Assembly: GCA_964350495.1 (NCBI GenBank)
Contig: CAYGKG010000004.1
Coordinates: 1,900 to 65,899 of the forward strand
Direction of reading: 5' to 3'
Source of the DNA: an uncultured Alphaproteobacteria bacterium
Lineage (GTDB): Bacteria > Pseudomonadota > Alphaproteobacteria > SHVP01
Length of the DNA stretch: 64,000 bases
Part shown: positions 1-64,000 of the stretch, in pieces
Numbering within the stretch: position 1 is the stretch's first letter
Layout of the letters: each line of letters begins with the position of its first letter
Translations under genes and position numbers: made by a program
The notes under the pieces: model-generated
Database searches by the model: none
Seen by the model: the letters and a program-made list of their open reading frames with translations, nothing else
What the model was told of the DNA's origin: nothing

Positions 1-155
1 CCGACCGGAAAGCTTGGGACGACGGACAGAGGCATTTCCCGGTCGATATAGATTTCCAGGCCGAAGACGTCGCCATAAAACGCGATCGACCGGTCCATGT
101 CGCGCACGAATAGTGTCGCGCGCCTCAGGACGCTTTGGTTGTTCTCTTGCGCCAT
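1..155 (-). CDS. VOC/glyoxalase-family protein, N-terminal part (gene runs off the window start)
   Basis: Minus-strand translation from ATG at 153-155 gives MAQENNQSVLRRATLFVRDMDRSIAFYGDVFGLEIYIDRE, the N-terminal beta-alpha-beta-beta-beta module typical of glyoxalase/bleomycin-resistance (VOC) proteins. GGAGG lies 6 nt upstream. Confidence 0.55.
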   Translation of the reverse strand, partial: MAQENNQSVLRRATLFVRDMDRSIAFYGDVFGLEIYIDREMPLSVVPSFPV

Positions 156-422
156 GTGTCCTCCCAAGATCGAATGCCGCGAGCCTAGTGGGATGACGGT
201 CCCGGCGCCATGATCGCCGTAACCGTCGGGATACTGTGGATCACGCCTTCGTGCGAGGTCTCGCTTGCGCCGGATTCAGCCAGATTCAGAATGACGCCAA
301 GGTTCTTGCCGCGCTACGGTGATCCGCTGACGCAAAGGGATTGACGCGCGACCGTCGCCGACGACGGAATCGCTCCGCTTCGTTCGTGTTGTCGCCAGCT
401 TTGAGGAAAAGGTCTTTGGTCG

Positions 423-1751
423 ATGAAAATTAGGACGTCTGGTGGGGCGATTGTCGGCCTCGGCTTGGCCGTTGGGTTTTCCCTCATCCTCGGATGGTCG
501 TCGGCCATGGGCCAGGAACTCCCCGAACGCGCGCGGGCGATGGATACGAATGGGAATGGCGTCATCGATCGCGATGAAGCGCGGGGACCCCTTGCCTCGA
601 ATTTTGCCGTCATCGACAGCGACAAAAGCGGCGGGATCGACGGGACCGAACTTGCTGCTTTTTTTGGCGGTGGCGGGAACGGTGCGGCCGTTGTCGTGGA
701 CGCCGTGATCGAAGAGGACCTAAGTCAGACTACATCGGTGATTGGTGCCTTGGTCGCGCAGCAGGCCGGTCCGGTCGCGGCCCGCGTATCGGGACCGATC
801 GACACCATTCGGGTCCAGGTCGGCGACCGCGTGAAACGGGGCGATGTCCTGGTGGAGGTTTCCACGGCGCGGCTGCAGTCCGAGACCGATCGCAATCTGG
901 CGATGGTCGACCAGAAACAGGCGATGGTGGTTATCGCCGAAGCCGAGTTGGAGAAATCTAGGCAAGAACGCGCGCGTATCGAAAACCTTGAGGGGTCTTC
1001 CGCCGTTTCGCAGAAACGGCGGGACGACGTCATACAGGACGTTGTCATCAGAGACGGCAATCTCAACAATCGAAAGGCCGAACTCGCGCAAGCCGTCGAA
1101 CAACTGAACCGGGCGAACATCGACCTTCGGGATGCCGTCGTTCGTGCCCCCTACGACGGCATCGTCACCGAAAAAAGCACCGAGGTCGGTTCGTTTGTAA
1201 GCGTGGGGGCGCCGGTGGTTCGATTGGTGAATCAAGCGGCACTGGAAATCGAGGTTCAGGTCCCAACCAACCGACTCGGCGGTGTGAAGCCCGGCGCCGA
1301 GTTCCGGATCGCGTTGGATGACGGGTCGCAGCACACCGCGGTCGTGCGCGCCGTCGTTCCGGTCGAAAACCCTCTGACCCGCACCCGCACCGTCCGATTA
1401 ACGCCGGCTTTCAAGGATCTCCTGAAGCAGCCCGCGCTTAACCAAAGCGTCACGGTCGAGGTTCCCATCGGCGGGCAAGCAAGTGTCACAACGGTGCACA
1501 AGGACGCAGTCACCCGAGACGAAGGGCGGCCGCTGGTGTTCGTCGTGTCAAATGGCCGCGTCGAGCGCAGGGACGTCACGCTGGGCGAGGCCGTCGGTCA
1601 ACGTTTTACCGTCATTCGAGGGCTGCGACCGGGGGAACGCGTTGTCGTTCGGGGCAACGAGCAACTGTCGTCGGGCGCTGCCGTGCGGGTGGTTAGCGAA
1701 ACCGGCGGTGGGGAAACCAGTGGCGGGTTGTCGGGGTCGAGAACCAACTAA
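423..1751 (+). CDS. Efflux RND periplasmic adaptor (HlyD/MFP family) with an N-terminal TM anchor and two EF-hand-like Ca-binding loops
   Basis: 442 aa. The N-terminus has a hydrophobic anchor (IVGLGLAVGFSLILGW). Two canonical 12-residue EF-hand loops follow (DTNGNGVIDRDE and DSDKSGGIDGTE), then a Gly-rich linker. The rest carries biotinyl/lipoyl-like and beta-barrel MFP motifs (IRVQVGDRVKRGDVLVEV...). The stop abuts the ATG of the RND pump. Confidence 0.85.
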   Translation: MKIRTSGGAIVGLGLAVGFSLILGWSSAMGQELPERARAMDTNGNGVIDRDEARGPLASNFAVIDSDKSGGIDGTELAAFFGGGGNGAAVVVDAVIEEDLSQTTSVIGALVAQQAGPVAARVSGPIDTIRVQVGDRVKRGDVLVEVSTARLQSETDRNLAMVDQKQAMVVIAEAELEKSRQERARIENLEGSSAVSQKRRDDVIQDVVIRDGNLNNRKAELAQAVEQLNRANIDLRDAVVRAPYDGIVTEKSTEVGSFVSVGAPVVRLVNQAALEIEVQVPTNRLGGVKPGAEFRIALDDGSQHTAVVRAVVPVENPLTRTRTVRLTPAFKDLLKQPALNQSVTVEVPIGGQASVTTVHKDAVTRDEGRPLVFVVSNGRVERRDVTLGEAVGQRFTVIRGLRPGERVVVRGNEQLSSGAAVRVVSETGGGETSGGLSGSRTN

Positions 1752-4700
1752 ATGAACATCATCCAACTCTCTATTCAGCGGCCCATCGCGGTGTTGGCCG
1801 CTGTGGTCATGATCGTCCTGTTCGGGTGGGTGTCGCTCGATCGCATTCCGATCCAGATGGCTCCCGACGTGCGCCAACCCGTCATCCGGGTGACGACGAA
1901 CTGGCCGGGCGCGGCGCCGGCGGAAATCGAGCGCGAGGTGATCAACCGGCAAGAAGAGGTTCTGAAGGGGATCGAGGGGCTCCAGCGCATGGAGTCCAAC
2001 GCCAGGAACAATCAAGGCAACGTCGAACTGGAATTCTCGCCCGATGCCGACCTCAATCGCTCGCTCCTTCTCGTTGCCAACCGCTTGGACCGCGTAAGCG
2101 GCTATCCGGAGGAGGCCGACGAGCCGACCCTCAGCACGTTCGGGACCGAGGATAACTCGATTGCCTGGTTCACGCTGCGACGGGTGGAAGGCAACACGAG
2201 AGACCTGACGAGTTACTCGGCCTTTCTCCAGGATGTCGTGCAGGACGGTATCGAACGGGTCGACGGCGTCGCAGGTGTCAACGTCTGGGGCGCGACCGAA
2301 CAGGAGATGCGGATCGAAATCGATCCTGAGCGGCTCTCGCGCTACGCGTTGACGGTCAACGACGTGGTTAGCCGACTGCGCACCGCGAATGCTTCGATTA
2401 CCGGCGGCGATGTTGACGAGGGAAAGCGCCGATATATCGTCCGGACCGAGGGCGATTTCACGACCGTCGCGCAAGTGCAATCCATGCTGCTGCGCAGCGA
2501 GTCTGACGGCAGCGGGGTCGGGCGCGTTTCGCTGGGCGATATCGCCGATGTGTTCGTCCAGTTCAAAGAGCGGAACGCGGTTTCCAAGACGATGGGAGCC
2601 CCGTCGATGACCTTGAGCATCACGGGTCAACAGGGCGCAAACATCATCGAGACGATGGACCGAATTCGCGCGAAGGTGCGCGAGCTTTCCGAAGGGCCGC
2701 TCAAGGAAGCCGGACTTTTTGTCACCCAGATCTTCGATGAGACCGATTACATCAAGTCGGCGATCAATCTTGTGCTGCAGAATGTTGTGATCGGCGGCTT
2801 GCTCGCGGTCGTCATACTTTTAATTTTCCTGCGCTCGTGGCGCCCAACCCTTGTCGTTGCGCTTTCGATTCCGGTCTCGGTGATCGGCTCGTTCGTCGCG
2901 ATGGCGATACTCGGACGATCGCTCAACGTCATCAGTTTAGCGGGGATCGCCTTTGCCGTCGGTATGGTGGTCGACGCAGCGATCGTCGTGTTGGAAAACA
3001 TTTACCGGTTGCGGCAAAAGGGCTATCCGGCTCACAAAGCGGCATACGAGGGTGCCGCACAGGTCTGGCCGGCTGTGCTGGTATCGGCGTTGACCACCGT
3101 GATGGTGTTCATTCCGATCCTGGTGATGACCCTTGAAGCAGGGCAGCTGTTCCGCGACATCGCCGTCGCGATCTCGGTGTCGGTGACGCTATCGCTGCTT
3201 GTTTCGGTGACGCTTATCCCGGCGCTTGCCAACAGAATGCTCGCAGGGGGTGTCGCCGAGCGCGAGAAAACGTTCCCGCTGCCGGGTATCGATCATTTCG
3301 GCCGGGCCTTCACGGCGTTCTGGGTCTGGTTCTCGCGCCTCGTGGTTCGCCGGAAGGCCGTGGCTGTGGGCGTTATCGTCGGCATTACCGGTGCCGCGAT
3401 CGCAATTTCGATCAGCGTGCTTCCTAAGGTCGACTATCTGCCGACTGGTAATCGCAACTTCGTCTTCGGATTTGTGACGCCGCCGTCGGGCTATAACCTA
3501 CGGACGACCGAGGCAATCACCGACTTGATCGAAGACGGTACCCGCAATTACTGGGCCGAGGGGGCTGACCCGAACGTTCTTGAAATCAACGGTGTCCCGG
3601 CCCTTAAAAACTACTTTTCGATCGCCCTGCAAGGCCGCGCTTTTGTCGGCGGGACGACCGTTGACGAAAGTCGTGCGGGGGAGATCATTCCGCTTTTGCA
3701 AAGACCGGCGCGCGACGAACCCGGCACACTCGCATTCTTGTTCCAACCGTCTTTGTTTGGCCGATCCGTTGGCGGCGGGCGGTCGATCGACATCGATATT
3801 TCCGGGGCGGATCTCAAGGTCCTCTTCGACGTTGCGCAGAACGCCTACGACCGGGTTCAGCAGGTCCTTCCGCAAAGCCAGGGCCACCGTACGCGGCCCC
3901 GCCCGGGATTGGAATTCGGCGCGCCCGAAGTTCGGGTGGTGCCGGACCGGCTTCGCCTCGCCGACAATGGTTTGACGGCGCGGGATCTTGGGCAAACCAT
4001 CGATGCCTTCAACGACGGGCTGCGTGTTGCAGAGATCAATTTCGGCGGCAAGCGAATCGATCTGACGCTGGCAGGTAGTGCGCCCCTACGCGAAGAGACC
4101 CAAGCCATCGGCGCGTTGCCGGTCGTCACTCGGGGTGGCCGTATCGTCCCGGTCGAGAGCCTTGCGGATGTGATCGTGACCTCGGGCCCGACCGAGATTC
4201 GCCGGGTGGAACGCGCCCGCACCGTGACGTTGCAGGTGTCTCCGGCACGAACGATGCCGTTGCAAGAAGCGATCGATATTATCAACGAACAGGTTCTGGC
4301 GCCGATGCAAGCGGAAGGCTTGCCGGCGGGCGTCGCGTTCAACTTGTCCGGCTCGGCCGACAAGCTGACGCAGACTATGGACGAACTGTCGATCGATTTG
4401 GTGCTGGCGTTGGTCATCGTCTTCTTGGTCATGGCAGTCTTGTTCGAAAGCTTCATCTATCCATTGATCATCATGTTGTCGGTGCCGGTCGCGGCTGCAG
4501 GCGGATTGGGCGGCCTGGCGTTGCTCAACAGATTTGTCATCCAGCCGCTCGATATGCTTACGATGCTGGGGTTTGTCATTCTTATCGGCATCGTCGTGAA
4601 TAACGCGATCCTGCTCGTGCATCAGACGCTGCATAACATTCGGAAAGAAGGGATGGCGCCCGAAGATGCCATCACCGATGCTACCCGAAATCGGATCAGA

Positions 4701-4937
4701 CCGATTTTTAGTTCCACGCTGACGAGCGTCTTCGGGATGTTGCCGCTCGTGATGTTCCCCGGAGCAGGGTCCGAACTTTACCGTGGCCTTGGATCTGTCG
4801 TGGTTGGCGGCCTGGCATTGTCCGCCGTGCTGACAATGGCCATCGTACCGCCGATGATGTCGATCACCGTCGCATGGATCGAAGGACGCGGGCGCGAGCG
4901 CGGGAAGACCCAAGAGATCGAACAACCCGCCACTTAG
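1752..4937 (+). CDS. RND efflux transporter permease (AcrB/HAE1 family)
   Basis: 1061 aa with 12-TM RND topology and two large periplasmic loops. The N-terminus is typical (MNIIQLSIQRPIAVLAAVVMIVLFGW). The start codon directly follows the MFP stop (taa-atg). Confidence 0.9.
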   Translation: MNIIQLSIQRPIAVLAAVVMIVLFGWVSLDRIPIQMAPDVRQPVIRVTTNWPGAAPAEIEREVINRQEEVLKGIEGLQRMESNARNNQGNVELEFSPDADLNRSLLLVANRLDRVSGYPEEADEPTLSTFGTEDNSIAWFTLRRVEGNTRDLTSYSAFLQDVVQDGIERVDGVAGVNVWGATEQEMRIEIDPERLSRYALTVNDVVSRLRTANASITGGDVDEGKRRYIVRTEGDFTTVAQVQSMLLRSESDGSGVGRVSLGDIADVFVQFKERNAVSKTMGAPSMTLSITGQQGANIIETMDRIRAKVRELSEGPLKEAGLFVTQIFDETDYIKSAINLVLQNVVIGGLLAVVILLIFLRSWRPTLVVALSIPVSVIGSFVAMAILGRSLNVISLAGIAFAVGMVVDAAIVVLENIYRLRQKGYPAHKAAYEGAAQVWPAVLVSALTTVMVFIPILVMTLEAGQLFRDIAVAISVSVTLSLLVSVTLIPALANRMLAGGVAEREKTFPLPGIDHFGRAFTAFWVWFSRLVVRRKAVAVGVIVGITGAAIAISISVLPKVDYLPTGNRNFVFGFVTPPSGYNLRTTEAITDLIEDGTRNYWAEGADPNVLEINGVPALKNYFSIALQGRAFVGGTTVDESRAGEIIPLLQRPARDEPGTLAFLFQPSLFGRSVGGGRSIDIDISGADLKVLFDVAQNAYDRVQQVLPQSQGHRTRPRPGLEFGAPEVRVVPDRLRLADNGLTARDLGQTIDAFNDGLRVAEINFGGKRIDLTLAGSAPLREETQAIGALPVVTRGGRIVPVESLADVIVTSGPTEIRRVERARTVTLQVSPARTMPLQEAIDIINEQVLAPMQAEGLPAGVAFNLSGSADKLTQTMDELSIDLVLALVIVFLVMAVLFESFIYPLIIMLSVPVAAAGGLGGLALLNRFVIQPLDMLTMLGFVILIGIVVNNAILLVHQTLHNIRKEGMAPEDAITDATRNRIRPIFSSTLTSVFGMLPLVMFPGAGSELYRGLGSVVVGGLALSAVLTMAIVPPMMSITVAWIEGRGRERGKTQEIEQPAT

Positions 4938-4960
4938 TCACTAACCCCTCGGAGGCACGA

Positions 4961-5854
4961 ATGTCCGCCATGCCAACGCCTATCGCCGACGCGATCCGTG
5001 CCATGGGGAACGTGTTCGACCCCAGCGTCGTCGCGCAAACATTCGCGCTTTACGATCCGCTGATCGCGGGCGCCCCGCGAGAGGGGGTCGGTGTGGTCCG
5101 GGATGTGAGGTACGGATCCGATCCACGCCATTTGTTGGATATCCATGTTCCTGAAGGCGTTGCTGGGCAGCCCATGCCGGTGGTCGTCTTTATCCACGGC
5201 GGCGGTTTTGTGCGGGGTCACAAGAATTCTAACCCCGACAATCTGGACATGGCTTACGCCAATATCGCCACCTATTTTGCGCGCAACGGCATGGTTGGCG
5301 TGAACGCGACCTACCGCCTTGCACCGGATCATCAATGGCCGGCGGGCGGCGAAGATGTCGGGTCGATGGTGGCGTGGTTGCGCGACAATATCGCTGCGCA
5401 CGGTGGCGATCCCGACAGCATTTTCCTGTTCGGCCAATCTGCCGGGGCGGTTCATGCGGCGACCTACCTGTTCTTCCCCGAGTTGCACTGCGCGCCGGGG
5501 TCGGGCGTTGCGGGCGCCGTGCTATTTTCTGGCGTCTATGACGTGGAGGCTGTCCCGGCACCTGCTGCCGAAGCCTATTACGGCCCCGATAGGGCCCAGT
5601 ACCGCGCGCGGTCGCCGCTCCATGCCGCCGCGAACAGCGACGTGCCATTGTTCATCGTTATTGCCGAGTATGACCCGCCCATGATGGAACTGCAGGGCAT
5701 CGACCTGCTTCGGACGGTGGCGCGACGGGACGGGCACAGTCCGCGGTTCTCGCGGCTGAAAGGTCACAATCACCTGTCCGAGGCGCTGCACCTCAATACA
5801 GGCGAAGAAACGGTTGGGCCGGAGTTGCTCGATTTCGTCCGGACGCGACGCTAG
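4961..5854 (+). CDS. Alpha/beta-hydrolase (esterase/lipase family)
   Basis: Oxyanion-hole motif HGGGF and nucleophile elbow GQSAG are present. Start is taken at MSAMPTPIAD, preceded by GGAGG. The upstream extension of the ORF-track frame overlaps the RND gene. Confidence 0.75.
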   Translation: MSAMPTPIADAIRAMGNVFDPSVVAQTFALYDPLIAGAPREGVGVVRDVRYGSDPRHLLDIHVPEGVAGQPMPVVVFIHGGGFVRGHKNSNPDNLDMAYANIATYFARNGMVGVNATYRLAPDHQWPAGGEDVGSMVAWLRDNIAAHGGDPDSIFLFGQSAGAVHAATYLFFPELHCAPGSGVAGAVLFSGVYDVEAVPAPAAEAYYGPDRAQYRARSPLHAAANSDVPLFIVIAEYDPPMMELQGIDLLRTVARRDGHSPRFSRLKGHNHLSEALHLNTGEETVGPELLDFVRTRR

Positions 5855-5857
5855 GTT

Positions 5858-7105
5858 CTAATTCTTGAGCGACGTGCCGGTCGTATCGGCGCCGTCGAGA
5901 TTGGCGCCCGACAGATCGGCATCCGTTGTCTCGGCGCCCGCGAGGTTCGCCTCGCGTAAATCGCACTGGCGAAGGTTCGCGCCTGAAAGATTTGCCGCCG
6001 ACAAATCGCTGCGCATGAGGCGCGCATCCGACAGGTTGGCACCGGACAAGTCCGCGCCGTGGAGATCTGTCTGCTCGGCGATGGCACCGTGTAGGTCGCC
6101 GTCTGTCATTTTGGCTTCACGCAGGGTCGCGCCCGACAGGGCGCTTTGTCGCAGGGATGCATTGCTCAGATCGGATCGGCGCCGTTCCCCGGTCGACTCG
6201 CCGCTAGGGTTCAGAATTTGGGCAGGCTCGAATCGGGCTTCCTCGAGGCGGGCATGGCGAATCTTTGCGGCCTTGAGCGACGCTCCGGTCAAGTCGGCGC
6301 CACGTAGGTCGGCATCGTCCAAGACCGCACCGTCAAGCTCCGACAGAACCAACCAAGCACCGGCCAGCAGCGCGCCCTTGAGGTTCGTGCCGCGCAAATT
6401 GGCACCGCTCAGGTACGCCGATCTCAGGTCGATGCCGCCTAGGTCGCGCCCGGCGAAATCGGCGCGTTTACCCAGTGCGCCAAAGGAGTCGATCCACAGG
6501 GCGTGTTCGCGCAGCAGTAATTGGATGTCCTGGGGTAGCGCGGCACCGGTTAGGTTGATGACGGCGCCCTCGAGTTCGGCGCGATCGAAATCGGTGTCCA
6601 GCAGCAGAGCACCCCGCAGATTGGCGTGCGAGGCGTTTGCCCCGACAAACGATGCGCGCGTCAGATCGCTCGCGCCAAGTTCTGCCTGCCCGAGCTGGGC
6701 GTTCTCAAAATTGGCGCCGCGAAGGGTCGCACCGTAGAGCACGCTTCGTTGTTGGGTTTCGCCGTTCTCAGCCGGCCGCAGATCTGCACCGGCAAAGTTG
6801 GCCTCGCTCAGTTTGGCATGCCTCAGTCGGGCGCCGCGCAAGTTGGCGTGTTCGAAATTCGCACCTTCGGCGTCGGCATGCTCGAAGTTCGCCAAGGCCA
6901 AGGCCGCCCGACCGAAATCCGTACCGGTTAGGACGCACCGCGAAAAGTCCGTTCCGCTAAGAACGGACTCGCGCAAATTGAGTCCCGGCAAACGCAGTCC
7001 CGAAAGATTCTCACCTTCGATCCGCGCCCTTTTGCCGCCGGGCTCGCGCTTGGAGAAGCGTTCGTGCGCCCTCAAGAGCTCGACAAATTCTTGGGCGGTC
7101 AACAC
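5858..7105 (-). CDS. Pentapeptide-repeat protein (two repeat blocks, 415 aa)
   Basis: Long runs of A(D/N)LxGA(N/D)L-type pentapeptide repeats (ADLSGANLSDARLMRSDLSAANLSGANLRQCDLREANLAG...) are split into two blocks by a linker. Confidence 0.8.
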   Translation of the reverse strand: MLTAQEFVELLRAHERFSKREPGGKRARIEGENLSGLRLPGLNLRESVLSGTDFSRCVLTGTDFGRAALALANFEHADAEGANFEHANLRGARLRHAKLSEANFAGADLRPAENGETQQRSVLYGATLRGANFENAQLGQAELGASDLTRASFVGANASHANLRGALLLDTDFDRAELEGAVINLTGAALPQDIQLLLREHALWIDSFGALGKRADFAGRDLGGIDLRSAYLSGANLRGTNLKGALLAGAWLVLSELDGAVLDDADLRGADLTGASLKAAKIRHARLEEARFEPAQILNPSGESTGERRRSDLSNASLRQSALSGATLREAKMTDGDLHGAIAEQTDLHGADLSGANLSDARLMRSDLSAANLSGANLRQCDLREANLAGAETTDADLSGANLDGADTTGTSLKN

Positions 7106-7281
7106 CTGACTCGACCCCCAACATCCCTAAACATCACTACCAACCAAACTATTCCGGGCGACTGTTGAAAAGATGGCGTTCGGCGACGAGAATTGCCAGC
7201 ACTACTAGTGCGCACTTCGGATCAAATTTGAACTAAAGTCGGCGTTAACCATAATTACTGTTGAATAACTAGGATTGATGC

Positions 7282-8688
7282 ATGGCAGCGGCACCGACGG
7301 GGCAATACATCATTGAAGCTGGGTGGGTCCTTGCCCACCGCGACAACGAGTCGGTATTGATTCCGAACGGTTCGGTTCGGGTGGAACACGACCGCGTCGC
7401 GGAAGTCAGCGAGGGGCGCATCGCCGGCAACCTCCCGCGTATTTCGATTCCCGGCGATATCGTTATGCCTGGACTCATCAGCGGCCACACCCACGTTGCG
7501 AGTGGAACGCCCACGCGGGGCATCATTGAGGGTGGCCGTTCATATTCGCGCCCTATCAAGTTGATGGACCAGCTCTCGGACGACGAGCTAGACGACTTAA
7601 CCGCATTTAACCTACTCGAGATTCTAAAAGCCGGATGCACGACCCAGGTAGAGATGAGCCTTAGCCTGCGGCAGGCCGAATCCTATGTGCGGGTGGCAGG
7701 GGCATGGGGCGCCCGGGGGTTTCCCGGCGGCATGATCCCCGGCACTTCTCGTTTGGACGGGATTTGGTTTAGGGACGACGACCAAGCGCTCTTTGACTCG
7801 GTACCCGACACATTGGCGGAGATCGAAGCCAATCTCGATTTCGGCAGGAAGCTCGCGGGATCCTATGACGGTCGCATGATGGGCATGATGGCGCCGCATG
7901 CGACCGACACCCATACCGACGAGACGATGTCGGCGATTATTGCCGCCGCGGGTGAGCTTGGAACCGGCATTCAAATTCATTTGTCGCAGCGTGCGACGGA
8001 GACCGACGCCGTGCGCCGCCTTCAGAACGGTCTTTCGCCGACCCAATGGTTGGACAAGCTCGGCGGGTTTGCCGGACCCTTTCTCGGCGCCCACATGTCC
8101 GGTCTCGACTGGGAAACCGATCCAGAAATATTGAAGCGGCACGACGCGGTCTATGCGCATTGCCCGTCCGCCGGCGGTGCGGGCGGCGCGACGCAACCCT
8201 ATCCGGAGGCGCTAGCGGCTGGGATCGCCACGAATATCGCCATCGACACACACTCGAACGACTTGCTTGAGAATATCAAGCTTGCGGTGATTGGCGGTAA
8301 GGCGCGGGCAAAATTGCTCGCCGGATCGAAGGTCAAGATGCCGACGATTTGGGATGCGGTCGACGGTGCCACCGTTGTCGCGGCGGACGGGTTAAGGCGG
8401 CCCGATCTGGGCCGGCTATGCGCAGGTGCGAAGGCCGATTTCATTACCGTGGATCTATCGGACTGGTTGGTCGGCGCCGGTGCCGCGCCGCCGGAACCTT
8501 TGAACAATTTGCTTTACGCGAACGGATCGATGGTTCGGCATGTCGCGGTCGACGGTAGATTTCTCGTTTACGATCGTGCCCCAACAATGGCTAACGAAGG
8601 CGACATCTTCGAACGGGGCGCAGTGGTGAATCGCAAGATTTGGAAGCAACTTGCCGACGAAAACTGGTTTACCCCAACGCCCAGATGA
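7282..8688 (+). CDS. Amidohydrolase-family metal-dependent hydrolase (chlorohydrolase/aminohydrolase-like)
   Basis: 468 aa. The metal-binding HxH motif (PGLISGHTHV) sits near the N-terminus, with later conserved His and Asp residues. Overall TIM-barrel amidohydrolase layout (TRZ/ATZ-like). Confidence 0.75.
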   Translation: MAAAPTGQYIIEAGWVLAHRDNESVLIPNGSVRVEHDRVAEVSEGRIAGNLPRISIPGDIVMPGLISGHTHVASGTPTRGIIEGGRSYSRPIKLMDQLSDDELDDLTAFNLLEILKAGCTTQVEMSLSLRQAESYVRVAGAWGARGFPGGMIPGTSRLDGIWFRDDDQALFDSVPDTLAEIEANLDFGRKLAGSYDGRMMGMMAPHATDTHTDETMSAIIAAAGELGTGIQIHLSQRATETDAVRRLQNGLSPTQWLDKLGGFAGPFLGAHMSGLDWETDPEILKRHDAVYAHCPSAGGAGGATQPYPEALAAGIATNIAIDTHSNDLLENIKLAVIGGKARAKLLAGSKVKMPTIWDAVDGATVVAADGLRRPDLGRLCAGAKADFITVDLSDWLVGAGAAPPEPLNNLLYANGSMVRHVAVDGRFLVYDRAPTMANEGDIFERGAVVNRKIWKQLADENWFTPTPR

Positions 8689-9680
8689 CTCTATCGGTCG
8701 AGCAAACCATTCGTGACCACCTGGCGACACCAAGCTCAGGTTGGGCAATCGGCGCGTTCGGTGCCATTGCCGAATTCATTCGCGATCCGGATGAATGCCT
8801 TGCAGCGCAGGGACCGTTGGTTGTGGCCACAGAGCGTGGTGCAATTCGCATCCACGTGCCAGCCGGCGTGCAACCGGTGGCCTACGAGAGCGTTAGCGCC
8901 CACCCGGACCGCTGGCTGCACGGCATCGCTTTCTGTCTAAGCGAATCGGCCGCGCGCATGAGCGTTCGTCGCACGCTCACGGAGGTCGGGCCCGACGCGG
9001 AATCGATTCTCGAACGCGATCGCCAGGCTATCCTGTTCGATATCGGAACGGGCGCCGCGAACGTCGATGCTTTGGTACGGACGGACGATCCAATCTTGAT
9101 CGCGTTACTGCGTCGCTACGCGGGCCTCAATGCACTCGCGGCGCCCGAGATCATGGCGGCAATCGTGGCGGCAAACCCCCACCGCGTTTTCGTGTCGCGG
9201 ATGGGGCGTATCGAGGTCCGCCAGCGGATCGGCTCGCGCGACGCCGATCCACCGACTCCGGAAGGACCGCACACCCATGTGCTGCCGAACGTGTTGAGTA
9301 AGGGGCGAACCCACTCGGCCAATTTGCCGATCCCGGCCGGAACCGCCCCGTGCCTCAATCTCTACCCGGCAAACCCCACGTTCGACATGTTAGGCCGTCC
9401 GCGGGCGTTCGACGACTCGGCTTTCGCGCGCTTTCAAACACTTCTGGAAGCATGGGGCGTGCCGAGCGCTATTGACGCGAAGCGTTCCGCCCTTGAGGCG
9501 CTTGGTGCCGGTTTGGAGCCGGCAACGTTTCGTGCACCGGACCGCATTGGCCGGGCGGCCGTTCGGGTCGCGTTGCGCCAGGCAATACGCCGAGAGGGCG
9601 AATCGGCGCGGCTGGCCGAATGGCGTGCGGTCCACGATGGATCGACCTACCGGCCGGACGATCATCACCCCGACCACTAA
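8685..9680 (+). CDS. Hypothetical protein, translationally coupled to the upstream amidohydrolase
   Basis: Its ATG at 8685 overlaps the amidohydrolase TGA (ATGA). The 331-aa ORF has coding-like composition and no recognisable motifs. Confidence 0.55.
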   Translation: MTLSVEQTIRDHLATPSSGWAIGAFGAIAEFIRDPDECLAAQGPLVVATERGAIRIHVPAGVQPVAYESVSAHPDRWLHGIAFCLSESAARMSVRRTLTEVGPDAESILERDRQAILFDIGTGAANVDALVRTDDPILIALLRRYAGLNALAAPEIMAAIVAANPHRVFVSRMGRIEVRQRIGSRDADPPTPEGPHTHVLPNVLSKGRTHSANLPIPAGTAPCLNLYPANPTFDMLGRPRAFDDSAFARFQTLLEAWGVPSAIDAKRSALEALGAGLEPATFRAPDRIGRAAVRVALRQAIRREGESARLAEWRAVHDGSTYRPDDHHPDH

Positions 9681-9714
9681 CTTCCCGGGCTTGACTCGAC
9701 CCACCCGCGGCGTG

Positions 9715-9890
9715 TGACAATGGCTGCGACGGTTCCCCGCAAGGGGTGAAAAGGGAACACGGTGAGGCTTAGGCCGAAACCGTGGCTGCCCCCGCAACTG
9801 TAAGCGACGAGCTGGCGTCCGAACGTGCCACTGGGAAACCGGGAAGGCAGGGCGTTGGCGGTGACCCGCGAGCCAGGAGACCTGCCGTCA
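9715..9890 (+). ncRNA. Cobalamin (AdoCbl) riboswitch
   Basis: Conserved elements are read directly: AAGGGAAcacGGTGAgg, GCTGCCCCCGCAACTGTAAGCG, the B12-box GCCACTGGGAAaccGGGAAGGC, and the closing GAGCCAGGAGACCTGCC. It lies in the 5' leader of btuB. Confidence 0.85.
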
Positions 9891-10091
9891 ACGTCACCCA
9901 TCCGTCGATCGGGGCGCTCGGTGGTGCGGATTTCCGTAGTGGTGGCGACGAATGTACGTCGTAGCTGGGGGTCCGCGAGATGGAAGCTTTTGCCTTTCCG
10001 GAGAGACAAACCGCCAAGAATCGGGTGCCAGAGCTTTGTCTGGCCTTCGACGCTGCGAACGTACGCCACGTTCATCGCTTCGGAGGTCTTC

Positions 10092-12038
10092 ATGAAAACA
10101 GTAACGACAGCCACGGCGCTCGCCATGGGTCTACTTGCCGCTAGCCCGATCGACACCGCCCGGTCCCAGGGGTTGTTGCCTGAGACGATCGTCACCGCGA
10201 CTCGGTTGCCGACACCGCGGGAGCGCGTCGCCAGTTCGGTGACGGTCATTACCGCGGCGGATATCGCGGCCAAACAACAACGAACGTTGGTGGACGTGCT
10301 CGGCGACGTGCCGGGTCTACAGGTTGTGCAGTCGGGCGGGTTGGGCAAACAAACCTCGGTGTTCTCGCGCGGGAGCAACAGCAATCACACGCTGATCGTC
10401 ATCGACGGCGTCGAGATGAGCGACGCCAGCACGCCGAACGGGGCGTTCAATTTTGCCCATCTTTTGTCTGCAGACATCGAACGCATTGAAATCGTTCGCG
10501 GCCCGCAAAGCACGTTGTACGGGTCCGATGCGATCGGTGCGGTTATCAATATCACGACGAAACTGGGGTCCGGCCCTGCGCAGTATTTCGTGCATGGCGA
10601 AGGCGGGTCCTTCGACACCATCGCCGGCACGCTCCAGGCGCAGGGAAGCCGCGGGCGTCTTCAGTATGCCCTTGGGACAAGCTACCTCGATAGCGACGGC
10701 GAGAGCGTGACGCCCGCGCGCATTCGTGCCCTGCAGGCAGGCGCTACCGAGGAAGATGACGGTTACACCCAGCGTTCGGCATCGGTGCGTCTCGCCTATG
10801 AGGCCTCCGAAAGCGTGAACTTCGGTTTCGCGCTGCACCACATCAGAACCCGGTCCGAAACCGATCAACCGATCGAAGACCCCGATGCCTACGAACGGAC
10901 CCGTCAGTGGTTTGGCCGGGCGGACGCCACATTGGATTTCTTTGGCGGACTCATGGAATCGATTGTCGGCGCGTCGGTGACCCGCCACACACGGGATTCG
11001 TTCAATGTGCCTGGGATCGCTAACACGTTGCAGCGGAGCGACGATCTGGGAACAAAAACCAAGTTCGAAGTCCAAAACAGTTTCTTCGCGATTGACGATC
11101 ACGTTCTAACCTTGGGCCTGGAAACCGAACTCGATTCGCTGAAGAACGTGCAGTTCTCCAACTTCAGCGGTTTCACAATCGTGGGGACGACCGATTCGGA
11201 CGCCCGGACGAACGCGGCCTACGTCCAGGATCAGTTTGTGCTCGGCGAACGGGTGTTCGGCACTGTCGGCATTCGCTACGACGATCACGACACGTTGGGA
11301 TCGAAACTCACTTTCCGGTTAGCGCCGGTCGTCGCCTTTCCTGAGCACGGGCTTCGCCTCAAAGGAGCGGTCGGAACGGGGTTTCGTGCGCCCGCCTTGT
11401 TTCAGCTGTTCGGCAACACGCGTAGCAGCAACGGCGGTGTCTTTACCGGCGATCCCAATCTGCGCGCCGAAGAAAGCATGGGGTGGGAAGTTGGCTTCGA
11501 GCAAACGATGTTGGCCGGCAAGGTCGTGATGGGATCGACTTATTTCGATCAAGAAATCAAGAACCTGCTTGAGACGAAGTTCACAGGTTCGAACTCCACC
11601 GTCATTAACCTAGCGCGCGCGGACATCTTTGGGTTCGAGTCGTTTATCAGTGCAAGCGTGACTCCGACAGTTACGGTCAGGCTCGACCACACTTTCACCC
11701 GTGCCGAAAACAAAGCCACAGGTGGAGACTTGCGGCGGCGGCCTAAACAAAAACTTAGCGCCGACGTTCGCTACCAAGCGAGCGACCGGTTGTCGGTTGT
11801 CGGCGGTATGCGGTTTAACGGGCCGGGAAAGGACGTTTCCGGAAATCCGCTTGCGTCGTCCCAAGAGATCAACAAGGGAAGTCACACCCTCGTGGACGTT
11901 TCGGCAAATTACGACGTCAACGACGACGCGTCGCTATTCGGCAGGATCAATAACCTGCTGAACCGGAAGTATGAGACTGCCGATGGGTTGGCAGGGGCGA
12001 GCCGCGCGGTTGTCGTCGGCGCCCGCCTGAGGTTCTGA
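10092..12038 (+). CDS. btuB: TonB-dependent outer-membrane cobalamin receptor
   Basis: Signal peptide MKTVTTATALAMGLLAASPIDTARSQ. A TonB-box-like ETIVTATR follows, then the plug and barrel domains. The C-terminal residue is aromatic (RLRF). GGAGG lies upstream. The gene is downstream of the B12 riboswitch. The ORF-track start at 9825 would cut through the riboswitch. Confidence 0.85.
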   Translation: MKTVTTATALAMGLLAASPIDTARSQGLLPETIVTATRLPTPRERVASSVTVITAADIAAKQQRTLVDVLGDVPGLQVVQSGGLGKQTSVFSRGSNSNHTLIVIDGVEMSDASTPNGAFNFAHLLSADIERIEIVRGPQSTLYGSDAIGAVINITTKLGSGPAQYFVHGEGGSFDTIAGTLQAQGSRGRLQYALGTSYLDSDGESVTPARIRALQAGATEEDDGYTQRSASVRLAYEASESVNFGFALHHIRTRSETDQPIEDPDAYERTRQWFGRADATLDFFGGLMESIVGASVTRHTRDSFNVPGIANTLQRSDDLGTKTKFEVQNSFFAIDDHVLTLGLETELDSLKNVQFSNFSGFTIVGTTDSDARTNAAYVQDQFVLGERVFGTVGIRYDDHDTLGSKLTFRLAPVVAFPEHGLRLKGAVGTGFRAPALFQLFGNTRSSNGGVFTGDPNLRAEESMGWEVGFEQTMLAGKVVMGSTYFDQEIKNLLETKFTGSNSTVINLARADIFGFESFISASVTPTVTVRLDHTFTRAENKATGGDLRRRPKQKLSADVRYQASDRLSVVGGMRFNGPGKDVSGNPLASSQEINKGSHTLVDVSANYDVNDDASLFGRINNLLNRKYETADGLAGASRAVVVGARLRF

Positions 12039-12040
12039 GC

Positions 12041-12868
12041 GTGGCGGCACGACGGTCCCTGATGCTTGCCATCGTGTTGGTAGGGGCTTTGGCCGTCGCG
12101 TCGACTTCCGCCGGCGCACAGGTGGCGATGCGAGTCGTTTCGATCAATCTGTGCGCCGACCAGTTGGTGTCGCTGTTGGCGAATCGTGAAAGCATTCTGT
12201 CTGTCACCCACCTATCGGCCGACCCCTCGATCTCCTATGTGGCGAGCCGGGTTACGGACATACCGGTCAACTACGGTCGGTCCGAAGAAGTACTGGCGCT
12301 GCGACCGGATCTGGTTGTGGCCGGACGCTTTGCCGCTCGACCGGCAGTCGCCATGCTCCAACGGTTTGGCGTCGAGGTTGTCGATCTCCCGATCCCCGAA
12401 TCCTTTGCCGACATTCGCGCCCAGGTCCGCTTCCTGTCGCGGCGACTTGGTGTCGCGCCCCGCGGTGAAGAAATGGTCGAGGAAATGGACCGTCAGTTGG
12501 GCGCCATTTCGATCGGCGACCGCCCGGGGCCACGGGCGTTAGTGCTGGGAGTCCGTGGGTTTACCAGCGGTACTGGCACTTTGGTCGATGAGGTGCTTGC
12601 GGCGGCCGGTCTTCGGAATGTTGCGGTCGAGCTAGGCATTGACGGCTACGGTCAAATCGGATTGGAGGAAATTCTTCGGGCAGACCCGGAGATCGTCGTG
12701 ATCAATCAACCGACGGCGGCCTTTCCGTCGCTTGCCCGCGATGTGCTGGCGCACCCTGCGCTTCGGCATTTCGGCGGCCGGATCATTCAGATCGACCCTT
12801 CGTTATGGACCTGCGGCGGCCCCTATACCGTGGAGGCTGTGACGTTTCTGGCCCGGGCGACGCAATGA
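12041..12868 (+). CDS. btuF: Periplasmic cobalamin-binding protein of an ABC transporter (BtuF/FecB-like)
   Basis: GTG start followed by a signal peptide (MAARRSLMLAIVLVGALAVASTSAGA), then a class III periplasmic-binding-protein fold. It sits inside the btuB-btuCD operon. Confidence 0.75.
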   Translation: MAARRSLMLAIVLVGALAVASTSAGAQVAMRVVSINLCADQLVSLLANRESILSVTHLSADPSISYVASRVTDIPVNYGRSEEVLALRPDLVVAGRFAARPAVAMLQRFGVEVVDLPIPESFADIRAQVRFLSRRLGVAPRGEEMVEEMDRQLGAISIGDRPGPRALVLGVRGFTSGTGTLVDEVLAAAGLRNVAVELGIDGYGQIGLEEILRADPEIVVINQPTAAFPSLARDVLAHPALRHFGGRIIQIDPSLWTCGGPYTVEAVTFLARATQ

Positions 12869-13899
12869 CCGCGGTCTCCCCGGAACCGTCCGCGACCCCG
12901 CCGCGCGCACGCTCGGACGCAGGGTTGATCGTTGCACTCGGGCTTCTCGTCTTGGTCCTAGTGTTCGTTTCGATGGTTGTTGGGCGCGTCCCCCTCGCTT
13001 TCATCGAGACCGTGGGTCAGTTGATGACGGGTACCGACACAACCGCTGCCTTGATCTTGAGCGAGATTCGTTTTCCTCGGGCGCTTCTCGCCGCGTTGGT
13101 TGGCGCGACCTTAGGGGCTGCCGGCGCCGCGATGCAGGGCCTGCTAAGGAACCCATTGGCCGAACCCGGCATTCTCGGAATCTCGGCATCGGCCGGCCTC
13201 GGCGCCGTCATAGCCCTCTATTTCGGTCTTGCTCAAGCATCGAGCTATGCGCTGCCGTTTGCCGGCATGACAGGCGCGCTGATAGCGGTCCTGCTGACCT
13301 ATGTGTTGGCGGGGCGGGATGCGAGCATTCTGACGCTGATACTGGCGGGCGTCGCCCTGAATGCGTTTGCGGGGGCGCTGACCTCCCTTGCCCTCAATCT
13401 TGCACCTAGCCCCTATGCGGCGCTTGAAATCGTTTTCTGGATGCTGGGATCGTTGGCCGACCGGTCCTTCGATCACGTCAGAATCGCTCTGCCCCTCATG
13501 GTCGTGGGAGCCGTCCTTTTGGCTGGAACCGGGCGGGCGCTCAATGCGCTGTCGCTTGGGGAGGATGTCGCTCGCTCGCTCGGGGTCAATCTGCGTGTCG
13601 TTCGCGCGCGGCTTATTGTCGGAACTGCCTTCGCCGTCGGCGCCGCGGTGTCGGTCTCTGGAACGATCGGGTTCGTCGGCCTTGTGGTTCCGCATCTCCT
13701 CCGACCTTTGGTCGGGCATGAGCCCGGTCGGCTCATGCTTCCCAGCGCCCTCGGCGGCGCGGCGCTTGTGTTGGCGGCCGATATCGCGACGCGTCTCGTC
13801 CCGGTCGAGCCTGATCTTCAGTTGGGGGTGGTGACGGCGATCGTCGGTGCGCCGTTCTTTCTCTATCTCCTATTGCATATTCGCCGGTCCATGCGATGA
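12865..13899 (+). CDS. btuC: FecCD-family ABC permease (BtuC-like)
   Basis: About 10 TM helices in FecCD layout. Its ATG overlaps the btuF stop (ATGA). Confidence 0.8.
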   Translation: MTAVSPEPSATPPRARSDAGLIVALGLLVLVLVFVSMVVGRVPLAFIETVGQLMTGTDTTAALILSEIRFPRALLAALVGATLGAAGAAMQGLLRNPLAEPGILGISASAGLGAVIALYFGLAQASSYALPFAGMTGALIAVLLTYVLAGRDASILTLILAGVALNAFAGALTSLALNLAPSPYAALEIVFWMLGSLADRSFDHVRIALPLMVVGAVLLAGTGRALNALSLGEDVARSLGVNLRVVRARLIVGTAFAVGAAVSVSGTIGFVGLVVPHLLRPLVGHEPGRLMLPSALGGAALVLAADIATRLVPVEPDLQLGVVTAIVGAPFFLYLLLHIRRSMR

Positions 13900-14696
13900 G
13901 AGGCATTCAGGCAATAGACATTTCGGTGACCTTGGGCGGTCGGTCGGTGTTGCAGGGCGTGTCCCTGGATGGCGCCGCCGGGACGCTGATTGGCCTGATC
14001 GGACCCAACGGCTCCGGCAAGACGACGTTGTTGCGAACTCTTGCGGGGTTGCAGCGGTGCGCGGCCGGGAGTGTGAGAATCGATGGAAGCCCCATCGAGG
14101 CAATTGCCCGTTCTGCGTTGGCGCGCCAAGTGTCGTACTTGCCGCCCGGTGCCGAGATTCATTGGCCTCTCACGGTCGAACGCCTCGTTGCGCTCGGTCG
14201 CATACCGCACCTGGACGGGTGGCAGCGCCTCCGCGGGCCCGATCACGCGGCAATCAATCGGGCGATCGACGCCGTTGGCGCCGCTCACCTAACCGGTCGG
14301 ACAGTCTCGACACTTTCAACCGGTGAACGTGCCCGTGTGGTCCTCGCGCGCGCCTTGGCGAACGACCCGGCGATCCTACTTGCCGATGAGCCGGTTGCGT
14401 CGCTTGACCTCAACCAGCAACTCTTGGTCCTCGACCTCATTCGGGACCGCTGCAAGGCTGGAAAGACCGCGGTCGTGGTTCTGCACGACCTCAGTCTCGC
14501 CGCGCGATATTGCGATCGAACCTTTTTGCTCCATGAAGGCCGAGTCTTCGCCGATGGCCTCCCAGACGCCGTTCTCGTACCGGCGAACCTGCGTGCCGCC
14601 TACGGCGTCGAGGGCGAACTGATCCATCACCTTGGCGTGCCAAGTGTCGTGGCACTGCGGCGCCTTGACGGGCCGTCGTCGAAGGGGACGCCGTGA
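13896..14696 (+). CDS. btuD: ABC transporter ATP-binding protein (BtuD/FecE-like)
   Basis: Walker A GPNGSGKTTLL, ABC signature LSTGERARV, Walker B ILLADEP. Its ATG overlaps the btuC stop (ATGA). Confidence 0.85.
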   Translation: MRGIQAIDISVTLGGRSVLQGVSLDGAAGTLIGLIGPNGSGKTTLLRTLAGLQRCAAGSVRIDGSPIEAIARSALARQVSYLPPGAEIHWPLTVERLVALGRIPHLDGWQRLRGPDHAAINRAIDAVGAAHLTGRTVSTLSTGERARVVLARALANDPAILLADEPVASLDLNQQLLVLDLIRDRCKAGKTAVVVLHDLSLAARYCDRTFLLHEGRVFADGLPDAVLVPANLRAAYGVEGELIHHLGVPSVVALRRLDGPSSKGTP

Positions 14697-15685
14697 GAGC
14701 GCTCGGCCTCGGGCTCTATCTCTCTGCGACCGTCCATGTGGTCGCGATAGGCGCGATGCTCGTTGGCTTCCCGGGTACGGGGTCGTCCCCCGATCAACCG
14801 GACATCGTCGTTACCGAATTGATCTTTGAAGCTAGCAGCGCGCAACCGGAATCAAGGAATGCCAGTATTGAGGTCGCAACCCACGGTGCGGACGACTTAC
14901 CGGGGTCGGCACCTGCGACTGTGGGCGCTGACAAACCGGTCGCTGCCGATCCGGTTGGCGAGGAGGCAGGACCAATGCCGGCCTCGGGGACTCCCGTGGA
15001 GGACAACACCGCAACTCCTTTTCGCGAGGAACCGGTCGTTGCGGAGGCGGTGCAAATGGCGTCGTCGTCCCCAGTTGGACCAATCGCCGCGGCGCAGACC
15101 AACGCGCCACCGGGTCGTCCGGAAGTCCAATGGCACGGACCGGCACCGCGTAATAAGCCTGCGCCACCGCCGCATACGCAGCGCACCGCAGCGTCACCAT
15201 TGGCGGCGGAACGCGCCGTTGCCGCCCTGGCGCCCCAGGCGCTGCCGACAGGAAGCGATGCGGTGCCCCATCCCGTGGATCGACCGACGGCATCGCCGCC
15301 TCCGGTTCAGAGCCAGAGCAACCTTACCGCGCGACCCTCGCATGGCGCGGTAGGTGCGGTGCCTTCCGACACGGTAGAGACAGTTCCGGCGCAGTACGCC
15401 GGGATCGCCCTTGGCAATCGCTCGCCAGCGTACCCCTACGCCGCCCGCCGGATCGGCGTCGAGGGGCGGGTCGTTATCGGGGTGACGGTCGGGCGCGATG
15501 GCTTTGTTGCCAATGCAGCGATCGCTGAATCCAGCGGTCACCGACTTCTGGACCGCGCGGCGTTGGAGGCCGTGCGTGATTGGAGGTTCATCCCCGCCAA
15601 GCGCGCGGGTCAGCCGGTTGCATCGACCATTGCCGTGCCCATCGTTTTTCGTCTTGCGAACGAATCCGCACCCATAAGCAAGTAG
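14693..15685 (+). CDS. tonB: TonB-family energy transducer
   Basis: N-terminal TM helix, a long Pro/Ala-rich spacer, and a C-terminal TonB domain (GVEGRVVIGVTVGRDGFV...EAVRDWRFIPAKRAGQPV). Its GTG start overlaps the btuD stop (GTGA). Confidence 0.75.
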   Translation: MRALGLGLYLSATVHVVAIGAMLVGFPGTGSSPDQPDIVVTELIFEASSAQPESRNASIEVATHGADDLPGSAPATVGADKPVAADPVGEEAGPMPASGTPVEDNTATPFREEPVVAEAVQMASSSPVGPIAAAQTNAPPGRPEVQWHGPAPRNKPAPPPHTQRTAASPLAAERAVAALAPQALPTGSDAVPHPVDRPTASPPPVQSQSNLTARPSHGAVGAVPSDTVETVPAQYAGIALGNRSPAYPYAARRIGVEGRVVIGVTVGRDGFVANAAIAESSGHRLLDRAALEAVRDWRFIPAKRAGQPVASTIAVPIVFRLANESAPISK

Positions 15686-15765
15686 CTGGCGCGCCTTTGC
15701 GGTGACGGCGGTGGCGCGCATCGCTAGTCTTGCGCTGGGATTGTCATGAGCGTCAGGGGCGGAAC

Positions 15766-18084
15766 GTGAAAGCAGGTTTAGGAGAGGCGGTCGTCAGGGC
15801 CGAGGACGATCGATTGTTGTCCGGTCGCGGGCGCTATACCGACGATCACGTTCTACCCGGTGAGGCCCGCGCTGTGGTTCTGCGGTCGCCGCACGCCGCG
15901 GCGGTGATTCTCCGCATTGATACCGGGGGGGCGGCGGCGATGCCCGGAGTCCTTTCTGTTTTGACCGGCAAGGACATCCTGGCCGCCGGGTTGGGGTCTG
16001 CAGCCTCGATGGCCGACTACAAGCGGCCCGACGGTTCGCCCATGTTCAAGGCAGCGCGCCGCCCGCTTGTGGTCGACGGACGAGTCCGGTTCGTCGGCGA
16101 TCCTGTTGCGTTTGTCGTCGCCGAAACGCTGGAGATCGCCCGTGCGGCCGCGGAGGCCATTGTGGTCGACTATGAACCATTAGCGGCGGTGATCGATCCG
16201 CTCGATGCGTTGAAGCCCGGGGCCGCCGCAGTCTGGGATGAATGCCCCGACAACGTCTCGTTCCGTTTCGAGGCGGGCGATCGGGACGCGGTCGCGGCGG
16301 CCTTCGCTCGCGCGGACCACGTCACGCGTCTTGACCTGGTGATTAACCGGGTGTCGGCGGCGCCTATGGAACCGCGCGCCGCCGTCGCCGCCTTCGACCC
16401 CATCGGCGAACGGCTCGTGCTCTACTGCGGCGTCCAAAATCCGCACATCACCCGCCGTGTCCTGGCGCGACAGTTTCTCGACATCCCCGAAACGCAACTA
16501 CGGATTGTCAGCCCAGATATGGGTGGAGCGTTTGGCATGCGGTCCTCGCCGTATCCGGAAATGTCTTTGGTCTTGCATGCGGCGCGGCTTTTGAGGCGCC
16601 CAGTCCGCTGGACGATCGAGCGGTCGGAGGCGTTTATCGCTGACGATCAGGCACGGGACAATCGAACCCACGCCGAGCTGGCCTTGAGCAAAGACGGGAC
16701 GTTTTTGGCGCTGCGCGTCGAGACGGTTGCCGCGCTCGGCGCTTATGTTTCGATGGGCGGTGCCGGGCCGGCGACACTGAACATCGGCGGGCTGGCAGGC
16801 GTCTATCGGACTCCAGCCATCCATGTCGCCGTGACGGGAGCACTGTCAAACACACCATCGATCTCGGCTTATCGCGGCGCAGGCCGGCCTGAGGCTTCGT
16901 ACACCATCGAACGATTGATCGATGCGGCGGCACGGGAGCTCGGCATCGACCGCGTCGATCTGCGGCGACGCAATACGATCGGTACGCAGGAAATGCCGTT
17001 CAAGACGGGATTGGTCTTCACCTACGATTGCGGCGAGTTCGAGCGCAACATGGACCTGGCCTTAGAGACAATCGGGTACGACGGCTACCGGCGCCGCGCC
17101 GAGGAATCGGTCGGGAACGGAAAGCTGCGCGGCTTCGGATTAGCCAACGTGATCGAGCGGGCAGCGGCGCTCGGTGAGGAAACCGCCGAGATTCGTTTCG
17201 ATCCGTCGGGTGGGGTCACGCTCCTCATGGGAACCCATTCCCATGGCCAGGGCCACGAAACGGTGTTCAAACAACTTCTGTCCGGAAAACTGGGGTTGGA
17301 TTTCGACGACGTTCGCTACGTACAAGGCGATACGGACCTTGTCGCACACGGCTTCGGGACGTTTGGTTCGCGCTCCTCTGGCCTAGGCGGCGCGGCGTTG
17401 GAGCGTGCGGCGGATAAGATCGTCGAAAAGTGCAAGCTGATCGTGGCGCACGCGATGGAGACCGACCCGGCCGACATCGAGTTTGGGGACGGCGTGTTCT
17501 CCGTTGTTGGCACTGACCGCCGTACCACACTCCTTGAGGCGGCGGCGCAAGCTTTCAATGCACAGAAGTTACCGCCCGGTATGGAAGCCGGCCTGCACGA
17601 ACGCGCCGCGTTCTCGCCGATTGGCGCAACCTTCCCTAATGGGTGTCACGCCTGCGAGGTCGAGATCGATCCCGAGACGGGCACGGTCGAAATCCTGCGC
17701 TACGTCGTTGTTGACGATGTCGGCACCGTCATGAATCCGATGTTGCTGAAGGGGCAGATACATGGGGGCATCGCCCAGGGGATCGGCCAGATCGGTATGG
17801 AGGACATTGTGTGGGACTCGGAGACCGGGCAGCAGCTCTCTGGTTCTTTCATGGATTATTGCATGCCGAGGGCGCTTGATTTTCCGTTCTTTGAGGTTCT
17901 CAGCAACCCGGTTCCGACGGCCTTGAATCCGCTTGGGATCAAGGGGGCGGGCGAGGCCGGCACGGTTGGGGCGATGCCCTGTCTGATGAACGCCATCGTC
18001 GATGCACTCGGCGCACGCGGCGTCCACGCGCTTGACATGCCGGCGACGCCGCACCGAGTTTGGCAGGCGCTTCACAAAGGCTAA
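15766..18084 (+). CDS. Xanthine-dehydrogenase-family molybdopterin-binding subunit (form-II CoxL-like)
   Basis: Aldehyde-oxidase/XDH a/b hammerhead and molybdopterin-binding domains are present. The active-site loop is AYRGAGR, the form-II CoxL-like variant, not the VAYRCSFR of true CO dehydrogenase. Start is assigned to GTG 15766 (VKAGLGEAVVRAEDDRLLSGRGRYTDD). Confidence 0.8.
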   Translation: MKAGLGEAVVRAEDDRLLSGRGRYTDDHVLPGEARAVVLRSPHAAAVILRIDTGGAAAMPGVLSVLTGKDILAAGLGSAASMADYKRPDGSPMFKAARRPLVVDGRVRFVGDPVAFVVAETLEIARAAAEAIVVDYEPLAAVIDPLDALKPGAAAVWDECPDNVSFRFEAGDRDAVAAAFARADHVTRLDLVINRVSAAPMEPRAAVAAFDPIGERLVLYCGVQNPHITRRVLARQFLDIPETQLRIVSPDMGGAFGMRSSPYPEMSLVLHAARLLRRPVRWTIERSEAFIADDQARDNRTHAELALSKDGTFLALRVETVAALGAYVSMGGAGPATLNIGGLAGVYRTPAIHVAVTGALSNTPSISAYRGAGRPEASYTIERLIDAAARELGIDRVDLRRRNTIGTQEMPFKTGLVFTYDCGEFERNMDLALETIGYDGYRRRAEESVGNGKLRGFGLANVIERAAALGEETAEIRFDPSGGVTLLMGTHSHGQGHETVFKQLLSGKLGLDFDDVRYVQGDTDLVAHGFGTFGSRSSGLGGAALERAADKIVEKCKLIVAHAMETDPADIEFGDGVFSVVGTDRRTTLLEAAAQAFNAQKLPPGMEAGLHERAAFSPIGATFPNGCHACEVEIDPETGTVEILRYVVVDDVGTVMNPMLLKGQIHGGIAQGIGQIGMEDIVWDSETGQQLSGSFMDYCMPRALDFPFFEVLSNPVPTALNPLGIKGAGEAGTVGAMPCLMNAIVDALGARGVHALDMPATPHRVWQALHKG

Positions 18085-19283
18085 GCGGTGGCGCGGGCCG
18101 CGACGTTGAGGGGACGTTCCAGGATGCGTGTTAGCTCGCCGGCTGGAACCGGGGGCGAGATAAGATACCCCTGCGCGTAGTCGCAACCGGCTTTGGTGAG
18201 GTAGTCGAATGCAACCTGCGTTTCGACGCCTTCTGCGCAAACACTCAGTCCAAGATTATGGGCAAGATCGACGATAGAGCGAACGATGTGTGCCGCTTCG
18301 TCGTCGTCTGGCAACGAATGGACAAAGGATCGATCGATCTTCAATTCGCCAAAGGGCATCCGGTACAGTTGTATGAGCGACGAGTAGCCTGTACCGAAAT
18401 CGTCAATTGAGAGCTGCACGCCTTTGAGGCGAAACCGGGTCAGAATGTCCATCGACAGCGCCACGTTCTGCATCGCGCTTGTTTCGGTGACTTCAAGGAT
18501 GAGGAACGCAGGGGCAATACCGCCCTCTTTCAAGAGGTCGGCAATCGTGTCCGGCAACGTGATGTCCGTGAGCAGGGCGGGCGATAGGTTGACCGCCGCC
18601 GCGAGTTGGTGTCCGGCCGTGTGCCAAATCTTTAGATCGGCGATCACGCGTTCGATCATTTCCAGTGTGAGAGGCAGGATGGCGCCCGACTCTTCGGCAA
18701 TCCAAACGTACCGATCGGGTCCGACCAAGCCGATGTGGGCGTGGTTCCAGCGCGAAAGGGCTTCGATGCCCATTATTGCTGCCGGTTGTTGCGATTTTGG
18801 CAGGAGAACCTTCGGTTGATAGTAGTTGACGAACTCGCCATTCGCGATGCCGGCGGCGATACGCTCGGCATCGACGATCGACGCCGGCGCGCCGCGCCCT
18901 TTGCCCAACAGCGCTTTCATGCTGGAAACGGAAAAGGGTTTCCTTAGGTATCCGGCAATGTCGAGCTTTAGGTTCCCGGCGATCCGTTCGGCGGATCTTA
19001 GCGTGCGATCGTCCATGCCGCTCATCAGGACTATCTTGGAACGGCAGCCGACAGCGGCGAGGCGGCGGAGGACCTCGACGCCGTCACAGTCAGGCATCAC
19101 GAGATCCAGCATGATCACGTCTGGTGGGAGCGTGTCGAAGTGCTGCCAGAAAGCCGCGCCGTTCTCGCCGGTTCGCACGGAATAGCCCATCGACTCGGCA
19201 ACTTCCTCAACAATGCTGAGGATGCCCGGCTCATCGTCTGCGGCCAGCAGTCTTAAGGGTCGGTCCATGCCCCGGAATACCAA
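18081..19283 (-). CDS. Response-regulator receiver fused to an EAL c-di-GMP phosphodiesterase domain
   Basis: N-terminal REC domain (LLAADDEPGIL...DVIMLDLVMPDCDG) followed by an EAL domain with LILEVTETS and DDFGTGYSS motifs. Confidence 0.8.
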   Translation of the reverse strand: MVFRGMDRPLRLLAADDEPGILSIVEEVAESMGYSVRTGENGAAFWQHFDTLPPDVIMLDLVMPDCDGVEVLRRLAAVGCRSKIVLMSGMDDRTLRSAERIAGNLKLDIAGYLRKPFSVSSMKALLGKGRGAPASIVDAERIAAGIANGEFVNYYQPKVLLPKSQQPAAIMGIEALSRWNHAHIGLVGPDRYVWIAEESGAILPLTLEMIERVIADLKIWHTAGHQLAAAVNLSPALLTDITLPDTIADLLKEGGIAPAFLILEVTETSAMQNVALSMDILTRFRLKGVQLSIDDFGTGYSSLIQLYRMPFGELKIDRSFVHSLPDDDEAAHIVRSIVDLAHNLGLSVCAEGVETQVAFDYLTKAGCDYAQGYLISPPVPAGELTRILERPLNVAARATA

Positions 19284-19363
19284 GGGTCGGGCGTTCGCGA
19301 TACGCGGGGCCGCCCGTAGCCGACACGGTGCTCTACTTATTGGGGCGAGCCCACCCGCCGAGG

Positions 19364-19993
19364 TCAGGCTTCCGGACGCTGAATTCCGGCATCGATCGCG
19401 ATCTGTACCAATCCGGCGATGGACGATGCTTCCATCTTCTTCATCATGCGCATGCGTTGGACTTCGACGGTCCGTGGCGAGGTGTCGAGGGCCCGTGCGA
19501 TTTCCTTGTTCGATAGACCTTCCACGACCATTTCGAGGACCGTTCGTTCGCGCTCGGTCAAGGATTCCAGCCGCGTTGCAATCGCGGTCTTGGTGCGGTG
19601 GCGTTCGCGGTTTTCCGAATCCGCCCGGAGGCAGTTCTGGATCGAATCCAAAAGATCCTGAGCGCGAAAGGGTTTTTCGACAAATTCATGCGCGCCTGTG
19701 CGCATTGCCTCGACGGTCATGGGGATATCGCCGTACCCGGTAAGAACGATCACGGGTGGTGGGACCGGCTGTTCCTGAAGTTTCTTTTGTATTTCGAGTC
19801 CGCTGGTGCCGGGCATGCGGACATCCAAAATCACGCAGCCCGGAACAGTCGGTTGGTAGGCCGCTAGGAAATCGTCGCCGTTCTCGAATGTCTGGGACTG
19901 CAACCCGACCGTCTTGACGAGGTCGACGATGATTTGCCGAATGCCTTCGTCATCGTCGACAACGAAGACGGTAGGTGCGTCTTGACCGCTCAT
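19364..19993 (-). CDS. FixJ/NarL-family response regulator (REC + LuxR-type HTH)
   Basis: REC domain (VFVVDDDEGIR...CVILDVRMPGTSG) and a C-terminal LuxR HTH (LTERERTVLEMVVEGLSNKEIARALDTSPRTVEVQR). Confidence 0.85.
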   Translation of the reverse strand: MSGQDAPTVFVVDDDEGIRQIIVDLVKTVGLQSQTFENGDDFLAAYQPTVPGCVILDVRMPGTSGLEIQKKLQEQPVPPPVIVLTGYGDIPMTVEAMRTGAHEFVEKPFRAQDLLDSIQNCLRADSENRERHRTKTAIATRLESLTERERTVLEMVVEGLSNKEIARALDTSPRTVEVQRMRMMKKMEASSIAGLVQIAIDAGIQRPEA

Positions 19994-20023
19994 CTGCTCT
20001 CCCTGCGTTACTTGCCGGCCGGA

Positions 20024-23000
20024 CTACCGCCGATCCAGAACCGACCGCACGCGCCTTGCTAACGCCGATTTGCTGTAGGGCTTCGATAACAGTTCGATGC
20101 CCGGTCGCAAAGCCCCATGTTCCAGCAAGGCATCCCCCGAATAGCCCGACATGAAAAGTACCTTTATCCCCGGAAAGAGGCGTTTGATCTCCTCCGAAAC
20201 GACCGGTCCCGACATCCCTTTTGGCAAGACGACGTCGGTTAACAATAGGTCCAAGTCGTCGATGTCTGCTGCTACGGTGACCGCTGTGGGGCCGTCGCCA
20301 GCCTGAATCACTTGGTAGCCCAGGGATGATAGTGCAGCGACTGCAATTTCGCGAACATCCGGGTCGTCCTCAACGACCAGTATTCTTTCGGTGCCGAGCG
20401 GTAGATCTGTCGCGGGGCTGTCCCGTGGTGCTTCGGCTCGTGTGTGCTCGGGCGCTACGGGCAGATATAGCCTGACCGTGGTTCCCGCCCCCTCCTCGCT
20501 ATCGATCTCAAAACGGCCGCCTGACTGCCGCGCAAATCCGTACACCATACTGAGACCAAGACCGGTGCCGGAGCCCGCCGGTTTCGTCGTGTAGAACGGC
20601 TCGATGGCGCGACTCAAGACATCGGCCGACATGCCACTGCCCTCGTCGGTGACTTCGATGAGGACGAAGGGTAGGCCTTCCAGATCGGATGGTCGGGCGG
20701 TCAACCAAAGACGTCCACCGTCGGGCATCGCGTCGCGCGCGTTGACCGCCAGATTGAGGAGGGCGTTTTCGAGTTGATTGCGGTCGACAAGGGTAGGCGG
20801 CACGTTCGCGGCGCTTGCCAGGATCTCGACCTTCTCGCCTAGGGTGCGTTTCATCAATTGGACGAGGTCGATGAAGAGCCGATCGATCCGTACGCTTTCA
20901 GGTCGAAGCGCCTGTTTTCGGGAGAATGCGAGGAGGCGCTGCGTGAAGCCCGCGCCTCGCCGGGCCGCCTTGATCGACGATGCCAAGAAGCGCTCCGCAT
21001 CGTCATCTGATTGCTCTTTGGTCTGTAGCAACTCCAAGTTGCCGATAATCACCGTTAGCAGGTTGTTGAAGTCGTGTGCGATCCCGCCGGTAAGCTGACC
21101 CACTGCGTCCATCTTCTGAGCTTGCCGAAGCTGGACTTCCGCTGCGCGTTGGCTCGTTACATCGGCATTGATGCTGCCGATGCCGATGAGATCGGCGTCG
21201 CGATTCTGCACCGGGAAAAGCGAAGAGAAGATTCGGCGGGCATCTCCGTCAACAAGGACATGCTCGCTTTCGAACTGATGAATACCCCCAGCACTCAACA
21301 CCGCAGGCAGCGCTCGTCCCTCGTCGTCGAGGCCGATTTGGTCGAGGGTCAGGCCAACAATTGAATCCGTGTGGCCCTGCGAGAATAACTTCTCCGCCGG
21401 CCGGTTTGCCGATTGAATGCGTCCCTCCGCGTTTGCGAACAGAATCGCGTTGGGTGAATTGTCGACCAACGCGGAGAACTGCCCAACGCTGCGGCTCGCT
21501 GCGGCGGCAACTTCCTTTTGCTCGGTAAGATCTTCGACCAGTTCGAAGTGTCCAAGAATCGCCCCTTCGGGTGATGTATGGGGCGCGAAAATCGCCTTAA
21601 TGTCCCGCGTCCGACCGTCGGGATACCGAATTCGCGTCTCCACTTGCTTTTCTTCGCCGGCCGCAGCCGCGGCCTCGATCGTGGAAGCGAGCTTAGCCAA
21701 CTCCGGCCCTAGAATTTCCGTCGCCGTCCGACCGATGATTTCGTGCTGTTCGGCGCCATACCATGCAGCACAGGTGGCGTTGACAAAGCGATACCGGGAG
21801 TCCGCGCCAACGTACGCGATCAGGACGGGAAGCGAATCGGTAACCAACCGCATCTGATCGCGGCTTTGGCGCGTCGCCTCCTCGCGCCGGATGGCGTCGG
21901 TGACGTCGGTGGCAACCGACATCAACCCGCCCTCGCGCGTCGATACATTGCGAACCTGAATGATCCGTCCGTTCCGGGTGCCAACGATTTCCGGTTTGCC
22001 GTCGGCGCGTGCGTGGCGCCGGAGGATACGCTCCAATATTTCGGTCGCGTTTGAGTCGGGGTCGCCGATGAGTCCGAGCTGCGCCGCCTCCTTTAGGGCG
22101 TCGTGGCGGGATCGGCCGGGCTCGAAAATCGCTCTCGTTCCCGGGTAGATATCGACGAACCGATCATTGAACAGAACGATCCGATCGGCGGAGTCATACA
22201 GAATGATGCCCTGTTCCATGCTGAAGACCGCATCCTCAAGGCGTCCGTAGGCTTCCTGCGCCGAGCGCTCGGCTTCCTTGAGTTGGGTTACATCGGAGAA
22301 AATGAACGCAGTGTTCTTGCGTGCAGTCCGGTTCCGCCGGATTTGAACCCAACGGCCGTCCGCGAGGTGGGCGACGGTCTCGGTGCTTCCTTCGATCGTT
22401 CGCTGGAGAATGGTTGTCCAGTTCTTGCCTTTGTCGCCGGTTGCGTCGACGGGCTGCGCGCCCGCGGCCAGGAGTTCCGGGAGAGCGGCGCCGCGGAGGA
22501 GGCGATCTTCCCCGATCCCGAGTATTTGCCCGAACGGGCGGTTCCACATCATGAGGCGGTTTTGTTCGTCGAAAAGCGCGAAACCGTCGGCGTTGTCGGA
22601 AAGATCGAGCCATTCTTGGCGCTCTTCGTTGAACTGGTCGGTTAGGGCGCTGCTCAGCGCGTGGGCGTCGGTCTCGCGGACAAGCGCGTCATACACTGCC
22701 CGTGCGGACGACAGCATGCCGATGCATAGCACCAGTTCGAGAACGGAAAGGCCCAGGAAGGCGATGTCGGTCTGAAAGGCGAAATAGACTGCCGTGGGGA
22801 CGAGACTTAGGCCGATAAAGAGCGCCGCGGCTCCGGGCAGCGCTGCAAGCGTCGTGGCGCCGCCAATCGCCATCGCGGCGACCACAACGAGGATGGCGAC
22901 CTGTAGCGGCGGGGCCGCAAAGGGGAAGAAAAGAACCGTCGATCCCCACAACGCACCGGACAGGCCGGCCCAAAGGTGGGCACGGATAAGGAACTTTCGG

Positions 23001-23260
23001 GAGGCCGGCCGGACATGGCGCGCGGCGCGGCGCCGGAACCAGTTGATGTAAAGAAACCCAGCGCTCGCGAGGTGAAGAACCACCCAAGGTACTGTCAGGT
23101 AGAGCGGAACCGATCTGCTCAGAAGGATCCACAACGTGCCGGCGGTGACCGCGGTAATGATCGCGTTCTTCGGGGTTTGGCGGACGAATGCATCGACCCG
23201 AATCGGGTTGACGCGTGGATCGCTACGACGCCAGAACCGCGGCAATCTGAGAAGGCTCAT
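20024..23260 (-). CDS. Hybrid sensor histidine kinase (polytopic N-terminal membrane domain, multiple PAS domains, HisKA/HATPase, C-terminal REC)
   Basis: 1078 aa. About 6 N-terminal TM helices, several PAS-like segments, the H-box HDFNNLLTVIIGNLELL, G-boxes (GSGTGLGLSMVYGF), and a C-terminal receiver (ILVVEDDPDVREIAV...DLLLTDVVLP). Confidence 0.85.
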   Translation of the reverse strand: MSLLRLPRFWRRSDPRVNPIRVDAFVRQTPKNAIITAVTAGTLWILLSRSVPLYLTVPWVVLHLASAGFLYINWFRRRAARHVRPASRKFLIRAHLWAGLSGALWGSTVLFFPFAAPPLQVAILVVVAAMAIGGATTLAALPGAAALFIGLSLVPTAVYFAFQTDIAFLGLSVLELVLCIGMLSSARAVYDALVRETDAHALSSALTDQFNEERQEWLDLSDNADGFALFDEQNRLMMWNRPFGQILGIGEDRLLRGAALPELLAAGAQPVDATGDKGKNWTTILQRTIEGSTETVAHLADGRWVQIRRNRTARKNTAFIFSDVTQLKEAERSAQEAYGRLEDAVFSMEQGIILYDSADRIVLFNDRFVDIYPGTRAIFEPGRSRHDALKEAAQLGLIGDPDSNATEILERILRRHARADGKPEIVGTRNGRIIQVRNVSTREGGLMSVATDVTDAIRREEATRQSRDQMRLVTDSLPVLIAYVGADSRYRFVNATCAAWYGAEQHEIIGRTATEILGPELAKLASTIEAAAAAGEEKQVETRIRYPDGRTRDIKAIFAPHTSPEGAILGHFELVEDLTEQKEVAAAASRSVGQFSALVDNSPNAILFANAEGRIQSANRPAEKLFSQGHTDSIVGLTLDQIGLDDEGRALPAVLSAGGIHQFESEHVLVDGDARRIFSSLFPVQNRDADLIGIGSINADVTSQRAAEVQLRQAQKMDAVGQLTGGIAHDFNNLLTVIIGNLELLQTKEQSDDDAERFLASSIKAARRGAGFTQRLLAFSRKQALRPESVRIDRLFIDLVQLMKRTLGEKVEILASAANVPPTLVDRNQLENALLNLAVNARDAMPDGGRLWLTARPSDLEGLPFVLIEVTDEGSGMSADVLSRAIEPFYTTKPAGSGTGLGLSMVYGFARQSGGRFEIDSEEGAGTTVRLYLPVAPEHTRAEAPRDSPATDLPLGTERILVVEDDPDVREIAVAALSSLGYQVIQAGDGPTAVTVAADIDDLDLLLTDVVLPKGMSGPVVSEEIKRLFPGIKVLFMSGYSGDALLEHGALRPGIELLSKPYSKSALARRVRSVLDRR

Positions 23261-23331
23261 GGTCGCAAATACTGAAGGGTGGCCCCCGGAATAGCCAGCG
23301 GGATTGGGTTTTTCCGGGTCCGCTAGCGGGA

Positions 23332-24126
23332 CTAGGGCCGTGCGTCGAGCAAGCAGTCGTCCTTGCCCGGAACAATCGCGGTGAAATCGCGGCCGGCATG
23401 GTATTCTGCCCGGGCGAACGTGGTTTGCGGGTTCTCCACGGAGTTGACGTTGACGTAAAATAGGGCGCGCCGTCGCGGCGAAATATTCGCGCTCGAGCCG
23501 TGGACAAGGTTGCAGTGCATGAACAAGACTGAACCGGCTGTCCCCATACCGGCGGCGATGCCCCCTTTATCGACCATCGTCCGGAGTAGCCCGCCGCTCA
23601 ACTTCATGAGGACGTTGCCGGTGGCATCTTTGACCGGTTCGAAATCGTCGATCAGCCCCTCCTTGTGGGAACCGGGGATATACAATAACGGCCCGTTGGT
23701 GGCGTCCATGTCGTCGAGAAAAACGGCGATCATCATGGCGCGGGGTCGCGGCAGGCCGTCGACCTTGTGCCAAGTCGAGTAGTCTTGGTGCCAGTCGAAT
23801 CCGCCCGTTCCAAGGCCGGCGTTAAAATTCAACCGAGATTGGTGAACATAGAGGCCCGATCCGATCAGTTGCGCAGCTGGGCCGATCAAGCGTGGGTGTC
23901 GGCAGAGCTCCCGAAAGGTGTCGTCGTAGCTGTGGGCGCCGTGGACCATGCGGGCTGTCGAACCGGTAAATTCCGGCGTCACGTTCGGTCGCTTTTCGGC
24001 GCTCACGCGCTCCGCTGCCGCACGCAGGACGGCAACTTCCGGCGTGCTGAAAACCCCTTCGATGAGAAGCGCGCCGTCGGTTTGGTAGGCGGCAATTTGG
24101 CTTTCGTTCAGCATGCTAAACCCCAT
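23332..24126 (-). CDS. Phytanoyl-CoA dioxygenase (PhyH)-family Fe(II)/2-oxoglutarate oxygenase, ectoine-hydroxylase-like
   Basis: The motif FDWHQDYSTWHKVDGLP resembles the EctD/PhyH iron-binding signature (WHSDFETWHxEDG). The distal His lies in HCNLVHGSSAN. Confidence 0.7.
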   Translation of the reverse strand: MGFSMLNESQIAAYQTDGALLIEGVFSTPEVAVLRAAAERVSAEKRPNVTPEFTGSTARMVHGAHSYDDTFRELCRHPRLIGPAAQLIGSGLYVHQSRLNFNAGLGTGGFDWHQDYSTWHKVDGLPRPRAMMIAVFLDDMDATNGPLLYIPGSHKEGLIDDFEPVKDATGNVLMKLSGGLLRTMVDKGGIAAGMGTAGSVLFMHCNLVHGSSANISPRRRALFYVNVNSVENPQTTFARAEYHAGRDFTAIVPGKDDCLLDARP

Positions 24127-24137
24127 AGCGGTCCAAG

Positions 24138-24214
24138 TGGCGCGCCCGGCAGGATTCGAACCTGCGACCCCAGGATTAGGAATCCTGTGCTCTATCCTAC
24201 TGAGCTACGGGCGC
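24138..24214 (-). tRNA. tRNA-Arg (anticodon CCT), with encoded CCA
   Basis: The reverse complement reads GCGCCCGTAGCTCAGTAGGATAGAGCACAGGATTCCTAATCCTGGGGTCGCAGGTTCGAATCCTGCCGGGCGCGCCA. This gives a cloverleaf with a D-arm (AGCTCAGT.GGATAGAGC), anticodon loop TTCCTAA and T-arm (GGTTCGAATCC). Confidence 0.9.
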
Positions 24215-24339
24215 TCGCCTCCGTTCTAGGATGGGCCCCTTTGGGCGTCAACGTGTTGGGACTAAGATGCCACCGGTTGGCGGCGGCCGGTTAGGCTAGG
24301 CTGCGGGTGGGCGACATAGTTTGGTATTTGGAGGCAAAA

Positions 24340-25803
24340 ATGATTGGTCGCCGCATACGGGCCGGATTCGGTGTATTGGCGGTGCTTGCGCTCGCGGCGA
24401 GCGGTTGCTCGACCAATCCAGCAACGGGCGAGTCGGCGTTCACGCTGTTTATGCCGCCGTCCGACGAAATTCGCGTTGGGGCTCAGGAACATCCCAAGAT
24501 TCTCGAGCGGTTTGGCGGCGTCTACGACGACCCCGAGGTGGGCGGCTATATCGCAGAGGTTGGGGGGCGCCTGGTTGCCAACTCGGAGATGCCGTCGTTT
24601 CCGTTCACTTTCACCGTTCTGAATTCGCCCGACGTAAACGCCTTTGCGCTACCGGGCGGCTATGTTTACGTCACGCGCGGATTGCTTGCGCTGGCGAACA
24701 GCGAGGCGGAGCTTGCTGGCGTTATCGGCCATGAGATTGGCCACGTGGTTGCCCGCCACACCGCGCAACGGTACAGCCAAGCCGTCGTCGCAGGACTAGG
24801 CGCGGCATTGCTTGGTGCCGCGGTTGGCGGCGACGCCGAGCAATTGGCCCAGCTCGGCAGCGAGCTCTACTTGGCGAGCTTCTCACGCGATCAGGAATAT
24901 CAGGCCGACCAACTCGGCGTCCGTTACTTAAGGAATGCCGGGTATCAACCGGGCGCGATGGCAGGGTTCCTCGGGAACCTTGCCCGCAACAAAGCACTCC
25001 AAGAGAAACTGTTGGACGAGAATCTGCCGGAATCGGATTTCTTCGCGACACATCCCAATACACCGGATCGCATCTCCCGGGCGGCCGCGCTGGCGGTCGG
25101 TTTGCAGGGCGCGATACGGGAGGATGAATTGTTCGGTGCGATTTCGGGCCTAGTGTACGGCGATGACCCTGCCCAAGGTCTTGTTCGCGGTCGCCGATTT
25201 TCGCATGCCGACCTGGGGCTGACCTTTGAGGCCCCGCCAGGCTTTCGGTTAATCAATACTGAGCAAGCGGTGTATGTGCGCCAAAAAAATGCGGCGGTCG
25301 TACGCTTCGATGCCGCGCGCCGGGACGAATCCCATCCCGACCCTTTGGTCTACTTGACCCAGATTTGGGCCCCCGACTTGCGCCTGCGAGAAGCAGAGCG
25401 AATTGTCGTCAATGGTCTGCCGGCGGCGACCGCATCTGCCCAGGTGTCCGGTAAACTTGACGATTATCGCGGACCGCTCAGCGCCCGATTCGTGGTGGTC
25501 CAATTCCCGGGCAACAAACTCTATCGCCTATTCTTCTTGTCGCCGCCGGGGCGGGAGGCCGCCCTGCGCGACGATTTCCAGAGAATGACGTTTTCCTTGC
25601 GACCGCTGACGCGGGAGGAGGCCGCCGGTTTGGTCCCCTTGACTGTAGAAATTCTCCAAGTGCCGCCGGGCGCAACCACGGAAACGCTCGCAGCAGGTTT
25701 GCCGTTTGCCGATCTGAAAGTTGAGCGGTTCCGGGTGTTGAACGGCTTCGACCCAGGCGAAGAGCCGCGGTCCGGGCAAAAGGTCAAGATTATCGCGGAG
25801 TAG
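24340..25803 (+). CDS. M48-family zinc metalloprotease lipoprotein with a C-terminal LysM-like domain
   Basis: Lipoprotein signal with lipobox (MIGRRIRAGFGVLAVLALAASGC). HExxH motif in GHEIGHVVARH. The C-terminal ~50 aa fits a LysM pattern (LQVPPGATTETLAAGLPFADLKVERFRVLNGFDPGEEPRSGQKVKII). Confidence 0.75.
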   Translation: MIGRRIRAGFGVLAVLALAASGCSTNPATGESAFTLFMPPSDEIRVGAQEHPKILERFGGVYDDPEVGGYIAEVGGRLVANSEMPSFPFTFTVLNSPDVNAFALPGGYVYVTRGLLALANSEAELAGVIGHEIGHVVARHTAQRYSQAVVAGLGAALLGAAVGGDAEQLAQLGSELYLASFSRDQEYQADQLGVRYLRNAGYQPGAMAGFLGNLARNKALQEKLLDENLPESDFFATHPNTPDRISRAAALAVGLQGAIREDELFGAISGLVYGDDPAQGLVRGRRFSHADLGLTFEAPPGFRLINTEQAVYVRQKNAAVVRFDAARRDESHPDPLVYLTQIWAPDLRLREAERIVVNGLPAATASAQVSGKLDDYRGPLSARFVVVQFPGNKLYRLFFLSPPGREAALRDDFQRMTFSLRPLTREEAAGLVPLTVEILQVPPGATTETLAAGLPFADLKVERFRVLNGFDPGEEPRSGQKVKIIAE

Positions 25804-25815
25804 GGCAGGAGAGCG

Positions 25816-26619
25816 TCATGCTTCGAGCCATTCGGTGGCCGATCCGTCGGTAAGGAAGCAGGCTGCGGCGAGACGTCCCCCGAAACCGCATCCGGCATCG
25901 ACGGTTGCAGTCCATTGATTCATCGCTAAGCCGGCATGGCGCCGATCGTAGCCACGGACGATCATCTTGACGTCGCCATACGGCGCATCGATTGCGCTGA
26001 AATATCCCGATCCCCACCAAAAAGTATCGCCCTGTTGGGACAAGGGACGGTGGGGGTCGATGCCGGCATGGACAAAGAGAAGCCGCCCGTTTTCGGTGAA
26101 GGCTGCCCGCTTCACGCTATTGAGAAGGTCGTCGTGACCGGGACGGCGCTGGGCACTGGTCCGGAGAGCATTGGTCCAGCGGGTAATTGCGATGGCGCCC
26201 TCGCCAAGCAACGTGCGGGCTTCGTCGGCGCGACCGCCGTAGGCTTGAAGGGTGGCCTCGACTCCCTGCTGCATCATCCATTCGAAGACCTCCCGTGGAT
26301 TGGGGGCGAACTGGATCTGAAGCAGCTTGTTCCACATTTCCTCTTGCGAGCCACGCAGGTACACGAAGTCGCCGGATTCCATCCCTGGGGCAAACACCGA
26401 ACGCCGAAAGGCCAAAACCTCGTCAAGCGTCTCAAGAATACTGTCGCCGTAACCGAGCAGGTTGCCGAGGTAAACAAAGCGGTCGCCACGCTGGGTCCGC
26501 GTCGCGATCTCGCTATGAAGTTTTTTCAATTTTTCGGCGTCGCCATGAATGGCGCCGATTGCCCAGACGCGCCGGACCGCCGTCAGTTTCCCGTAGACGT
26601 CACTGTCGACGTCAATCAT
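25816..26619 (-). CDS. Metallophosphoesterase (calcineurin-like Ser/Thr phosphatase/ApaH-like)
   Basis: Calcineurin-like metal-ligand motifs are present (IGAIHGD, GNLLGYGD, and later His-containing motifs). Confidence 0.7.
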   Translation of the reverse strand: MIDVDSDVYGKLTAVRRVWAIGAIHGDAEKLKKLHSEIATRTQRGDRFVYLGNLLGYGDSILETLDEVLAFRRSVFAPGMESGDFVYLRGSQEEMWNKLLQIQFAPNPREVFEWMMQQGVEATLQAYGGRADEARTLLGEGAIAITRWTNALRTSAQRRPGHDDLLNSVKRAAFTENGRLLFVHAGIDPHRPLSQQGDTFWWGSGYFSAIDAPYGDVKMIVRGYDRRHAGLAMNQWTATVDAGCGFGGRLAAACFLTDGSATEWLEA

Positions 26620-26714
26620 GCCGGTGCGGCGCCGCTCGATGCGGTGCGGCCGCTCTTGGGCGTTGTTTCGAATCTTGGGCTAGTCGACATTGCACAGTGC
26701 CGCAGCCTGCCACG

Positions 26715-27542
26715 CTATGCTGCCTGGAGGACTGCCTGCAACCGTTCCTGAGCCGCATCCTCGTCGATCTTCTCGACTGCGGCGACCTCGCGGACCAAGC
26801 GATCAAGCGCAGCCTCGTAGATTTGTCGCTCGCTGTAGGATTGTTCGGGCTGGTTGGCATTTCGGTGGAGGTCTCTAACCACTTCGGCGATGGAAATCGG
26901 ATCGCCGGAATTGATCTTGGCTTCGTATTCCTGTGCCCGTCGGCTCCACATCGTCCGTTTGACCCGTGCGCGGCCCTTGAGCGTCGTCATGGCGTCTTCC
27001 ATGACCTTTGGGGTGGCGAGTTTCCTCATCCCCGTAGTGTCTACCTTTGCGACCGGAACCCGCAAAATCATTTTGTCCTTGTCGAACTCGACGACAAACA
27101 TCTCCAAATGAATACCGGAGATCTCTTTGTCCTCGATCGCTGTGATCTTTCCTACACCGTGGGTGGGATAGACCACGAAGTCGTTGACCGCGAAGGGTAG
27201 TTTGCGCTTTGCCTTGTCGGCTTTCACTGGCGTCACATTGGCTCCGGTTCGGGGCGGGGTCGGTTGCGGGCTTGGCGGTTTCTTGGGTGCACTCGGGGCA
27301 GCTTTTTTTGGGATGGCTTTTGGCGCGGCCTTCGGGGCCGGTCGCTTTGCCGCGGTGGGTGTCGTTTTCGGTCTGGCGGCGGGCTTCTTCTTTTTGGATG
27401 CGGCAGCGTTGGCCGGTTTCGATTTTGGCGGGCTCGGCTTTTTCTTTGTTGAAGCTGCCTTTTTCTTGGGTGCAGCTGGTTTCTTTTTTGCCGCCTTCTT
27501 CTTGCTTCCTGCCATCTCTCGGCCCCATTCAGTGCGCGGCAC
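26715..27542 (-). CDS. cdnL: CarD/CdnL-family RNAP-binding transcription regulator with a Lys/Ala/Pro-rich N-terminal extension
   Basis: The C-terminal ~165 aa is a canonical CdnL (FAVNDFVVYPTHGVGKITAIEDKEISGIHLEMFVVEF... plus a C-terminal helical domain). The N-terminal ~110 aa is MAGSKKKAAKKKPAAPKKKAASTKKKPSPPKSKPANAAASKKKKPAARPK..., resembling a histone-H1 tail. It lies downstream of fdxA, as is typical in alphaproteobacteria. Confidence 0.8.
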   Translation of the reverse strand: MPRTEWGREMAGSKKKAAKKKPAAPKKKAASTKKKPSPPKSKPANAAASKKKKPAARPKTTPTAAKRPAPKAAPKAIPKKAAPSAPKKPPSPQPTPPRTGANVTPVKADKAKRKLPFAVNDFVVYPTHGVGKITAIEDKEISGIHLEMFVVEFDKDKMILRVPVAKVDTTGMRKLATPKVMEDAMTTLKGRARVKRTMWSRRAQEYEAKINSGDPISIAEVVRDLHRNANQPEQSYSERQIYEAALDRLVREVAAVEKIDEDAAQERLQAVLQAA

Positions 27543-27734
27543 TGCCTGCCAGCCGCAGCCGGATCTCCGTTAGGGACTTACCCCGGGAGAGCCTGTGTCC
27601 TGCATTGGGAGGCACGAGAAGCCGCGAATCCGATCCTCAGATCGCTGGATGTACCACAGAAGGCAGTTCAGTGCCACGTCCGGGCCTGCGCTGCACGCCT
27701 AGCGGAATGCAGCGTGGGCCGCAATCGGGGTCGT

Positions 27735-28070
27735 TCAGGAGCCGCCCGGATTGGCTGAGAAGTATTTATCGAATTTTCCAGCAGCACCGCGGAAATCGGC
27801 TTCATCTGCCGGAACGTCGCCTTTTTGGGTGATATTCGGCCATTTCGCCGAATATTCCGTGTTGAGTTCGATCCAGGGTTTGGACTGGTCGTCGGTGTCG
27901 GGGAGAATCGCCTCAACCGGGCACTCGGGCTCGCAGACCCCGCAGTCGATGCACTCGTCGGGGTTGATGACCAGCATCACCTCGCCCTCGTAGAAGCAGT
28001 CCACCGGGCATACCTCGACACAATCTTGCAACTTGCACTTAATGCAGGCGTCGTTAACTACGTACGTCAT
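27735..28070 (-). CDS. fdxA: 7Fe ferredoxin ([3Fe-4S][4Fe-4S], FdxA type)
   Basis: [29 protein letters not shown]...[16 protein letters not shown] carries both Cys clusters of Azotobacter-type FdxA. Confidence 0.9.
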
Positions 28071-28152
28071 CTCTTGTTCTCCACGCTGACGACGGCAGAG
28101 CCTAACCGAGACCGATCCGGCGTGCCATAGTTTTTGAACCTTAGATCGATCT

Positions 28153-28611
28153 TCACTTGAGGCCGAGGCGCTGGCGAACGCGGAGCCGGGCGCTGCCCGA
28201 TTCTTGATCGGTCACGTAGATGAGTCCGGCGACGCGACGCATTAGGTTCGCCTCAAACGCGTGCTCCTCGCCGTCGGCGAAGACGACTTCCCAAAGCATC
28301 TCGAGAAGCGCGATTCGCTCCTCATGACCGGTGTGTTCTTTGATGTCGCGGGTGAAACGAAGGATTTGATTGGTATTCTCTTCCGCCGCGCGCGCGTCCT
28401 CAAGCAATGTCTTGAGGTCCGCCTGATTCAGATCGAAGCGCCGGACCAGGAGGTCGGCGATAACCTGTTCTTCGGCGGGCTCGATTTCCCCGTCGAGTGC
28501 CGCAGCGTGGAAGAGCAAGGCGGCAATGGCGATCTGTCGCGCCTCCGGATTGTCGCTCATCTCTTTCGATGGGGAGGGAGCCTCGAAGAGGCGGCGGAGG
28601 CGATCAAGCAT
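28153..28611 (-). CDS. TerB-like (tellurite-resistance TerB family) protein
   Basis: 152-aa helical protein with paired acidic TerB-like motifs ([20 protein letters not shown] and [18 protein letters not shown]). Confidence 0.6.
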
Positions 28612-28642
28612 GGCGCGGTGGTATCAGCCCACCGGATGAAGA

Positions 28643-31174
28643 TCAAGATTGGGTAACGCGACGGTCGTTCCGCTTTGGCCCTTGGGCTCCGGACTTGCCG
28701 GGGTAGAGTTCTCGGAGGATCGCAAAGGGCGAGGGGGCTGGCGCCGCCTGGGTCGATTTTCGATTGCGGTTCTCGCGCCGACGACCCGGCGACGGCGCCA
28801 GCGAGAAAAGTCCCGCGGTCGCCCTGGATTGCCGGTACCCGACAAATTCCATGGCCCACGGGAAATCGCTGCGGGGGAATCCTACGAGGGACAGAAGTTG
28901 AGGGCTTTCGCGGACGCTCGGACCAATATCCGCTAGCGCCCGGGCGAGGCGTTCGAGCGCGTCGACACGGACGGCGCGATTATGGAGGCGCCAGTAGCCA
29001 CATGCTTTGAGCAGCTCGTCGTCAGCACCTCGGAGCGCTTCGAACGACACTCTCCCGGCCGGCAGGTCTGGGACCGTCCGACCGTGGAAAGCGCATGAAA
29101 GTTCCAGTGTCAGGGCGGTGCGCTTCTGTTTCAGCATTGACGGCAGGAAGACGAAGTGGCGCCCCAATGTTATCCCGAGACCTTTGAGTTGCTTTTTCTC
29201 GAGCGGCGACAAGTCTGCGAGCAAATCCGCGATTTCCGTTGCGCGAACGAACCCGAAGCTTTCGACGAGTTGATAGGCCAAGCCACGGCACGCCCCTTTG
29301 AAGTCGATCCGGTCGAGTTGAATCAACGGCGCAAGAACGGTCGAGATGTATTGGCCTAGCCATTGCGCAATCCGCGCCTGGACAAGCGATCGACGGTGGC
29401 CGTCGAGCGTGGCGTCATCGTCAACAAGGTCGATCGAGGGGCGAAGCGGGTGGTCGCCGCGGATGAGACGCGCGATCAACGCACCACGCCACCAAATGCC
29501 GCTGGCTTTGAGATCGAAGGGATCGGCATCGTCGGACAGGATCGCTCCTGCGCGCCGCTCTACTTCTGACCGGAGTTCGCGGCGAATCGCTTTGCCATCG
29601 GCGGCCGTTAGGCTGACGGACGGCGAGAATTTCAATCCTTGCAGTCGGCCGACGACGGCGCCGTCGACGGCGACCACATCGTCTGGGTCCACGCGGACCG
29701 CAAGCGTGCCCGCCTCGCGAAGCCGGCGCAGGGTGGCGACATGGTGACGATCGACAAACCGCTGGGTCAGTCGTGCATGCAGAGCATCGGATAAGCGGTC
29801 CTCGACCGCGATGGCGCGCGCCCGCCAATGCCCTGCGTTTTCGATCCAATCTCGTTGGTGGGCGACGTAGGTCCAGGTCCGGATATGGGCGAGGCGGGCT
29901 TGCAGCGTGTCGATATCTCCGGCCGTACGGTCGAGACGTTCGACGTTGCGAGCGAGCAAGTCGTCGGGCAGGCGGCGCGAAGTGCCGGCGAGATAGCGAA
30001 AAATCTGGCCAAGCAAGTTGGCATGGGATTCGTGCAGCATCTGCTGAAAATCGGGAACGGTGCAGACCTGCCATAACAGAGAGACATTGGTGGGCGAGCG
30101 CGCTGCTTGGGCGATATCTGGCTCGCGGTAAAGGCTACGCAAGGTTTGGATGTCGGACGCTTCATGGGCCGGGCGCAGGAAGTTCTTGCGCGGTGGCGCC
30201 TCGAGACTCGTGATCAGTCCCGGAACGGACGAGAAGTCGAGGCTGGCGTTACGATACCGAAGCTGGGTTAGTGCGGGAAAGCTGTGCGACTCGATCGCAT
30301 TCACCAAATCGTCTTCGAAGGGTTCGGCTTCCCCGGTCGTGCCGAAGGTGCCGGGGTTTAGGTACCGTCCGGCGCGACCGGCAACCTGTGCGACCTCTGC
30401 CGTGGTTAGCCGCCGTTCGATTTGTCCGTCGAACTTGTGGCGCGCCGCAAATGCGACATGATCGATACCAAGGTTGAGGCCCATACCAACGGCATCGGTG
30501 GCGACAAGATAGTCTACTTCCCCGGCTTCAAACATGGCGACCTGGGCGTTTCGGGTGCGCGGACTCAGCGCCCCCATGACAACGGCGGCGCCGCCTTTCT
30601 GGCGGCGCAGGACTTCGGCGATCGCGTATACGTCCTCTGCGCGATAGGCGATGACCGCAGACCGTCTGGGCAACCGGGAAAGTTTGTGATGCCCGACGAA
30701 GCTGAGGCGAGAGAGCCGCGGTCGACCATCGACCCGAGCTCCTGGAATTAGGCGCTTAAGGAGCGGGCGAATGGTATCTGCACCGAGGAACATTGTCTCG
30801 TGAGTGCCTCGCGCTGAAATTAGGCGATCGGTAAACGTGTGCCCGCGGTCCGGATCGGCCGCTAGCTGGATTTCGTCGACTGCTAGGAACTCCACAGGGA
30901 CTGACGTCGGCATGGCTTCGACGGTGCACACCCAAAAGCGGGGCGCGCGCGGTACTAGGCGTTCTTCGCCGGTCACTAGGGCGACGTGATCGCCCCCGAT
31001 CTGACTAACAACGCGGTCGAAGACCTCGCGGGCGAGAAGCCGGAGCGGCAGTCCGATCATGCCGGTGCGGTGGGCGAGCATCCGCTCGACCGCCAGGTGG
31101 GTTTTCCCGGTATTTGTCGGCCCGAGGACGGCGACCACCGGTGCAGGGGTTTCAAGGTCTATGGGCCGCGTCAT
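28643..31174 (-). CDS. SF2 ATP-dependent helicase, Suv3-like ("helicase-related protein")
   Basis: The Walker A motif GPTNTGKTH matches the Suv3-type GPTNSGKT. A DEIQ (DExx) box and further helicase motifs (VATDAVGMGLNL, QVAGRAGR) are present, followed by a long C-terminal extension. Confidence 0.7.
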   Translation of the reverse strand: MTRPIDLETPAPVVAVLGPTNTGKTHLAVERMLAHRTGMIGLPLRLLAREVFDRVVSQIGGDHVALVTGEERLVPRAPRFWVCTVEAMPTSVPVEFLAVDEIQLAADPDRGHTFTDRLISARGTHETMFLGADTIRPLLKRLIPGARVDGRPRLSRLSFVGHHKLSRLPRRSAVIAYRAEDVYAIAEVLRRQKGGAAVVMGALSPRTRNAQVAMFEAGEVDYLVATDAVGMGLNLGIDHVAFAARHKFDGQIERRLTTAEVAQVAGRAGRYLNPGTFGTTGEAEPFEDDLVNAIESHSFPALTQLRYRNASLDFSSVPGLITSLEAPPRKNFLRPAHEASDIQTLRSLYREPDIAQAARSPTNVSLLWQVCTVPDFQQMLHESHANLLGQIFRYLAGTSRRLPDDLLARNVERLDRTAGDIDTLQARLAHIRTWTYVAHQRDWIENAGHWRARAIAVEDRLSDALHARLTQRFVDRHHVATLRRLREAGTLAVRVDPDDVVAVDGAVVGRLQGLKFSPSVSLTAADGKAIRRELRSEVERRAGAILSDDADPFDLKASGIWWRGALIARLIRGDHPLRPSIDLVDDDATLDGHRRSLVQARIAQWLGQYISTVLAPLIQLDRIDFKGACRGLAYQLVESFGFVRATEIADLLADLSPLEKKQLKGLGITLGRHFVFLPSMLKQKRTALTLELSCAFHGRTVPDLPAGRVSFEALRGADDELLKACGYWRLHNRAVRVDALERLARALADIGPSVRESPQLLSLVGFPRSDFPWAMEFVGYRQSRATAGLFSLAPSPGRRRENRNRKSTQAAPAPSPFAILRELYPGKSGAQGPKRNDRRVTQS

Positions 31175-31342
31175 GCCCCCACCAGACCAGATCGCCGCCT
31201 ACCTCGACAAGGGGGCAACAAATCGCTTGTGCTCTGCCCTGGATTGGCCTTATGGGCGGTACGTGACATCGCTCGATGGTGCCATCCCTGGCCGCAGCCG
31301 CCGGCCGGTCGCCAAATAGGCAAGATACGGTAAGCTAGGAAA

Positions 31343-33250
31343 ATGAGAGAACCCCTCAACCCGCCGACCGGACGAACCCTTGGTCCGGTCTCCGATCTCG
31401 AACGCCACCTTCCGTCGGACTGGTGGCAGACCCTCTTTAATTCGCTCTACCTCAAGACCGATGGCGATGTCGTGGAGAACGCGGCCAACACCAAGACCGA
31501 CATCGATTTGGTGCTCAAGAGCGTGGGTCTCGAGCCGAACGACCACGTACTGGACCTCTGTTGCGGACAAGGACGGCACAGTCTTGAACTGGCTCGGCGC
31601 GGTTTCCGGCATGTCACCGGCGTGGACCGGTCGCGCTACCTAGTGCGGCTCGCGCGGACGCGCGCGCGCAAGGAAGGGTTGAATGCGGCGTTTCGCGAAG
31701 GCGATGCGCGCACCGTTCGACTGAAAGCGGCGTCGTTCCACTGCGTCATCATGATGGGGAACTCCTTCGGCTATTTTGACCGGGAGGAAGACGACGCGGC
31801 CGTTCTTGAAACGGCGAAGAAAGCGCTGGTCTCGCGTGGCACCCTTGTGATGGACATCGCCGACGGCGAATGGATGAAGGACCGTTTCGAGCGGCGTTCT
31901 TGGGAGTGGGTCGACCAGAATCACTTCGTTTGCAGGGAGCGCAATCTGGCGCGCGACGGTAGGCGCCTGATCTCGCGCGAAGTTGTGGTCCACGCCGAGC
32001 GTGGCGTATTGGCCGACCAGTTCTATTCCGAACGCCTGTATACGCGCAAAGAGATTCAGGAACTGATGGAGTCGGTTGGCTTCACGCAAGTTCGTTTCCA
32101 CGCTGAGGTGCAAAGCGATTCGTCCCGGAACCAAGACCTCGGGATGATGGCGCATCGCTTGTTTCTCACGTCCGAGGCACCAGCGAAGTCGACCGTGACT
32201 CGAAAGCGCGAGGTTCCCTTCCCCGAGGTGACCGTTCTGATGGGCGATCCGCGGTTGCCCGACAGCGTAAAACTGGGTGGACAATTCAATCCCGAGGACT
32301 TGGACACGATCGAACGCTTGAAAGAAGCCCTTGGCGAGATGGAGGGCGTCTCCTTCAAGTATCTCGACAACCATCAGTCGCTCTGGACGGAGTTGCGGAC
32401 GAACCAGCCAAGTTTCGTCCTCAATCTGTGCGACGAAGGATTCAATAACGACGCGTTTCTCGAGCTGCACGTTCCGGCGATGTTGGAAATCCTCGGTGTG
32501 CCCTATTCCGGGGCGGCACCGGCAGCTCTGGGGTTGTGCTACGACAAGTCGTTGGTCCGCGCCGTCGCGCAGTCTCTCGACGTCCCAGTCCCGTCGGAGA
32601 CGTTCTTCGATCCCAGCGATCAGGCCGCGACGCTCCCCGGCATTTTCCCCGCGATGATCAAGCCGAATTTTGGCGATTCCAGTATCGGTATTACGAAGAA
32701 CGCGGTCGTCCGAACTCCGGAAGAGGCAATCAACTACATCAACGAGCTGCGTGAGCTCCTACCGAATCGGCCCTTGCTCGTCCAAGAGTACCTGGAGGGT
32801 GCCGAATACTCGGTTGGCGTCATTGGCAATCCCGGCTTCGACTTCCACGTCATGCCGGTACTGGAAGTCGACTATACCGGCCTGGACGCGGGGTTGCCGA
32901 AGATCTTGGGCTACGAGTCGAAGTGGGATCCGTCCTCGGCGTACTGGACTCAGATCAAGTACAAAGAAGCGGTGCTGTCGGAGGAGGATCGGCGACTTCT
33001 CGCCGACAATTCGCGTGCGTTGTTCGATCGGCTCGGCTGCCGCGACTACGCGCGCTTCGACTTCCGGGCGGATGCGGCGGGACGAATCAAGCTGCTTGAG
33101 GTCAATCCGAACCCCGGTTGGTCGTGGGATGCGAAGATGAACATCATGGCGGGGTTCGAAGGCTTGAGGTACTCGGACCTGCTTCGGATGATTGTCGAAG
33201 CCGCGCAGGCGCGTGTTGCGGCGCAGCGGGGGTCGGTTCCCGCAACCTAG
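31343..33250 (+). CDS. Fusion protein: N-terminal class I SAM-dependent methyltransferase + C-terminal D-Ala-D-Ala-ligase-like ATP-grasp domain
   Basis: N-terminal SAM-binding motif I VLDLCCGQGRHSLELARRG, with post-I acidic residue and motif II (FHCVIMMGNSFGYF). C-terminal ATP-grasp elements include MIKPNFGDSSIGI, LVQEYLEGAEYSVGVIGNPG and the LLEVNPNPGWSWDAKMN Mg/ATP loop typical of Ddl-like ligases. Confidence 0.8.
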   Translation: MREPLNPPTGRTLGPVSDLERHLPSDWWQTLFNSLYLKTDGDVVENAANTKTDIDLVLKSVGLEPNDHVLDLCCGQGRHSLELARRGFRHVTGVDRSRYLVRLARTRARKEGLNAAFREGDARTVRLKAASFHCVIMMGNSFGYFDREEDDAAVLETAKKALVSRGTLVMDIADGEWMKDRFERRSWEWVDQNHFVCRERNLARDGRRLISREVVVHAERGVLADQFYSERLYTRKEIQELMESVGFTQVRFHAEVQSDSSRNQDLGMMAHRLFLTSEAPAKSTVTRKREVPFPEVTVLMGDPRLPDSVKLGGQFNPEDLDTIERLKEALGEMEGVSFKYLDNHQSLWTELRTNQPSFVLNLCDEGFNNDAFLELHVPAMLEILGVPYSGAAPAALGLCYDKSLVRAVAQSLDVPVPSETFFDPSDQAATLPGIFPAMIKPNFGDSSIGITKNAVVRTPEEAINYINELRELLPNRPLLVQEYLEGAEYSVGVIGNPGFDFHVMPVLEVDYTGLDAGLPKILGYESKWDPSSAYWTQIKYKEAVLSEEDRRLLADNSRALFDRLGCRDYARFDFRADAAGRIKLLEVNPNPGWSWDAKMNIMAGFEGLRYSDLLRMIVEAAQARVAAQRGSVPAT

Positions 33251-33314
33251 CCGGTTTGACACCCGCGCCGCTGGTTTCTCATACTGATTTCGCACCTGCG
33301 AAAAAGAGAGATCG

Positions 33315-35456
33315 ATGGCAAAGTTTGGGACGCCGACGCTGGCCGAATGGCAGGCCCTGGCTGAAAAAGAACTCAAGGACGAATCGTTAGACGGGTTGGT
33401 TTGGCACACGCCCGAAGGGATCGCCGTCAAACCGCTCTACACCGAGGCTGACACCACGGACCGTGCCGCCGGTCTTCCCGGGTTCGCGCCCTATTTGAGA
33501 GGGCCGCGGGCGACGATGTACGCGAACCGTCCGTGGACCATTCGGCAATATGCCGGGTTTTCAACCGCCGACGAGTCCAACGCCTTTTACCGGCGGGCCC
33601 TGGCAGCCGGGCAAATGGGGCTGTCGGTCGCCTTCGATTTGGCGACCCACCGCGGGTATGACTCCGACCATCCGCGGGTCGAGGGCGACGTCGGCAAAGC
33701 CGGGGTCGCGATTGATTCGGTCGAAGACATGAAGGCCCTCTTCGATGGCATCCCGCTGGATCGGGTCAGCGTCTCCATGACGATGAATGGCGCGGTGCTG
33801 CCGGTGCTCGCGGGCTATATCGTTGCGGCCGAAGAACAGGGCGTATCGGCCGAGGAGCTCTCTGGCACGATCCAGAACGACATTCTCAAAGAATTCATGG
33901 TGCGCAACACCTACATCTACCCGCCGGAAGCGTCGATGCGGATTGTTGCCGACATCATCGGCTACACGGCACGCGAGATGCCGCGGTTCAACTCGATATC
34001 GATATCCGGCTATCACATGCAAGAAGCGGGGGCGACGCTGGTTCAGGAGCTTGCGTACACGCTTGCCGACGGGTTGGAGTACGTCAAAGCGGCGATCGCG
34101 ACCGGTCTTGACGTCGATTCTTTTGCGCCCCGGTTGTCGTTTTTCTTTTGCATCGGCATGAATTTTTTCATGGAGGTTGCAAAACTAAGGGCGGCTAGGT
34201 TGCTGTGGGCCGAGCTGATGCAGGAATTCGGTCCGAAGGACGTTCGATCCCTGTCGTTGCGGACTCATTGCCAAACCTCCGGTGTCTCGCTGACCGAACA
34301 GGACCCGCACAACAACGTCGTGCGAACCGCCTATGAAGCGATGGCGGCGGTTCTGGGCGGGACACAGAGCCTCCATACGAATGCCTTCGACGAAGCGCTT
34401 GCGTTGCCCTCAGAGCTTTCGGCCCGGATTGCCCGCAACACCCAGCTCATTCTCGCCGAGGAAACCGGCATTACACATGTAGTCGACCCCCTTGGCGGGT
34501 CTTACTACGTCGAGGCGCTTACCGACTCGCTGGTCCATGAGGCTCGGGCGTTGATCGATGAAGTCCAAAAACTCGGTGGAATGACCAAAGCGGTCGCCCA
34601 GGGCTTGCCAAAACTGCGAATCGAGGAGTCCGCAGCCAAAAAGCAGGCGCGCATCGATCGCGGTGAAGAAGTGATTGTCGGTGTCAATAAGTACCGGCTC
34701 GATAAAGCGGAGGAAATCGATTTGCTGGAGGTCGACAATCAGCGTGTGCGGCTACAGCAGATCGAAAGACTGAACGCGATCAAAAACAGCCGCAATGCGG
34801 CACAAGTCGACGCCACGTTGGAGGCGCTGCGCGCCGGCGCACGGGGTGACGGTAATCTTCTTGCCCTCAGTGTCGAAGCCATACGCGCCCGGGCGACGGT
34901 CGGCGAAGTTTCTTCTGCACTTGAAGATGTGTTCGGGCGTCACCGCGCGCAGACGATGGCGGTTTCCGGCGTGTACGGCGACGCCTTTGTCGATGACGAA
35001 GGGTTTTCACAAACACGCGAGGCGGTCGAACGCTTTGCCACCCGAGAAGGCAGGCGCCCTCGAATTCTGGTCGCGAAATTGGGGCAAGACGGCCATGACC
35101 GGGGCGCCAAGGTTATCGCGACCGCCCTAGCCGATATCGGTTTCGACGTCGATATCGGCCCTCTATTTGCGACGCCCAACGAAGCTGCGAAACAAGCGGT
35201 CGAGAACGACGTCCACGTTATCGGCATTTCCTCGCAGGCAGCGGGGCACAAAACGCTGGTTCCGCAATTGGTCGCTGCGCTGAAGGAAGAGGGCGCCGGG
35301 GATATCGTTGTGGTGGTCGGCGGGATTATTCCGCCCAAGGACTACGACTTCCTCTATAAAGCCGGCGTTGGGGCTATTTTTGGCCCGGGTAGCAATATCG
35401 TTGCCGCAGCAGATCGAATCCTCACGCTCCTCGGCGATAACCGGGCCGCGGCTTAA
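33315..35456 (+). CDS. scpA: Methylmalonyl-CoA mutase, large (catalytic alpha) subunit with C-terminal B12-binding domain
   Basis: Characteristic N-terminus [43 protein letters not shown]. The TIM-barrel substrate-binding region follows. The C-terminal Rossmann B12 domain carries DxHxxG ([11 protein letters not shown]). Confidence 0.9.
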
Positions 35457-35469
35457 TGGCGCGGTTGTT

Positions 35470-35874
35470 CTAGGGTTTATCGTCTTGCGCTCGCCGTGCG
35501 GCGGTCCGCACGACTCGTGTCCGATTGACCTGGGTCGCCCGCGCGCCGTTCTCGGGCGCTGCGCCCGCTGATGTCGCCGATGGCCATGGGGACATGGGCC
35601 AAGGCCGCAGTTCCGAGCCAAAGGTCTCGAAAGCGGCGACCTGCCGAAAATAGTGGCCAAGGCCCGTGCCAAAGGCGGCAAGGCGTGGCACGGAACGCCC
35701 CGAAATCAACTTGAACCCAAGTTGGATTAAGACGACCGCCGCGCCAACCCAGATCGCAAGATAAAACGCGACGGCATAGAGCAGCATGAAGACCACGCGA
35801 ACCCAGACCTCTGAGTTCGTTAGGTTGCCGGCGATTTCATTGTCTCGGTCGGCCATCGGTATCCTAGTCGCCAA
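35470..35874 (-). CDS. Small membrane protein of unknown function
   Basis: 134 aa with two hydrophobic helices (VWVRVVFMLLYAVAFYLAIWVGAAVVLIQLGF). It is convergent with the mutase gene and has coding-like composition. Confidence 0.45.
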   Translation of the reverse strand: MATRIPMADRDNEIAGNLTNSEVWVRVVFMLLYAVAFYLAIWVGAAVVLIQLGFKLISGRSVPRLAAFGTGLGHYFRQVAAFETFGSELRPWPMSPWPSATSAGAAPENGARATQVNRTRVVRTAARRAQDDKP

Positions 35875-36012
35875 ATTTCTCGGATGTTAACGGGTCGTTT
35901 AGCGGACGTTGCCATGATTCCAGGGCATTGAACAACGCCCAGCCGTCACTGTAACGCCAGATTTGGGCGACGTAGGGGATTCTGGTCTATCATGGCGTTC
36001 AGGTGAATACGT

Positions 36013-37224
36013 ATGGCAAGAGTTCCCGTTAGGCGGGCACGCGGAGACGCGCCGACGATCGCCGATCCGCCCTGGGTCGACGATGTGCGGCCGTCGGACG
36101 ATCCGCCGCCGCCGATTGAGCCCGACTGGGCGCGCGCAGTCCGTCCTTCGGACGGTGCCGCCTCTGAACCCTTCGAGCCCGATTGGGCTCAAGACCGCCC
36201 CGAGGACCGCCGGGCGCCAAGACCGATCGACCCGCCCTGGGCCGCTGAATCGGCTACCGATCGTGAGGACACCCTGCGGGCCGCCTTAGCTGAGGCTGCG
36301 CCGCCAGATCCGCCTTGGGCGCGCGCCGCCGCTAGACCGCGGCAGACAAAGCCGATTGACCCCCCTTGGGTCGAAGACAATCGCCCCACCAACGATCCAT
36401 TGCCGCCGATCGAGCCCGGTTGGGCGGCCGCGACGGCGGACACCGATGACGAGGCGCGCCAACCCGCCGATCCGCCGTGGGCGAACGCCGCCCCCGTTCG
36501 GGCGCCGGTGATCCTGCGTGGGCCGATCGATCCGCCCTGGGTCCCGGACGCCATTTCCGAAGCCCTCGACGCCAAAGAGGAAGCAGCGCGGGCTGCCTTC
36601 GAGCCGGCTTGGGCGGCCAACCCGGCGGTTCGGGTTCGTCGCGGCCCGCTTGCCCCGGTGGAGCCGTCATGGGCCACCGCCGGCGCGACGCCGGCGCCAG
36701 AACCTGCAGGGTTGTTTGATCCGGGGTGGGAGCGCAATCCGTCGCTCGCTTCCCTTCGACCGTCGCCGATCGAGCCCGATTGGGCGTCCGAAAGCAGCGA
36801 GGCGCGCGACGATCAAGCGATCGAGCTGTTCGACCCCGACTGGGAGGAGGCCGGATCCCTTCGGACGGCTGATACGTTGCCGCCGATGGAGCCCAGCTGG
36901 GCTGTCGAGACGCGCAGCGAGGTCGAGCAAGCGAGATCGGACCCGTTCGATTCGCGATATGAGGAGAATACCATTTCGTTGCCCGACAAGACCATCGTCC
37001 GGAGAGGTGCACGGCGGTTGAAGGACCTTGCATCGCAGGTGTCGTTGAATCCGTTTGGCCGCGCCAAGCGAAAGAGCGAGGCGCGCGCGCTCGACCGCCA
37101 AAAACTCATTGCCGAAGCGATGCGGATTCGTAGCGAGACCCGTGAGGCCCTCGGCGAGGATACAGTCAATGCACTGTACCGCGGCATTATGGGGACCGAT
37201 CCTCCGGCAGGCGAGAACCGCTGA
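36013..37224 (+). CDS. Acidic Pro/Trp-rich tandem-repeat protein (about 16 copies of an [I/F]-[DE]-P-x-W-[AEV] motif), unknown function
   Basis: The translation shows a ~20-residue periodicity: IADPPWV..IEPDWA..EPDWA..IDPPWA..DPPWA..IDPPWV..IEPGWA..DPPWA..IDPPWV..EPAWA..EPSWA..DPGWE..IEPDWA..DPDWE..EPSWA. It ends in a basic C-terminal segment. The gene sits between the mutase and meaB. Confidence 0.65.
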   Translation: MARVPVRRARGDAPTIADPPWVDDVRPSDDPPPPIEPDWARAVRPSDGAASEPFEPDWAQDRPEDRRAPRPIDPPWAAESATDREDTLRAALAEAAPPDPPWARAAARPRQTKPIDPPWVEDNRPTNDPLPPIEPGWAAATADTDDEARQPADPPWANAAPVRAPVILRGPIDPPWVPDAISEALDAKEEAARAAFEPAWAANPAVRVRRGPLAPVEPSWATAGATPAPEPAGLFDPGWERNPSLASLRPSPIEPDWASESSEARDDQAIELFDPDWEEAGSLRTADTLPPMEPSWAVETRSEVEQARSDPFDSRYEENTISLPDKTIVRRGARRLKDLASQVSLNPFGRAKRKSEARALDRQKLIAEAMRIRSETREALGEDTVNALYRGIMGTDPPAGENR

Positions 37225-37312
37225 CGCCCATGCGGCCTGACGTTACCGAGCTGGTCAAACCGGAAAGTAGAGTGTCGCACTATTTCAATTGGACGTGGCG
37301 TCGAGCGACCCC

Positions 37313-38350
37313 ATGAACGCGCCTAACCATACGGGCGATGACGCGCTCAGGTCGTCGATCCTGGCCGGCGATCGACGCGGCCTCGCGCGTGGGATCACGC
37401 TGATCGAATCGGATCGGCCCGACCATCAGTCGCGCGCCGAAAACCTGATCACGTCGCTATTGCCCCAAACCGGTCGCGCGACGCGGCTGGGAGTTTCCGG
37501 CGCGCCAGGTGCAGGGAAGTCGACCTTCGTCGAAGCGTTCGGCATGCATGTCGTGACTGCCGGCCATCGGGTAGCGGTCCTCGCGATCGATCCCTCCAGC
37601 CGCCTATCGGGCGGTGCGATCCTGGGCGACAAGACCAGAATGGACGAGCTAAGCAGGCACCCTGCGGCTTTCGTCAGGCCGTCCGCGGCCGGTCGAACGT
37701 TGGGTGGGGTTGCCCGCCGCACCCGCGAGGCGGTCCTTCTTTGCGAAGCCGCGGGTTATGACATCGTGATCGTAGAAACGGTGGGCGTCGGCCAATCGGA
37801 AGCGACCGTCGCAGACATGGTCGATCTGTTCCTTCTCCTCATCGCCCCGGGCGGTGGGGACGAGCTTCAAGGGATCAAGCGCGGAATCGTGGAACTGGTC
37901 GATTTGATCGTCGTTAATAAGTGCGACGGCGATCTTGTCCCGGCCGCGGGGCGAATTGCCGCTGACTACGCCGGCGCCCTGGGACTCCTACGGGCGCAGT
38001 CGCAGCACTGGAAACCGGAGGTCGTCCAATGTTCGGCGTTGGAGCGTAAGGGAATTGACGACGTTTGGCGCACGGTCGAACGGTGCGCCGAAACGCTGCG
38101 CAGCGCAGGCGATTTTTCCCGGCGGCGGAAGCGTCAACTTACCGACTGGTTTTGGCAGGAGATCACCGGCGGGGTCATGGACGCATTGCGGCGCGACGAC
38201 GCGGCCAACGCGGTTGCCAAGCGGCTCGAACAAGACGTGATTGCCCGAAATCTGTTGCCCCCGGCCGCCGCCCGTCAGGTAAGGGACACCTTTTTTCGGC
38301 CCGCCGCGGTCGCCCACGACGACGCCAAAACTGGCCGTTCGCCGGGATAG
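37313..38350 (+). CDS. meaB: Methylmalonyl-CoA mutase-associated G-protein chaperone (MeaB/ArgK)
   Basis: P-loop GVSGAPGAGKSTFVEAFG, switch regions, and the NKxD motif VVNKCD. Start is assigned to MNAPNHT. Confidence 0.9.
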   Translation: MNAPNHTGDDALRSSILAGDRRGLARGITLIESDRPDHQSRAENLITSLLPQTGRATRLGVSGAPGAGKSTFVEAFGMHVVTAGHRVAVLAIDPSSRLSGGAILGDKTRMDELSRHPAAFVRPSAAGRTLGGVARRTREAVLLCEAAGYDIVIVETVGVGQSEATVADMVDLFLLLIAPGGGDELQGIKRGIVELVDLIVVNKCDGDLVPAAGRIAADYAGALGLLRAQSQHWKPEVVQCSALERKGIDDVWRTVERCAETLRSAGDFSRRRKRQLTDWFWQEITGGVMDALRRDDAANAVAKRLEQDVIARNLLPPAAARQVRDTFFRPAAVAHDDAKTGRSPG

Positions 38351-38483
38351 CCCCTTGCTGGATAGGGAGGACTCCTGCTTTGACGTATCGTGGCGCTGCA
38401 AACTAAGCGTTTGATTTTAAAAGAATATGTTGCCAATTTGGGGGCGCGGTGCGGTCGAGGAGACTAAGCCGGCGCAAGGTACC

Positions 38484-38512
38484 TTGACGCTGCTGGTTCA
38501 GGGAACTAAACA
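38484..38512 (+). promoter_or_regulatory. Putative sigma-70-type promoter of rpmB (TTGACG-17 nt-CTAAAC)
   Basis: A -35/-10-like pair with 17-nt spacing lies about 45 nt upstream of the rpmB start. This is a sequence-pattern inference only. Confidence 0.3.
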
Positions 38513-38554
38513 AACGCCCTTCCGGCGCGCCGGAAGATGCTGAGAGGATACGAG

Positions 38555-38848
38555 ATGTCTAGACGTTGTGAACTGACTGGAAAAGGCGTTCTGACCGGGA
38601 ACAATGTCAGCCACGCGCATAATAAGACCCGCCGCCGGTTCTTGCCGAACCTTCTGGACGTCTCGTTGATTAGCGACTCGCTCGGGCAGAGTTTTCGCCT
38701 GAAGATTTCTCGTCAAGCGCAACGGTCGGTCGATCACGCGGGCGGTTTTGATTCGTTCATCGCCAAGGCGAAAGACGAGCACCTCAGCGATCGCGTACGT
38801 CAGATCAAGAAACGGGTCGTGAAAACGGCGGCTGCTGCCGCGGCTTAG
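38555..38848 (+). CDS. rpmB: 50S ribosomal protein L28
   Basis: [33 protein letters not shown] is the conserved L28 N-terminus. The Ala-rich C-terminal tail matches the alphaproteobacterial long form. The RBS is GAGAGGA. Confidence 0.9.
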
Positions 38849-38908
38849 TTTTTCCGACATGGCGTGGGCACCACCCCGCGCTCGCGCCCAGCCCTTCCAT
38901 TCCGCAGC

Positions 38909-39472
38909 ATGCAGGGGACTGCATTGCCAGATCACCGCGCATTGATACTCCCTATCGTCGCGATGGTGGCGATCGTCGTTGCGTCGAACTTTCTTGTTCA
39001 GTTTCCGATCAACGACTTCCTGACTTGGGGTGCGTTTACTTTTCCGATTGCCTTTCTCGTCACCGACCTCACGAACCGGAGGTTCGGTCCTTCGCGTGCC
39101 CGACTCGTTGTCTATGCCGGTTTTTTGATCGGCGTCTTGCTTTCGGGCGTTCTCGCCGGTCCGCGGATCGGCATTGCGAGCGGGACCGCTTTCCTCGCCG
39201 GGCAGCTTCTTGATATTGCCGTCTTTGACCGCCTAAGGCGGGCCACATGGTGGCGCGCGCCGCTTGCCTCGTCGGTTTCGGCCTCGGCGGTCGATACCGC
39301 CATCTTCTTCAGTTTGGCGTTTGCCGGCACCGGCGTTCCCTGGATTACCTTGGGAATCGGCGACTTTGGCGTGAAGCTGGCGATGGCCGCGACACTCCTG
39401 ATCCCCTATCGCGCGTTGATGGTTTATGTTGCGGCCATGCCGCCGCGGCGGTCCGACATCGGACTGCACTAA
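38909..39472 (+). CDS. yhhQ: Queuosine-precursor transporter (YhhQ/DUF165 family) membrane protein
   Basis: Multi-TM protein with conserved [33 protein letters not shown] and [15 protein letters not shown] segments typical of YhhQ. Confidence 0.7.
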
Positions 39473-39494
39473 CCTTCAACAAAGCGACGCTCCC

Positions 39495-40121
39495 ATGCTC
39501 AATGTTCTGGATCATCCCCTTATCGCGCACAAGCTAAGCCTTATGCGCGACGTTGCCTGCTCGACGAAGGATTTCCGGACATTGCTCAAGGAGATCGGTC
39601 TTCTCATGGGGTATGAACTGACCCGCGACCTACCGGTGCGCTATGAAAAGGTAACGACGCCTGTCGCAGAAACGATGGGGCGCTTTATTGCCGGAAAGAA
39701 GGTCGCAATTGTGCCGATCCTGCGCGCCGGTCTGGGCATGGCCGACGGTCTGTTGGAACTGATGCCGTCGGCGCGAGTCGGTCATGTTGGGGTTTACCGC
39801 GACCCTGAATCGTTGGAAGCGATCGAGTATTTGGTGAAGCTTCCCGAGGCCGAGGGACGATTGTTCATTGTCGTCGACCCGATGCTCGCGACCGGCAACT
39901 CGGCGGTGCACGCCCTCGATGTCTTGAACAAACGAGGCGTCGCAGACGAGAACATTCGCTTCATGGCACTGGTCGCGGCCCCCGAGGGCGTCGCCCGGTT
40001 GGCCGAAACCCACCCGAACGTTTCGATATTCGTCGCGGCGCTGGACGAGAGGCTGAACGACCACGCCTACATCGTTCCAGGTCTTGGCGATGCCGGCGAC
40101 CGCCTATTCGGCACGAAGTAG
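39495..40121 (+). CDS. upp: Uracil phosphoribosyltransferase
   Basis: N-terminus [23 protein letters not shown]-binding motif [13 protein letters not shown]-terminus [17 protein letters not shown]. Confidence 0.9.
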
Positions 40122-40125
40122 CGAC

Positions 40126-41103
40126 CTAAACCGGATCCCAGACGAAGCCCAGCAGCAGCGTCTGCTGCAAGAAGTTGAAGTTGTCGTCGGAGATCAGCCA
40201 GACGAACAGGCGACCGTCCGGTCGTTCGGACACGGCGATACCTTCGAAGTTGTCGCTGATCGTCGATCCCGCAAAGCGCGCGATGATGTCGCCGCCGATG
40301 GACCTGCCCGGAACGATCGCGGACTTCTCGATCAGGCGAACTCTTGCCGTGAACCCGATCAGTGCCGAAAACCGCCGCTCCAGGACGAGCAATCCTATTG
40401 TCGGGTGGTAGGCGGCGTCCGTCGGTTTCCAGTTGGTCTTTGGATAGGCCACGGGATCGCGCCGGTCCCGATCGATGAGCCACCCGACAAGATCGCCGCT
40501 TGGCGCATAATCCTCGGTCAACGCAAGCAGGCGTCCATCATCCAGCCCGGCCAGGGCTTCGATACCGCCGTTCGCCGGGGATTTGGCGAGGCCCGGGATA
40601 TCGCGGATGTAGTCGGGGCGTCCTAGGTCGCGTGCCGCCGGGTCGTAGAGTCCGATTCGGTGGAACCGTTCAAACGCCACCGCATAGGTGCCGTTCCATT
40701 TCGTGATCGCCTCGGCGTCGTGTTCGCCGCGTTCGATCTTCAAGGGTTCGCCCTTGCTGCTCAGAATCGGAGCAAGTTCGCTCCCGTCGATGCCGGTAAA
40801 GCGACCGTCGTTATTCACCACAAGGCGTGCGCGATACCAAAAGCCGCGATCGGTTACCGCCGTGAGGCGATCGGCTTCCACGACGAGGCCCGAGAGCCCG
40901 CCAAACCGCCGGTCGCGGGCGTTGAGGGCAAAGCCGCCGACGTACCTGAGGGGGCCGAGGCGGGTGACTGAAGGGTCTTCGCGGTCGAGTTGAGCCGGCG
41001 TCGCGGATACGACGATCGGTTCGGCCGCTCCTTCGCTTGCGCCAAGAAATGTGAGGAGCGCTAAGAGCGCGAGCGGGCCGCCAAAGTGAAAGGCGCGACT
41101 CAA
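40126..41103 (-). CDS. Secreted esterase-like-activity-of-phytase family protein
   Basis: Signal peptide (MSRAFHFGGPLALLALLTFLGASEGAA). The layout matches the phytase-like esterase domain (GGLSGLVV...EGIAVSERPDGRLFVWLISDDNF). Confidence 0.6.
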   Translation of the reverse strand: MSRAFHFGGPLALLALLTFLGASEGAAEPIVVSATPAQLDREDPSVTRLGPLRYVGGFALNARDRRFGGLSGLVVEADRLTAVTDRGFWYRARLVVNNDGRFTGIDGSELAPILSSKGEPLKIERGEHDAEAITKWNGTYAVAFERFHRIGLYDPAARDLGRPDYIRDIPGLAKSPANGGIEALAGLDDGRLLALTEDYAPSGDLVGWLIDRDRRDPVAYPKTNWKPTDAAYHPTIGLLVLERRFSALIGFTARVRLIEKSAIVPGRSIGGDIIARFAGSTISDNFEGIAVSERPDGRLFVWLISDDNFNFLQQTLLLGFVWDPV

Positions 41104-41783
41104 TCGGTCGGCTTTGGCGGCAGCGTCACTTTGAAATGACGCCGAAGGATTTCAGCAATATTCTCGTAGCACACGCCGTACCGGTGGACGGTGCAATTCT
41201 CGACGTCGAGCAACGTCGAGGAAGCCGCATAGGTGTGGTACTTCATTAGGCCGTAATCGACGACGATGTCGGCAATGTCGGTGATTTCGCTCTGCATTTC
41301 ATCGACGCGGAAACGCGTGCCTGTGAGGGTCAGGTTGGCCGACGATCCAAACAGGAGATGTTCTTGCGACAAGCTAAGTTTGGTGATCTCCGCGTGAAAC
41401 TTGCCGGAGTTCATCAACATCAGAAGTGTGTCGCCCTTTGTGCTGCGCTGGTAGGTGTCGCGGTCTAGCGTTTTCAGCAACGGATGATCGATGGCGCACG
41501 GGGCGATCAAGCCCAACGGTAAGTCGTAGTCCAAGCAAATCGCTTCGTAGATTTCCTGGCCGCGGGTGCTGACCCGATGAAGTGCCCTGTGCAGATCGTC
41601 GTTTCCTAGCATGGCGTTGAGCTTCGAGGGGGCTCGCTTCTTCGTGTCGAAAATGCGTTTGAGCGCCTGCGGCGATCCACCAATCAACGAATAACCTACG
41701 TCCATCGGCAGGATCGCGATCCCGCCGTCCCTCAGGATCGCAAAGGCCTTCGCCGCGTCGCCTTGGATATCTAGTACGCTCAT
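41100..41783 (-). CDS. YrdC/Sua5-family (L-threonylcarbamoyladenylate synthase-like) protein
   Basis: N-terminal pattern LRDGGIAILPMDVGYSLIGGSPQALKRIFDTKKRAPSK fits the YrdC fold signature. Start is taken at MSVLD. The longer ORF-track start would overlap the cobT 3' end. Confidence 0.55.
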   Translation of the reverse strand: MSVLDIQGDAAKAFAILRDGGIAILPMDVGYSLIGGSPQALKRIFDTKKRAPSKLNAMLGNDDLHRALHRVSTRGQEIYEAICLDYDLPLGLIAPCAIDHPLLKTLDRDTYQRSTKGDTLLMLMNSGKFHAEITKLSLSQEHLLFGSSANLTLTGTRFRVDEMQSEITDIADIVVDYGLMKYHTYAASSTLLDVENCTVHRYGVCYENIAEILRRHFKVTLPPKPTD

Positions 41784-41799
41784 CTGATCTACTTTCTTG

Positions 41800-43644
41800 T
41801 TAATGTCGAGCCCGGGCTTGGCCGGGGTCTTCGTCGAACAGGTCGGCAAGTTGCTCCATCATCGCGCCGCCGAGTTGTTCGGCGTCGACGATCGTCACGG
41901 CGCGGCGATAGTACCGATTGACGTCGTGCCCGATTCCGATGGCGATGAGTTCGACTGGCGATCGGTTCTCGATCCAATTGATCACTTCGCGCAGATGTTG
42001 GTCTAGGTAGTTGCCCGGATTAACCGACAGCGTCGAATCGTCGACCGGAGCGCCATCGGAGATCACCATGAGGATGCGCCGCTGCTCGGGCCGGGCCAAT
42101 AGCCGTTGGTGGGCCCATGTGAGCGCTTCCCCGTCGATATTTTCTTTGAGCAGTCCTTCGCGCAGCATCAGGCCCAGCCCACGCCGCGCGCGCCGCCAGG
42201 GTTCGTCGGCGGACTTGTAGACGATGTGGCGCAGGTCGTTCAGACGACCTGGGTTGAGCGGTTTGCCCTCCGACAGCCATTTCTCGCGAGCCTGGCCGCC
42301 CTTCCAGGCCACCGTTGTGAAGCCAAGAATTTCCACATTGACGCCGCAACGTTCGAGCGTCCGGGCGAGGATGTCCGCGCACATAGCAGCCACCGTGACC
42401 GGCCTACCGCGCATCGAGCCTGAATTGTCGATTAGCAACGATACGACGGTATCTCGAAAGTCGGTCTCGCGTTCCATCTTGTAGGACAGGGAATAGAGCG
42501 GATTGACGATCACCCGAGCCAGGCGGGCGGCGTCGAGTTGACCTTCCTCCAGGTCGAAATCCCAGGCCCGCTGCTGCTTGGCCATGAGCCGACGCTGGAG
42601 CCGATTGGCGAGCCTGCCGACCGCACCTTGCAGGTAGTGCAACTGCTGATCCAAATGGCGACGGAGGCGGGCGAGTTCGTCCGGATCGCACAGGTCCGAG
42701 GCATGAACGATTTCGTCGAATGCCGTGGTATAGGCGCGGTAGGTCGGTTCGTTGCGCCGCCGGCTAGGGTCGTCCTGCCATTGTTCGGGGCGCCCCCCAG
42801 GCTCTCCTTCGCCGGCCATTTCGCGTCGTTCCTCGGCACTCGTGCCGGCCGCCGATTCGGCGGCATCGTCCATCGACCCATCGGCCGCGTCGTCGCCGAC
42901 CGATTGCATCGCGCCTTCGGCTTCGCCGTCGCCTTCGTCGGATTGCCCCTCTTGTTCCTGATCGGCGTCGTCGGATTCCTCGGCTTCGTCCGGATCCGGC
43001 TCAAGGGTATCTTCTTCGGCCAGGTCGAGGTGGGCGATCAGGCGACGGGCAACCTTGGAGAACGCCGCTTGATCTCCAACCGTCTCGCATAGTGCGTCGA
43101 TGTCTTCGCGGGCAGGACCATCGAGGGTCTCACGCCAGGCGTCCACGATCGCCCGCGCCGCTTCGGGCGCTTCGGCGCCGGTGAGTTTCTCGCGTAAAGC
43201 CAGGCGCACAGCCTCCGACAGGGGCAGGTCATCTGGGCTACGAGTGTCCTCAGGTCGAGCCCGCTCGTAATGCTCGGCGAGCGCAGCCTCAAGGTTCCTC
43301 GCGACGCCTTCATACTGCAGTGCGCCGATAGCTTCGATCCGGGCTAGTTCCGCCGAGTCATAGACCGCTTGTGCAACCGCGCCGTCAGGACGTCGGCGCG
43401 CATGCAGCTTTGCGTCGTGGTGTCTTAGTCGGAGTGCAAAGGAATCGGCGACACCGCGAACCTGGCTCACCTCGTTGGTGTTGAGATCGCGGGAGGGTTG
43501 CGGAAGACGAACGCTGTCTTCCCTGATCCCGGGCGATTCGACGCCGAACGACACCTCGAGGTCTTTGACCGCAGAAATGGCCCGCGTAGCAGCGCTAACT
43601 GCCCGTTTGAAGTTCTCGACCGGGCTGCGGGTCTCGCTCGACAC
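41800..43644 (-). CDS. cobT: Aerobic cobaltochelatase subunit CobT (acidic region + C-terminal vWA domain)
   Basis: N-terminus (V/M)[22 protein letters not shown]...RLPQPSRD is typical of CobT. A long Asp/Glu-rich segment follows. The C-terminal vWA/MIDAS region is [19 protein letters not shown]. The GTG start abuts the cobS stop. Confidence 0.85.
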
Positions 43645-44649
43645 TTAGTGTGGTTTTGCGAGGGCGGCGCTTTCCGGCAAATCTTCGCCGAAGGACCGCT
43701 GGTAGTATTCCGCAATGAGCGGTCGTTCCATCTCGTCGCATTTGTTCGCGAAAGTGAGGCGGAAAGCGAACCCGACATCGTTGAAAATCTGGGCGTTCTC
43801 GGCCCACGTGATCACCGTGCGCGGCGACATGACGGTCGAAATGTCGCCGGACTGAAAGCCGGTGCGCGAAAGCTCCGCGACGCGGACCATCTTGGCGACG
43901 ATCTTTCGCCCATCCTCGGTGTCGTACTCCGGAACCTTGGCGAGCACGATGGCGACCTCTTGCTCGTGCGGCAGGTAGTTCAAAGTCGCCACCAGATTCC
44001 AGCGGTCCATTTGACCTTGGTTGATCTGTTGCGTTCCGTGATAGAGGCCGGTTGTGTCGCCCAAGCCGATAGTATTCGCTGTCGCGAACAGGCGGAACGC
44101 AGGGTGGGGACGGATCACTCGATTCTGGTCAAGGAGGGTCATCTTGCCCTCGGCCTCGAGGACTCGCTGGATCACGAACATCACATCGGCGCGTCCGGCA
44201 TCGTACTCGTCGAAGACCAACGCGGTCGCCGTCTGCAACGCCCACGGCAGAATTCCTTCGCGAAATTCCGTGATCTGTTTGCCGTCGCGGATCACGATGG
44301 CGTCCTTGCCGATGAGGTCGATTCGGCTGATGTGGCTATCGAGGTTCACGCGGATGCAAGGCCAGTTCAACCGCGCCGCGACCTGCTCGATGTGAGTGGA
44401 CTTCCCGGTACCGTGCAGGCCTTGGATCATGACCTTTCGGTTGTACTTGAACCCGGCCAAGATCGCGGTCGTCGTGTCGTGGTCGAAGCGATAGGCCTCA
44501 TCGATATCGGGCACATATTCGTTCGGTTGCGAAAACGCGGGCACGAGCATGTCGGTATCGAGACCGAATACCTGCCGAGCGGATACATCGATGTCTGGAA
44601 TGTGGTTAGGATCCTTAGCTGCGGCCAAGGCGCTTTCGTGGCTCTCCAA
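43645..44649 (-). CDS. cobS: Aerobic cobaltochelatase subunit CobS (AAA+ MoxR-like ATPase)
   Basis: [19 protein letters not shown] is the CobS N-terminal signature. Walker A is [16 protein letters not shown]+ sensor motifs are present. Confidence 0.85.
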
Positions 44650-44671
44650 GTTTTTCGTCCCGATTCCTGGT

Positions 44672-45247
44672 TTAGACGTGCCCTGCAGACAGCAGGTACG
44701 AGTAGGCTTCGTTGATTCGTTTCAAACGCTCTTCGGCCTCTTTATTCCCGCCATTCAGATCGGGGTGGAACCGTTTCGCCAATTCCTTATAGCGGAATTT
44801 GACCTCCTGAGGAGTCGCCTCTTCGGGGAGGCCCAGCCGCCGCAATGCCTTGGCGACTGGCCCCGGAACGCGCCGCTTGGCTTGCCGAAGGCGAACACCG
44901 TCGATCCCGAGCGGGTTGTCGCGGAAGAGGCCGAACTGGTCGTCGATCCCTTCGAAGATCGCTTTCTTTCGGTCTGCGCCTCTGGTCTTGCCGGTGACGC
45001 TCCAGGTTGGCCGATGCCACGTGTTGGTGTTGTGGCGATAATCTTCGACCTCAGCGTCCGACATGCCTTCGAAATAGTTCCACGATTTGTTGTATTCGCG
45101 CACGTGTTTGAGGCAAAACCAGTGATATTCCGACGGCTCGCCACGGGATTTGGGCGCACGATGGGCCCCTTCGGCGTCGCACCCCTCGTGGTCGCACAGG
45201 CGTTTGGACGTCGATTCGCGTATCGTTTCGCGCGGGTCAAAGGTCAT
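44672..45247 (-). CDS. J-domain protein with N-terminal Cys/His-rich segment (conserved partner of cobS in alphaproteobacteria)
   Basis: The C-terminal J domain carries the HPD motif ([33 protein letters not shown]). The N-terminus has [10 protein letters not shown]...HWFCLKH. Confidence 0.75.
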
Positions 45248-45334
45248 TGGCGGAGTATGATATTTCGCAATCGTCCCGGCAAACCAAACTCGAACGTCAA
45301 TTCGCCGAAAAGCATTAATTACTGAGGTTTCAAA

Positions 45335-45625
45335 ATGGGTGCTGAAAGCAGAATTCGCAACCGGTTATCTGAACTCGAGCCAACGGTTGTCGAACTCGTA
45401 GACGAGTCCGCCAAGCACCACGGGCATGCCGGGTGGCGGGAAGGCGGGGAAACCCACTTCAATCTCAAAATAGAAGCCGCCGTTTTTGTCGGAAAGTCCC
45501 GGGTTCAGCGCCAGCGACTTGTTCTCAAGGCGCTGCAGGCCGAGTTCGATGCCGGTCTTCACGCCTTGACCATCGATGCCTATGCCCCTGGCGAACGGGC
45601 AGGTCCGGCCGGGGCCGCTCGCTAA
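45335..45625 (+). CDS. bolA: BolA-family protein
   Basis: 96-aa protein with BolA-like VVELVDESAKHHGHAG...HFNLKIEAAVFVGKSRVQRQR. Confidence 0.7.
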   Translation: MGAESRIRNRLSELEPTVVELVDESAKHHGHAGWREGGETHFNLKIEAAVFVGKSRVQRQRLVLKALQAEFDAGLHALTIDAYAPGERAGPAGAAR

Positions 45626-46500
45626 AGCACCAGAATCAGCAGGAAAGGCATGGTCGCGAAGGAGATGGCCGTCGACAGGATGATGGCCGCAGCCACGTCG
45701 TCTGGTTCCCGCTTGTACCGCAGGGCGAACACATAGTTGAAGATCGCCACGGGCATGGTGGATTGAAGAAGCAGGACGCCTCGAACCGTCCCTTCCAGGC
45801 CGAACAGTTCGGCGATTGCCAAGCCCGCTAGCAGCCCACCGAGCAGGCGTGCCACGGCAAATCCCAGACTGCGACGAATCCGCCTCAGCCGCATCCGGGC
45901 GAGCGAGACCCCGAGCGTCAAAAGCATCAACGGCACGACGAGCGATGCGAGGAGCTCGACGGTGTTGGTGGCCCATTCCGGCAGAGCCGTTTGCGTCACC
46001 ATGAATGGTAACGACAACAGAAGACCGTACAGGACAGGCGTACGTACAAGCTGCTTGGCGTGAACGCCGCCCGCATGGATCGAAATGCCGATCGTGAACT
46101 GCGCGACGGAGTGAACTGAAAACGCTGCGACAGCGAGCGCTAATCCTTCATCGCCAAAGGCGAAGAAGGCGAGCGGAACGCCCATGTTGCCTAGATTCCC
46201 GAACATCACGGACGGGAGGTAGGATGGCAGTTCCAACCTTAGAACGTACTTGATGATTGCGGCGCCAACGACGCCCGTAAGAGCAAGAACCGAAAGATAC
46301 GATCCTGCTACGGCGGCCAGCGTTTCCATCGACACGTCGAGACGCGTGAGGGAGGAAAAAACCAAGCACGGCGTCGCAATGGTCAGGACGATCCCGGTCA
46401 CAAAGTCGGTATCGAAGACACGGCCCGACTTGACCCAGGCGAAGCCGATCGCGGCGGTTAGGAAGACCGGCGCAACGATCGAAAATAGTTCGTTGATCAT
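45622..46500 (-). CDS. AEC-family (auxin-efflux-carrier-like) membrane transporter
   Basis: About 8-10 TM helices. The N-terminus MINELFSIVAPVFLTAAIGFAWVKSGRVFD is typical of the AEC/malate-permease family. Confidence 0.7.
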   Translation of the reverse strand: MINELFSIVAPVFLTAAIGFAWVKSGRVFDTDFVTGIVLTIATPCLVFSSLTRLDVSMETLAAVAGSYLSVLALTGVVGAAIIKYVLRLELPSYLPSVMFGNLGNMGVPLAFFAFGDEGLALAVAAFSVHSVAQFTIGISIHAGGVHAKQLVRTPVLYGLLLSLPFMVTQTALPEWATNTVELLASLVVPLMLLTLGVSLARMRLRRIRRSLGFAVARLLGGLLAGLAIAELFGLEGTVRGVLLLQSTMPVAIFNYVFALRYKREPDDVAAAIILSTAISFATMPFLLILVL

Positions 46501-46531
46501 CCGGCCGCTCGCGGCCCCGGCGCGCTCATCG

Positions 46532-47803
46532 TTAGGTCTTTTTCAGCGGCGTCAGACGCAGCAGCGTGATCTGATTGCGCTTGCGGCGAACGATTTCAAA
46601 CCGCGTGTTGTAGTACTGAAAGACCTGTCCTACCTCGGGAATAGACTGTGATTCATGGATGACGATGCCGGCGACGGTCACCGCCTCTTCGTCGGGTAGA
46701 GTCCAGCCCAAGTCGCGGTTCAGATCGCGAATCGTGACACTCCCCTCAACGATTATGGATCCGTCCTGTTGCGCCCGGATGCCGCGGTGGGCGACGTCGT
46801 ACTCGTCTGCGATCGGTCCTACGATTTCCTCAAGAATGTCCTCCAGCGTCACCATCCCCATGAGGGCGCCGTATTCGTCGACGACAAGGGCGAAGTGTTG
46901 GCGCCGGTCGCGAAACGCCGCCATTTGCTCGATCAACGTTGTCGTCTCGGGAATGAACCAGGGTTCTGCGGCGATTTGCTGCGGATCGATGGCGGCGCTA
47001 TTGCCGCCCGCGGCGACTAGGGCGCGCAGCACGTCCTTTGCATGGAGGATGCCCACGATGTTTTCTGGTTCGTCCCGCCAGAGCGGGAGACGGGTATAGG
47101 GGCTGCTGAGGACCTCTTTGACGATGACTTCTGCTGGCTGACCCGCGTTCACCATGGACATGTTGCTGCGGTGAATCATGACGTCTTCGACGCTGGTTTC
47201 GCTGAGGTCGAATATCCCGTGGAGCATGTCGCTTTCATGCTTCACGAGTCCTCCTTCGTCGGCGTGGATCTGAATGGCGCTTCTCAGTTCCTCCTGCGGC
47301 GACACCAGGAGCGCGTGGGCGCCCCGTTCGGCACCGAATAGACGCAGCGTGAGGCCGACGATCCATTCCACGGACCTGACCACCGGGGTCAGAACCGTCA
47401 CCGTGGCGCCAACGAAAGGCGCGACTCGGAGCGACGTTCGTGTGGGGTGTCTCAGTGCGTAAGTCTTGGGGAGCACCTCGGCGAAGATCAGAACCAGGGC
47501 GGTCATCAGAATCGTGGCATACGCAACGCCGGCGTCGCCGAATTCACTAATCAAGACGCTCGTCGCGAGGGCAGAGGCGAGAATGTTGACGAGATTGTTG
47601 CCCAACAGAATGGAGCCGATCAGGCGCTCGCGTGCCTCGATCAATCGAATGACGGCCTTCGCGCGCCGATTTCCTTGCTTTTCGAGGTGCGAAATGCGGG
47701 GTCGCGATGCGGCGGTCAAGGCGGTCTCCGATCCGGAAAACAGGCCGGAGAGGAATAGCAACGCCAGGATCGCGAGGATCGTCAGAATGACTTCCATGGT
47801 CAT
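46532..47803 (-). CDS. HlyC/CorC-family transporter (DUF21 + CBS pair + CorC_HlyC domains)
   Basis: N-terminal DUF21 TM region (LFLSGLFSGSETALTAAS), tandem CBS domains, and a C-terminal transporter-associated domain. Confidence 0.8.
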   Translation of the reverse strand: MTMEVILTILAILALLFLSGLFSGSETALTAASRPRISHLEKQGNRRAKAVIRLIEARERLIGSILLGNNLVNILASALATSVLISEFGDAGVAYATILMTALVLIFAEVLPKTYALRHPTRTSLRVAPFVGATVTVLTPVVRSVEWIVGLTLRLFGAERGAHALLVSPQEELRSAIQIHADEGGLVKHESDMLHGIFDLSETSVEDVMIHRSNMSMVNAGQPAEVIVKEVLSSPYTRLPLWRDEPENIVGILHAKDVLRALVAAGGNSAAIDPQQIAAEPWFIPETTTLIEQMAAFRDRRQHFALVVDEYGALMGMVTLEDILEEIVGPIADEYDVAHRGIRAQQDGSIIVEGSVTIRDLNRDLGWTLPDEEAVTVAGIVIHESQSIPEVGQVFQYYNTRFEIVRRKRNQITLLRLTPLKKT

Positions 47804-47818
47804 AGGGTATCCGTCGCC

Positions 47819-48925
47819 TTAGGTCGCGCCGCCGGCGTGCAGCGCGGAAAGAACGCGTTCGCTAGCGATATCGTTTGTCAAAGAAGCGCGTCCGATTTCG
47901 TCGACAAGGACGAAGGTGATCTTGCCCGCGTGCACCTTTTTGTCCTGTGCCATGAGTGCATACAGGCTCGAAGCCGTGGCGACTAGGCCGAGATCGCCCA
48001 AACAGACCGGCAGACCGACTGAGGACAGGTGGTCCTGCACGCGCTGCGATTCGTGGAAGCCGCGGTTGGCGGAGAGATGGACAGCCATGACGATGCCGAC
48101 AGCAACCGCTTCGCCGTGCAGAATGCGCCCATCGAACCCGCCAGCCGCCTCAATGGCGTGGCCGAAAGTATGGCCAAGATTGAGCAGGGCTCGGGCGCCG
48201 CTAGTCTCTCGTTCATCGGACTCGACAATCGCCGCCTTCGTGCGACAGCTCGTGGCGACCGCAAGTCGGGTCGCATCGCCGTCGCGCCCGAGGACGGAAG
48301 CGCCGTTCACTTCGAGCCAGCCGAAGAAATCTGCGTCCCTGATGAGCCCGTACTTGGCAACTTCCGCATACCCTGCGCGCATTTGTCGGTCCGGCAGTGT
48401 CTCCAGCGTGTCCAAGTCGATCAAGACCAACGAAGGTTGATGGAACGTGCCGACAAGGTTCTTGCCGTGCTGTGTATTGATGCCCGTCTTGCCCCCGACG
48501 GAGCTATCGACTTGAGACAAAAGAGTCGTTGGGATTTGAACGACGGCGACACCCCTGCGGAGAATGCTTGCGGCAAAACCCGCGAGGTCGCCGACAACGC
48601 CGCCGCCGAGGGCGACGACCGTGTCGCCGCGTTCGATCTCGGCGTCGAGCATGGCGCCGATGACGCGTTCGAGATGATCGAAGCCCTTCGTCGCCTCGCC
48701 CGCCGGTAAGACAATCGCATGCGGAGTCATGCCTGCCGACCTGCAGCTTGCCTCGATCGGGGCAAGGTAGGTCGAAGCGACGGTCTCGTCCGTGACGATC
48801 GCGCATTTTGACGCACCGGTTGCTGCCGCGATCCTCGCGCCCGCCTCGGCGATCAATGCGCGTCCGATCAAGATGTCGTAGCGACGTCCCGGCAATCCAA
48901 CATGGACTGTTTCTTCTATCGTCAT
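47819..48925 (-). CDS. aroB: 3-dehydroquinate synthase
   Basis: NAD-binding GGGVVGDLAGFAA, KTGINTQHGKNLVGTFHQP, and metal-binding His residues (GHTFGHAIE). Confidence 0.9.
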   Translation of the reverse strand: MTIEETVHVGLPGRRYDILIGRALIAEAGARIAAATGASKCAIVTDETVASTYLAPIEASCRSAGMTPHAIVLPAGEATKGFDHLERVIGAMLDAEIERGDTVVALGGGVVGDLAGFAASILRRGVAVVQIPTTLLSQVDSSVGGKTGINTQHGKNLVGTFHQPSLVLIDLDTLETLPDRQMRAGYAEVAKYGLIRDADFFGWLEVNGASVLGRDGDATRLAVATSCRTKAAIVESDERETSGARALLNLGHTFGHAIEAAGGFDGRILHGEAVAVGIVMAVHLSANRGFHESQRVQDHLSSVGLPVCLGDLGLVATASSLYALMAQDKKVHAGKITFVLVDEIGRASLTNDIASERVLSALHAGGAT

Positions 48926-49488
48926 CGCGGGTCTTCCGGTGTGCGCTCACGGAGCGCGTCCAAAATGGCGTCGACGACTTTGTCGATCGCGGTGTCGCCG
49001 CTGTCGACGACAAGGTCGGCTTCCGCGTAGATGGGGTCCCGTTCGGCCATAAGCCGGCGAAGCGTCGTGCCTGGATCCGCCCCGGTCAACAGGGGGCGAT
49101 TGTTGTTTCGTTTGACGCGTTTGAGGATCGTTTCAAGGTCGGCCCGAAGCCAAATGGACAATGCTTTGCTCCGAATGCGCGATCTTGTTTCGGGGTCGAT
49201 GAAGGCGCCGCCGCCGGTCGAGATTACCTTGGGCGCGCCCTCTAGAATGCGTTTAATGACACGGCGCTCCCCTTCGCGGAAGGTTGCCTCACCATGGAAC
49301 TCGAAAATGTCGCTGATGGAGCATCCGGCGGCTTTTTCTATCTCCGTGTCGGCATCCACAAACGGAATGTTCATGCGGCGGGCAAGTCGTCGACCGACGG
49401 TCGTCTTGCCCACCCCCATCAGACCCACCAATACCAAGGGCCGAGAGGGTGGTTTGATTCCTCCACGCCCCTTTTTGTTCTGTGCCAT
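48922..49488 (-). CDS. aroK: Shikimate kinase
   Basis: Walker A LVGLMGVGKTTVGRRLA. It overlaps the aroB start (aroK-aroB operon). Start is taken at MAQNKKGR. Confidence 0.85.
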   Translation of the reverse strand: MAQNKKGRGGIKPPSRPLVLVGLMGVGKTTVGRRLARRMNIPFVDADTEIEKAAGCSISDIFEFHGEATFREGERRVIKRILEGAPKVISTGGGAFIDPETRSRIRSKALSIWLRADLETILKRVKRNNNRPLLTGADPGTTLRRLMAERDPIYAEADLVVDSGDTAIDKVVDAILDALRERTPEDPR

Positions 49489-49647
49489 GAGTTCGACGAC
49501 CGCCGGGAAGGTTTGCCGGAGTGGTTTGAAAGCGAAATGTGCACCCACTAGAATGCCCCATCGTCGCCATATTTTGGCAAGATTATATCTATCTTGGCGT
49601 GTTGCCTTAAAGTGCCGCGTTAAGAATAGCGGGCGAGGCTGAACCGG

Positions 49648-49788
49648 ATGTCCATGGCGTCAAAACTGACAATTCTTCTGATCGTCGCGTTGGTGGCCGG
49701 CGGGACAGTCTTCTTGGCCACCTGGGATATTCCGGCACCAACCAAGCAGGTTGAAAAAGTCCTGCCCGACAACCGGTTTCCTCGGTAG
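49648..49788 (+). CDS. Candidate small membrane protein (46 aa, single TM)
   Basis: An ORF absent from the 60-aa track: MSMASKLTILLIVALVAGGTVFLATWDIPAPTKQVEKVLPDNRFPR. GAGG lies 9 nt upstream. Its stop is 5 nt before the next gene's ATG. Confidence 0.4.
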   Translation: MSMASKLTILLIVALVAGGTVFLATWDIPAPTKQVEKVLPDNRFPR

Positions 49789-49793
49789 ACGAT

Positions 49794-51578
49794 ATGGAAT
49801 ATTTGGGCCTGCGCCGCAGAGTTTTGTTGTTCGCGGCAGTTATTGTGGTGGCCTGGAGTGGGGTGTCTGCGTGGGCGCAACAAGCCGCAGAGGGACCAAT
49901 TCGACTTCTGCCAGCCGAACAAGTTGTGCCGACCTCTCCCCAAGCAGTGCCGGCGCAAAATCAACCGGCGTCGGGCGATCAAGGAATAGCCGTTGTCGCA
50001 CTTGAACAATTCGACCCGTCGTCGGTCGGCGTGTTGTCCCCGGAAACTGGGGGGTTCGGCGTTACTCTTTGGTCCGGCTCGCGCCGTGAACAGATCGAAG
50101 GTCTGCTGCCGCGTATTCCGGCGCTGACGCCGTCCCGAGTCGCCCAATCTCTTCGTCGCCGGCTCCTGCTGACCGCCGCACAGGTTCCGTCAGGCGCTCC
50201 CACGGTGCCAAGTTTCCTCGGTCTGCGGGTCGAGCGCCTGGCCGCAGCAGGCGATTATCCGTCGGCGACCGCGTTAGCGGCGCTTGCGCCGCCACAAATG
50301 GAGGATCCGGCCCTCGATATTGCGCGCGCCGAGGGGGCACTTCTAAACGGCAACCACCAAGCGGCCTGCGAGGTCATCGACCGTTCGCTCGCGCTCGGTC
50401 GTCGCTCGCCCTACTGGGCGAGGCGCCTGGTTTTTTGCCGTGTCCTCGATGGCGACGTGGAGCGCGCCCGGCTTACCGCAGCGATCCTGCGCGAATTGCC
50501 CGGCGACCCTGACCCGCTTTTCGACCAGCTGCTCGCAATCTTGGTGGATGGGCGCGACGTCGCGGTTGAAGCGGCTGAGGACATGACCCCTCTCCACTTC
50601 GCGATGATCAGGGCCGCGCGCCGGACCATTCCAGATAGCGCGGCGAACAGCGACAGTCCCGCGATCTTGCGGGCGATTGCGACATCGGCAAACGCTTCGA
50701 TCGAGGCGCGCCTCATGGCCGGCGAGTCCGCTGAGATTGCGGGCGCCCTGCCGGCGGAATCCCTTGGCCAAATCTATGCGAGTTTGGCCTTCAGCGACGA
50801 TCAACGGGCCAACGTCCTGACTGCAGCGCTGGAACTGCCGCGTCGATTGGCGAATGCGCTGCTGTTTCAGTCGGCGGTCGGGGAAGACATTCCCGCGGCA
50901 CAGGCCGAGGCCCTGCAAACCGCGCTCAGACTGGCGAATGCACGGACGCATGGGATGGTTTCCCGCGTCAACGCGGATCGCCTCGTGGCCCTGGCGCCCG
51001 ATCCCGACCTTGTGTGGTTCGCCGCGGACGCGGGCCTCGCTCTGCTGCATGCCGGCGCGGTCGACGCTGCGCGCGGCTGGTTTGACCTTGCGCGGTTGCT
51101 CGTTTCCGAGACTCAGGCCGACGCCGCCGTTGCGGTCTTGAAACTATGGCCGCCGTTGATGGTTGTCCCGCTCGCCGATCCGCTGCCCTGGGCACCGGAT
51201 GCTTTGACGGCTTGGTGGAGCGGGATTGCCGCGCTCGACGGGAACCAAGTGCAGGAGCTTGGCGGTCCCGTACTTTCGATGTTCGACGCCGTTGGCTTGG
51301 TGGTTCCCGAACCCGTTTGGGAGCAGTTTACACAGATGGCGGGCCCGGTTCTGGCGCAACGCCCCTCGGTCGGCGTCTTACGGGGACTGCGTGTTGCCGC
51401 CCAAGGCGGTCGCGTCGGTGAAACGGTTCTGTTCGCCTTGGTTGCTTTGGGCGATCGGCATCCGGCCGAGGTCGATTCGGCCGTCCTTGCGGACATCGTC
51501 GCCGCATTGTTGGTCGTCGGTTTGAAACAGGATGCGCAGGCTTTGGCGCTTGAAGCGCTGGTGGGCCGGAGCCTTTGA
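49794..51578 (+). CDS. Large secreted/periplasmic helical-repeat protein of unknown function
   Basis: Signal peptide (LLFAAVIVVAWSGVSAWAQQ). Ala/Leu-rich helical composition. Its stop overlaps the xerD ATG (TGATG). Confidence 0.6.
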   Translation: MEYLGLRRRVLLFAAVIVVAWSGVSAWAQQAAEGPIRLLPAEQVVPTSPQAVPAQNQPASGDQGIAVVALEQFDPSSVGVLSPETGGFGVTLWSGSRREQIEGLLPRIPALTPSRVAQSLRRRLLLTAAQVPSGAPTVPSFLGLRVERLAAAGDYPSATALAALAPPQMEDPALDIARAEGALLNGNHQAACEVIDRSLALGRRSPYWARRLVFCRVLDGDVERARLTAAILRELPGDPDPLFDQLLAILVDGRDVAVEAAEDMTPLHFAMIRAARRTIPDSAANSDSPAILRAIATSANASIEARLMAGESAEIAGALPAESLGQIYASLAFSDDQRANVLTAALELPRRLANALLFQSAVGEDIPAAQAEALQTALRLANARTHGMVSRVNADRLVALAPDPDLVWFAADAGLALLHAGAVDAARGWFDLARLLVSETQADAAVAVLKLWPPLMVVPLADPLPWAPDALTAWWSGIAALDGNQVQELGGPVLSMFDAVGLVVPEPVWEQFTQMAGPVLAQRPSVGVLRGLRVAAQGGRVGETVLFALVALGDRHPAEVDSAVLADIVAALLVVGLKQDAQALALEALVGRSL

Positions 51579-52510
51579 TGGCGCTCGGCGTCCAGACCGA
51601 GACTCTGATCGAACGGTTTCTCGAGATGATCTCGGCCGAACGCGGGGCCTCCCCGCGAACTCTGTCGGCCTACGGCAAGGATCTGACCCATTTTGCCGGC
51701 TATCTCGGAGGCGAGAAAGTCGATGCGGCTAGGTGTGACGGCGCGCTGTTGCGGCGGTACGTCGCGGCCTTGGGTGCGCGCGGTCTGGCACCATCGACGA
51801 TTTCTAGAAAAATCTCGACGCTGCGTCAGTTTTTCAAGTTCCTGGTCATCGACGGCGTGCGTGCCAGCGACCCTAGTCGGCTCCTTGATGCGCCGCGTAG
51901 AGGGCGGTCGCTACCGCGGGTATTGGCCGCGGCAGAAGTGGAATCGTTGCTGATCCAAGTTCGTCAAATGGCGGGCGCCGAGGGCGTAAGAGCCACGGCG
52001 CTGCTGGAATTGTTATACGCCTCCGGCCTCCGGGTGAGTGAGTTGGTCGGCCTTCCCCTTGCCAATCTCGACTTGGATGCCGGCATGATTCTCGTTCGGG
52101 GAAAGGGCGGTCGGGAACGATATGTTCCGGTCGGTGGCTCGGCTCTAGCCGCGCTGCGGGCCTACCTCGGTCGTCGTAAGGAGTTTTTGCCTGCGGAGAG
52201 GGAATCGTCCTGGTTGTTTCCTTCCCGCGCCAGTCACGGTCACCTGAGCCGGCAACGGTTCGCACAAATCCTCGATGACCTCGCGGTAAGCGCGGATATC
52301 GATCCGCGGCGCGTTTCGCCGCACGTGTTGCGCCACGCCTTTGCGTCCCATTTGCTCGCGAACGGCGCAGATTTGCGTTCAGTTCAGCAGATGCTTGGAC
52401 ACGCCGACATTTCTACGACACAAATCTACACTCATGTCCTCGAAGAGCGTCTCCGACAGACGGTGGTGGCCCATCACCCGCTGTCTAAAGGCGCGGAGAC
52501 GGTACGCTGA
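51575..52510 (+). CDS. xerD: Site-specific tyrosine recombinase XerD
   Basis: N-terminal SAM-like domain and C-terminal catalytic residues (RHAFASHLL...HTQIYTHV, with Tyr in IYTHV). Confidence 0.9.
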   Translation: MMALGVQTETLIERFLEMISAERGASPRTLSAYGKDLTHFAGYLGGEKVDAARCDGALLRRYVAALGARGLAPSTISRKISTLRQFFKFLVIDGVRASDPSRLLDAPRRGRSLPRVLAAAEVESLLIQVRQMAGAEGVRATALLELLYASGLRVSELVGLPLANLDLDAGMILVRGKGGRERYVPVGGSALAALRAYLGRRKEFLPAERESSWLFPSRASHGHLSRQRFAQILDDLAVSADIDPRRVSPHVLRHAFASHLLANGADLRSVQQMLGHADISTTQIYTHVLEERLRQTVVAHHPLSKGAETVR

Positions 52511-53458
52511 ATGAATACCTTCCTGGATTTCGAAAAGCCGGTCGCCGAGCTTGAAGGCAAGATCAAAGAATTGCGCCATACCGCAGATGGCGGAGATGTG
52601 AATATTTCGGACGAGCTGGGCAAGCTCGAGGCCAAAGTCGACCAAGTTCTCAAGCAGATCTATGGAAAGCTCACACCTTGGCAGAAGATTCAGGTCGCTC
52701 GCCATCCCGATAGGCCGCACTTCTCTCACTATGTCGAGACGTTGTTCGACGACTTCGTTGAACTGAGCGGCGACCGGGCCTACGGCAACGATGCGGCCCT
52801 GGTCGGCGGAATCGCTCGGTTTCGTGGTCGCTCGGTTTTCATCGTCGGTCATGAAAAGGGGAGCGGGACGGACGGGCGTGTGCGCCACAATTTTGGGATG
52901 GCGCATCCGGAAGGGTATCGAAAGGCCATTCGCCTGATGAATATGGCCAACCACTACAATTTGCCGCTGCTCACGTTCGTCGATACGCCCGGCGCTTATC
53001 CCGGCGTTGAGGCCGAAGAGCGCGGCCAGTCGGAGGCGATCGCTCGGGCGATCGAGGCGAGCCTTCGTCTCGAAGTCCCGTTTATTGCGTCCATCGTCGG
53101 CGAGGGCGGCTCTGGCGGCGCGGTCGCTCTAGCGACGGCGGACCGTGTCTTGATGCTCGAGCATGCGGTCTATTCGGTGATCTCGCCCGAGGGTTGTGCA
53201 TCGATCCTGTGGCGCAGTGCGGCAAGGGCGCAGGATGCCGCGGACGCCTTGAAGTTGACCGCCGAGGACCTTCTGGCCCTTAACGTGATTGACCGTGTGG
53301 TGCCAGAACCATTAGGCGCTGCGCACCGCCAACCGACCGCGGCCATCCGGGCGCTTGGCGATGAAATCGAGAAGACTCTCGTGCGACTTATTGCCGAGCA
53401 ATCCGGCTCTCGGCGCATTCGCCGCCGCGAAAAATTCCTAGCGATGGGGCAGGTCTGA
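52511..53458 (+). CDS. accA: Acetyl-CoA carboxylase carboxyltransferase alpha subunit
   Basis: MNTFLDFEKPVAELEGKIKELR...RPHFSHYVETLFDDFVELSGDRAYG...FIVGHEKG...FVDTPGAYPGVEAEERGQ is canonical AccA. Confidence 0.92.
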   Translation: MNTFLDFEKPVAELEGKIKELRHTADGGDVNISDELGKLEAKVDQVLKQIYGKLTPWQKIQVARHPDRPHFSHYVETLFDDFVELSGDRAYGNDAALVGGIARFRGRSVFIVGHEKGSGTDGRVRHNFGMAHPEGYRKAIRLMNMANHYNLPLLTFVDTPGAYPGVEAEERGQSEAIARAIEASLRLEVPFIASIVGEGGSGGAVALATADRVLMLEHAVYSVISPEGCASILWRSAARAQDAADALKLTAEDLLALNVIDRVVPEPLGAAHRQPTAAIRALGDEIEKTLVRLIAEQSGSRRIRRREKFLAMGQV

Positions 53459-53472
53459 CAGACCGGTGCGCG

Positions 53473-56199
<2,727 letters not shown>

Positions 56200-56431
56200 C
56201 TAGATTCCTCACTATTGCTGTAGGTGCAGGGCAGGCCCGAAGGGCGCATCAATACGAGAAATAAGGACCGCCAATCCGTCTGTCAACGGACGCTGTGACA
56301 TCGTGACCGGTGCGTTCCTGTCAATCGAACGTGAAGGGAAAGGTCTGAAAAAAATGGCGGTATATTGGCTTGTCACCATGTTACAACCGCCCTCCGCGCT
56401 TTGTGTCACTCGCCCAAGAAGGGACTTGCCG

Positions 56432-57271
56432 ATGCTTTCCAACGCTGCCCGGTTATCCGGAGCACTCGCCGTGGCCGTCTTTCTTGGGGCGAATTCTCTC
56501 GCTGTGGCGCAGGAAAGCCAGCAGGATCCGATCCGTGCGACCGTCGCCGGCGAAGAAATTCGTCAATCGGATGTCGATGCCTTCATCGCCCAATTGCCCG
56601 AACAGGTTCAGTCCGCGCCGCGCGAACAAATCGATCCGCTGGTTGTCAACGAACTGGTCAATACTCGTTTAGTTGTCGCCCTCGCGCGGGCGGCCGGAAC
56701 CGAGCAGGACGCCGAGTACAAGCGTCAAGCCGAGGTCGCGGCCCTACGGATCTTGCAAAACGTCTATTTGAGCCGCCAGATCGAAAGCGGGCTCACGGAA
56801 GATCGGTTGAAGAAGCTCTACGACGAGTTCGTCGCGGACAACCCGCCGGCCGAGCAAATTCGCGCGAGCCACATACTTGTGGAAACGAAGGAAACCGCAC
56901 AGGCGATTACATCCGAGGTGCGCGGCGGTGCCGATTTCGCCGAGGTCGCGCGGCGGGAGTCCACCGGGCCGTCGGCCAGTGCGGGGGGCGATCTCGGCTA
57001 CTTTGAAAAGGGTCAGATGGTCCCGACGTTTTCGGAAGCAGCCTTTGCGTTGGAAATCGGCGAAGTTTCGGAACCGGTCCAGACGCAGTTCGGCTGGCAT
57101 GTCATCAGATTAACGGACCGCCGTCAGGCGCCGCCACCGTCGCTTGATGAGGTTCGCGACGAACTGACCCAGCAATTGACGAATGTGATCGTGCAAGAGG
57201 TCCTTACCGAGGCACGAAAGGGCGTTACCGTCGAGTTGTTTGACGCTCAGGGAAATCGCGTCGAGAACTAG
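56432..57271 (+). CDS. Periplasmic parvulin-type peptidyl-prolyl cis-trans isomerase (SurA-like)
   Basis: Signal peptide MLSNAARLSGALAVAVFLGANSLAVAQ. Parvulin domain (IRASHILVETKE...GGDLGYFEKGQMVPTFSEAAF...FGWHVIR). Confidence 0.8.
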   Translation: MLSNAARLSGALAVAVFLGANSLAVAQESQQDPIRATVAGEEIRQSDVDAFIAQLPEQVQSAPREQIDPLVVNELVNTRLVVALARAAGTEQDAEYKRQAEVAALRILQNVYLSRQIESGLTEDRLKKLYDEFVADNPPAEQIRASHILVETKETAQAITSEVRGGADFAEVARRESTGPSASAGGDLGYFEKGQMVPTFSEAAFALEIGEVSEPVQTQFGWHVIRLTDRRQAPPPSLDEVRDELTQQLTNVIVQEVLTEARKGVTVELFDAQGNRVEN

Positions 57272-57313
57272 GGCCATTGCCGGGACGGCGCCGTCCCGGC
57301 ATTCTAGCGCAAT

Positions 57314-58552
57314 ATGGCACGACAGCTGACAAGATCACCTCTTGCGCCGGCCTCCTTTCCGGACTTGCCGCCGATTACCGGCGTCCGATTGTCGACGATT
57401 ACCGCTGGCATCAAATACGATCGGGCCGATGTGCTCCTGGCCGAAATGTCGGAAGGGACCACCGCTGCCGGCGTTTTGACGCGGTCTCGTACGGCGTCCG
57501 CGCCCGTATTGTGGTGCCGCGACATCCTCCAGAGCGGCACCGCCCGCGGACTCTTGGTCAATTCGGGGAACTCCAACGCGTTCACCGGTTATGAAGGAAT
57601 TCGGGCCGTGGCTGCGACAACCGCCGCCGTGGCCCGCGCGCTTGGCTGTAGGGCCGATCAGGTTTTTGTCAGTTCAACTGGCGTTATTGGCGAGAAGCTG
57701 CCAACCGATAAGATCCTCGGGGTTATTGAGACGCTGAAGCGGGGCCTGGGCGAGGGCAACTGGCGCGCCGCAGCGGAGGCAATCCGAACCACGGATACTT
57801 TCCCGAAGCTCGCAACGCGCCCGTTCAAGATTGGGGACACGCTGTACCAGCTGAACGGCATCGCCAAGGGGTCTGGGATGATCGCGCCGGACATGGCGAC
57901 AATGCTGGCCTATGTCTTCACCGACGCAACCATTCCCCATGACGTGTTGCAGGCCGAATTGGCGCGCGCCAATGAACGTTCCTTCAACGCAATCACGGTC
58001 GATGGCGACACCTCGACCAGCGATACGACGCTGCTCTTTGCCACCGGCGCAGGCCCCCGGCACGAACCCATTTCGAATGCCAAGAGCCCGCTTTTAAGGG
58101 GTTTCAGGCGCGCGCTCACCGATCTGACCAAGGATCTTGCCCACCAGATCGTGCGCGACGGCGAAGGGGCGACGAAGTTCGTTGAGATCCAAGTTTCGGG
58201 CGCGAAATCTAAGCGAGCGGCGAAGCGTATCGGGATGTCTATTGCCAACTCGCCGTTGGTCAAGACGGCCATTGCCGGCGAAGATCCGAACTGGGGCAGA
58301 GTGGTGATGGCGGTTGGCAAGGCCGGGGAAGAAGCCGATCGCGATCGGCTTCGAATCGCCTTTGGCGACCACATTGTCGCCGAAAACGGCGTTGTCGTCG
58401 CGGGCTATCAGGAATCGGTCGTCGCAAGCTATATGAAGAATCCGCTAATCGAGGTCAAAGTCGATGTCGGCGTGGGCCGGTCGGCGTTCACCGTTTGGAC
58501 GTGCGATTTCACCGAAGGCTATATCCGAATCAATGCGGACTATCGTTCCTAG
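57314..58552 (+). CDS. argJ: Bifunctional glutamate N-acetyltransferase/amino-acid acetyltransferase
   Basis: Autoprocessing site ATML (PDMATMLAYVFTDA) and overall ArgJ motifs. Confidence 0.9.
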   Translation: MARQLTRSPLAPASFPDLPPITGVRLSTITAGIKYDRADVLLAEMSEGTTAAGVLTRSRTASAPVLWCRDILQSGTARGLLVNSGNSNAFTGYEGIRAVAATTAAVARALGCRADQVFVSSTGVIGEKLPTDKILGVIETLKRGLGEGNWRAAAEAIRTTDTFPKLATRPFKIGDTLYQLNGIAKGSGMIAPDMATMLAYVFTDATIPHDVLQAELARANERSFNAITVDGDTSTSDTTLLFATGAGPRHEPISNAKSPLLRGFRRALTDLTKDLAHQIVRDGEGATKFVEIQVSGAKSKRAAKRIGMSIANSPLVKTAIAGEDPNWGRVVMAVGKAGEEADRDRLRIAFGDHIVAENGVVVAGYQESVVASYMKNPLIEVKVDVGVGRSAFTVWTCDFTEGYIRINADYRS

Positions 58553-58578
58553 TCGACGCGCGTGGCTTTCGCAGTGCG

Positions 58579-59121
58579 ATGAACGTCCATAATTCGATCG
58601 TGCAACCCCTAGAAACACTGCGGCTCCACCTTCGTCCCTTTGCTGCGACCGACAGAAATCCGCTCGTGGCGCAGTTGACCGACCCGCTGGTGTCAAAGCA
58701 GCTTGCCTTCGTCCCGCATCCCTATGATGCGACCCACGCAGAGGCTTGGATAAAGGACTGCGCGCGCAACCCGCCGGGGAAGATTGTCGGATGCAGGTTT
58801 GCGATCGAGCGTCGCGAGGACGGCGCGTTTATCGGTGGGCTCGGCTTGATGCCCCACGAACGAGCCTTCGAACTTGGATACTGGCTCGATCGCCGGTGCT
58901 GGGGCCAGGGATTCGCCACCGAAGCGGTCGGCGCTGCGTTAGAGTTCGGTGTGGCCGCCCTTGGCATGCAGCGGATCGTCGCCTTCGTGTTCATGGGCAA
59001 CCCGGCCTCGACGCGCGTCTTGGCCCGCCTCGGCTTCGTCTATCAGGGCCTTGAGAACTCTGCGACAACCGGCGGGTCGAGCCGAAAAGTCTTGCGCTAC
59101 GATCTCAACCGTACCGCATGA
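58579..59121 (+). CDS. GNAT-family N-acetyltransferase (RimJ/RimL-like)
   Basis: Acetyl-CoA-binding motif A (RRCWGQGFATEAVGAALEFG). Start is taken at MNVHNSIV. Confidence 0.7.
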   Translation: MNVHNSIVQPLETLRLHLRPFAATDRNPLVAQLTDPLVSKQLAFVPHPYDATHAEAWIKDCARNPPGKIVGCRFAIERREDGAFIGGLGLMPHERAFELGYWLDRRCWGQGFATEAVGAALEFGVAALGMQRIVAFVFMGNPASTRVLARLGFVYQGLENSATTGGSSRKVLRYDLNRTA

Positions 59122-59537
59122 GTGCCGCCCCCATCGACGTTCCGACGGTTCTCGTCGTCGCAGTCGCGCTTCTCGATGGCGATGACCGTGTCCTCATCGC
59201 GCAACGCCCGCCGGGTAAATCCATGGCGGGCCTGTGGGAATTTCCGGGCGGCAAGATTGCTGCCGGCGAAACGCCGGAAGTCGCGCTGATTCGTGAGCTG
59301 CGGGAGGAACTCGGCATCGATACGGAGGAGAGCTGCCTCGCGCCGTTTTGTTTCGCTTCGCATCGTTACGAGACCTTTCACCTCCTCATGCCGCTCTACA
59401 TATGTCGCGTCTGGGTGGGGCACGCGCACGGGCGCGAGGGGCAGAACCTGCGATGGGTGAATGTCAACGATCTGTCGGCGGTTGAAATGCCGCCGGCCGA
59501 TGTTCCCCTCGTCGCGATGTTGCGGGACTACCTCTGA
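59118..59537 (+). CDS. mutT: NUDIX hydrolase (8-oxo-dGTP diphosphatase MutT-like)
   Basis: NUDIX box GLWEFPGGKIAAGETPEVALIRELREELGI. Confidence 0.85.
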   Translation: MSAAPIDVPTVLVVAVALLDGDDRVLIAQRPPGKSMAGLWEFPGGKIAAGETPEVALIRELREELGIDTEESCLAPFCFASHRYETFHLLMPLYICRVWVGHAHGREGQNLRWVNVNDLSAVEMPPADVPLVAMLRDYL

Positions 59538-60445
59538 ACCTTTGGCGATGCCCGTTCGCCGGTCGGCCGTTCCTCGGTATCCAGGGCGGTGGCGAGCCGG
59601 GTTCGGGCGCTTCCCGGCCGGAGGGGACGTTGCTGGGATTCATGCGGCGCCCAGCCGGTCAGATAGGTCACATCGAAGGTGGCGGGGATACGGTCGTCAC
59701 GGCCATACTTCTCGGCGTAGAGCGCGGCGGCGCGCAGGAATACCGCCCGGGACGAAAAATGCCTGCGACGTTGGGCAAGGGCGTTGGTTTCCCCCATCCC
59801 GCGCAGGTCGTGCATGAGTGCGAACATGGACGCGTAGGTCACGTCGAGTCGGTCTTTGTCGGCGACGGGCAGGGCAAAGCCAGCGCGTTGCAAGAGGCCG
59901 CCGGCATCGCGAATGTCGGCGAACGGGCTCACCCGCGGGCTCAGGCCGCCTGAAACCTCGATTTCCGCCGTTGCAAGGCAATCCCGCAGCTCATGGAGCG
60001 TCTCGCCGCCGAGAAAGGCCGCGACGAACAATCCGTCCGGTCGCAACGCGCGACGAACCTGGGACAGCATGCCGGGGACGTCGTTGACCCAGTGCAGCGC
60101 CATGACGCTGGTTGCAAGGTCGATGCAGGATTCTGCAAAGGGCAGGAGTTCGGGATCGCTGGCGACCGGCACTCGGCCACCGGTCAGTTCGGTCGACTCC
60201 ACGGCGGTGATGATCGTCTCGATTCTACGCGCTTCGATGACGCCCGCGTCTTCTAGCAAAGTTTCGAACCCGCGATGGCCGCTCAAGTCGAGGGCCAGCG
60301 GAAAGTCGCGCCGAACGTCGAGCAGGCGGTCGGCGAGCCTGTTCCCGATCTCCCGAAAAAGAAACGACCCTTGCGGGGTCAGAGACCGCGACCGCAGGTG
60401 GTTGCGAACGACGGCCTGCCGATCGAAGAGGTATGCGTCACTCAT
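59528..60445 (-). CDS. Class I SAM-dependent methyltransferase
   Basis: Start at MSDAYLFDRQAVVRNHL (60445). Methyltransferase motif (DLATSVMALHWVNDVPGMLSQVRRALRPDGLFVAAFLGG). The 5' part of the 511-aa ORF-track frame overlaps the plus-strand dehydrogenase and is not part of the gene. Confidence 0.7.
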   Translation of the reverse strand: MSDAYLFDRQAVVRNHLRSRSLTPQGSFLFREIGNRLADRLLDVRRDFPLALDLSGHRGFETLLEDAGVIEARRIETIITAVESTELTGGRVPVASDPELLPFAESCIDLATSVMALHWVNDVPGMLSQVRRALRPDGLFVAAFLGGETLHELRDCLATAEIEVSGGLSPRVSPFADIRDAGGLLQRAGFALPVADKDRLDVTYASMFALMHDLRGMGETNALAQRRRHFSSRAVFLRAAALYAEKYGRDDRIPATFDVTYLTGWAPHESQQRPLRPGSARTRLATALDTEERPTGERASPKVQR

Positions 60446-60550
60446 AGTGTTGCTAGGCTGTGCTCGTGGTGGAGGGGTTCCCCGATCGTACCCCACTGCG
60501 CCGGATTTGGTGCTAGAGTGCGCGCCTGTTTTTGCTGAAGGGGCCGGAAA

Positions 60551-61594
60551 ATGAAGGCAGTTGTGATCCATGAGTGTGGGCCGTCGGATGTCCTGACTTA
60601 CGAGGACATCGACACACCCAGAGTGGGACCTGGCGAGGTGCTCATCAATCTCAAGACGGTCGGCCTGAATCACTTCGATTTGGATTTGCGGGGGGATATT
60701 TCCGGCTATGCCGGGCTGAAAATGCCGCACATCCTCGGCGTCGAAGGCGCCGGTGTCGTTGCGGAAATTGGCTCCGGCGTCACGGCGTTTCGCGTTGGCG
60801 ACCGCGTGATGCCCCAACTCACAACATCGTCGGGTCAGTGCAGGCGGGCGATTTGCAACTGCGCGCTTGGGATGGACAACATCTGCATGGACTTCGACAA
60901 GCTCGGCGTCACGCGTTGGGGCACCTACGCCGAGTACGTGAAGGTTTCCGAGCCGAATGTCATTCGAATTCCTGACGGGCTCTCGGACCTGGATGCGGCG
61001 GCGACGCAGGTCGCGATGGCGACCGCGTGGGAACTTGTCGTGACCAAGGGCAAGGTCAAACAAGGTGAAGACGTTGTCGTCAACGCAGCAGGCTCAGGTG
61101 TCGGATCGGCCGCAGTGCAAATCGCCGCCCTCGCCGGCGCCCGGGTCATTGCCACCGCCGGGTCGGACGAAAAGCTGGACCGCGCCCGGCAGCTAGGCGC
61201 CTCCGACGTTATCAACTACACCAACCAAAGCATCGTCGACGAAGTGATGAAGATGACCGATGGCCGCGGGGCCGACGCCGTTATCGAATGCGTAGGCGGC
61301 AACGTTCTCCAGCAGAGTCTCTCCGCTCTCTGTCTCAACGGTCGTCTCTCGACCGCCGGCGCCCACGCCGGCGAGAAGGTCGAGATCGACATGATCGAAT
61401 TCTTTCGCAAGCAACTGACGATGACGTCAACGCACTTTGCTCCCGTTTCGACGAATCAGATGGTCCTCAAGCTTGTCAAGGAGGGCAAGCTGCGCCCGGT
61501 TATCGAGAAGATACTGCCGCTCAGGGAGATGAAGTCCGCGCACGACCTTCTCGCGAGTCGCCGGTTCTTCGGTAAAGTTGTTCTAGAGGTTTAG
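60551..61594 (+). CDS. Zinc-type alcohol dehydrogenase/quinone oxidoreductase (MDR superfamily)
   Basis: GroES-like N-domain (GPGEVLINLKTVGLNHFD) and a Rossmann motif VVNAAGSGVGSAAVQIA. Confidence 0.85.
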   Translation: MKAVVIHECGPSDVLTYEDIDTPRVGPGEVLINLKTVGLNHFDLDLRGDISGYAGLKMPHILGVEGAGVVAEIGSGVTAFRVGDRVMPQLTTSSGQCRRAICNCALGMDNICMDFDKLGVTRWGTYAEYVKVSEPNVIRIPDGLSDLDAAATQVAMATAWELVVTKGKVKQGEDVVVNAAGSGVGSAAVQIAALAGARVIATAGSDEKLDRARQLGASDVINYTNQSIVDEVMKMTDGRGADAVIECVGGNVLQQSLSALCLNGRLSTAGAHAGEKVEIDMIEFFRKQLTMTSTHFAPVSTNQMVLKLVKEGKLRPVIEKILPLREMKSAHDLLASRRFFGKVVLEV

Positions 61595-61648
61595 CGCAGG
61601 CGTCCGCGCACGTCATAAAGCATCTCTGCGCCGTCCATAGCGGCGGGC

Positions 61649-62386
61649 ATGATGAGCGCATTGCCGCGGATTGCGCACCGATCCGTCGGTCGCGCATTGG
61701 ATTTTGTTGCCCCCAATCGCTGTGGCGCCTGTGGCGCCCGCATCCACAGTGCGGGGCTGTGCGGCGCATGCTGGGCCAAGGCGCAGTTCGTGACCGCGCC
61801 CTTCTGCGCGCGTTGCGGCCTTCCCTTTGATTTCGACGCCGGATCGGGTCTGTGGTGTGGCGCCTGCATCGCCCATTCCCCCAGATTTGATCGGGCTAGG
61901 TCGGCGTTGGTCTACGGCGACGTCTCCCGAGACTTGATACTTGCCTTCAAGCACGGCGATCGCCTTGACCTGACGCCGTTGGCGGTGTCGTGGCTACAGA
62001 CTGCCGGGCAGGAGCTTCTCGCCGACGCCGATGTCGTCGTTCCGGTGCCGCTACATCCGCGTCGGTTGCTCCGCCGCCGGTACAATCAATCTTCGGTTCT
62101 TGCGACGCGGTTGGCGGCCGCCAACGGCCTTGGCGTGCTTGTCGGGGCACTGCGGCGCACACGAAATACGCCGCGCCAAGGCGGCCTGGGCCGGCGAGCA
62201 CGGGAGACAAACGTCCGCGGATCGATCGAGGTGCCTGCCTCGGTACGACCGTTCATTGGCGCTCGGCGGGTGCTCTTGATTGACGACGTACTCACTACGG
62301 GGGCGACAGCGGACGTGTGTGCCCGCGCTCTTCTTGGCGCAGGTGCGGCCCACGTCGACGTTCTGACCTTGGCGCGGGTGATCTAG
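61649..62386 (+). CDS. comF: ComF-family protein (double zinc ribbon + phosphoribosyltransferase-type domain)
   Basis: CGACGARIHSAGLCGACWAKAQFVTAPFCARCGLPF is the zinc ribbon. The C-terminal PRTase motif is VLLIDDVLTTGAT. Confidence 0.85.
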   Translation: MMSALPRIAHRSVGRALDFVAPNRCGACGARIHSAGLCGACWAKAQFVTAPFCARCGLPFDFDAGSGLWCGACIAHSPRFDRARSALVYGDVSRDLILAFKHGDRLDLTPLAVSWLQTAGQELLADADVVVPVPLHPRRLLRRRYNQSSVLATRLAAANGLGVLVGALRRTRNTPRQGGLGRRARETNVRGSIEVPASVRPFIGARRVLLIDDVLTTGATADVCARALLGAGAAHVDVLTLARVI

Positions 62387-62487
62387 GGGTCACCCAACAT
62401 TGTAGGATTTGCGCCTGCCGCCTGTTGCGAAGGCCTTGCCGACACACCTAGTGTATCGGCGTTCCTTCCATTTGCGGTGCTGGAGTC

Positions 62488-62754
62488 ATGGCCAACGTTG
62501 AAATCTATACGACGATGATGTGCGGGTTCTGTGCCCGCGCCAAGAACCTTCTGAACAAGAAATCGATCACGTTCGATGAAGTTGACGTAACCTTCAGCGA
62601 TGCGAAGCGCCAGGAAATGATGGCGCGGGCTGACGGGCGTTACACCGTGCCGCAGATATTCATTAACGGAAAAGGCGTGGGGGGCTGTGACGAGCTTTAC
62701 GCGTTGGAGCGCGAGGGGCGTCTTGACGCCATGCTGGCCGAGCCCTCGGCCTAG
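62488..62754 (+). CDS. grxC: Glutaredoxin 3
   Basis: Active site MCGFC, TVPQIF, and a GG motif (GKGVGGCDEL). Confidence 0.92.
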   Translation: MANVEIYTTMMCGFCARAKNLLNKKSITFDEVDVTFSDAKRQEMMARADGRYTVPQIFINGKGVGGCDELYALEREGRLDAMLAEPSA

Positions 62755-62766
62755 GCGCGCGGTCTC

Positions 62767-63603
62767 ATGAAAATCGCCTGCGTTCAGATCTGCGCGGGCG
62801 ACGATATGGACCGCAATCTCGCGACCGTCACCGAGGCCATCCGCGAGGCAGCGTGCGCGGGTGCCGACTTTATTGCGACCCCGGAAAACGTCGCGCTAAT
62901 GGCGGCCAGCCGGGAGCAGCTTTTGTCCCTGGCCGTCGGCGAGGCAGATCACCCCGCGGTTGCTCGATTCTCCGGAGTGGCTGCGGCGGTCCAACGGTGG
63001 GTGCTGGCCGGTTCGATCGGCGTTGCCACAGGCGATGGCCGGGTCTTCAACCGATCACTGTTGTTTGGGCCGGACGGTCGCGTTGCGGCCCGCTACGACA
63101 AGATTCACATGTTCGACGTTGCGTTGCCTGGCGGTGAGACCTACCAGGAATCGCGGAACTATCGCCCCGGATCCGACGTGGTCATGGCAGATCTCCCGTG
63201 GGGCGCGTTAGGGATGACGATTTGCTACGACATCCGGTTTCCGGAGCTTTACCGAACGCTGGGTCGCCTCAAGGCTCGCTTGATCAGCGTTCCCTCCGCG
63301 TTCACCAAAGTGACGGGCCAGGCCCATTGGGCGGTCCTGTTACGGGCGCGAGCGATCGAGTCCGGGGCTTTCGTTGTGGCTCCGGCTCAGACCGGAAGGC
63401 ATCCGGCCAACCGCGAAACATTCGGTCATTCCATGGTCGTCGGACCGTGGGGCGAGGTTCTGCTCGACGCCGGCGACGCGCCCGGCGTGTATTACGCGGA
63501 CATCGATTTCGCCAAGGTCGATGCTGCCCGGTCTGCCATTCCGGCGTGGTCTACCTTTGCCGATTTTCGGGCTCCGGTTTTCCCTGGGGACGATCGGACT
63601 TAG
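62767..63603 (+). CDS. Carbon-nitrogen hydrolase (Nit/nitrilase-superfamily) protein
   Basis: Catalytic triad context: E in PENV, K in YDKIHMFD, C in GMTICYDIRFPE. Confidence 0.85.
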   Translation: MKIACVQICAGDDMDRNLATVTEAIREAACAGADFIATPENVALMAASREQLLSLAVGEADHPAVARFSGVAAAVQRWVLAGSIGVATGDGRVFNRSLLFGPDGRVAARYDKIHMFDVALPGGETYQESRNYRPGSDVVMADLPWGALGMTICYDIRFPELYRTLGRLKARLISVPSAFTKVTGQAHWAVLLRARAIESGAFVVAPAQTGRHPANRETFGHSMVVGPWGEVLLDAGDAPGVYYADIDFAKVDAARSAIPAWSTFADFRAPVFPGDDRT

Positions 63604-63694
63604 GTCGAGACACGCGTTTAGCGGGCATTGGCCTTGAACTCGAGAATACCCTTCTATATCGAGAGTTGATTGCAGCAAGGATACGTTGTTCGGC

Positions 63695-64000
63695 ATGATC
63701 TCATTCGATCTACGTTGCGCAAATGCCCATGTATTCGAGGCGTGGTTCTCGAACAGCGACGCATATCGACAACAAAGCCAACAGGGTGAGTTGGCTTGCC
63801 CGATCTGCGGCGACACCGATCTCGACAAAGCGCTCATGGCACCTAACGTCAGCACGCGGGCTGTAGTGGGTCCAAATCCCGCTGCCAATGTGGCGCCCTC
63901 GGCTGTGGCCACCACCCGGGCGGCGGAGTTGATGCAAATGGTGCGGGCGCTGCGCGAAGAAGTGGAAAAAAACTTCGACCATGTTGGCGACACGTTCGCT
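63695..64000 (+). CDS. DUF1178-family zinc-ribbon-like protein (5' part; continues beyond window end)
   Basis: MISFDLRCANAHVFEAWFSNSDAYRQQSQQGELACPICGDTDLDKALMAPNVS... The frame is open to the end of the window. Confidence 0.6.
   Translation, partial: MISFDLRCANAHVFEAWFSNSDAYRQQSQQGELACPICGDTDLDKALMAPNVSTRAVVGPNPAANVAPSAVATTRAAELMQMVRALREEVEKNFDHVGDTFA

Follow-up and report, generated by a model that had tools for sequence, protein, structure and literature searches.

We conclude, with a probability of about 0.9, that the gene at 423..1751 on the plus strand of the window (the whole 64,000-nucleotide stretch of DNA that was analysed) encodes an exported RND periplasmic adaptor (MFP, 442 aa) that carries a predicted Ca2+-loop EF-hand pair at its mature N-terminus and is accompanied by a conserved RND partner. 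With high confidence, the MFP and RND permease genes are the conserved pair at the heart of a tripartite pump, the outer-membrane channel of which is encoded elsewhere. The adaptor assignment draws on profiles and on structure prediction (AlphaFold, mean pLDDT 86.5 for the whole protein). TIGR01730 (RND_mfp) scores 187.4 bits over residues 91–423 against a cutoff of 94.9, the Pfam families HlyD_D23 and HlyD_3 are matched, and Foldseek places AcrA, MacA, TMexC and MexA on top with E-values down to 5e-26 (1e-23 to 5e-26 for AcrA, MacA and MexA).

The canonical adaptor core occupies aa 89–426 (687..1700, plus strand), as judged from secondary structure and pLDDT, Foldseek and sequence matches in the PDB (TriAB, MexJ and MacA), and AlphaFold resolves it into membrane-proximal, beta-barrel, lipoyl and alpha-hairpin domains, the four-domain core shared with AcrA, MexA, MexJ, TriAB and MacA. 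The hairpin consists of two helices of about 40 residues each (148–188 and 197–236), between which lies an RLS tip motif, R185-x3-L189-x6-S196 (RIENLEGSSAVS; 975..1010, plus strand), with R185 invariant in the family alignment. This motif was defined as MexA R119/L123/S130 and docks the TolC-type channel (PMC4446572). In keeping the RLS motif, and in being encoded directly upstream of an RND permease, the MFP follows the usual pattern of RND adaptors. It differs at the N-terminal end. When solved structures are searched by sequence nothing aligns over the N-terminal 80 residues, the solved adaptors included; the EF-hand pair is real and lies N-terminal to the canonical core, as the first-pass annotation had described.

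The module spans aa 31–85 (513..677, plus strand; Pfam, AlphaFold and Foldseek) and contains two EF-hand loops that can be read directly from the sequence: loop 1, DTNGNGVIDRDE, at aa 41–52 (543..578, plus strand) and loop 2, DSDKSGGIDGTE, at aa 65–76 (615..650, plus strand). Positions 1/3/5/9/12 are D/N/N/D/E in loop 1 and D/D/S/D/E in loop 2, all of them oxygen ligands; in both loops position 6 is Gly and position 8 is Ile. The two loops reported earlier are real, and every ligand position in them is canonical. That they had been called perfect holds for the ligands but is slightly generous as wording, because the Pfam scores are marginal: EF-hand_5 scores 26.7 where 25.9 is required and EF-hand_1 25.6 where 25.4 is required, so that both pass narrowly, whereas EF-hand_6 (24.8, cutoff 25) and EF-hand_7, the model for the pair (18, cutoff 30), miss the mark, although EF-hand_7 does match in longer homologues. 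Translated in all six frames, the window contains 5 loose EF-loop matches, compared with an average of 0.9 over 30 shuffles, and the only two that lie 20–40 aa apart are DTNGNGVIDRDE and DSDKSGGIDGTE, a pairing seen in 0 of the 30 shuffles.

The EF loops are present in 110 of the 120 best MFP homologues, these relatives being uncultured and mostly marine, which answers the earlier call for orthologues with the same insertion, and the spacing from loop 1 to loop 2 is exactly 24 aa in all 163 of the pairs found among homologues. The module, of about 55 residues, occurs in one, two or three tandem copies per adaptor, giving 2, 4 or 6 loops. Across 153 family modules, loop 1 has D at position 1 in 100%, N at position 3 in 97%, N at position 5 in 97%, G at position 6 in 97% and E at position 12 in 100%, and loop 2 has D at position 1 in 100%, D or N at position 3 in 99%, S, N or D at position 5, and D at position 9 and E at position 12 in 100% each. 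Overall the EF-defining positions are 85–100% conserved, part of which reflects ascertainment, as these 153 modules were chosen by a loop regular expression. Judged by this conservation, the EF-hand pair is a family trait and no chance occurrence.

AlphaFold predicts the module with a pLDDT of 83–92 within the MFP and 87.7 when it is modelled alone, with helices at 35–38, 56–64 and 74–81 and beta bridges at 48–49 and 71–72. Every top PDB fold retrieved by Foldseek belongs to an EF-hand protein (calcineurin B, EhCaBP1 and troponin C; TMq 0.6–0.7), with E-values of only about 0.01 or weaker for what is a very small domain. The models indicate with high confidence an independently folding, compact pair in which the loops are joined via a short beta bridge. 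Eukaryotic EF-hand pairs (calmodulin lobes, troponin C, calcineurin B), which are the best fold matches at 30–35% identity, resemble it in loop chemistry and in pairing by a beta bridge. However, the module lacks the canonical EF geometry of roughly 36-residue spacing and flanking helices of about 10 residues: the loops of calmodulin are about 36 residues apart and those of the MFP 24, the flanking helices are only 4–9 residues long, and EARGP is all that stands in for the helix that leaves loop 1. The module is a compact bacterial variant of the EF-hand. It is followed by a flexible Gly-rich linker, GGGGNGA (aa 82–88; 666..686, plus strand), where pLDDT dips to about 69, and which joins the module to the membrane-proximal domain at the latter's first strand; the length of the linker varies across the family alignment by up to about 40 additional Pro, Ala, Lys and Gly residues.

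Position 423 is the earliest start in the ORF and we retain it as the start codon; the hydrophobic leader required for export precedes the loops and is likewise conserved among homologues. The leader (aa 1–30; 423..512, plus strand) reads MKIRTSGG, then AIVGLGLAVGFSLILGW, then SSAMG↓Q; it starts with basic residues, continues into a hydrophobic core and ends in a small-x-small site immediately ahead of the module. The site A-M-G↓Q, aligned with AxA↓Q across the family, satisfies the (–3,–1) rule, and the pLDDT of the leader is below 50. The first-pass annotation had described a TM anchor here, which we do not find borne out, as its features point to a Sec signal peptide that is removed, with cleavage predicted by rule. 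If the leader is cleaved, the mature protein would be soluble and would begin with the EF-hand module. No lipobox Cys, the mark of N-terminal lipidation, follows the leader (GWSSAMG↓QELP), in contrast to AcrA and MexA, which have one. The uncharged stretch of the leader is long (P0001, which is almost identical, has 28 such residues, and the family median is 19), and in MacA an uncleaved signal peptide serves as the anchor (PMC13328181). The MFP is either soluble or signal-anchored, and in both cases without a lipid anchor.

The first-pass annotation had considered EF-hands uncommon in periplasmic adaptors, and the wider survey agrees: no solved adaptor aligns to residues 1–80, and the module is present in only 7 of 80 species-representative loci encoding MFP relatives. 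That collection contains no adaptor more than 52% identical to the MFP, while on the nearest contig, from an ENA metagenome, the adaptor differs from that of the window by 2 residues. Among 192 related adaptors, 74 are without the module, and in the alignment the leader of such homologues passes almost straight into the first beta strand. As these EF-less sister adaptors adjoin the same RND subfamily, the module is, on the evidence of gene pairing, accessory to the adaptor. In a neighbour-joining tree, a crude one built from BLOSUM distances without support values, three gain or loss events suffice and the root is EF-less; adaptors with one, two and three copies are interleaved among near relatives, and the duplicated modules of P0036 and P0100 are nearly identical. 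One sub-lineage of the adaptor family probably gained the module in a few events, with repeated tandem duplication since.

A search with the module profile retrieves 18,723 proteins at E<=1e-3, the majority of them secreted multi-EF repeat proteins, in which the 24-aa loop spacing is also often found. This module also recurs in fusions with a metallo-beta-lactamase-fold protein (P0138) and a PDZ protein (P0180), and in P0152 it lies at the C-terminus of another kind of adaptor. On these matches it is a generic bacterial periplasmic EF-hand unit. The nearest described proteins are EfhP of P. aeruginosa (PA4107) and CaBP of Caulobacter, which are Sec-exported periplasmic proteins with 2–3 canonical EF loops (PMC9132961; PMC13171946); the likeness to EfhP is one of description rather than of alignment, and EfhP and CaBP stand alone whereas here the module and a pump adaptor form a single polypeptide. 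The accessible parts of the open-access literature, adaptor and tripartite-pump reviews included, contain no description of an EF-hand-bearing adaptor. The fusion is apparently undescribed, absence from open-access sources not being proof of novelty.

The RND permease gene (1752..4937, plus strand; 1061 aa; Pfam ACR_tran) begins with an ATG at 1752 directly after the MFP stop at 1749–1751, and the two genes are probably translationally coupled. ACR_tran (PF00873) matches residues 3–1035 at E=1.1e-205, indicating a full-length fold as in AcrB, MexB, CmeB and MdtB/C. Among PDB entries it matches HAE-1 pumps best (8yr0, 7wlv, CmeB, AcrB; E about 1e-100). The pairing of MFP and RND is kept in all related loci examined. 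The proton-relay triad D407/D408/K940, described as essential in PMC8277102, is altered. In TM4 (GMVVDAAIVVLEN; 2961..2999, plus strand), aligned to solved pumps, the equivalent of AcrB D407 is kept (D408 here) but that of AcrB D408 is Ala, giving VVDAAIVV where every solved pump aligned has VVDDAIVV; in TM10 (GIVVNNAILLV; 4587..4619, plus strand), from alignments and sequence inspection, the equivalent of K940 is Asn (N950), giving VVNNAIL against xKNAI in solved pumps. The triad therefore reads D/A/N, which departs from that of HAE-1 pumps. The D-A pair is found in 74 of 74 related loci with a readable TM4, with the adjoining motif nearly identical throughout, the N-N pair in 63 of 63 with a recovered TM10 motif, and both replacements jointly in all 63 where both motifs are readable. 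The equivalent of R971 is kept and T978 is replaced by Ser. The NCBIfam models RND_permease_1 and RND_permease_2 score 599 and 501, and neither reaches the cutoff of 1250. A subfamily without two residues essential in AcrB is a separate lead on alternative energy coupling.

For the function of the module we tentatively favour, at slightly less than even odds, a constitutively Ca2+-loaded tether or assembly head over a Ca2+ switch, a mechanism argued entirely from anatomy and habitat. Seawater contains about 10 mM Ca2+, and most of the EF-bearing loci belong to marine MAGs. Periplasmic Ca2+ mirrors or exceeds external Ca2+, and the periplasmic EF-hand protein EfhP binds Ca2+ with a Kd of 13.7 μM (PMC9132961). 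If periplasmic Ca2+ follows the environment at mM levels, far over a typical EF-hand Kd, the loops should stay permanently loaded, and the module would fold only after export. Its role would then be that of an accessory tether or docking head, stabilised by Ca2+ and placed at the end of the adaptor nearest the inner membrane. There it could hold adaptor protomers together, or hold them onto the RND or the membrane surface, and would thereby promote pump assembly with no on/off switching by Ca2+. With six adaptors per pump, 12–36 Ca2+ sites would surround the base of the RND trimer. We prefer a tether to a switch because of the variable copy number and linker length, the EF-less sister adaptors and a Ca2+ level above the Kd of EF-hands. 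Two considerations run counter to a tether: low-affinity sites could still answer to mM Ca2+ or to competition between Ca2+ and Mg2+, and frequent change of copy number is equally compatible with a capacity or buffering role.

A Ca2+ sensor or gate, the reading of the first-pass annotation, in which EF-hand occupancy alters the shape of the module as in calmodulin or EfhP and so switches hexamerisation, RND engagement or channel opening, making efflux responsive to periplasmic Ca2+ (a drop in which might, for example, report a leaky outer membrane), seems to us unlikely, even though the canonical loops with a bidentate Glu at position 12 imply a preference for Ca2+ over Mg2+. There is a precedent in EfhP, the two EF-hands of which shift conformation, expose a hydrophobic surface and mediate Ca2+ regulation (PMC9132961), and the module adjoins the membrane-proximal domain, which is the RND-contacting part of adaptors (PMC13328181). 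A sensor of this kind is difficult to reconcile, however, with environmental and periplasmic Ca2+ at mM levels, which would saturate sites of μM affinity, with a copy number and a linker length too changeable for a defined allosteric path, with an RND subfamily that EF-less sister adaptors also serve, and with the presence of the same module on unrelated periplasmic proteins.

The location of the module directly behind the signal-peptidase site, its presence on several unrelated periplasmic proteins and its abundance in secreted repeat proteins all suit an aid to export or folding that has no role specific to the pump, with the module unfolded at sub-μM cytoplasmic Ca2+, so that the N-terminus is kept open for Sec translocation, and folding in the Ca2+-rich periplasm, so as to act as a ratchet or as a solubility or stability tag. 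The logic would be like that of the RTX repeats of type I secretion, GG-repeats that fold on Ca2+ after export (PMC8277102). We regard this as distinctly unlikely, as EF-less sister adaptors are presumably exported without the module, and repeated duplication together with strong purifying selection in one adaptor lineage would be unexpected for a mere tag.

Two more specific assignments were considered and rejected. A heavy-metal pump is opposed by profile scores, with TIGR00914 (CusA/CzcA) at 332.7 against a cutoff of 701.45, TIGR00999 (CzcB) at 122.1 against 319.3 and NF007303 (CusB) at 28.3 against 390, and by structure, the nearest relatives being multidrug pumps; the MFP sequence also contains no Met- or His-rich N-terminal motif. 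The EF loops of lanmodulin have Pro at position 2, and a lanmodulin-type EF-hand is rejected since the MFP loops have T and S there, and family members A/T/K/S (loop 1) or K/C/R/T (loop 2).

We think it very unlikely that the modules capture, hand off or buffer a cation in the manner of CusB, collecting a hard cation (Ca2+, or mimics of it such as Cd2+, Pb2+ or lanthanides) and then passing it to the RND as a substrate, or providing a cation for the unusual ion-coupling site of the RND. Like the MFP, the adaptors CusB, SilB and ZneB have an additional metal-binding region beyond the four core domains. The metal sites of CusB use Met ligands for soft metals, whereas the EF-hand of the MFP offers oxygen ligands for hard cations, and both MFP and RND fail the HME and CzcB cutoffs. 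The precedent is the route of Cu+ from CusF to CusA through the N-terminal domain of CusB (PMC4446572; PMC8277102). A capacity role would suit the tandem multiplication of the module, and the TM4/TM10 site of the partner RND departs from the canonical one, but its D-A/N-N signature is common to the many EF-less systems and is therefore independent of the module. Moreover, the RND scores as HAE-type, the Pro at position 2 that marks lanmodulin is missing, and Ca2+ export into 10 mM Ca2+ would make little sense. Should an antenna of this sort nevertheless prove correct, the RND site, with one Asp and two Asn in place of Asp-Asp-Lys, might use a cation other than H+, such as Na+ in marine bacteria. 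The bolder claim that this is the first tripartite pump with an adaptor that a metal cation controls or feeds directly, whether through assembly and channel gating or as a cation antenna, is one for which we see only a slim chance.

The chance that the motif is fortuitous, from Asp/Gly-rich loops or from loops lying upstream of the true start, is negligible: Pfam scores barely exceed their cutoffs, but conservation in the homologues with invariant spacing already refutes it, as do the absence of comparable pairs in the shuffles, the confident EF-hand fold model and the export signal upstream of the loops.

Periplasmic adaptors are now seen as active organisers of tripartite pumps, and the extra adaptor domains recognised so far serve in heavy-metal hand-off (CusB, SilB). 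A conserved, repeatedly duplicated head with predicted Ca2+ binding would be a new accessory domain on an otherwise standard adaptor. It offers a handle on how adaptors are recruited to the RND and kept there without a lipid anchor, and it links the efflux machinery with the poorly understood periplasmic EF-hand proteins of bacteria.

The window had been described as lacking a TolC/OprM-like gene, and we likewise find no Pfam match to the OEP/TolC family in 20 ORFs of 264–1078 aa elsewhere in the window, which take in all others of at least 400 aa except an amidohydrolase (7282..8688) identified through L001. Three of these ORFs (36013..37224, 43498..44715 and 49794..51578) have zero Pfam matches, and a very divergent outer-membrane factor may hide there. 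It is nothing unusual for an outer-membrane factor to be encoded at another site, and the adaptor has the RLS motif for docking one.

Downstream of the RND gene lies an HSL-type alpha/beta-hydrolase, an esterase of 297 aa (4961..5854, plus strand; Pfam BD-FAE, Abhydrolase_3 and COesterase). It lacks a signal peptide and contains the motifs HGGG and GQSAG. Its start is most likely at 4961 rather than 4874, judging by a GGAGG 6 nt upstream, a position 23 nt past the RND stop, and agreement with the gene call in L001. The first-pass annotation had proposed an operon of MFP, RND and hydrolase, of which the MFP–RND pair stands and the esterase does not. The esterase is present only in the locus of the window and L001 and in L088, the nearest relative, and is absent in L086, where the MFP is 73% identical and synteny is otherwise equal, and in all distant loci; this synteny rules it out as part of the pump module. 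By gene order it is a recent lineage-specific neighbour, only the MFP–RND pair being conserved. On the far side a pentapeptide-repeat gene (5858..7105, minus strand; Pfam Pentapeptide, E=2.6e-70) runs convergent with these genes, as had been noted earlier.

The adaptor of this RND pump (423..1751, + strand, 442 aa; TIGR01730 RND_mfp, 187 bits against a cutoff of 95) carries a pair of EF-hand loops near its N-terminus. The region reads MKIRTSGGAIVGLGLAVGFSLILGWSSAMG↓QELPERARAM-DTNGNGVIDRDE-ARGPLASNFAVI-DSDKSGGIDGTE-LAAFFGGGGNGA (arrow, predicted cleavage site), and the first beta strand, VVVDAV, comes next. In each 12-residue loop, positions 1, 3, 5, 9 and 12 supply oxygen ligands, position 6 is Gly and position 8 is Ile, so the canonical ligands claimed for them in the first-pass annotation are all in place. 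The Pfam passes are narrow (EF-hand_5, 26.7 against a cutoff of 25.9; EF-hand_1, 25.6 against 25.4), and the pair model EF-hand_7 scores below its cutoff. A loose EF-loop pattern applied to the six-frame translation of the window gives 5 matches against a shuffle mean of 0.9; the adaptor loops are the only neighbouring pair among them, and no such pair arose in 30 shuffles.

The loops are found in 110 of the 120 best homologues (40–79% identical). They are always paired, with a spacing of exactly 24 residues in 163 of 163 pairs, and define a 55-residue module (residues 31–85 here) with the consensus xxxLSxRAKALDANGNGVIDRDEARGPLAxNFDxxDxDKSGxLDGAEIRxFFxGG. Among 153 distinct modules, loop positions 1 and 12 never vary and positions 3, 5 and 6 are 85–97% conserved, figures that are somewhat inflated as the modules were chosen by a loop regular expression; the non-ligand residues L4, G26, P27, F32 and F52 are essentially invariant too. 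These alignments show that the module is conserved and that selection acts on its putative metal-ligand positions. The number of modules per protein is one, two or three, and because the copies are nearly identical in some proteins (for example the database entries P0036 and P0100), tandem duplication of the module is both recent and recurrent.

The AlphaFold model of the whole adaptor has a mean pLDDT of 86.5, with values of 83–92 over residues 31–85, falling in the Gly linker and dropping below 50 in the leader. Short helices are predicted at 35–38, 56–64 and 74–81, and the two loops are linked by beta bridges at 48–49 and 71–72. Modelled alone, the module reaches a pLDDT of 87.7, and its top PDB fold matches are all EF-hand proteins (calcineurin B, EhCaBP1, troponin C, polcalcin and calmodulin; TMq 0.6–0.7, identity 30–35%), at weak E-values, which is to be expected of so short a query (55 residues). 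However, the loop spacing of 24 residues is shorter than the approximately 36 of a canonical EF-hand pair, and the helix that follows loop 1 is shrunk to EARGP. By its loop chemistry and predicted fold, the module qualifies as a compact EF-hand variant; a lanmodulin-like reading of the loops was rejected.

The remainder of the protein has the same standard core as AcrA, MacA, TMexC and MexA, which it matches in fold searches with E-values down to 5e-26. Its hairpin consists of two helices of about 40 residues, with the RxxxLxxxxxxS motif at the tip (R185, L189 and S196), a motif that docks adaptors to TolC-type channels (PMC4446572). Every RND adaptor family feature that we looked for is present apart from lipid anchoring, and the core is that of a member of this family. 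Family scores rule out a heavy-metal (Cus/Czc) pump.

Family leaders start basic, run through a hydrophobic core and show AxA↓Q directly before the module; the corresponding sequence in the window adaptor is A-M-G↓Q, and no lipobox Cys is present in its leader. From the (-3,-1) rule we infer a cleaved Sec signal, in place of the transmembrane anchor that had been assigned to this segment, and cleavage would leave the module as the extreme N-terminus of a soluble mature adaptor. MacA, on the other hand, retains an uncleaved signal peptide as its anchor (PMC13328181).

In a scan with one genome per species we recovered more than 550 relatives, none more than 52% identical to the window adaptor, and only 7 of the best 80 have EF loops, in keeping with the initial impression that EF-hands are uncommon in adaptors. 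These 7 stem from MAGs, most of them marine, of Alphaproteobacteria or Rhodospirillaceae. The cores of the other relatives are 33–49% identical, and in the EF-less homologues included in the family alignment the first strand comes almost directly after the leader. The closest database protein, P0001, comes from an ENA metagenome contig and differs by two residues (R4W and G430W), so the window stems from a closely similar, though not identical, strain or assembly. EF-bearing adaptors are conserved in more than 100 sequence clusters from uncultured bacteria. On a neighbour-joining tree of 192 adaptor cores with an EF-less root, the 118 EF-bearing proteins fall in a few blocks that require at least 3 gains or losses, and even close relatives are mixed in having 2, 4 or 6 loops. 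Overall, the adaptor family can do without the module, whose copy number varies.

The module profile also matches 18,723 of 1.84 billion representative proteins at E<=1e-3, the best of them mostly short multi-EF repeat proteins with a signal peptide, often with the 24-residue spacing. Four EF loops of the same module precede a metallo-beta-lactamase fold in P0138, the module accompanies a PDZ domain in P0180, and it is C-terminal (residues 444–510) in P0152, a different, HlyD-type adaptor. These matches and fusions mark the module as a generic periplasmic unit captured by this adaptor lineage. The window system is of an otherwise known kind, an RND adaptor, that has captured an EF-hand head prone to duplication, and we found no description of an EF-hand-bearing adaptor in the open-access papers searched.

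How might such a head work? The alignments and the predicted structure show the module at the adaptor's membrane-proximal end, tethered by a flexible linker that varies. A plausible explanation, to which we give a probability of a little under one half, is that it is a Ca2+-stabilised accessory head that aids pump assembly, rather than an on/off sensor. The module would fold after export, stabilised by Ca2+, and could help to keep adaptor protomers together, or hold them against the RND protein or the membrane, thereby promoting assembly. A characterised periplasmic EF-hand protein has a Kd of 13.7 μM, and periplasmic Ca2+ follows external Ca2+ (PMC9132961); by analogy, in seawater or waste water the putative sites of the module should be fully occupied. 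That the module is instead a true sensor or gate responding to Ca2+ is unlikely, and a generic aid to export or folding is more doubtful still. A CusB-like capture or hand-off of cations by the module is the least probable of these alternatives. The adaptor and tripartite-pump reviews, as far as available, name CusB and SilB as the only adaptors with extra domains and make no mention of EF-hands or calcium in adaptors.

The RND permease (1752..4937, + strand, 1061 aa; Pfam ACR_tran, E=1e-205) is itself unusual. In TM4, GMVVDAAIVVLEN (2961..2999, including VVDAAIVV), the equivalent of AcrB D407 is kept and that of D408 is Ala, and in TM10, GIVVNNAILLV (4587..4619), the K940 equivalent is Asn; the R971 equivalent is conserved, and Ser takes the place of T978. 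Where AcrB has D407, D408 and K940, this protein therefore has D, A and N, and lacks two of the three proton-relay residues. Replacing any of these residues in AcrB abolishes efflux (PMC8277102). The D-A/N-N signature is present in 63 of 63 related loci with both motifs readable, irrespective of EF hands; almost all of these loci belong to marine Alpha- and Gammaproteobacteria. The signature appears to set apart an RND subfamily whose coupling site is non-canonical, and suggests altered ion coupling, possibly to Na+.

Three co-directional genes lie within 423..5854, the third encoding a cytoplasmic esterase of the HSL type (4961..5854, + strand; motifs HGGG and GQSAG). Its start is most likely at 4961, given a GGAGG 6 nt upstream and agreement with the gene call in L001, a nearly identical locus, and a start at 4874 was set aside on the same grounds. 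The permease ATG abuts the adaptor stop codon with no gap, and the 23 nt between the permease stop and the esterase allow co-transcription. The tight spacing of the proposed adaptor-RND-hydrolase operon thus holds, but the esterase is not a regular member: among 10 EF-bearing loci compared, it is confined to the window lineage and that lineage's nearest relative, L088 (adaptor 79% identical). In L086 (73% identical) it is missing and the permease is followed directly by the pentapeptide gene, so the esterase looks like a recent neighbour of the pump genes, apparently an insertion. The constant part of the 10 loci is the adaptor-RND pair only, and in more distant ones the neighbours are a deacetylase-xseB-ispA-dxs block and a Crp/Fnr regulator. 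The convergent pentapeptide-repeat gene noted earlier is confirmed by Pfam (5858..7105, - strand, 415 aa), with repeats nearly throughout and 10 Pfam stretches in two blocks, and its position is kept in L086 and L088.

No outer-membrane factor adjoins the adaptor-RND pair in any of the 10 loci, and none was found among 20 ORFs of 264–1078 aa scanned elsewhere in the window, as the first-pass annotation had stated. An outer-membrane factor encoded apart from the pair is ordinary, as with AcrAB and TolC. ORFs at 36013..37224 (403 aa), 43498..44715 (405 aa) and 49794..51578 (594 aa) have no Pfam match at E<=1e-5; the 405-aa one, which opposite-strand ORFs overlap, may be spurious.

Upstream of the window (L001 1..9733) is a cluster conserved in L086 and L088, with genes for an amine oxidase, DUF1365, a cyclopropane-fatty-acid-synthase-like methyltransferase, an SDR, DUF6134, SnoaL and, last, an MFS transporter. 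A divergent glyoxalase/VOC gene comes next in L001 and L088, with its 5' end at about position 155 of the window (1..155). A TonB-dependent receptor (Plug and beta-barrel) and then a FecCD-type permease at 9825..15685 suggest a cluster for the uptake of iron or cobalamin. Elsewhere the window encodes CobT, methylmalonyl-CoA mutase, SecA and ArgJ, and a hybrid PAS histidine kinase adjoining an EAL response regulator.

Follow-up and report, generated by a model that had tools for sequence, protein, structure and literature searches.

The 64,000-nt stretch of alphaproteobacterial DNA analyzed here (hereafter the window) encodes a protein of the CdnL/CarD family in which a canonical 159-aa CdnL core follows a 107-aa N-terminal tail dominated by lysine, alanine and proline. 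We consider it rather likely that this protein is a CdnL whose tail, translated, predicted to be disordered and carrying a net charge of +33, acts as a nucleic-acid tether, with the core functioning as in its homologs. Two features set it apart from the studied CdnLs, the basic N-terminal tail and a candidate internal translation start at the tail/core junction. CdnL/CarD proteins are global, often essential factors setting the stability of the open complex at sigma-70 promoters, and alphaproteobacterial CdnL was proposed to compensate for the T at position -7 that is missing from most -10 elements. To our knowledge, CdnL is viewed in the field as being recruited only through RNA polymerase (RNAP), without a DNA-binding module of its own. 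The coordinates of all features are compiled in Table 1.

Table 1. Features of the cdnL locus in the window, with residue numbers counted from the ATG start
Feature	Position (nt)	Strand	Basis or remark
cdnL CDS	26715-27515	minus	266 aa + stop (stop codon 26715-26717)
Tail-coding region, residues 1-107	27195..27515	minus	composition, predicted disorder, conservation
RNAP-interacting Tudor-like domain (CarD_TRCF_RID, PF02559), residues 108-166	27018..27194	minus	Pfam E 6e-15
R152-V153-P154, invariant, inside the Tudor-like domain	27054-27062	minus	alignment columns
Helical C-terminal domain (CarD_C, PF21095), residues 175-259	26739..26993	minus	Pfam E 1e-25
Trp190, invariant, followed by S-R-R	26946-26948	minus	alignment columns
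C-terminal Ala-Ala (sequence end ...LQAA)	26718..26723	minus	sequence
Nine codons from GTG 27542 to the ATG	27516..27542	minus	outside the protein (stops in relatives, L006 indel)
21-nt x 2 tandem duplication in the tail (7-aa unit, APKKKAA / STKKKPS)	27438..27478		TRF score 61
Suppressed synonymous variation at the tail/core junction	27213..27266	minus	fraction 0.15 vs background 0.53 +/- 0.064
In-frame GGAG (27245-27242), 5 nt, GTG (27236-27234)	27234..27245	minus	candidate internal translation start
Conserved block CGTGGCAC-N12-TGTGGTACATC, possible promoter	27648..27678	minus	near-invariant in nine long-/short-form relatives
Antisense open frame over the tail, 129 aa, Gly/Ala/Phe-rich	27184..27573	plus	not a gene

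Judged by its domains, the gene encodes a bona fide CdnL/CarD-family protein. This identity, already assigned in a preliminary description of the DNA, was confirmed by Pfam domains, sequence matches to solved structures and the Foldseek fold, which all agree. Both Pfam domains lie within the C-terminal 159 aa, the matches to solved CarD/CdnL proteins include 2lwj (2e-21) and 4kbm (2e-18), all solved chains align to residues 107-266 only, and every one of the top Foldseek matches is a CarD/CdnL. The Tudor-like domain (RID), with the FAVNDFVVYPTHGVGKI motif beginning at nt 27194, was modeled by AlphaFold2 with its strands predicted at a pLDDT of ~83 and superimposes on the CarD RID with a TM of 0.91 and an rmsd of 1.0 Å (Foldseek). 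Its R152-V153-P154 correspond to residues of Caulobacter CdnL mutated in an earlier study, in which V39, R52 and P54 were tested for contact with the beta-subunit (PMC5324124). [quoted passage not shown] The protein ends seven residues beyond the CarD_C domain with the AA motif that renders Caulobacter CdnL a ClpXP-dependent substrate, and an AA or VA C-terminus is found in >80% of alphaproteobacterial CdnL homologs (PMC5324124). Homology shows the core to be a general transcription factor that would dock on the RNAP beta1-lobe via the Tudor-like domain and stabilize the open promoter complex via the helical domain with its Trp wedge.

Sequence identity of the core to other alphaproteobacterial CdnLs ranges from 65 to 82%. 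The closest species representative in a scan of genome contigs has a 79% identical core, the neighbours being Rhodospirillales-like, the cores found in a metagenome contig scan are at most 74% identical among the matches listed, and the helicase-TerB-fdxA-cdnL synteny is conserved. The two-domain organization of a Tudor-like RID and a helical CTD with Trp wedge is shared with CdnL of Caulobacter and M. xanthus as well as with the ‘CarD’ of Mycobacterium and Thermus, and the protein also has the RVP residues for beta-lobe contact and the AA degron motif at its C-terminus. In contrast, all studied and all solved CdnL/CarD proteins comprise ~160-170 aa and are tail-less, whereas the window protein carries the +33 extension of 107 aa and possibly a second, internal start. 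It is therefore a CdnL by its core, with an architecture atypical of a standalone protein of ~160-170 aa without basic extension.

In its longest version, the open reading frame covers 26715..27542 on the minus strand and counts 275 aa from a GTG, which had initially been taken as the start. This proved to be 27 nt too far upstream. Alignment places the true start at the ATG 27515 (MAGSKKK...), because the MAxxKKKAAKKK motif at the protein start is kept among relatives, four of them (L001, L005, L007 and L009) have a stop codon six codons 5' of the conserved ATG, and a 1-nt indel in L006 throws the upstream GTG out of frame; stops and indel together rule out GTG 27542. The further proposal that the K/A/P extension is a real part of the protein was borne out by comparison. 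The tail is in frame in all relatives whose core is at least 84% identical; it was neither absent nor out of frame in any of them. The “short” annotations of L005 and L177 within this group are start miscalls confirmed on the DNA, and for P0020 we infer the same from its N-terminus. Across 12 lineages, the ATG and MAxxKKK stand in frame with the core and the many indels are all whole-codon, the only non-3n indel being the one of L006 located 5' of the ATG. The 11 clade members keep a tail length of 98-126 aa, a net charge of +30 to +39 and at most 4% acidic residues; length and charge are still kept between two subclades at saturated synonymous sites. Tail dN/dS amounts to 0.16-0.44 (lowest for the window against L006, at a dS of 0.73) vs 0.01-0.05 for the core. 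From the conserved frame, the low dN/dS, the conserved length and charge and the confinement of the frame-breaking indel to the upstream region, it follows that the tail is translated as part of the protein. Comparison shows the purifying selection to act on tail length, charge and K/A/P composition rather than on the exact sequence. The genuine short-form relative L175 has an upstream region that is not K/A/P.

The additional argument of the preliminary description, that such a stop-free stretch is unlikely to arise by chance, turned out to be weak: The coding strand of the tail contains 4.4% T, four of the six frames are open across it, and 25% of tail shuffles are stop-free (P ~0.04 with genome composition). 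After shuffles and six-frame check, the open frame was dropped as coding evidence; on the alignments at hand it is the comparative pattern, not the open frame, that exceeds chance.

The tail is composed of 28% K, 23% A and 21.5% P (K+A+P 73%) with only 1% D+E, resulting in a pI of ~12. AlphaFold2 assigned residues 1-105 a pLDDT <50 and zero secondary structure, and the tail is predicted to be intrinsically disordered. Its earlier designation as H1-like holds for composition only. In Pfam searches with the tail, no family scored at E up to 10, linker histone and HC2 among them, the whole protein had no Linker_histone match at E up to 0.1 either, and a tail-only search of 5.8 billion proteins retrieved nothing at E <= 1e-3, presumably from composition correction. 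With the C-terminal domain of eukaryotic linker histone H1 the tail shares K/A/P dominance, few acidic residues and (here predicted) disorder, but a winged-helix globular domain and detectable homology are missing; the resemblance is compositional only. Bacterial H1-like tails are known from mycobacterial HupB/HU, actinobacterial TopA with its lysine repeats, M. smegmatis Ku with PAKKA repeats, Pseudomonas AlgP and Chlamydia Hc2. The tail resembles these in composition, charge, predicted disorder and a host protein related to nucleic acids; unlike them, it has no regular repeat and is attached to an RNAP-binding factor instead of a DNA-binding or DNA-processing protein. Examples of bacterial H1-like tails are described in excerpts of PMC3553676, PMC7398561 and PMC9239181. 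The sole repeat is the single 21-nt x 2 duplication, and no PF07382 match of the Hc2/AlgP type was obtained for the tail. Relative P0025 carries a precomputed PF07382 match, and larger recent duplications are present in the tails of P0017, P0019 and L006. Within the window, the tail is the only K/A/P-rich coding stretch; a genome-wide habit of K/A/P tails was discarded as an explanation, there being no second such stretch within the 64 kb.

Regarding function, the tail probably tethers CdnL to DNA. As a tether without sequence specificity, it would bind nucleic acid, most likely duplex DNA, and thereby increase both the dwell time of CdnL-RNAP on DNA and its local concentration there, a role equal to that of the C-terminal HMGA-like/H1-like domains of myxobacterial CarD. 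As to geometry, the RID adjoins the upstream edge of the bubble, with RID-P13 ~5 Å from the DNA-contacting CTD (PMC4593161). The CarD of M. xanthus carries a C-terminal HMGA/AT-hook domain and that of Anaeromyxobacter a C-terminal histone-H1-like domain (Garcia-Heras et al. 2009, as relayed by PMC2919716 and PMC4374960). The basic disordered segment of CarD binds DNA and is swappable for other basic disordered domains (PMC2919716, PMC4374960), and CdnL is defined in the literature by the lack of a DNA-binding domain (PMC2919716). A CarD-type RNAP-binding module combined with a basic disordered segment (predicted here) is common to both architectures. Unlike in myxobacterial CarD, the tail is N-terminal, without acidic segment and RGRP AT-hooks, and its host core is the alphaproteobacterial orthologue of CdnL, not of CarD; a CarG partner or an ECF-sigma link is not implied. 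The N-terminal position together with the CdnL-orthologous core argues for a fusion independent of CarD and, thus, for convergence.

Several points count against tethering. Tail-less CdnLs function in Caulobacter, Rhodobacter, Myxococcus and Mycobacterium, and the tail matches no DNA-binding family. CdnL was reported to reach promoters via RNAP and not via DNA (PMC4374960). Adding a FLAG tag to the N-terminus impaired CdnL of Caulobacter (PMC5324124), so that N-terminal additions are not automatically harmless. Furthermore, RNA and polyphosphate would suit the tail equally well as ligands, and a conserved signal for an internal start hints at a possible need of the cells for a tail-less form in addition.

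This signal is located at the tail/core junction, where synonymous variation shows its sole strong dip along the gene (z = -5.9; 0/5000 column permutations reached it, P < 1/5000), spanning ~10 codons 5' to 7 codons 3' of an in-frame GTG positioned 14 codons ahead of the first Tudor-domain residue. The dip coincides with a conserved GGAG-N5-GTG (kept in 9/11 clade sequences), which suggests a second, tail-less isoform: ATG 27515 would give the tailed CdnL and internal GTG 27236 a canonical CdnL of 173 aa beginning MTPVKADKAKRKLPF..., i.e., two proteins from one gene. We regard this as a tentative possibility, extending the tether explanation and not excluding it. The SD-like site and GTG had been overlooked in the preliminary description. 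Rare codons are fixed around the GTG (usage elsewhere in brackets), comprising GGA 8/8 (21%), GTG 8/8 (23%), ACG 8/8 (33%), CGA 6/6 (16%) and GTA 5/5 (8%). Anti-SD pairing is no worse than at the ATG (-5.8 vs -4.7 kcal/mol), and the start of the MTPVKADKAKRKLPF product resembles genuine short CdnLs. The junction is unstructured, a search for conserved RNA structure yielding only -2.7 kcal/mol and no covariation; Rfam gave no match for leader and tail at E up to 1 except a meaningless snoRNA match downstream of the gene. Gene callers place the start at the internal GTG in the relatives P0018, P0020 and P0152. Moreover, a soil short-form clade has a strong AAGGAG-type site at the equivalent relative position, with a start codon in frame behind it and an ATG a few codons on. 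Nevertheless, the pairing energy ranks in the top 5-10% of in-frame positions and is not unique, the subclade L007/L170 has AAGGA at a poor spacing of 13 nt from the GTG, most long-tailed CdnLs of other clades are without such a site, and the constraint may have another purpose, be it binding of an sRNA or a protein, a pause of the ribosome or a promoter inside the gene. As a general rule for long-tailed CdnLs, the combination of internal SD and start was unsupported outside the clade in a metagenome survey. In-frame isoform pairs from internal starts are known for IF2 alpha/beta, ClpB and CheA long/short. The candidate described here shares with these a conserved SD-like sequence and start codon inside the ORF and local synonymous suppression; a literature search for internal-start isoforms in the CarD/CdnL family found no precedent. 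If true, the long:short ratio could tune the share of DNA-tethered CdnL and would represent an unrecognised control layer over a global regulator of RNAP open-complex stability.

It is unlikely, in our estimation, that a translated tail has a ligand other than DNA, such as polyphosphate or RNA (e.g., nascent rRNA), or that it drives condensate formation or functions mainly through entropic effects, solubility or the modulation of proteolysis. A disordered chain of +33 binds any polyanion, and selection on bulk charge and length instead of motifs would be compatible with such functions. AlgP, an H1-like K/A/P protein, localises to and spaces polyphosphate granules, as stated in excerpts of PMC9239181, and CdnL levels are under proteolytic control (PMC5324124; likewise in excerpts of PMC11034885). 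Against these readings, the core positions the tail beside promoter DNA (PMC4593161), and the equivalent basic disordered domains of CarD act through DNA (PMC4374960), as we propose for the tethering tail.

Basic N-terminal tails of up to 380 aa on CdnL cores are widespread in metagenomes; the tail is not peculiar to the genome of the window. They are absent from the studied CdnL model species, and a literature search for descriptions of basic N-terminal CdnL tails found none. Slippage probably produced the tail by expanding a short basic peptide such as the one (MAxKKK...KLPF) that tail-less relatives have at the N-terminus. Whether such an expansion is simply tolerated, nearly neutral and of low complexity, without a specific role, has to be considered in light of its patchy occurrence (~6-8 of 80 neighbouring species), the hugely variable tail length from 12 to 380 aa, the recent tandem duplications and an evolution at least 10-fold faster than that of the core. 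We judge neutrality to be distinctly improbable, as the clade holds tail length and charge within the ranges given above although synonymous divergence is saturated and the DNA is prone to slippage, acidic residues are kept rare, dN/dS indicates constraint, and all clade members with a core at least 84% identical have retained the tail.

That the tail is never made and the K/A/P-coding stretch is a long 5' leader, with the internal GTG as sole start, is very improbable: The reported length of the 5'-UTRs of alphaproteobacterial cdnL genes, with 233 nt in Caulobacter and 266 nt in S. meliloti, and of the intergenic regions 5' of them (PMC5324124), a good SD with the internal GTG, short annotations of P0018, P0020, P0021 and P0152 and the cheapness of open frames in T-poor DNA would accommodate it, but the in-frame ATG and MAxxKKK with whole-codon indels in 12 lineages, a tail dN/dS well under 1, conserved charge and length, the restriction of the 1-nt indel to the region 5' of the ATG and the non-K/A/P upstream region of L175 contradict it.

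Upstream of the gene, ~130-160 nt 5' of the ATG, the conserved CGTGGCAC-N12-TGTGGTACATC block contains an extended -10-like TGnTAnnnn in which -7 is not T and is a possible promoter. A scan of the fdxA-cdnL interval for consensus sigma-70 promoters found none, the promoter-like block being visible by alignment only, and a scan for intrinsic terminators between fdxA and cdnL found none either.

Natural CdnLs with polycationic N-terminal tails of 50-380 residues are numerous and diverse and have so far escaped discussion; they offer a natural experiment in which the tuning of a general transcription factor by disordered basic tails can be studied. Tethering by the tail, if true, would add a second anchoring mode for CdnL and would make many alphaproteobacterial CdnLs nucleoid-associated, against the textbook distinction that CarD binds DNA and CdnL does not. 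The tails were overlooked because the model species are tail-less, one major survey of homologs was restricted to proteins of 120-200 aa (PMC4593161) and annotation pipelines often clip them at an internal start. Genome annotations should be corrected for misplaced starts and spurious antisense genes wherever such tails occur. The antisense frame over the tail of the window is an artefact of the T-poor coding strand, and equivalent spurious antisense genes are annotated in the relatives L005 (2535-2912) and L177 (3-425).

Within the 275-aa open reading frame read from a GTG on the minus strand (26715..27542), the C-terminal 159 residues represent an unambiguous CarD/CdnL core, matching the Pfam families CarD_TRCF_RID (E 6e-15) and CarD_C (E 1e-25). 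PDB sequence searches retrieved M. xanthus CdnL (2lwj, 2e-21), M. tuberculosis CarD (4kbm, 2e-18), a Streptomyces complex subunit and Thermus CarD, all matches being confined to residues 107-266 of the 266-aa protein. The AlphaFold2 model of the core showed the expected beta-sheet and helical parts (pLDDT ~80-88), and its best Foldseek matches were all CarD/CdnL proteins (Tudor domain alone: TM 0.91, 1.0 Å). R152-V153-P154, assigned to RNAP contact, as well as the wedge residue Trp190 and the S-R-R directly after it (PMC5324124, PMC4593161, PMC4374960), are invariant in 30 homologs, and most relatives end in Ala-Ala. The agreement of Pfam, PDB and Foldseek confirms the family assignment of the preliminary description; the identity of the protein is well supported.

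The start codon had been placed at the GTG at 27542. Close relatives, including the closest homolog (97% identical), all begin with M-A-x-x-K-K-K-A-A-K-K-K; four out of six relatives carry a stop codon six codons 5' of this conserved ATG, and a 1-nt length difference just 5' of it between the window and the related locus L006 puts the GTG out of frame. The upstream stops and the frame difference exclude the GTG, and together with the conserved N-terminus they define ATG 27515 as the start of a protein of 266 residues.

The 107-residue tail consists of 28% K, 23% A and 21.5% P with only 1% D+E (net charge +33, pI ~12), the core having a net charge of -2 and a pI of 6.0. AlphaFold2 modeled residues 1-105 at pLDDT <50 without secondary structure. 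No Pfam family matched the tail even at E = 10, a tail-only query against 5.8 billion proteins found nothing, and the protein contains no globular domain of the histone H1 type. The label "H1-like" is thus justified for composition but not for homology.

Previously, a stop-free frame of this kind had been considered unlikely to arise by chance. This argument does not hold, as one in four mononucleotide shuffles of the tail lacks stop codons and whole-window composition gives a probability of ~0.04; moreover, with only 4.4% T in its coding strand, the tail is free of stops in four of six frames. It is the comparative data that indicate translation of the tail. Ranking relatives by a core-only search yielded 21 proteins with at least 84% core identity, all of 257-288 aa save three annotated with 175-180 aa. 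For two of these three, the DNA revealed a frame open for 93-103 codons further upstream and starting with MAK(P/L)KKKAAKKK. Gene calling had there chosen a GTG or ATG inside the frame as the start and covered the tail with a spurious gene on the opposite strand. We infer the same miscall for the third, P0020, which starts at the same internal position as the homolog P0018. The tail is accordingly common to the close relatives, in line with the earlier view of the K/A/P extension as part of the protein. Its length differences are all whole codons (11-12 lineages), and Nei-Gojobori dN/dS of the tail is 0.16 against L006 (dS 0.73, dN 0.12) and 0.44 against locus L004, the latter resting on few changes, compared with 0.01-0.05 for the core. 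Relatives' tails span 98-126 residues with net charges of +30 to +39 and at most 4% acidic residues, and these bands persist while synonymous sites are saturated between subclades. Sequence comparison therefore shows that the tail is translated, its reality being well supported, and that selection acts on its bulk properties, as expected of a functional disordered region.

Positions of features at cdnL, in window coordinates unless a relative's locus is named
Feature	Position	Strand	Remarks
cdnL	26715-27515	-	266 aa
267-aa gene	25816-26619	-	95 nt downstream of cdnL
Upstream block CGTGGCAC-N12-TGTGGTACATC	27678-27648	-	nearly invariant across nine aligned relatives, one of them the short-form relative
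Synonymous dip (alignment columns ~108-127)	27266-27213	-	ten lineages
In-frame GGAG, 5 nt, then GTG	27245-27234	-	Tudor domain 14 codons downstream
Antisense open frame over tail DNA	27184-27573	+	
Antisense open frame over tail DNA	27209-27832	+	
Spurious antisense gene over tail DNA, locus L005	2535-2912		public annotation; such genes 125-141 aa
Spurious antisense gene over tail DNA, locus L177	3-425		public annotation; such genes 125-141 aa

In public databases, cdnL is annotated from a GTG or ATG within the reading frame for P0018, P0020, P0021 and P0152, long and short calls often fall within one 90% protein cluster, and all tailed homologs are named just "CarD family transcriptional regulator". 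Start miscalls and antisense genes are a systematic fault in the annotation of this gene family. In seven soil metagenome loci (L123, L127, L140, L142, L146, L149, L162) a strong GGAAGGAG lies ~8 nt before an ATG whose product starts with MNAKKTTQRQG; starting instead from the first ATG further upstream gives a 57-aa "extension", which for this reason is unlikely to be real. Counting tails from longest ORFs will give too high a number.

In an unbiased, core-only sample of the 80 species-representative genomes nearest to the core, N-terminal extensions have a median length of 14.5 residues and basic tails of 58-205 residues occur in 6-8 genomes, with short forms found in Caulobacter, Magnetospirillum, Paracoccus, Sneathiella and others. 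A core query against 1.84 billion cluster representatives returned 4373 homologs, and among the 147 best of these that could be parsed, N-terminal extensions reach at least 50 residues in 118, at least 100 in 98 and at least 200 in 65 (maximum 380), on average with 20% K+R, 22% A and 6% D+E. Although clustering at 50% identity overstates tailed relative to short forms and some extensions may reflect gene calls that reach too far upstream, tailed CdnLs show great diversity. The window gene belongs to an architectural variant of CdnL that is widespread but unstudied in the literature. A large group of homologs (P0306, P0284, P0263, P0329, P0341, P0259 and others) carry basic, A/S/T-rich N-terminal extensions of 300-380 residues, much longer than the window tail, sharing the N-terminal motif M-x-S-x-K-K-x-x-K-S. 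Around 20 of the best 147 possess C-terminal extensions of 42-225 residues, replacing or adding to the N-terminal one (e.g., P0217, P0229, P0241, P0242, P0255, P0260).

Locus L175 hosts a genuine short-form relative (MATKKKTTTKLPF...), in which the DNA 5' of the start shows no K/A/P richness and fdxA is 361 nt away. Short forms look as though the first and last parts of the long tail had been joined directly, and recent tandem duplications in the tails of P0017 (KKKLVTA x 5), P0019 (20-aa unit x 2) and L006 (KKAVSAK x 2 and PKPSA x 2) show ongoing slippage-driven length change; the window tail contains a 21-nt unit twice. The joined ends and fresh duplications suggest that slippage lengthened a short basic peptide of the ancestor into the tail.

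Synonymous differences along the gene among ten lineages revealed a single deep dip to 0.15 (background 0.53 ± 0.064; z -5.9; 0 of 5000 column permutations as low) at the tail/core junction. It is centered on the GGAG-N5-GTG within CGA ACC GGA G(CC/TA) AA(T/A/C) GTG ACG, where otherwise rare codons are fixed (GGA, GTG and ACG 8/8 each, CGA 6/6, GTA 5/5); no conserved RNA structure was found at the junction. The GTG product would begin with MTPVKADKAKRKLPF..., typical of short CdnL, and gene callers pick this start in relatives. Based on the dip, the site itself, codon fixation, pairing and the callers' choice, a tail-less isoform might also be made from this GTG. We regard this as a tentative and rather doubtful proposal. 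Anti-Shine-Dalgarno pairing at the junction (-5.8 kcal/mol; ATG -4.7, fdxA -6.4) is not exceptional, the L007/L170 subclade shows poorer spacing and most other long-tailed clades lack the site.

Neither a consensus sigma-70 promoter nor a terminator was found between fdxA and cdnL. The upstream block, common to tailed and tail-less relatives, looks like an extended -10 in which T is missing from the last position, and may represent an extended -10 promoter lacking -7T, a promoter type reported to be CarD-dependent in Alphaproteobacteria (PMC7703639, PMC8407463). In this case, the mRNA would start near 27640 and include the whole tail, and cdnL itself would be a candidate for a CarD/CdnL-dependent, autoregulated promoter.

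A role of the tail in DNA binding is plausible by analogy. In the Thermus complex, RID-P13 is located ~5 Å from the DNA-contacting CTD (PMC4593161). The tail would exit the Tudor domain close to promoter-adjacent DNA, and the flexible +33 chain could grip flanking duplex DNA or the nucleoid, so that CdnL-RNAP would occupy promoters more fully and stay there longer; the ligand may instead be polyphosphate or RNA. The 2010 family survey takes the lack of a DNA-binding domain as the defining mark of CdnL-type proteins (PMC2919716). Myxobacterial CarD is described as having a C-terminal HMGA-like domain, and Anaeromyxobacter CarD an H1-like one (PMC2919716, PMC4374960). We found no discussion of CdnL N-terminal tails in the literature, including CdnL papers since 2020: the 2010 survey gives lengths of 143-456 aa for alphaproteobacterial members but does not remark on them (PMC2919716), Caulobacter studies mention no extension (PMC5324124, PMC6994171) and a large CarD survey kept only hits of 120-200 aa (PMC4593161).

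The order Suv3-like helicase, TerB, 7Fe ferredoxin fdxA, cdnL, 267-aa protein and M48 peptidase is kept in all relatives. An S4-domain (Hsp15-like) gene of ~100-110 aa lies between helicase and TerB in loci L005, L007 and L170; it is absent in the window (compare 28611-28643) and none is called in L001/L002. The 267-aa gene, syntenic in every relative examined, has no Pfam family, and its N-terminus weakly matches ApaH, a symmetrical bis(5'-nucleosyl)-tetraphosphatase (NF001204, E 6e-7, 29 bits versus a cutoff of 176); its product may be a diverged metallophosphoesterase with a functional link to cdnL.

What the first reader, a model, noticed from the sequence alone, without database searches (positions are those of the whole stretch)
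31343..33250. Single-polypeptide fusion of a SAM-dependent methyltransferase and a Ddl-like ATP-grasp ligase
The N-terminal ~280 aa carry unambiguous class I methyltransferase motifs (VLDLCCGQGRHSLELARRG). The C-terminal ~330 aa carry ATP-grasp/D-Ala-D-Ala-ligase-like elements (LVQEYLEGAEYSVGVIGNP, LLEVNPNPGWSWDAKMN). An enzyme that both ligates a carboxylate to an amine ATP-dependently and methylates suggests a dedicated small-molecule or peptide modification pathway. It does not look like peptidoglycan Ddl, which has no methyltransferase domain. The gene stands alone, divergent from the Suv3-like helicase and immediately upstream of the B12-dependent mutase.
Basis: partly seen in the sequence, partly recalled or inferred. 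Interest (0 to 1): 0.65.

Follow-up and report, generated by a model that had tools for sequence, protein, structure and literature searches.

The report
Fused N-methyltransferase and Ddl-like ligase enzyme
This gene encodes one protein that joins a methyl-adding enzyme to an ATP-powered amide-bond-forming enzyme; the fusion is widespread and strongly conserved in environmental bacteria, nobody has characterised it, and it probably makes a small N-methylated peptide-like compound rather than cell wall.

Summary
Bases 31343..33250 (+) are one uninterrupted 635-aa ORF. Residues ~26-256 are a class I SAM-dependent methyltransferase. Residues ~295-628 are a complete three-domain D-Ala-D-Ala-ligase-like ATP-grasp.

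Every ATP/Mg/catalytic residue that could be mapped to E. coli DdlB is invariant in a 20-sequence family alignment.

The fusion is not an assembly artefact. More than 5,600 homologues exist, the best 120 listed are near-full-length matches (97-100% of the query), and it occurs in at least 551 species genomes. Cross-phylum identity is 60-70% and the tree interleaves phyla, which suggests horizontal spread.

It is not a cell-wall Ddl. It scores 108 bits against a cutoff of 243, substrate-site residues differ (Y216->W, L282->K), and there is no mur/fts context.

The closest solved relative of the methyltransferase half is NmbA, the enzyme that N-methylates the cysteine amine of bacillithiol (32% identity).

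No partner gene is universal. An AstE/AspA-type deacylase or M32 carboxypeptidase lies beside the gene (immediately downstream in most cases) in about 12% of loci, in separate clades.

Best reading: a self-contained two-step enzyme that ligates an amino acid to an amine, probably another amino acid, and N-methylates the product. The product is unknown and I found no publication on the family.

The parts
31343..33250 (+). Whole gene: 635-aa methyltransferase/ATP-grasp fusion protein (end coordinate includes the stop codon)
   Evidence: Single ORF. Identical protein P0001 and more than 5,600 homologues, the best 120 listed covering 97-100% of the query.
31175..31342 (+). Divergent intergenic region shared with the Suv3-like helicase gene; holds an AGGA Shine-Dalgarno-like motif 5-8 nt before the ATG
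   Evidence: Sequence read. No sigma-70-like promoter or Rfam element was detected here.
31418..32110 (+). NmbA-like class I SAM-dependent methyltransferase domain (aa 26-256), including the N-terminal and internal cap segments
   Evidence: PDB 9RI2 (CtNmbA) E 3e-26 over aa 26-256. 32% identity over 225 aa. Pfam Methyltransf_25/31/11. Model strands and helices aa 47-252.
31547..31579 (+). SAM-binding motif I (aa 69-79, VLDLCCGQGRH); aa 70-79 are invariant in the family
   Evidence: Invariant columns L70-H79 in the 20-sequence alignment.
32111..32224 (+). Inter-domain linker (aa 257-294). Its first part (SRNQDLGMMxxR) is conserved; aa 285-288 have low model confidence
   Evidence: Alignment. 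pLDDT below 50 at aa 285-288. Truncated gene calls elsewhere begin inside this segment.
32225..33226 (+). Complete three-domain Ddl-like ATP-grasp ligase module (aa 295-628)
   Evidence: Foldseek gives target TM-score 0.77-0.81 to Ddl structures over about 340 columns. hhalign places aa 376-621 against DdlB 71-305 at 99.5% probability. NCBIfam PRK01372 matches aa 326-623.
32243..32293 (+). Family-specific conserved loop in the ligase N-domain (aa 301-317, GDPRLPDSVKLGGQFNP), with no aligned counterpart in DdlB; candidate substrate-binding element
   Evidence: Invariant G301, D302, L305, D307, K310, G313 and N316. The same motif is present in stand-alone relatives. The functional role is inferred.
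32912..32926 (+). YESKW motif (aa 524-528). K527 corresponds to DdlB K215 (gamma-phosphate). W528 replaces DdlB Y216, a specificity determinant
   Evidence: Residue mapping to DdlB; the DdlB sequence was verified against PDB 1IOV. Both residues are invariant in the family.
33050..33142 (+). Catalytic C-terminal motif ARFDFR...LLEVNPNPGWSWDAKMN (aa 570-600). R571, D573, E586, N588 and G592 correspond to DdlB R255, D257, E270, N272 and G276. K598 replaces L282 and A597 replaces S281
   Evidence: Residue mapping and profile alignment. The residues are invariant in the family.
33256..33285 (+). Sigma-70-like promoter match (TTGACA-18-CATACT) between this gene and the mutase gene. It suggests the mutase has its own promoter. 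It is not part of the enzyme but bears on whether the two genes form an operon
   Evidence: Consensus scan, 10 of 12 matches. This is a consensus match only.

Best explanation
The gene encodes a self-contained bifunctional enzyme.

The C-terminal module is an active Ddl-type ATP-grasp ligase. It would phosphorylate a carboxylate, most likely that of an amino acid, to an acyl-phosphate and couple it to an amine nucleophile. The nucleophile is most likely a second amino acid with a free carboxylate.

The N-terminal module is an NmbA-like SAM-dependent methyltransferase. It would methylate an amine of that substrate or product, most likely the free alpha-amine of the N-terminal residue.

The predicted product is a small N-methylated dipeptide-like amide built from common metabolites. 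That would explain why the gene needs no conserved neighbours.

In some lineages an adjacent AstE/AspA-type deacylase or M32 carboxypeptidase probably hydrolyses the product for turnover.

Shown here: the architecture, the intact catalytic residues in both halves, that it is not a cell-wall Ddl, its distribution, and the neighbour statistics. Inferred: the identity of both substrates, N- rather than O-methylation, the order of the two steps, and the physiological role (compatible solute, redox or other protective metabolite, or signal).
For: - The single ORF is conserved end to end, with 60-70% identity across phyla.
- The DdlB residues K97, K144, S150, E187, K215, R255, D257, E270, N272 and G276 map to invariant K402, K440, S446, E488, K527, R571, D573, E586, N588 and G592. 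The model shows a full Ddl fold.
- SAM motif I and the acidic residues D95 and D121 are invariant.
- The ligase module functions without the methyltransferase elsewhere. Stand-alone 338-373-aa members exist at 44-65% identity. The module also occurs fused to S9 peptidases or in tandem.
- In one gammaproteobacterial MAG the fusion clusters with an M32 carboxypeptidase and two paralogous ligases.
- A specific AstE/AspA-like deacylase lies downstream of the fusion in 7 of 81 loci (adjacent in six), spread over three separate clades and in both orientations. An M32 carboxypeptidase lies directly downstream in 3 more loci.
- Invariant D596 and K598 replace DdlB H280 and L282 in the nucleophile pocket, which is compatible with a charged amino-acid-type nucleophile (this is an inference).
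Against: - No activity has been measured for any family member, and no paper in the searchable library describes the family.
- 32% identity to NmbA is below the 35% floor that the NmbA authors used for their similarity network, so the acceptor atom and molecule may differ.
- About 88% of loci have no peptidase or deacylase next to the gene.
- The counterpart of DdlB Glu15, which binds the amine of the first D-Ala, could not be assigned, because the N-domain did not align by sequence and I had no access to model coordinates.
- Cross-phylum conservation of 60-70% is unusually high for a secondary-metabolite enzyme and could instead indicate a conserved macromolecular substrate.
Confidence: 0.55

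Rival explanations
1. Macromolecular modification. The ligase would add amino acid(s) to a protein or peptide carboxylate, as RimK does on ribosomal protein S6 or tubulin-tyrosine ligase does on tubulin. The methyltransferase would methylate the same target. Adjacent carboxypeptidases would reverse the addition.
For: - The unusually high cross-phylum conservation would fit a conserved protein target.
- The neighbours are carboxypeptidase-type enzymes: M32, AstE/AspA, and in one locus each MATCAP, M20 and M24.
- The ligase module is fused to S9 oligopeptidases in other proteins.
- In L085-L087 an unannotated protein of about 1,100 aa follows the ligase paralogues.
Against: - The ligase is Ddl-type and not RimK- or TTL-type, and characterised Ddl-family enzymes act on small molecules (established knowledge).
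- The methyltransferase's nearest characterised relative acts on a small thiol.
- No candidate substrate gene is conserved next to the fusion.
Confidence: 0.12
2. Carboxyl O-methylation logic. The methyltransferase would make a methyl ester on one carboxylate of a di- or tricarboxylic substrate, as a protecting or activating group. The ATP-grasp would then act regioselectively on another carboxylate. A neighbouring hydrolase would later remove the ester or amide.
For: - There is precedent for methyl-ester chemistry working alongside ATP-grasp ligases in cystargolide and belactosin assembly (PMC11427300).
- AstE/AspA enzymes act on N-acyl derivatives of acidic amino acids (established knowledge; Pfam and NCBIfam hits).
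Against: - The methyltransferase half is far closer to the N-methyltransferase NmbA than to any other solved methyltransferase.
- Weaker profile hits are also to N-methyltransferases: the daptide methyltransferase and glycine/sarcosine N-methyltransferase.
- No esterase recurs as a neighbour.
Confidence: 0.1
3. Low-molecular-weight thiol synthesis, a specific sub-case of the best explanation. The ligase would couple cysteine to an amine or amino-sugar acceptor, doing the job of BshC or MshC, or would build a glutathione-like peptide. The NmbA-like domain would N-methylate the cysteine amine, giving an N-methylated thiol analogous to N-methyl-bacillithiol.
For: - NmbA is the nearest characterised relative of the methyltransferase half, and the similarity includes the cap segments (PMC12719100).
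- From my own knowledge, not tested here: the glutathione-synthetase module of GshF is a Ddl-like ATP-grasp.
- In one locus a hydantoinase/oxoprolinase gene lies upstream.
Against: - No bshA, bshB, bshC, gshA or gshB genes, and no thiol-related genes, recur next to the fusion or occur among the window genes scanned.
- 32% identity is below the NmbA authors' 35% similarity-network floor.
- Whole-genome co-occurrence could not be examined.
Confidence: 0.1
4. A genuine peptidoglycan D-Ala-D-Ala ligase that happens to carry a regulatory or moonlighting methyltransferase domain.
For: Pfam Dala_Dala_lig_C and Ddl structures are the best matches for the C-terminal half. JGI annotates many members as D-alanine-D-alanine ligase.
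Against: - It scores 100-108 bits against Ddl model cutoffs of 243-246 and shares only 20-24% identity with Ddl structures.
- Specificity positions differ: Y216->W, S281->A/G, L282->K.
- No mur, fts or ddl-type genes flank it.
- Its patchy, phylum-interleaved distribution is unlike an essential cell-wall gene.
Confidence: 0.02
5. A component of an anti-phage or conflict system, such as a MADS-like methylation-associated defence system.
For: PADLOC reports mad2 (E 6e-23) over aa 29-184. One stand-alone ligase homologue sits on a phage-like contig. The phylogeny suggests horizontal transfer.
Against: - The mad2 match covers only the generic methyltransferase core.
- None of the seven flanking window genes scanned gives a specific defence hit; only the helicase has weak generic matches (E ~4e-5, about 20 bits) to its conserved C-terminal domain.
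- The neighbours across 80 loci are housekeeping genes and vary from locus to locus.
- The module is virtually absent from 2.9 million viral contigs and from plasmids.
Confidence: 0.02

Closest known systems
D-alanine--D-alanine ligase family (DdlB, VanA; EC 6.3.2.4 and relatives)
   Same: It has the same three-domain ATP-grasp fold (target TM-score 0.77-0.81). The ATP, Mg2+ and transition-state residues are identical (K97, K144, S150, E187, K215, R255, D257, E270, N272, G276). The chemistry is therefore almost certainly acyl-phosphate formation followed by amine attack.
   Different: - Identity is only 20-24%, and the scores are far below the curated Ddl cutoffs.
- Y216->W, S281->A/G and L282->K, and invariant D596 replaces H280.
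- A conserved 17-residue loop is inserted in the N-domain.
- It is fused to a methyltransferase.
- It has no cell-wall gene context.
NmbA, N-methyl-bacillithiol synthase (PDB 9RI2; PMC12719100)
   Same: It is the best solved relative of the N-terminal half: 32% identity over 225 aa, E 2e-31, spanning the Rossmann core and both cap segments. It is a class I SAM-dependent enzyme. By analogy the acceptor is a free amine on an aminoacyl-amide.
   Different: - NmbA is a stand-alone 266-aa protein that co-occurs with BshA, BshB and BshC.
- Here the domain is fused to a ligase, and no bsh genes are nearby.
- Identity is below the 35% floor the NmbA authors used for their similarity network.
- The acceptor is therefore probably a different molecule.
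Ngg, the bifunctional N-acetyltransferase/ATP-grasp dipeptide synthase of the N-acetylglutaminylglutamine amide osmolyte pathway (recalled from my own knowledge; not tested here)
   Same: The design principle is the same. One polypeptide combines an N-capping domain with an ATP-grasp peptide ligase to make an N-blocked dipeptide from common amino acids.
   Different: - The capping domain there is a GNAT acetyltransferase, not a methyltransferase.
- The ATP-grasp there is not Ddl-type.
- ngg is paired with asnO, and no such partner is seen here.
- I ran no sequence comparison, so this is an analogy only.
Stand-alone Ddl-like ligases of the same subfamily, all uncharacterised and annotated only as 'D-alanine--D-alanine ligase' (e.g. 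P0123, P0124, P0128, P0343, P0375)
   Same: They share 44-65% identity with the C-terminal half and carry the same signature motifs: GDPxLPD...K, NLCDEG, KPNxGDxSxGI, SKW, CRDYARFDFR and LEVNPNPGW.
   Different: - They lack the methyltransferase.
- They occur in other contexts: paired with a second paralogue and next to the fusion itself in L085-L087, and on a phage-like contig in L081-L083.
- Related members are fused to S9 peptidases or duplicated in tandem.

Membership tests
D-alanine--D-alanine ligase (peptidoglycan Ddl) | Three-domain ATP-grasp fold with the conserved ATP, Mg2+ and catalytic residues | tested here: met
   Foldseek target TM-score 0.77-0.81. Ten DdlB residues map to invariant identical residues.
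D-alanine--D-alanine ligase (peptidoglycan Ddl) | Score above the curated family cutoffs (NCBIfam PRK01372 and TIGR01205) | tested here: not met
   108.3 bits against a cutoff of 243, and 100.7 bits against 245.65.
D-alanine--D-alanine ligase (peptidoglycan Ddl) | D-Ala-binding residues (E15, Y216 or equivalent, S281, L282) | tested here: not met
   Y216->W528, S281->A/G597 and L282->K598. The E15 counterpart is unresolved.
D-alanine--D-alanine ligase (peptidoglycan Ddl) | Cell-wall or division gene context (mur, ftsQ) or demonstrated D-Ala-D-Ala synthesis | tested here: not met
   The window neighbours are a helicase and a B12 mutase. No mur or fts family appears among the 153 immediate neighbours scanned. 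Enzymatic activity is not testable with these tools.
Class I SAM-dependent methyltransferase | Rossmann-like fold with a glycine-rich motif I and acidic SAM-contacting residues; Pfam score above the gathering threshold | tested here: met
   Methyltransf_25 scores 69.5 bits (cutoff 27), and Methyltransf_31 and Methyltransf_11 also pass. DLCCGQG, D95 and D121 are invariant. The model shows the alternating strand/helix pattern.
NmbA (N-methyl-bacillithiol synthase) | Close sequence similarity to CtNmbA (the authors' similarity network used 35-95% identity) | tested here: not met
   32% identity over 225 aa. It is the nearest solved structure but falls below the authors' 35% floor.
NmbA (N-methyl-bacillithiol synthase) | Co-occurrence with the bacillithiol genes bshA, bshB and bshC in the same genome | not testable with these tools
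   Only 64 kb of this genome is available. None was seen among the genes scanned or in the flanks of 80 loci.
NmbA (N-methyl-bacillithiol synthase) | Methylates the cysteine nitrogen of bacillithiol | not testable with these tools
   This requires an enzyme assay.
DsyGD (bifunctional DMSP synthesis enzyme) | An N-terminal methyltransferase fused to a C-terminal PF04115 ureidoglycolate-lyase-like decarboxylase | tested here: not met
   The C-terminal half here is an ATP-grasp (PF07478) and has no PF04115 domain. The DsyGD architecture was taken from PMC11306096.
MADS defence system (mad2) | A full-length mad2 match together with the other mad genes in the locus | tested here: not met
   The match covers only aa 29-184, corresponding to profile positions 255-415 of 492. 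No mad or other specific defence hits were found in seven flanking genes.

The most novel reading that the evidence does not exclude
This single enzyme may be the entire biosynthetic pathway for a metabolite nobody has described: an N-methylated dipeptide-type compound, possibly an N-methyl-cysteinyl thiol comparable to N-methyl-bacillithiol or a new class of compatible solute. The gene has spread horizontally through at least ten phyla of mostly uncultured aquatic, soil and subsurface bacteria, including Planctomycetota, Alpha-, Beta- and Gammaproteobacteria, Nitrospirota, Sumerlaeota and Omnitrophota. In some lineages a dedicated AstE-like or M32 hydrolase degrades the product.
Probability: 0.2. 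Interest if true: 0.75.

Novelty: new variant of a known kind. Interest (0 to 1): 0.5.

Why it matters
- It is a tractable lead to unknown chemistry. A 635-aa protein conserved at 60-70% identity across phyla, found in hundreds of species and apparently able to work without partner genes, is a good entry point to a possibly widespread metabolite that is missing from current pathway maps.
- It affects annotation. Many members are automatically named 'D-alanine-D-alanine ligase'. That name could mislead inferences about peptidoglycan synthesis, particularly in Planctomycetota and in uncultured lineages.
- It extends the NmbA-type N-methyltransferase class beyond bacillithiol.
- It points to a larger uncharacterised subfamily of Ddl-like ligases (stand-alone, tandem and peptidase-fused) that may assemble short peptides without ribosomes or NRPS.
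- One cultured carrier, Methylohalomonas lacus HMT 1 (L061), makes experiments feasible.

Tried and rejected
- **DsyGD / DMSP synthesis.** Rejected because its C-terminal domain is PF04115 and not an ATP-grasp.
- **Functional link to the adjacent methylmalonyl-CoA mutase and MeaB.** Rejected because the arrangement is shared only with the 92%-identical relative L001, and a promoter-like site separates the two genes.
- **A conserved operon partner.** All-against-all clustering of 4,074 ORFs from 81 loci found recurrent neighbours (RpoH-like sigma factor, DUF6476, AnmK, DUF1194, ODC/LysA-like decarboxylase) only within one Stellaceae-like alphaproteobacterial clade, which indicates synteny by descent.
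- **Split-gene (Rosetta-stone) test.** The contexts of the stand-alone ligases P0128, P0343 and P0375 showed no adjacent NmbA-like methyltransferase gene.
- **Phage or plasmid carriage.** One phage-like contig carries a stand-alone ligase. A scan of viral contigs gave only one weak hit at 32% identity, and the plasmid collection gave none.
- **Defence system.** The mad2 hit covers only the methyltransferase core, and the flanks have no specific defence genes.
- **Mapping DdlB Glu15.** MAFFT misaligned the N-domain and hhalign aligned only from residue 376 onwards. My by-eye assignment to E318 is unverified and is not used as evidence.
- **Literature.** Four searches for a characterised methyltransferase/ATP-grasp fusion found nothing relevant.
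- **Apparent stand-alone hits.** P0122, P0126 and P0131 are truncated calls of the fusion, because they begin inside the methyltransferase tail.
Full report
**Observation**

The ORF list shows a single open reading frame at 31343..33250 on the + strand, 635 aa, starting with ATG. An AGGA motif lies 5-8 nt upstream.

Pfam places class I methyltransferase models at aa 64-180 (Methyltransf_25, E 4e-19, 69.5 bits against a cutoff of 27). It places Dala_Dala_lig_C at aa 434-619 (E 1e-19, 71 bits against a cutoff of 24). A sequence search of the PDB matches aa 26-256 to a methyltransferase (9RI2, E 3e-26) and aa 377-622 to VanA and Ddl structures.

An AlphaFold2 model built from a 20-sequence family alignment has mean pLDDT 80 and pTM 0.68. 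Low confidence is confined to the first 21 residues, a short stretch of the linker (aa 285-288) and one loop. Foldseek against the PDB aligns about 340 columns of the model to Ddl structures at target TM-score 0.77-0.81.

**Is the fusion real?**

An identical protein and more than 5,600 homologues exist in the large protein collection. The best 120 listed all match 97-100% of the query, and nearly all carry both Pfam domain sets. In a 20-sequence alignment spanning Alphaproteobacteria, Planctomycetota, Sumerlaeota and Eisenbacteria, mean column identity is 69%. Conservation runs without a break through both domains and the first part of the linker.

A scan of one genome per species found at least 551 species carrying it. 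A frameshift or assembly artefact is excluded.

**Are both halves catalytically competent?**

In an alignment with the family, the DdlB residues map as follows, and every target residue is invariant:

| DdlB residue | Family residue |
|---|---|
| K97 | K402 |
| K144 | K440 |
| S150 | S446 |
| E187 | E488 |
| K215 | K527 |
| R255 | R571 |
| D257 | D573 |
| E270 | E586 |
| N272 | N588 |
| G276 | G592 |

A profile alignment supports this register for aa 376-621 against DdlB 71-305, at 99.5% probability. In the methyltransferase half, motif I (DLCCGQG) and the acidic residues D95 and D121 are invariant.

**It is not a cell-wall Ddl**

- The curated Ddl models score 100-108 bits against cutoffs of 243-246.
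- Identity to Ddl structures is 20-24%.
- Positions that set Ddl specificity differ and are themselves invariant in the family: Y216->W528, L282->K598 and H280->D596, with S281->A/G.
- The N-domain carries a conserved 17-residue loop (GDPRLPDSVKLGGQFNP) with no aligned counterpart in DdlB.
- No mur or fts genes are nearby in the window or among 153 immediate neighbours in other genomes.
- The counterpart of DdlB Glu15 could not be assigned by sequence methods.

**What kind of methyltransferase is it?**

The nearest solved structure by fifteen orders of magnitude in E-value is 9RI2. [quoted passage not shown]

At 32% the domain falls below the 35% floor that the authors used for their similarity network, so I treat it as NmbA-like and not as NmbA.

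**The ligase module in other settings**

An exhaustive HMMER search with aa 290-635 found 8,984 representative clusters at E<=1e-3 and 409 at E<=1e-30.

- **Stand-alone ligases.** These are 338-373 aa, share 44-65% identity and carry the same signature motifs. Some short hits proved to be truncated gene calls of the fusion.
- **Longer methyltransferase fusions.**
- **Fusions to S9 prolyl-oligopeptidase.**
- **A tandem double ligase.**
- **A leucine-rich-repeat fusion.**

The last four architectures were identified.

In one gammaproteobacterial MAG the order is fusion, then M32 carboxypeptidase. An MFS transporter gene and a shikimate dehydrogenase gene follow on the other strand, and after them come two stand-alone paralogous ligases and an unannotated protein of about 1,100 aa. 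That layout would fit stepwise assembly of a short peptide. One stand-alone ligase lies on a phage-like contig, but the module is essentially absent from viral contigs and from plasmids.

**Neighbourhood**

I extracted ORFs from 80 fetched loci plus the window and clustered them all against all. I also scanned the immediate upstream and downstream genes by Pfam.

No neighbour is conserved across phyla. The recurrent ones are confined to one Stellaceae-like clade: an RpoH-like sigma factor, DUF6476, AnmK, DUF1194 and an ODC/LysA-like decarboxylase.

There are two exceptions.

- **AstE/AspA-type deacylase.** It lies downstream of the fusion in 7 of 81 loci, within 600 nt in six of them. The copies are very similar to one another (E about 1e-110). 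The best curated match is DoeB, at 67 bits against a cutoff of 403. The seven loci fall in three separate clades of the fusion tree, the deacylase is co-directional in four of them and convergent in three, and one locus is from the cultured Methylohalomonas lacus.
- **M32 carboxypeptidase.** It lies immediately downstream and co-directional in three beta- and gammaproteobacterial loci, and again in L085-L087.

Single loci also show MATCAP, M20 and M24 peptidases.

In the window itself the gene is flanked by housekeeping genes. On one side are CarD, ferredoxin, TerB and the Suv3-like helicase. On the other are methylmalonyl-CoA mutase, a proline- and tryptophan-rich repeat protein and MeaB. The window contains no paralogue and no AstE or M32 gene. 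The mutase adjacency is shared only with the 92%-identical relative L001, and a promoter-like site lies between the two genes.

**Phylogeny**

A neighbour-joining tree of the 81 proteins is star-like, and the phyla interleave. Gammaproteobacteria appear in three places, an Anaerolineales sequence pairs with a Phycisphaerae sequence, and two Rhodospirillaceae sequences nest within Phycisphaerae. The tree has no support values and serves only as an indication. Together with 60-70% identity between phyla, it suggests repeated horizontal transfer under strong purifying selection.

**Mechanism**

The best-supported reading has three steps.

1. The ATP-grasp half activates a carboxylate as an acyl-phosphate and couples it to an amine. 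The chemistry follows from the intact Ddl catalytic set. The substrates are inferred.
2. The NmbA-like half methylates an amine of the substrate or product, most plausibly the free alpha-amine left on the N-terminal residue. This parallels NmbA, which methylates the free amine of a cysteinyl amide. It is an inference.
3. Where present, the adjacent deacylase or carboxypeptidase removes a C-terminal residue from the product. This implies that the nucleophile is an amino acid with a free carboxylate. The invariant K598 and D596 in the nucleophile pocket are compatible with that, though this too is an inference.

A self-contained two-step pathway from common metabolites would explain the lack of conserved neighbours.

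The rival explanations, in order of my confidence, are:

- modification of a protein C-terminus in the manner of RimK or tubulin-tyrosine ligase;
- cryptic carboxyl O-methylation, as in cystargolide assembly;
- a thiol-specific version of the main model;
- a true Ddl;
- a defence function, for which the only support is a PADLOC mad2 hit limited to the methyltransferase core, with no specific defence hits in the flanking genes.

**Comparison with what is known, and verdict**

The protein works like a Ddl-type ligase joined to an NmbA-type N-methyltransferase, but it fails the membership tests for both Ddl and NmbA. The nearest design analogue I know of is Ngg, a GNAT acetyltransferase fused to an ATP-grasp that makes an N-acetylated dipeptide osmolyte. 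That comparison is from memory and was not tested.

Four literature searches found no description of this fusion. Databases name it only 'methyltransferase domain-containing protein' or, misleadingly, 'D-alanine-D-alanine ligase'.

I classify it as a new variant of known kinds. It is a real, widespread, uncharacterised bifunctional enzyme family whose product is unknown. Interest is moderate at 0.5. The architecture and conservation make it a good target for metabolite discovery and for correcting annotations, but nothing here shows chemistry outside the known repertoire of the two superfamilies.

Noticed in passing
window 9713-9903 (+): A cobalamin riboswitch (Rfam RF00174, 127 bits) overlaps the called start of a long ORF (9825-12035). 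The window also holds CobT (41803-43644, -), methylmalonyl-CoA mutase and MeaB, so B12-related genes are frequent in this stretch.
   Followed up: no
window 36013-37224 (+): A 403-aa ORF lies between the mutase and MeaB genes. G+C rises to 0.71-0.72 there. The ORF contains many repeats of a DPPW / EPxWA-type motif and has no Pfam, NCBIfam-independent or PADLOC match. Its function is unknown.
   Followed up: partly
L081-L083 (Logan contigs; gene at L081:6001-7017): A stand-alone 338-aa ligase of the same subfamily (P0128) sits on a phage-like contig made of many small unannotated ORFs plus MazG-like, DUF4326 and Rv2179c-like genes. A scan of IMG/VR found no comparable viral copies, so this is an isolated case.
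   Followed up: partly
L085-L087 (gammaproteobacterial MAG GCA_017306795.1 and matching metagenome contigs), about 358-11987: This cluster contains the methyltransferase/ligase fusion, an M32 carboxypeptidase, two further stand-alone paralogous Ddl-like ligases (373 and 367 aa) and an unannotated protein of 1,080-1,117 aa. It may be a multi-step peptide assembly locus.
   Followed up: partly
proteins P0222, P0256, P0240 and P0166: The same ligase module occurs fused to S9 prolyl-oligopeptidase domains (about 1,150-1,210 aa), as a tandem double ATP-grasp (702 aa), and after leucine-rich repeats (1,210 aa). None of these could be looked up for genomic context.
   Followed up: partly
L039 (MAG labelled Candidatus Bathyarchaeia), 8001-9848: A full-length copy at 65% identity lies in a bin labelled archaeal. 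This is either transfer into archaea or a binning error.
   Followed up: no
L003, L007, L013, L025, L032, L035, L036, L037 (about 400-1400 nt downstream of the fusion); L043 and L055 (2.5-5 kb downstream): In a Stellaceae-like alphaproteobacterial clade, a co-directional ODC/LysA-like PLP decarboxylase follows the fusion (best curated match lysA, 180 bits against a cutoff of 298). This is probably synteny by descent, but it could hint at a diamine or diamino-acid substrate.
   Followed up: partly
window 24141-24214 (-): A tRNA gene (Rfam RF00005, 73 bits).
   Followed up: no
window 31343-33247, aa 29-184: The PADLOC model mad2 (MADS defence system) matches the methyltransferase core at 79.5 bits, higher than any generic Pfam methyltransferase model. 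This suggests that mad2 and the NmbA-like methyltransferases are related subfamilies.
   Followed up: partly
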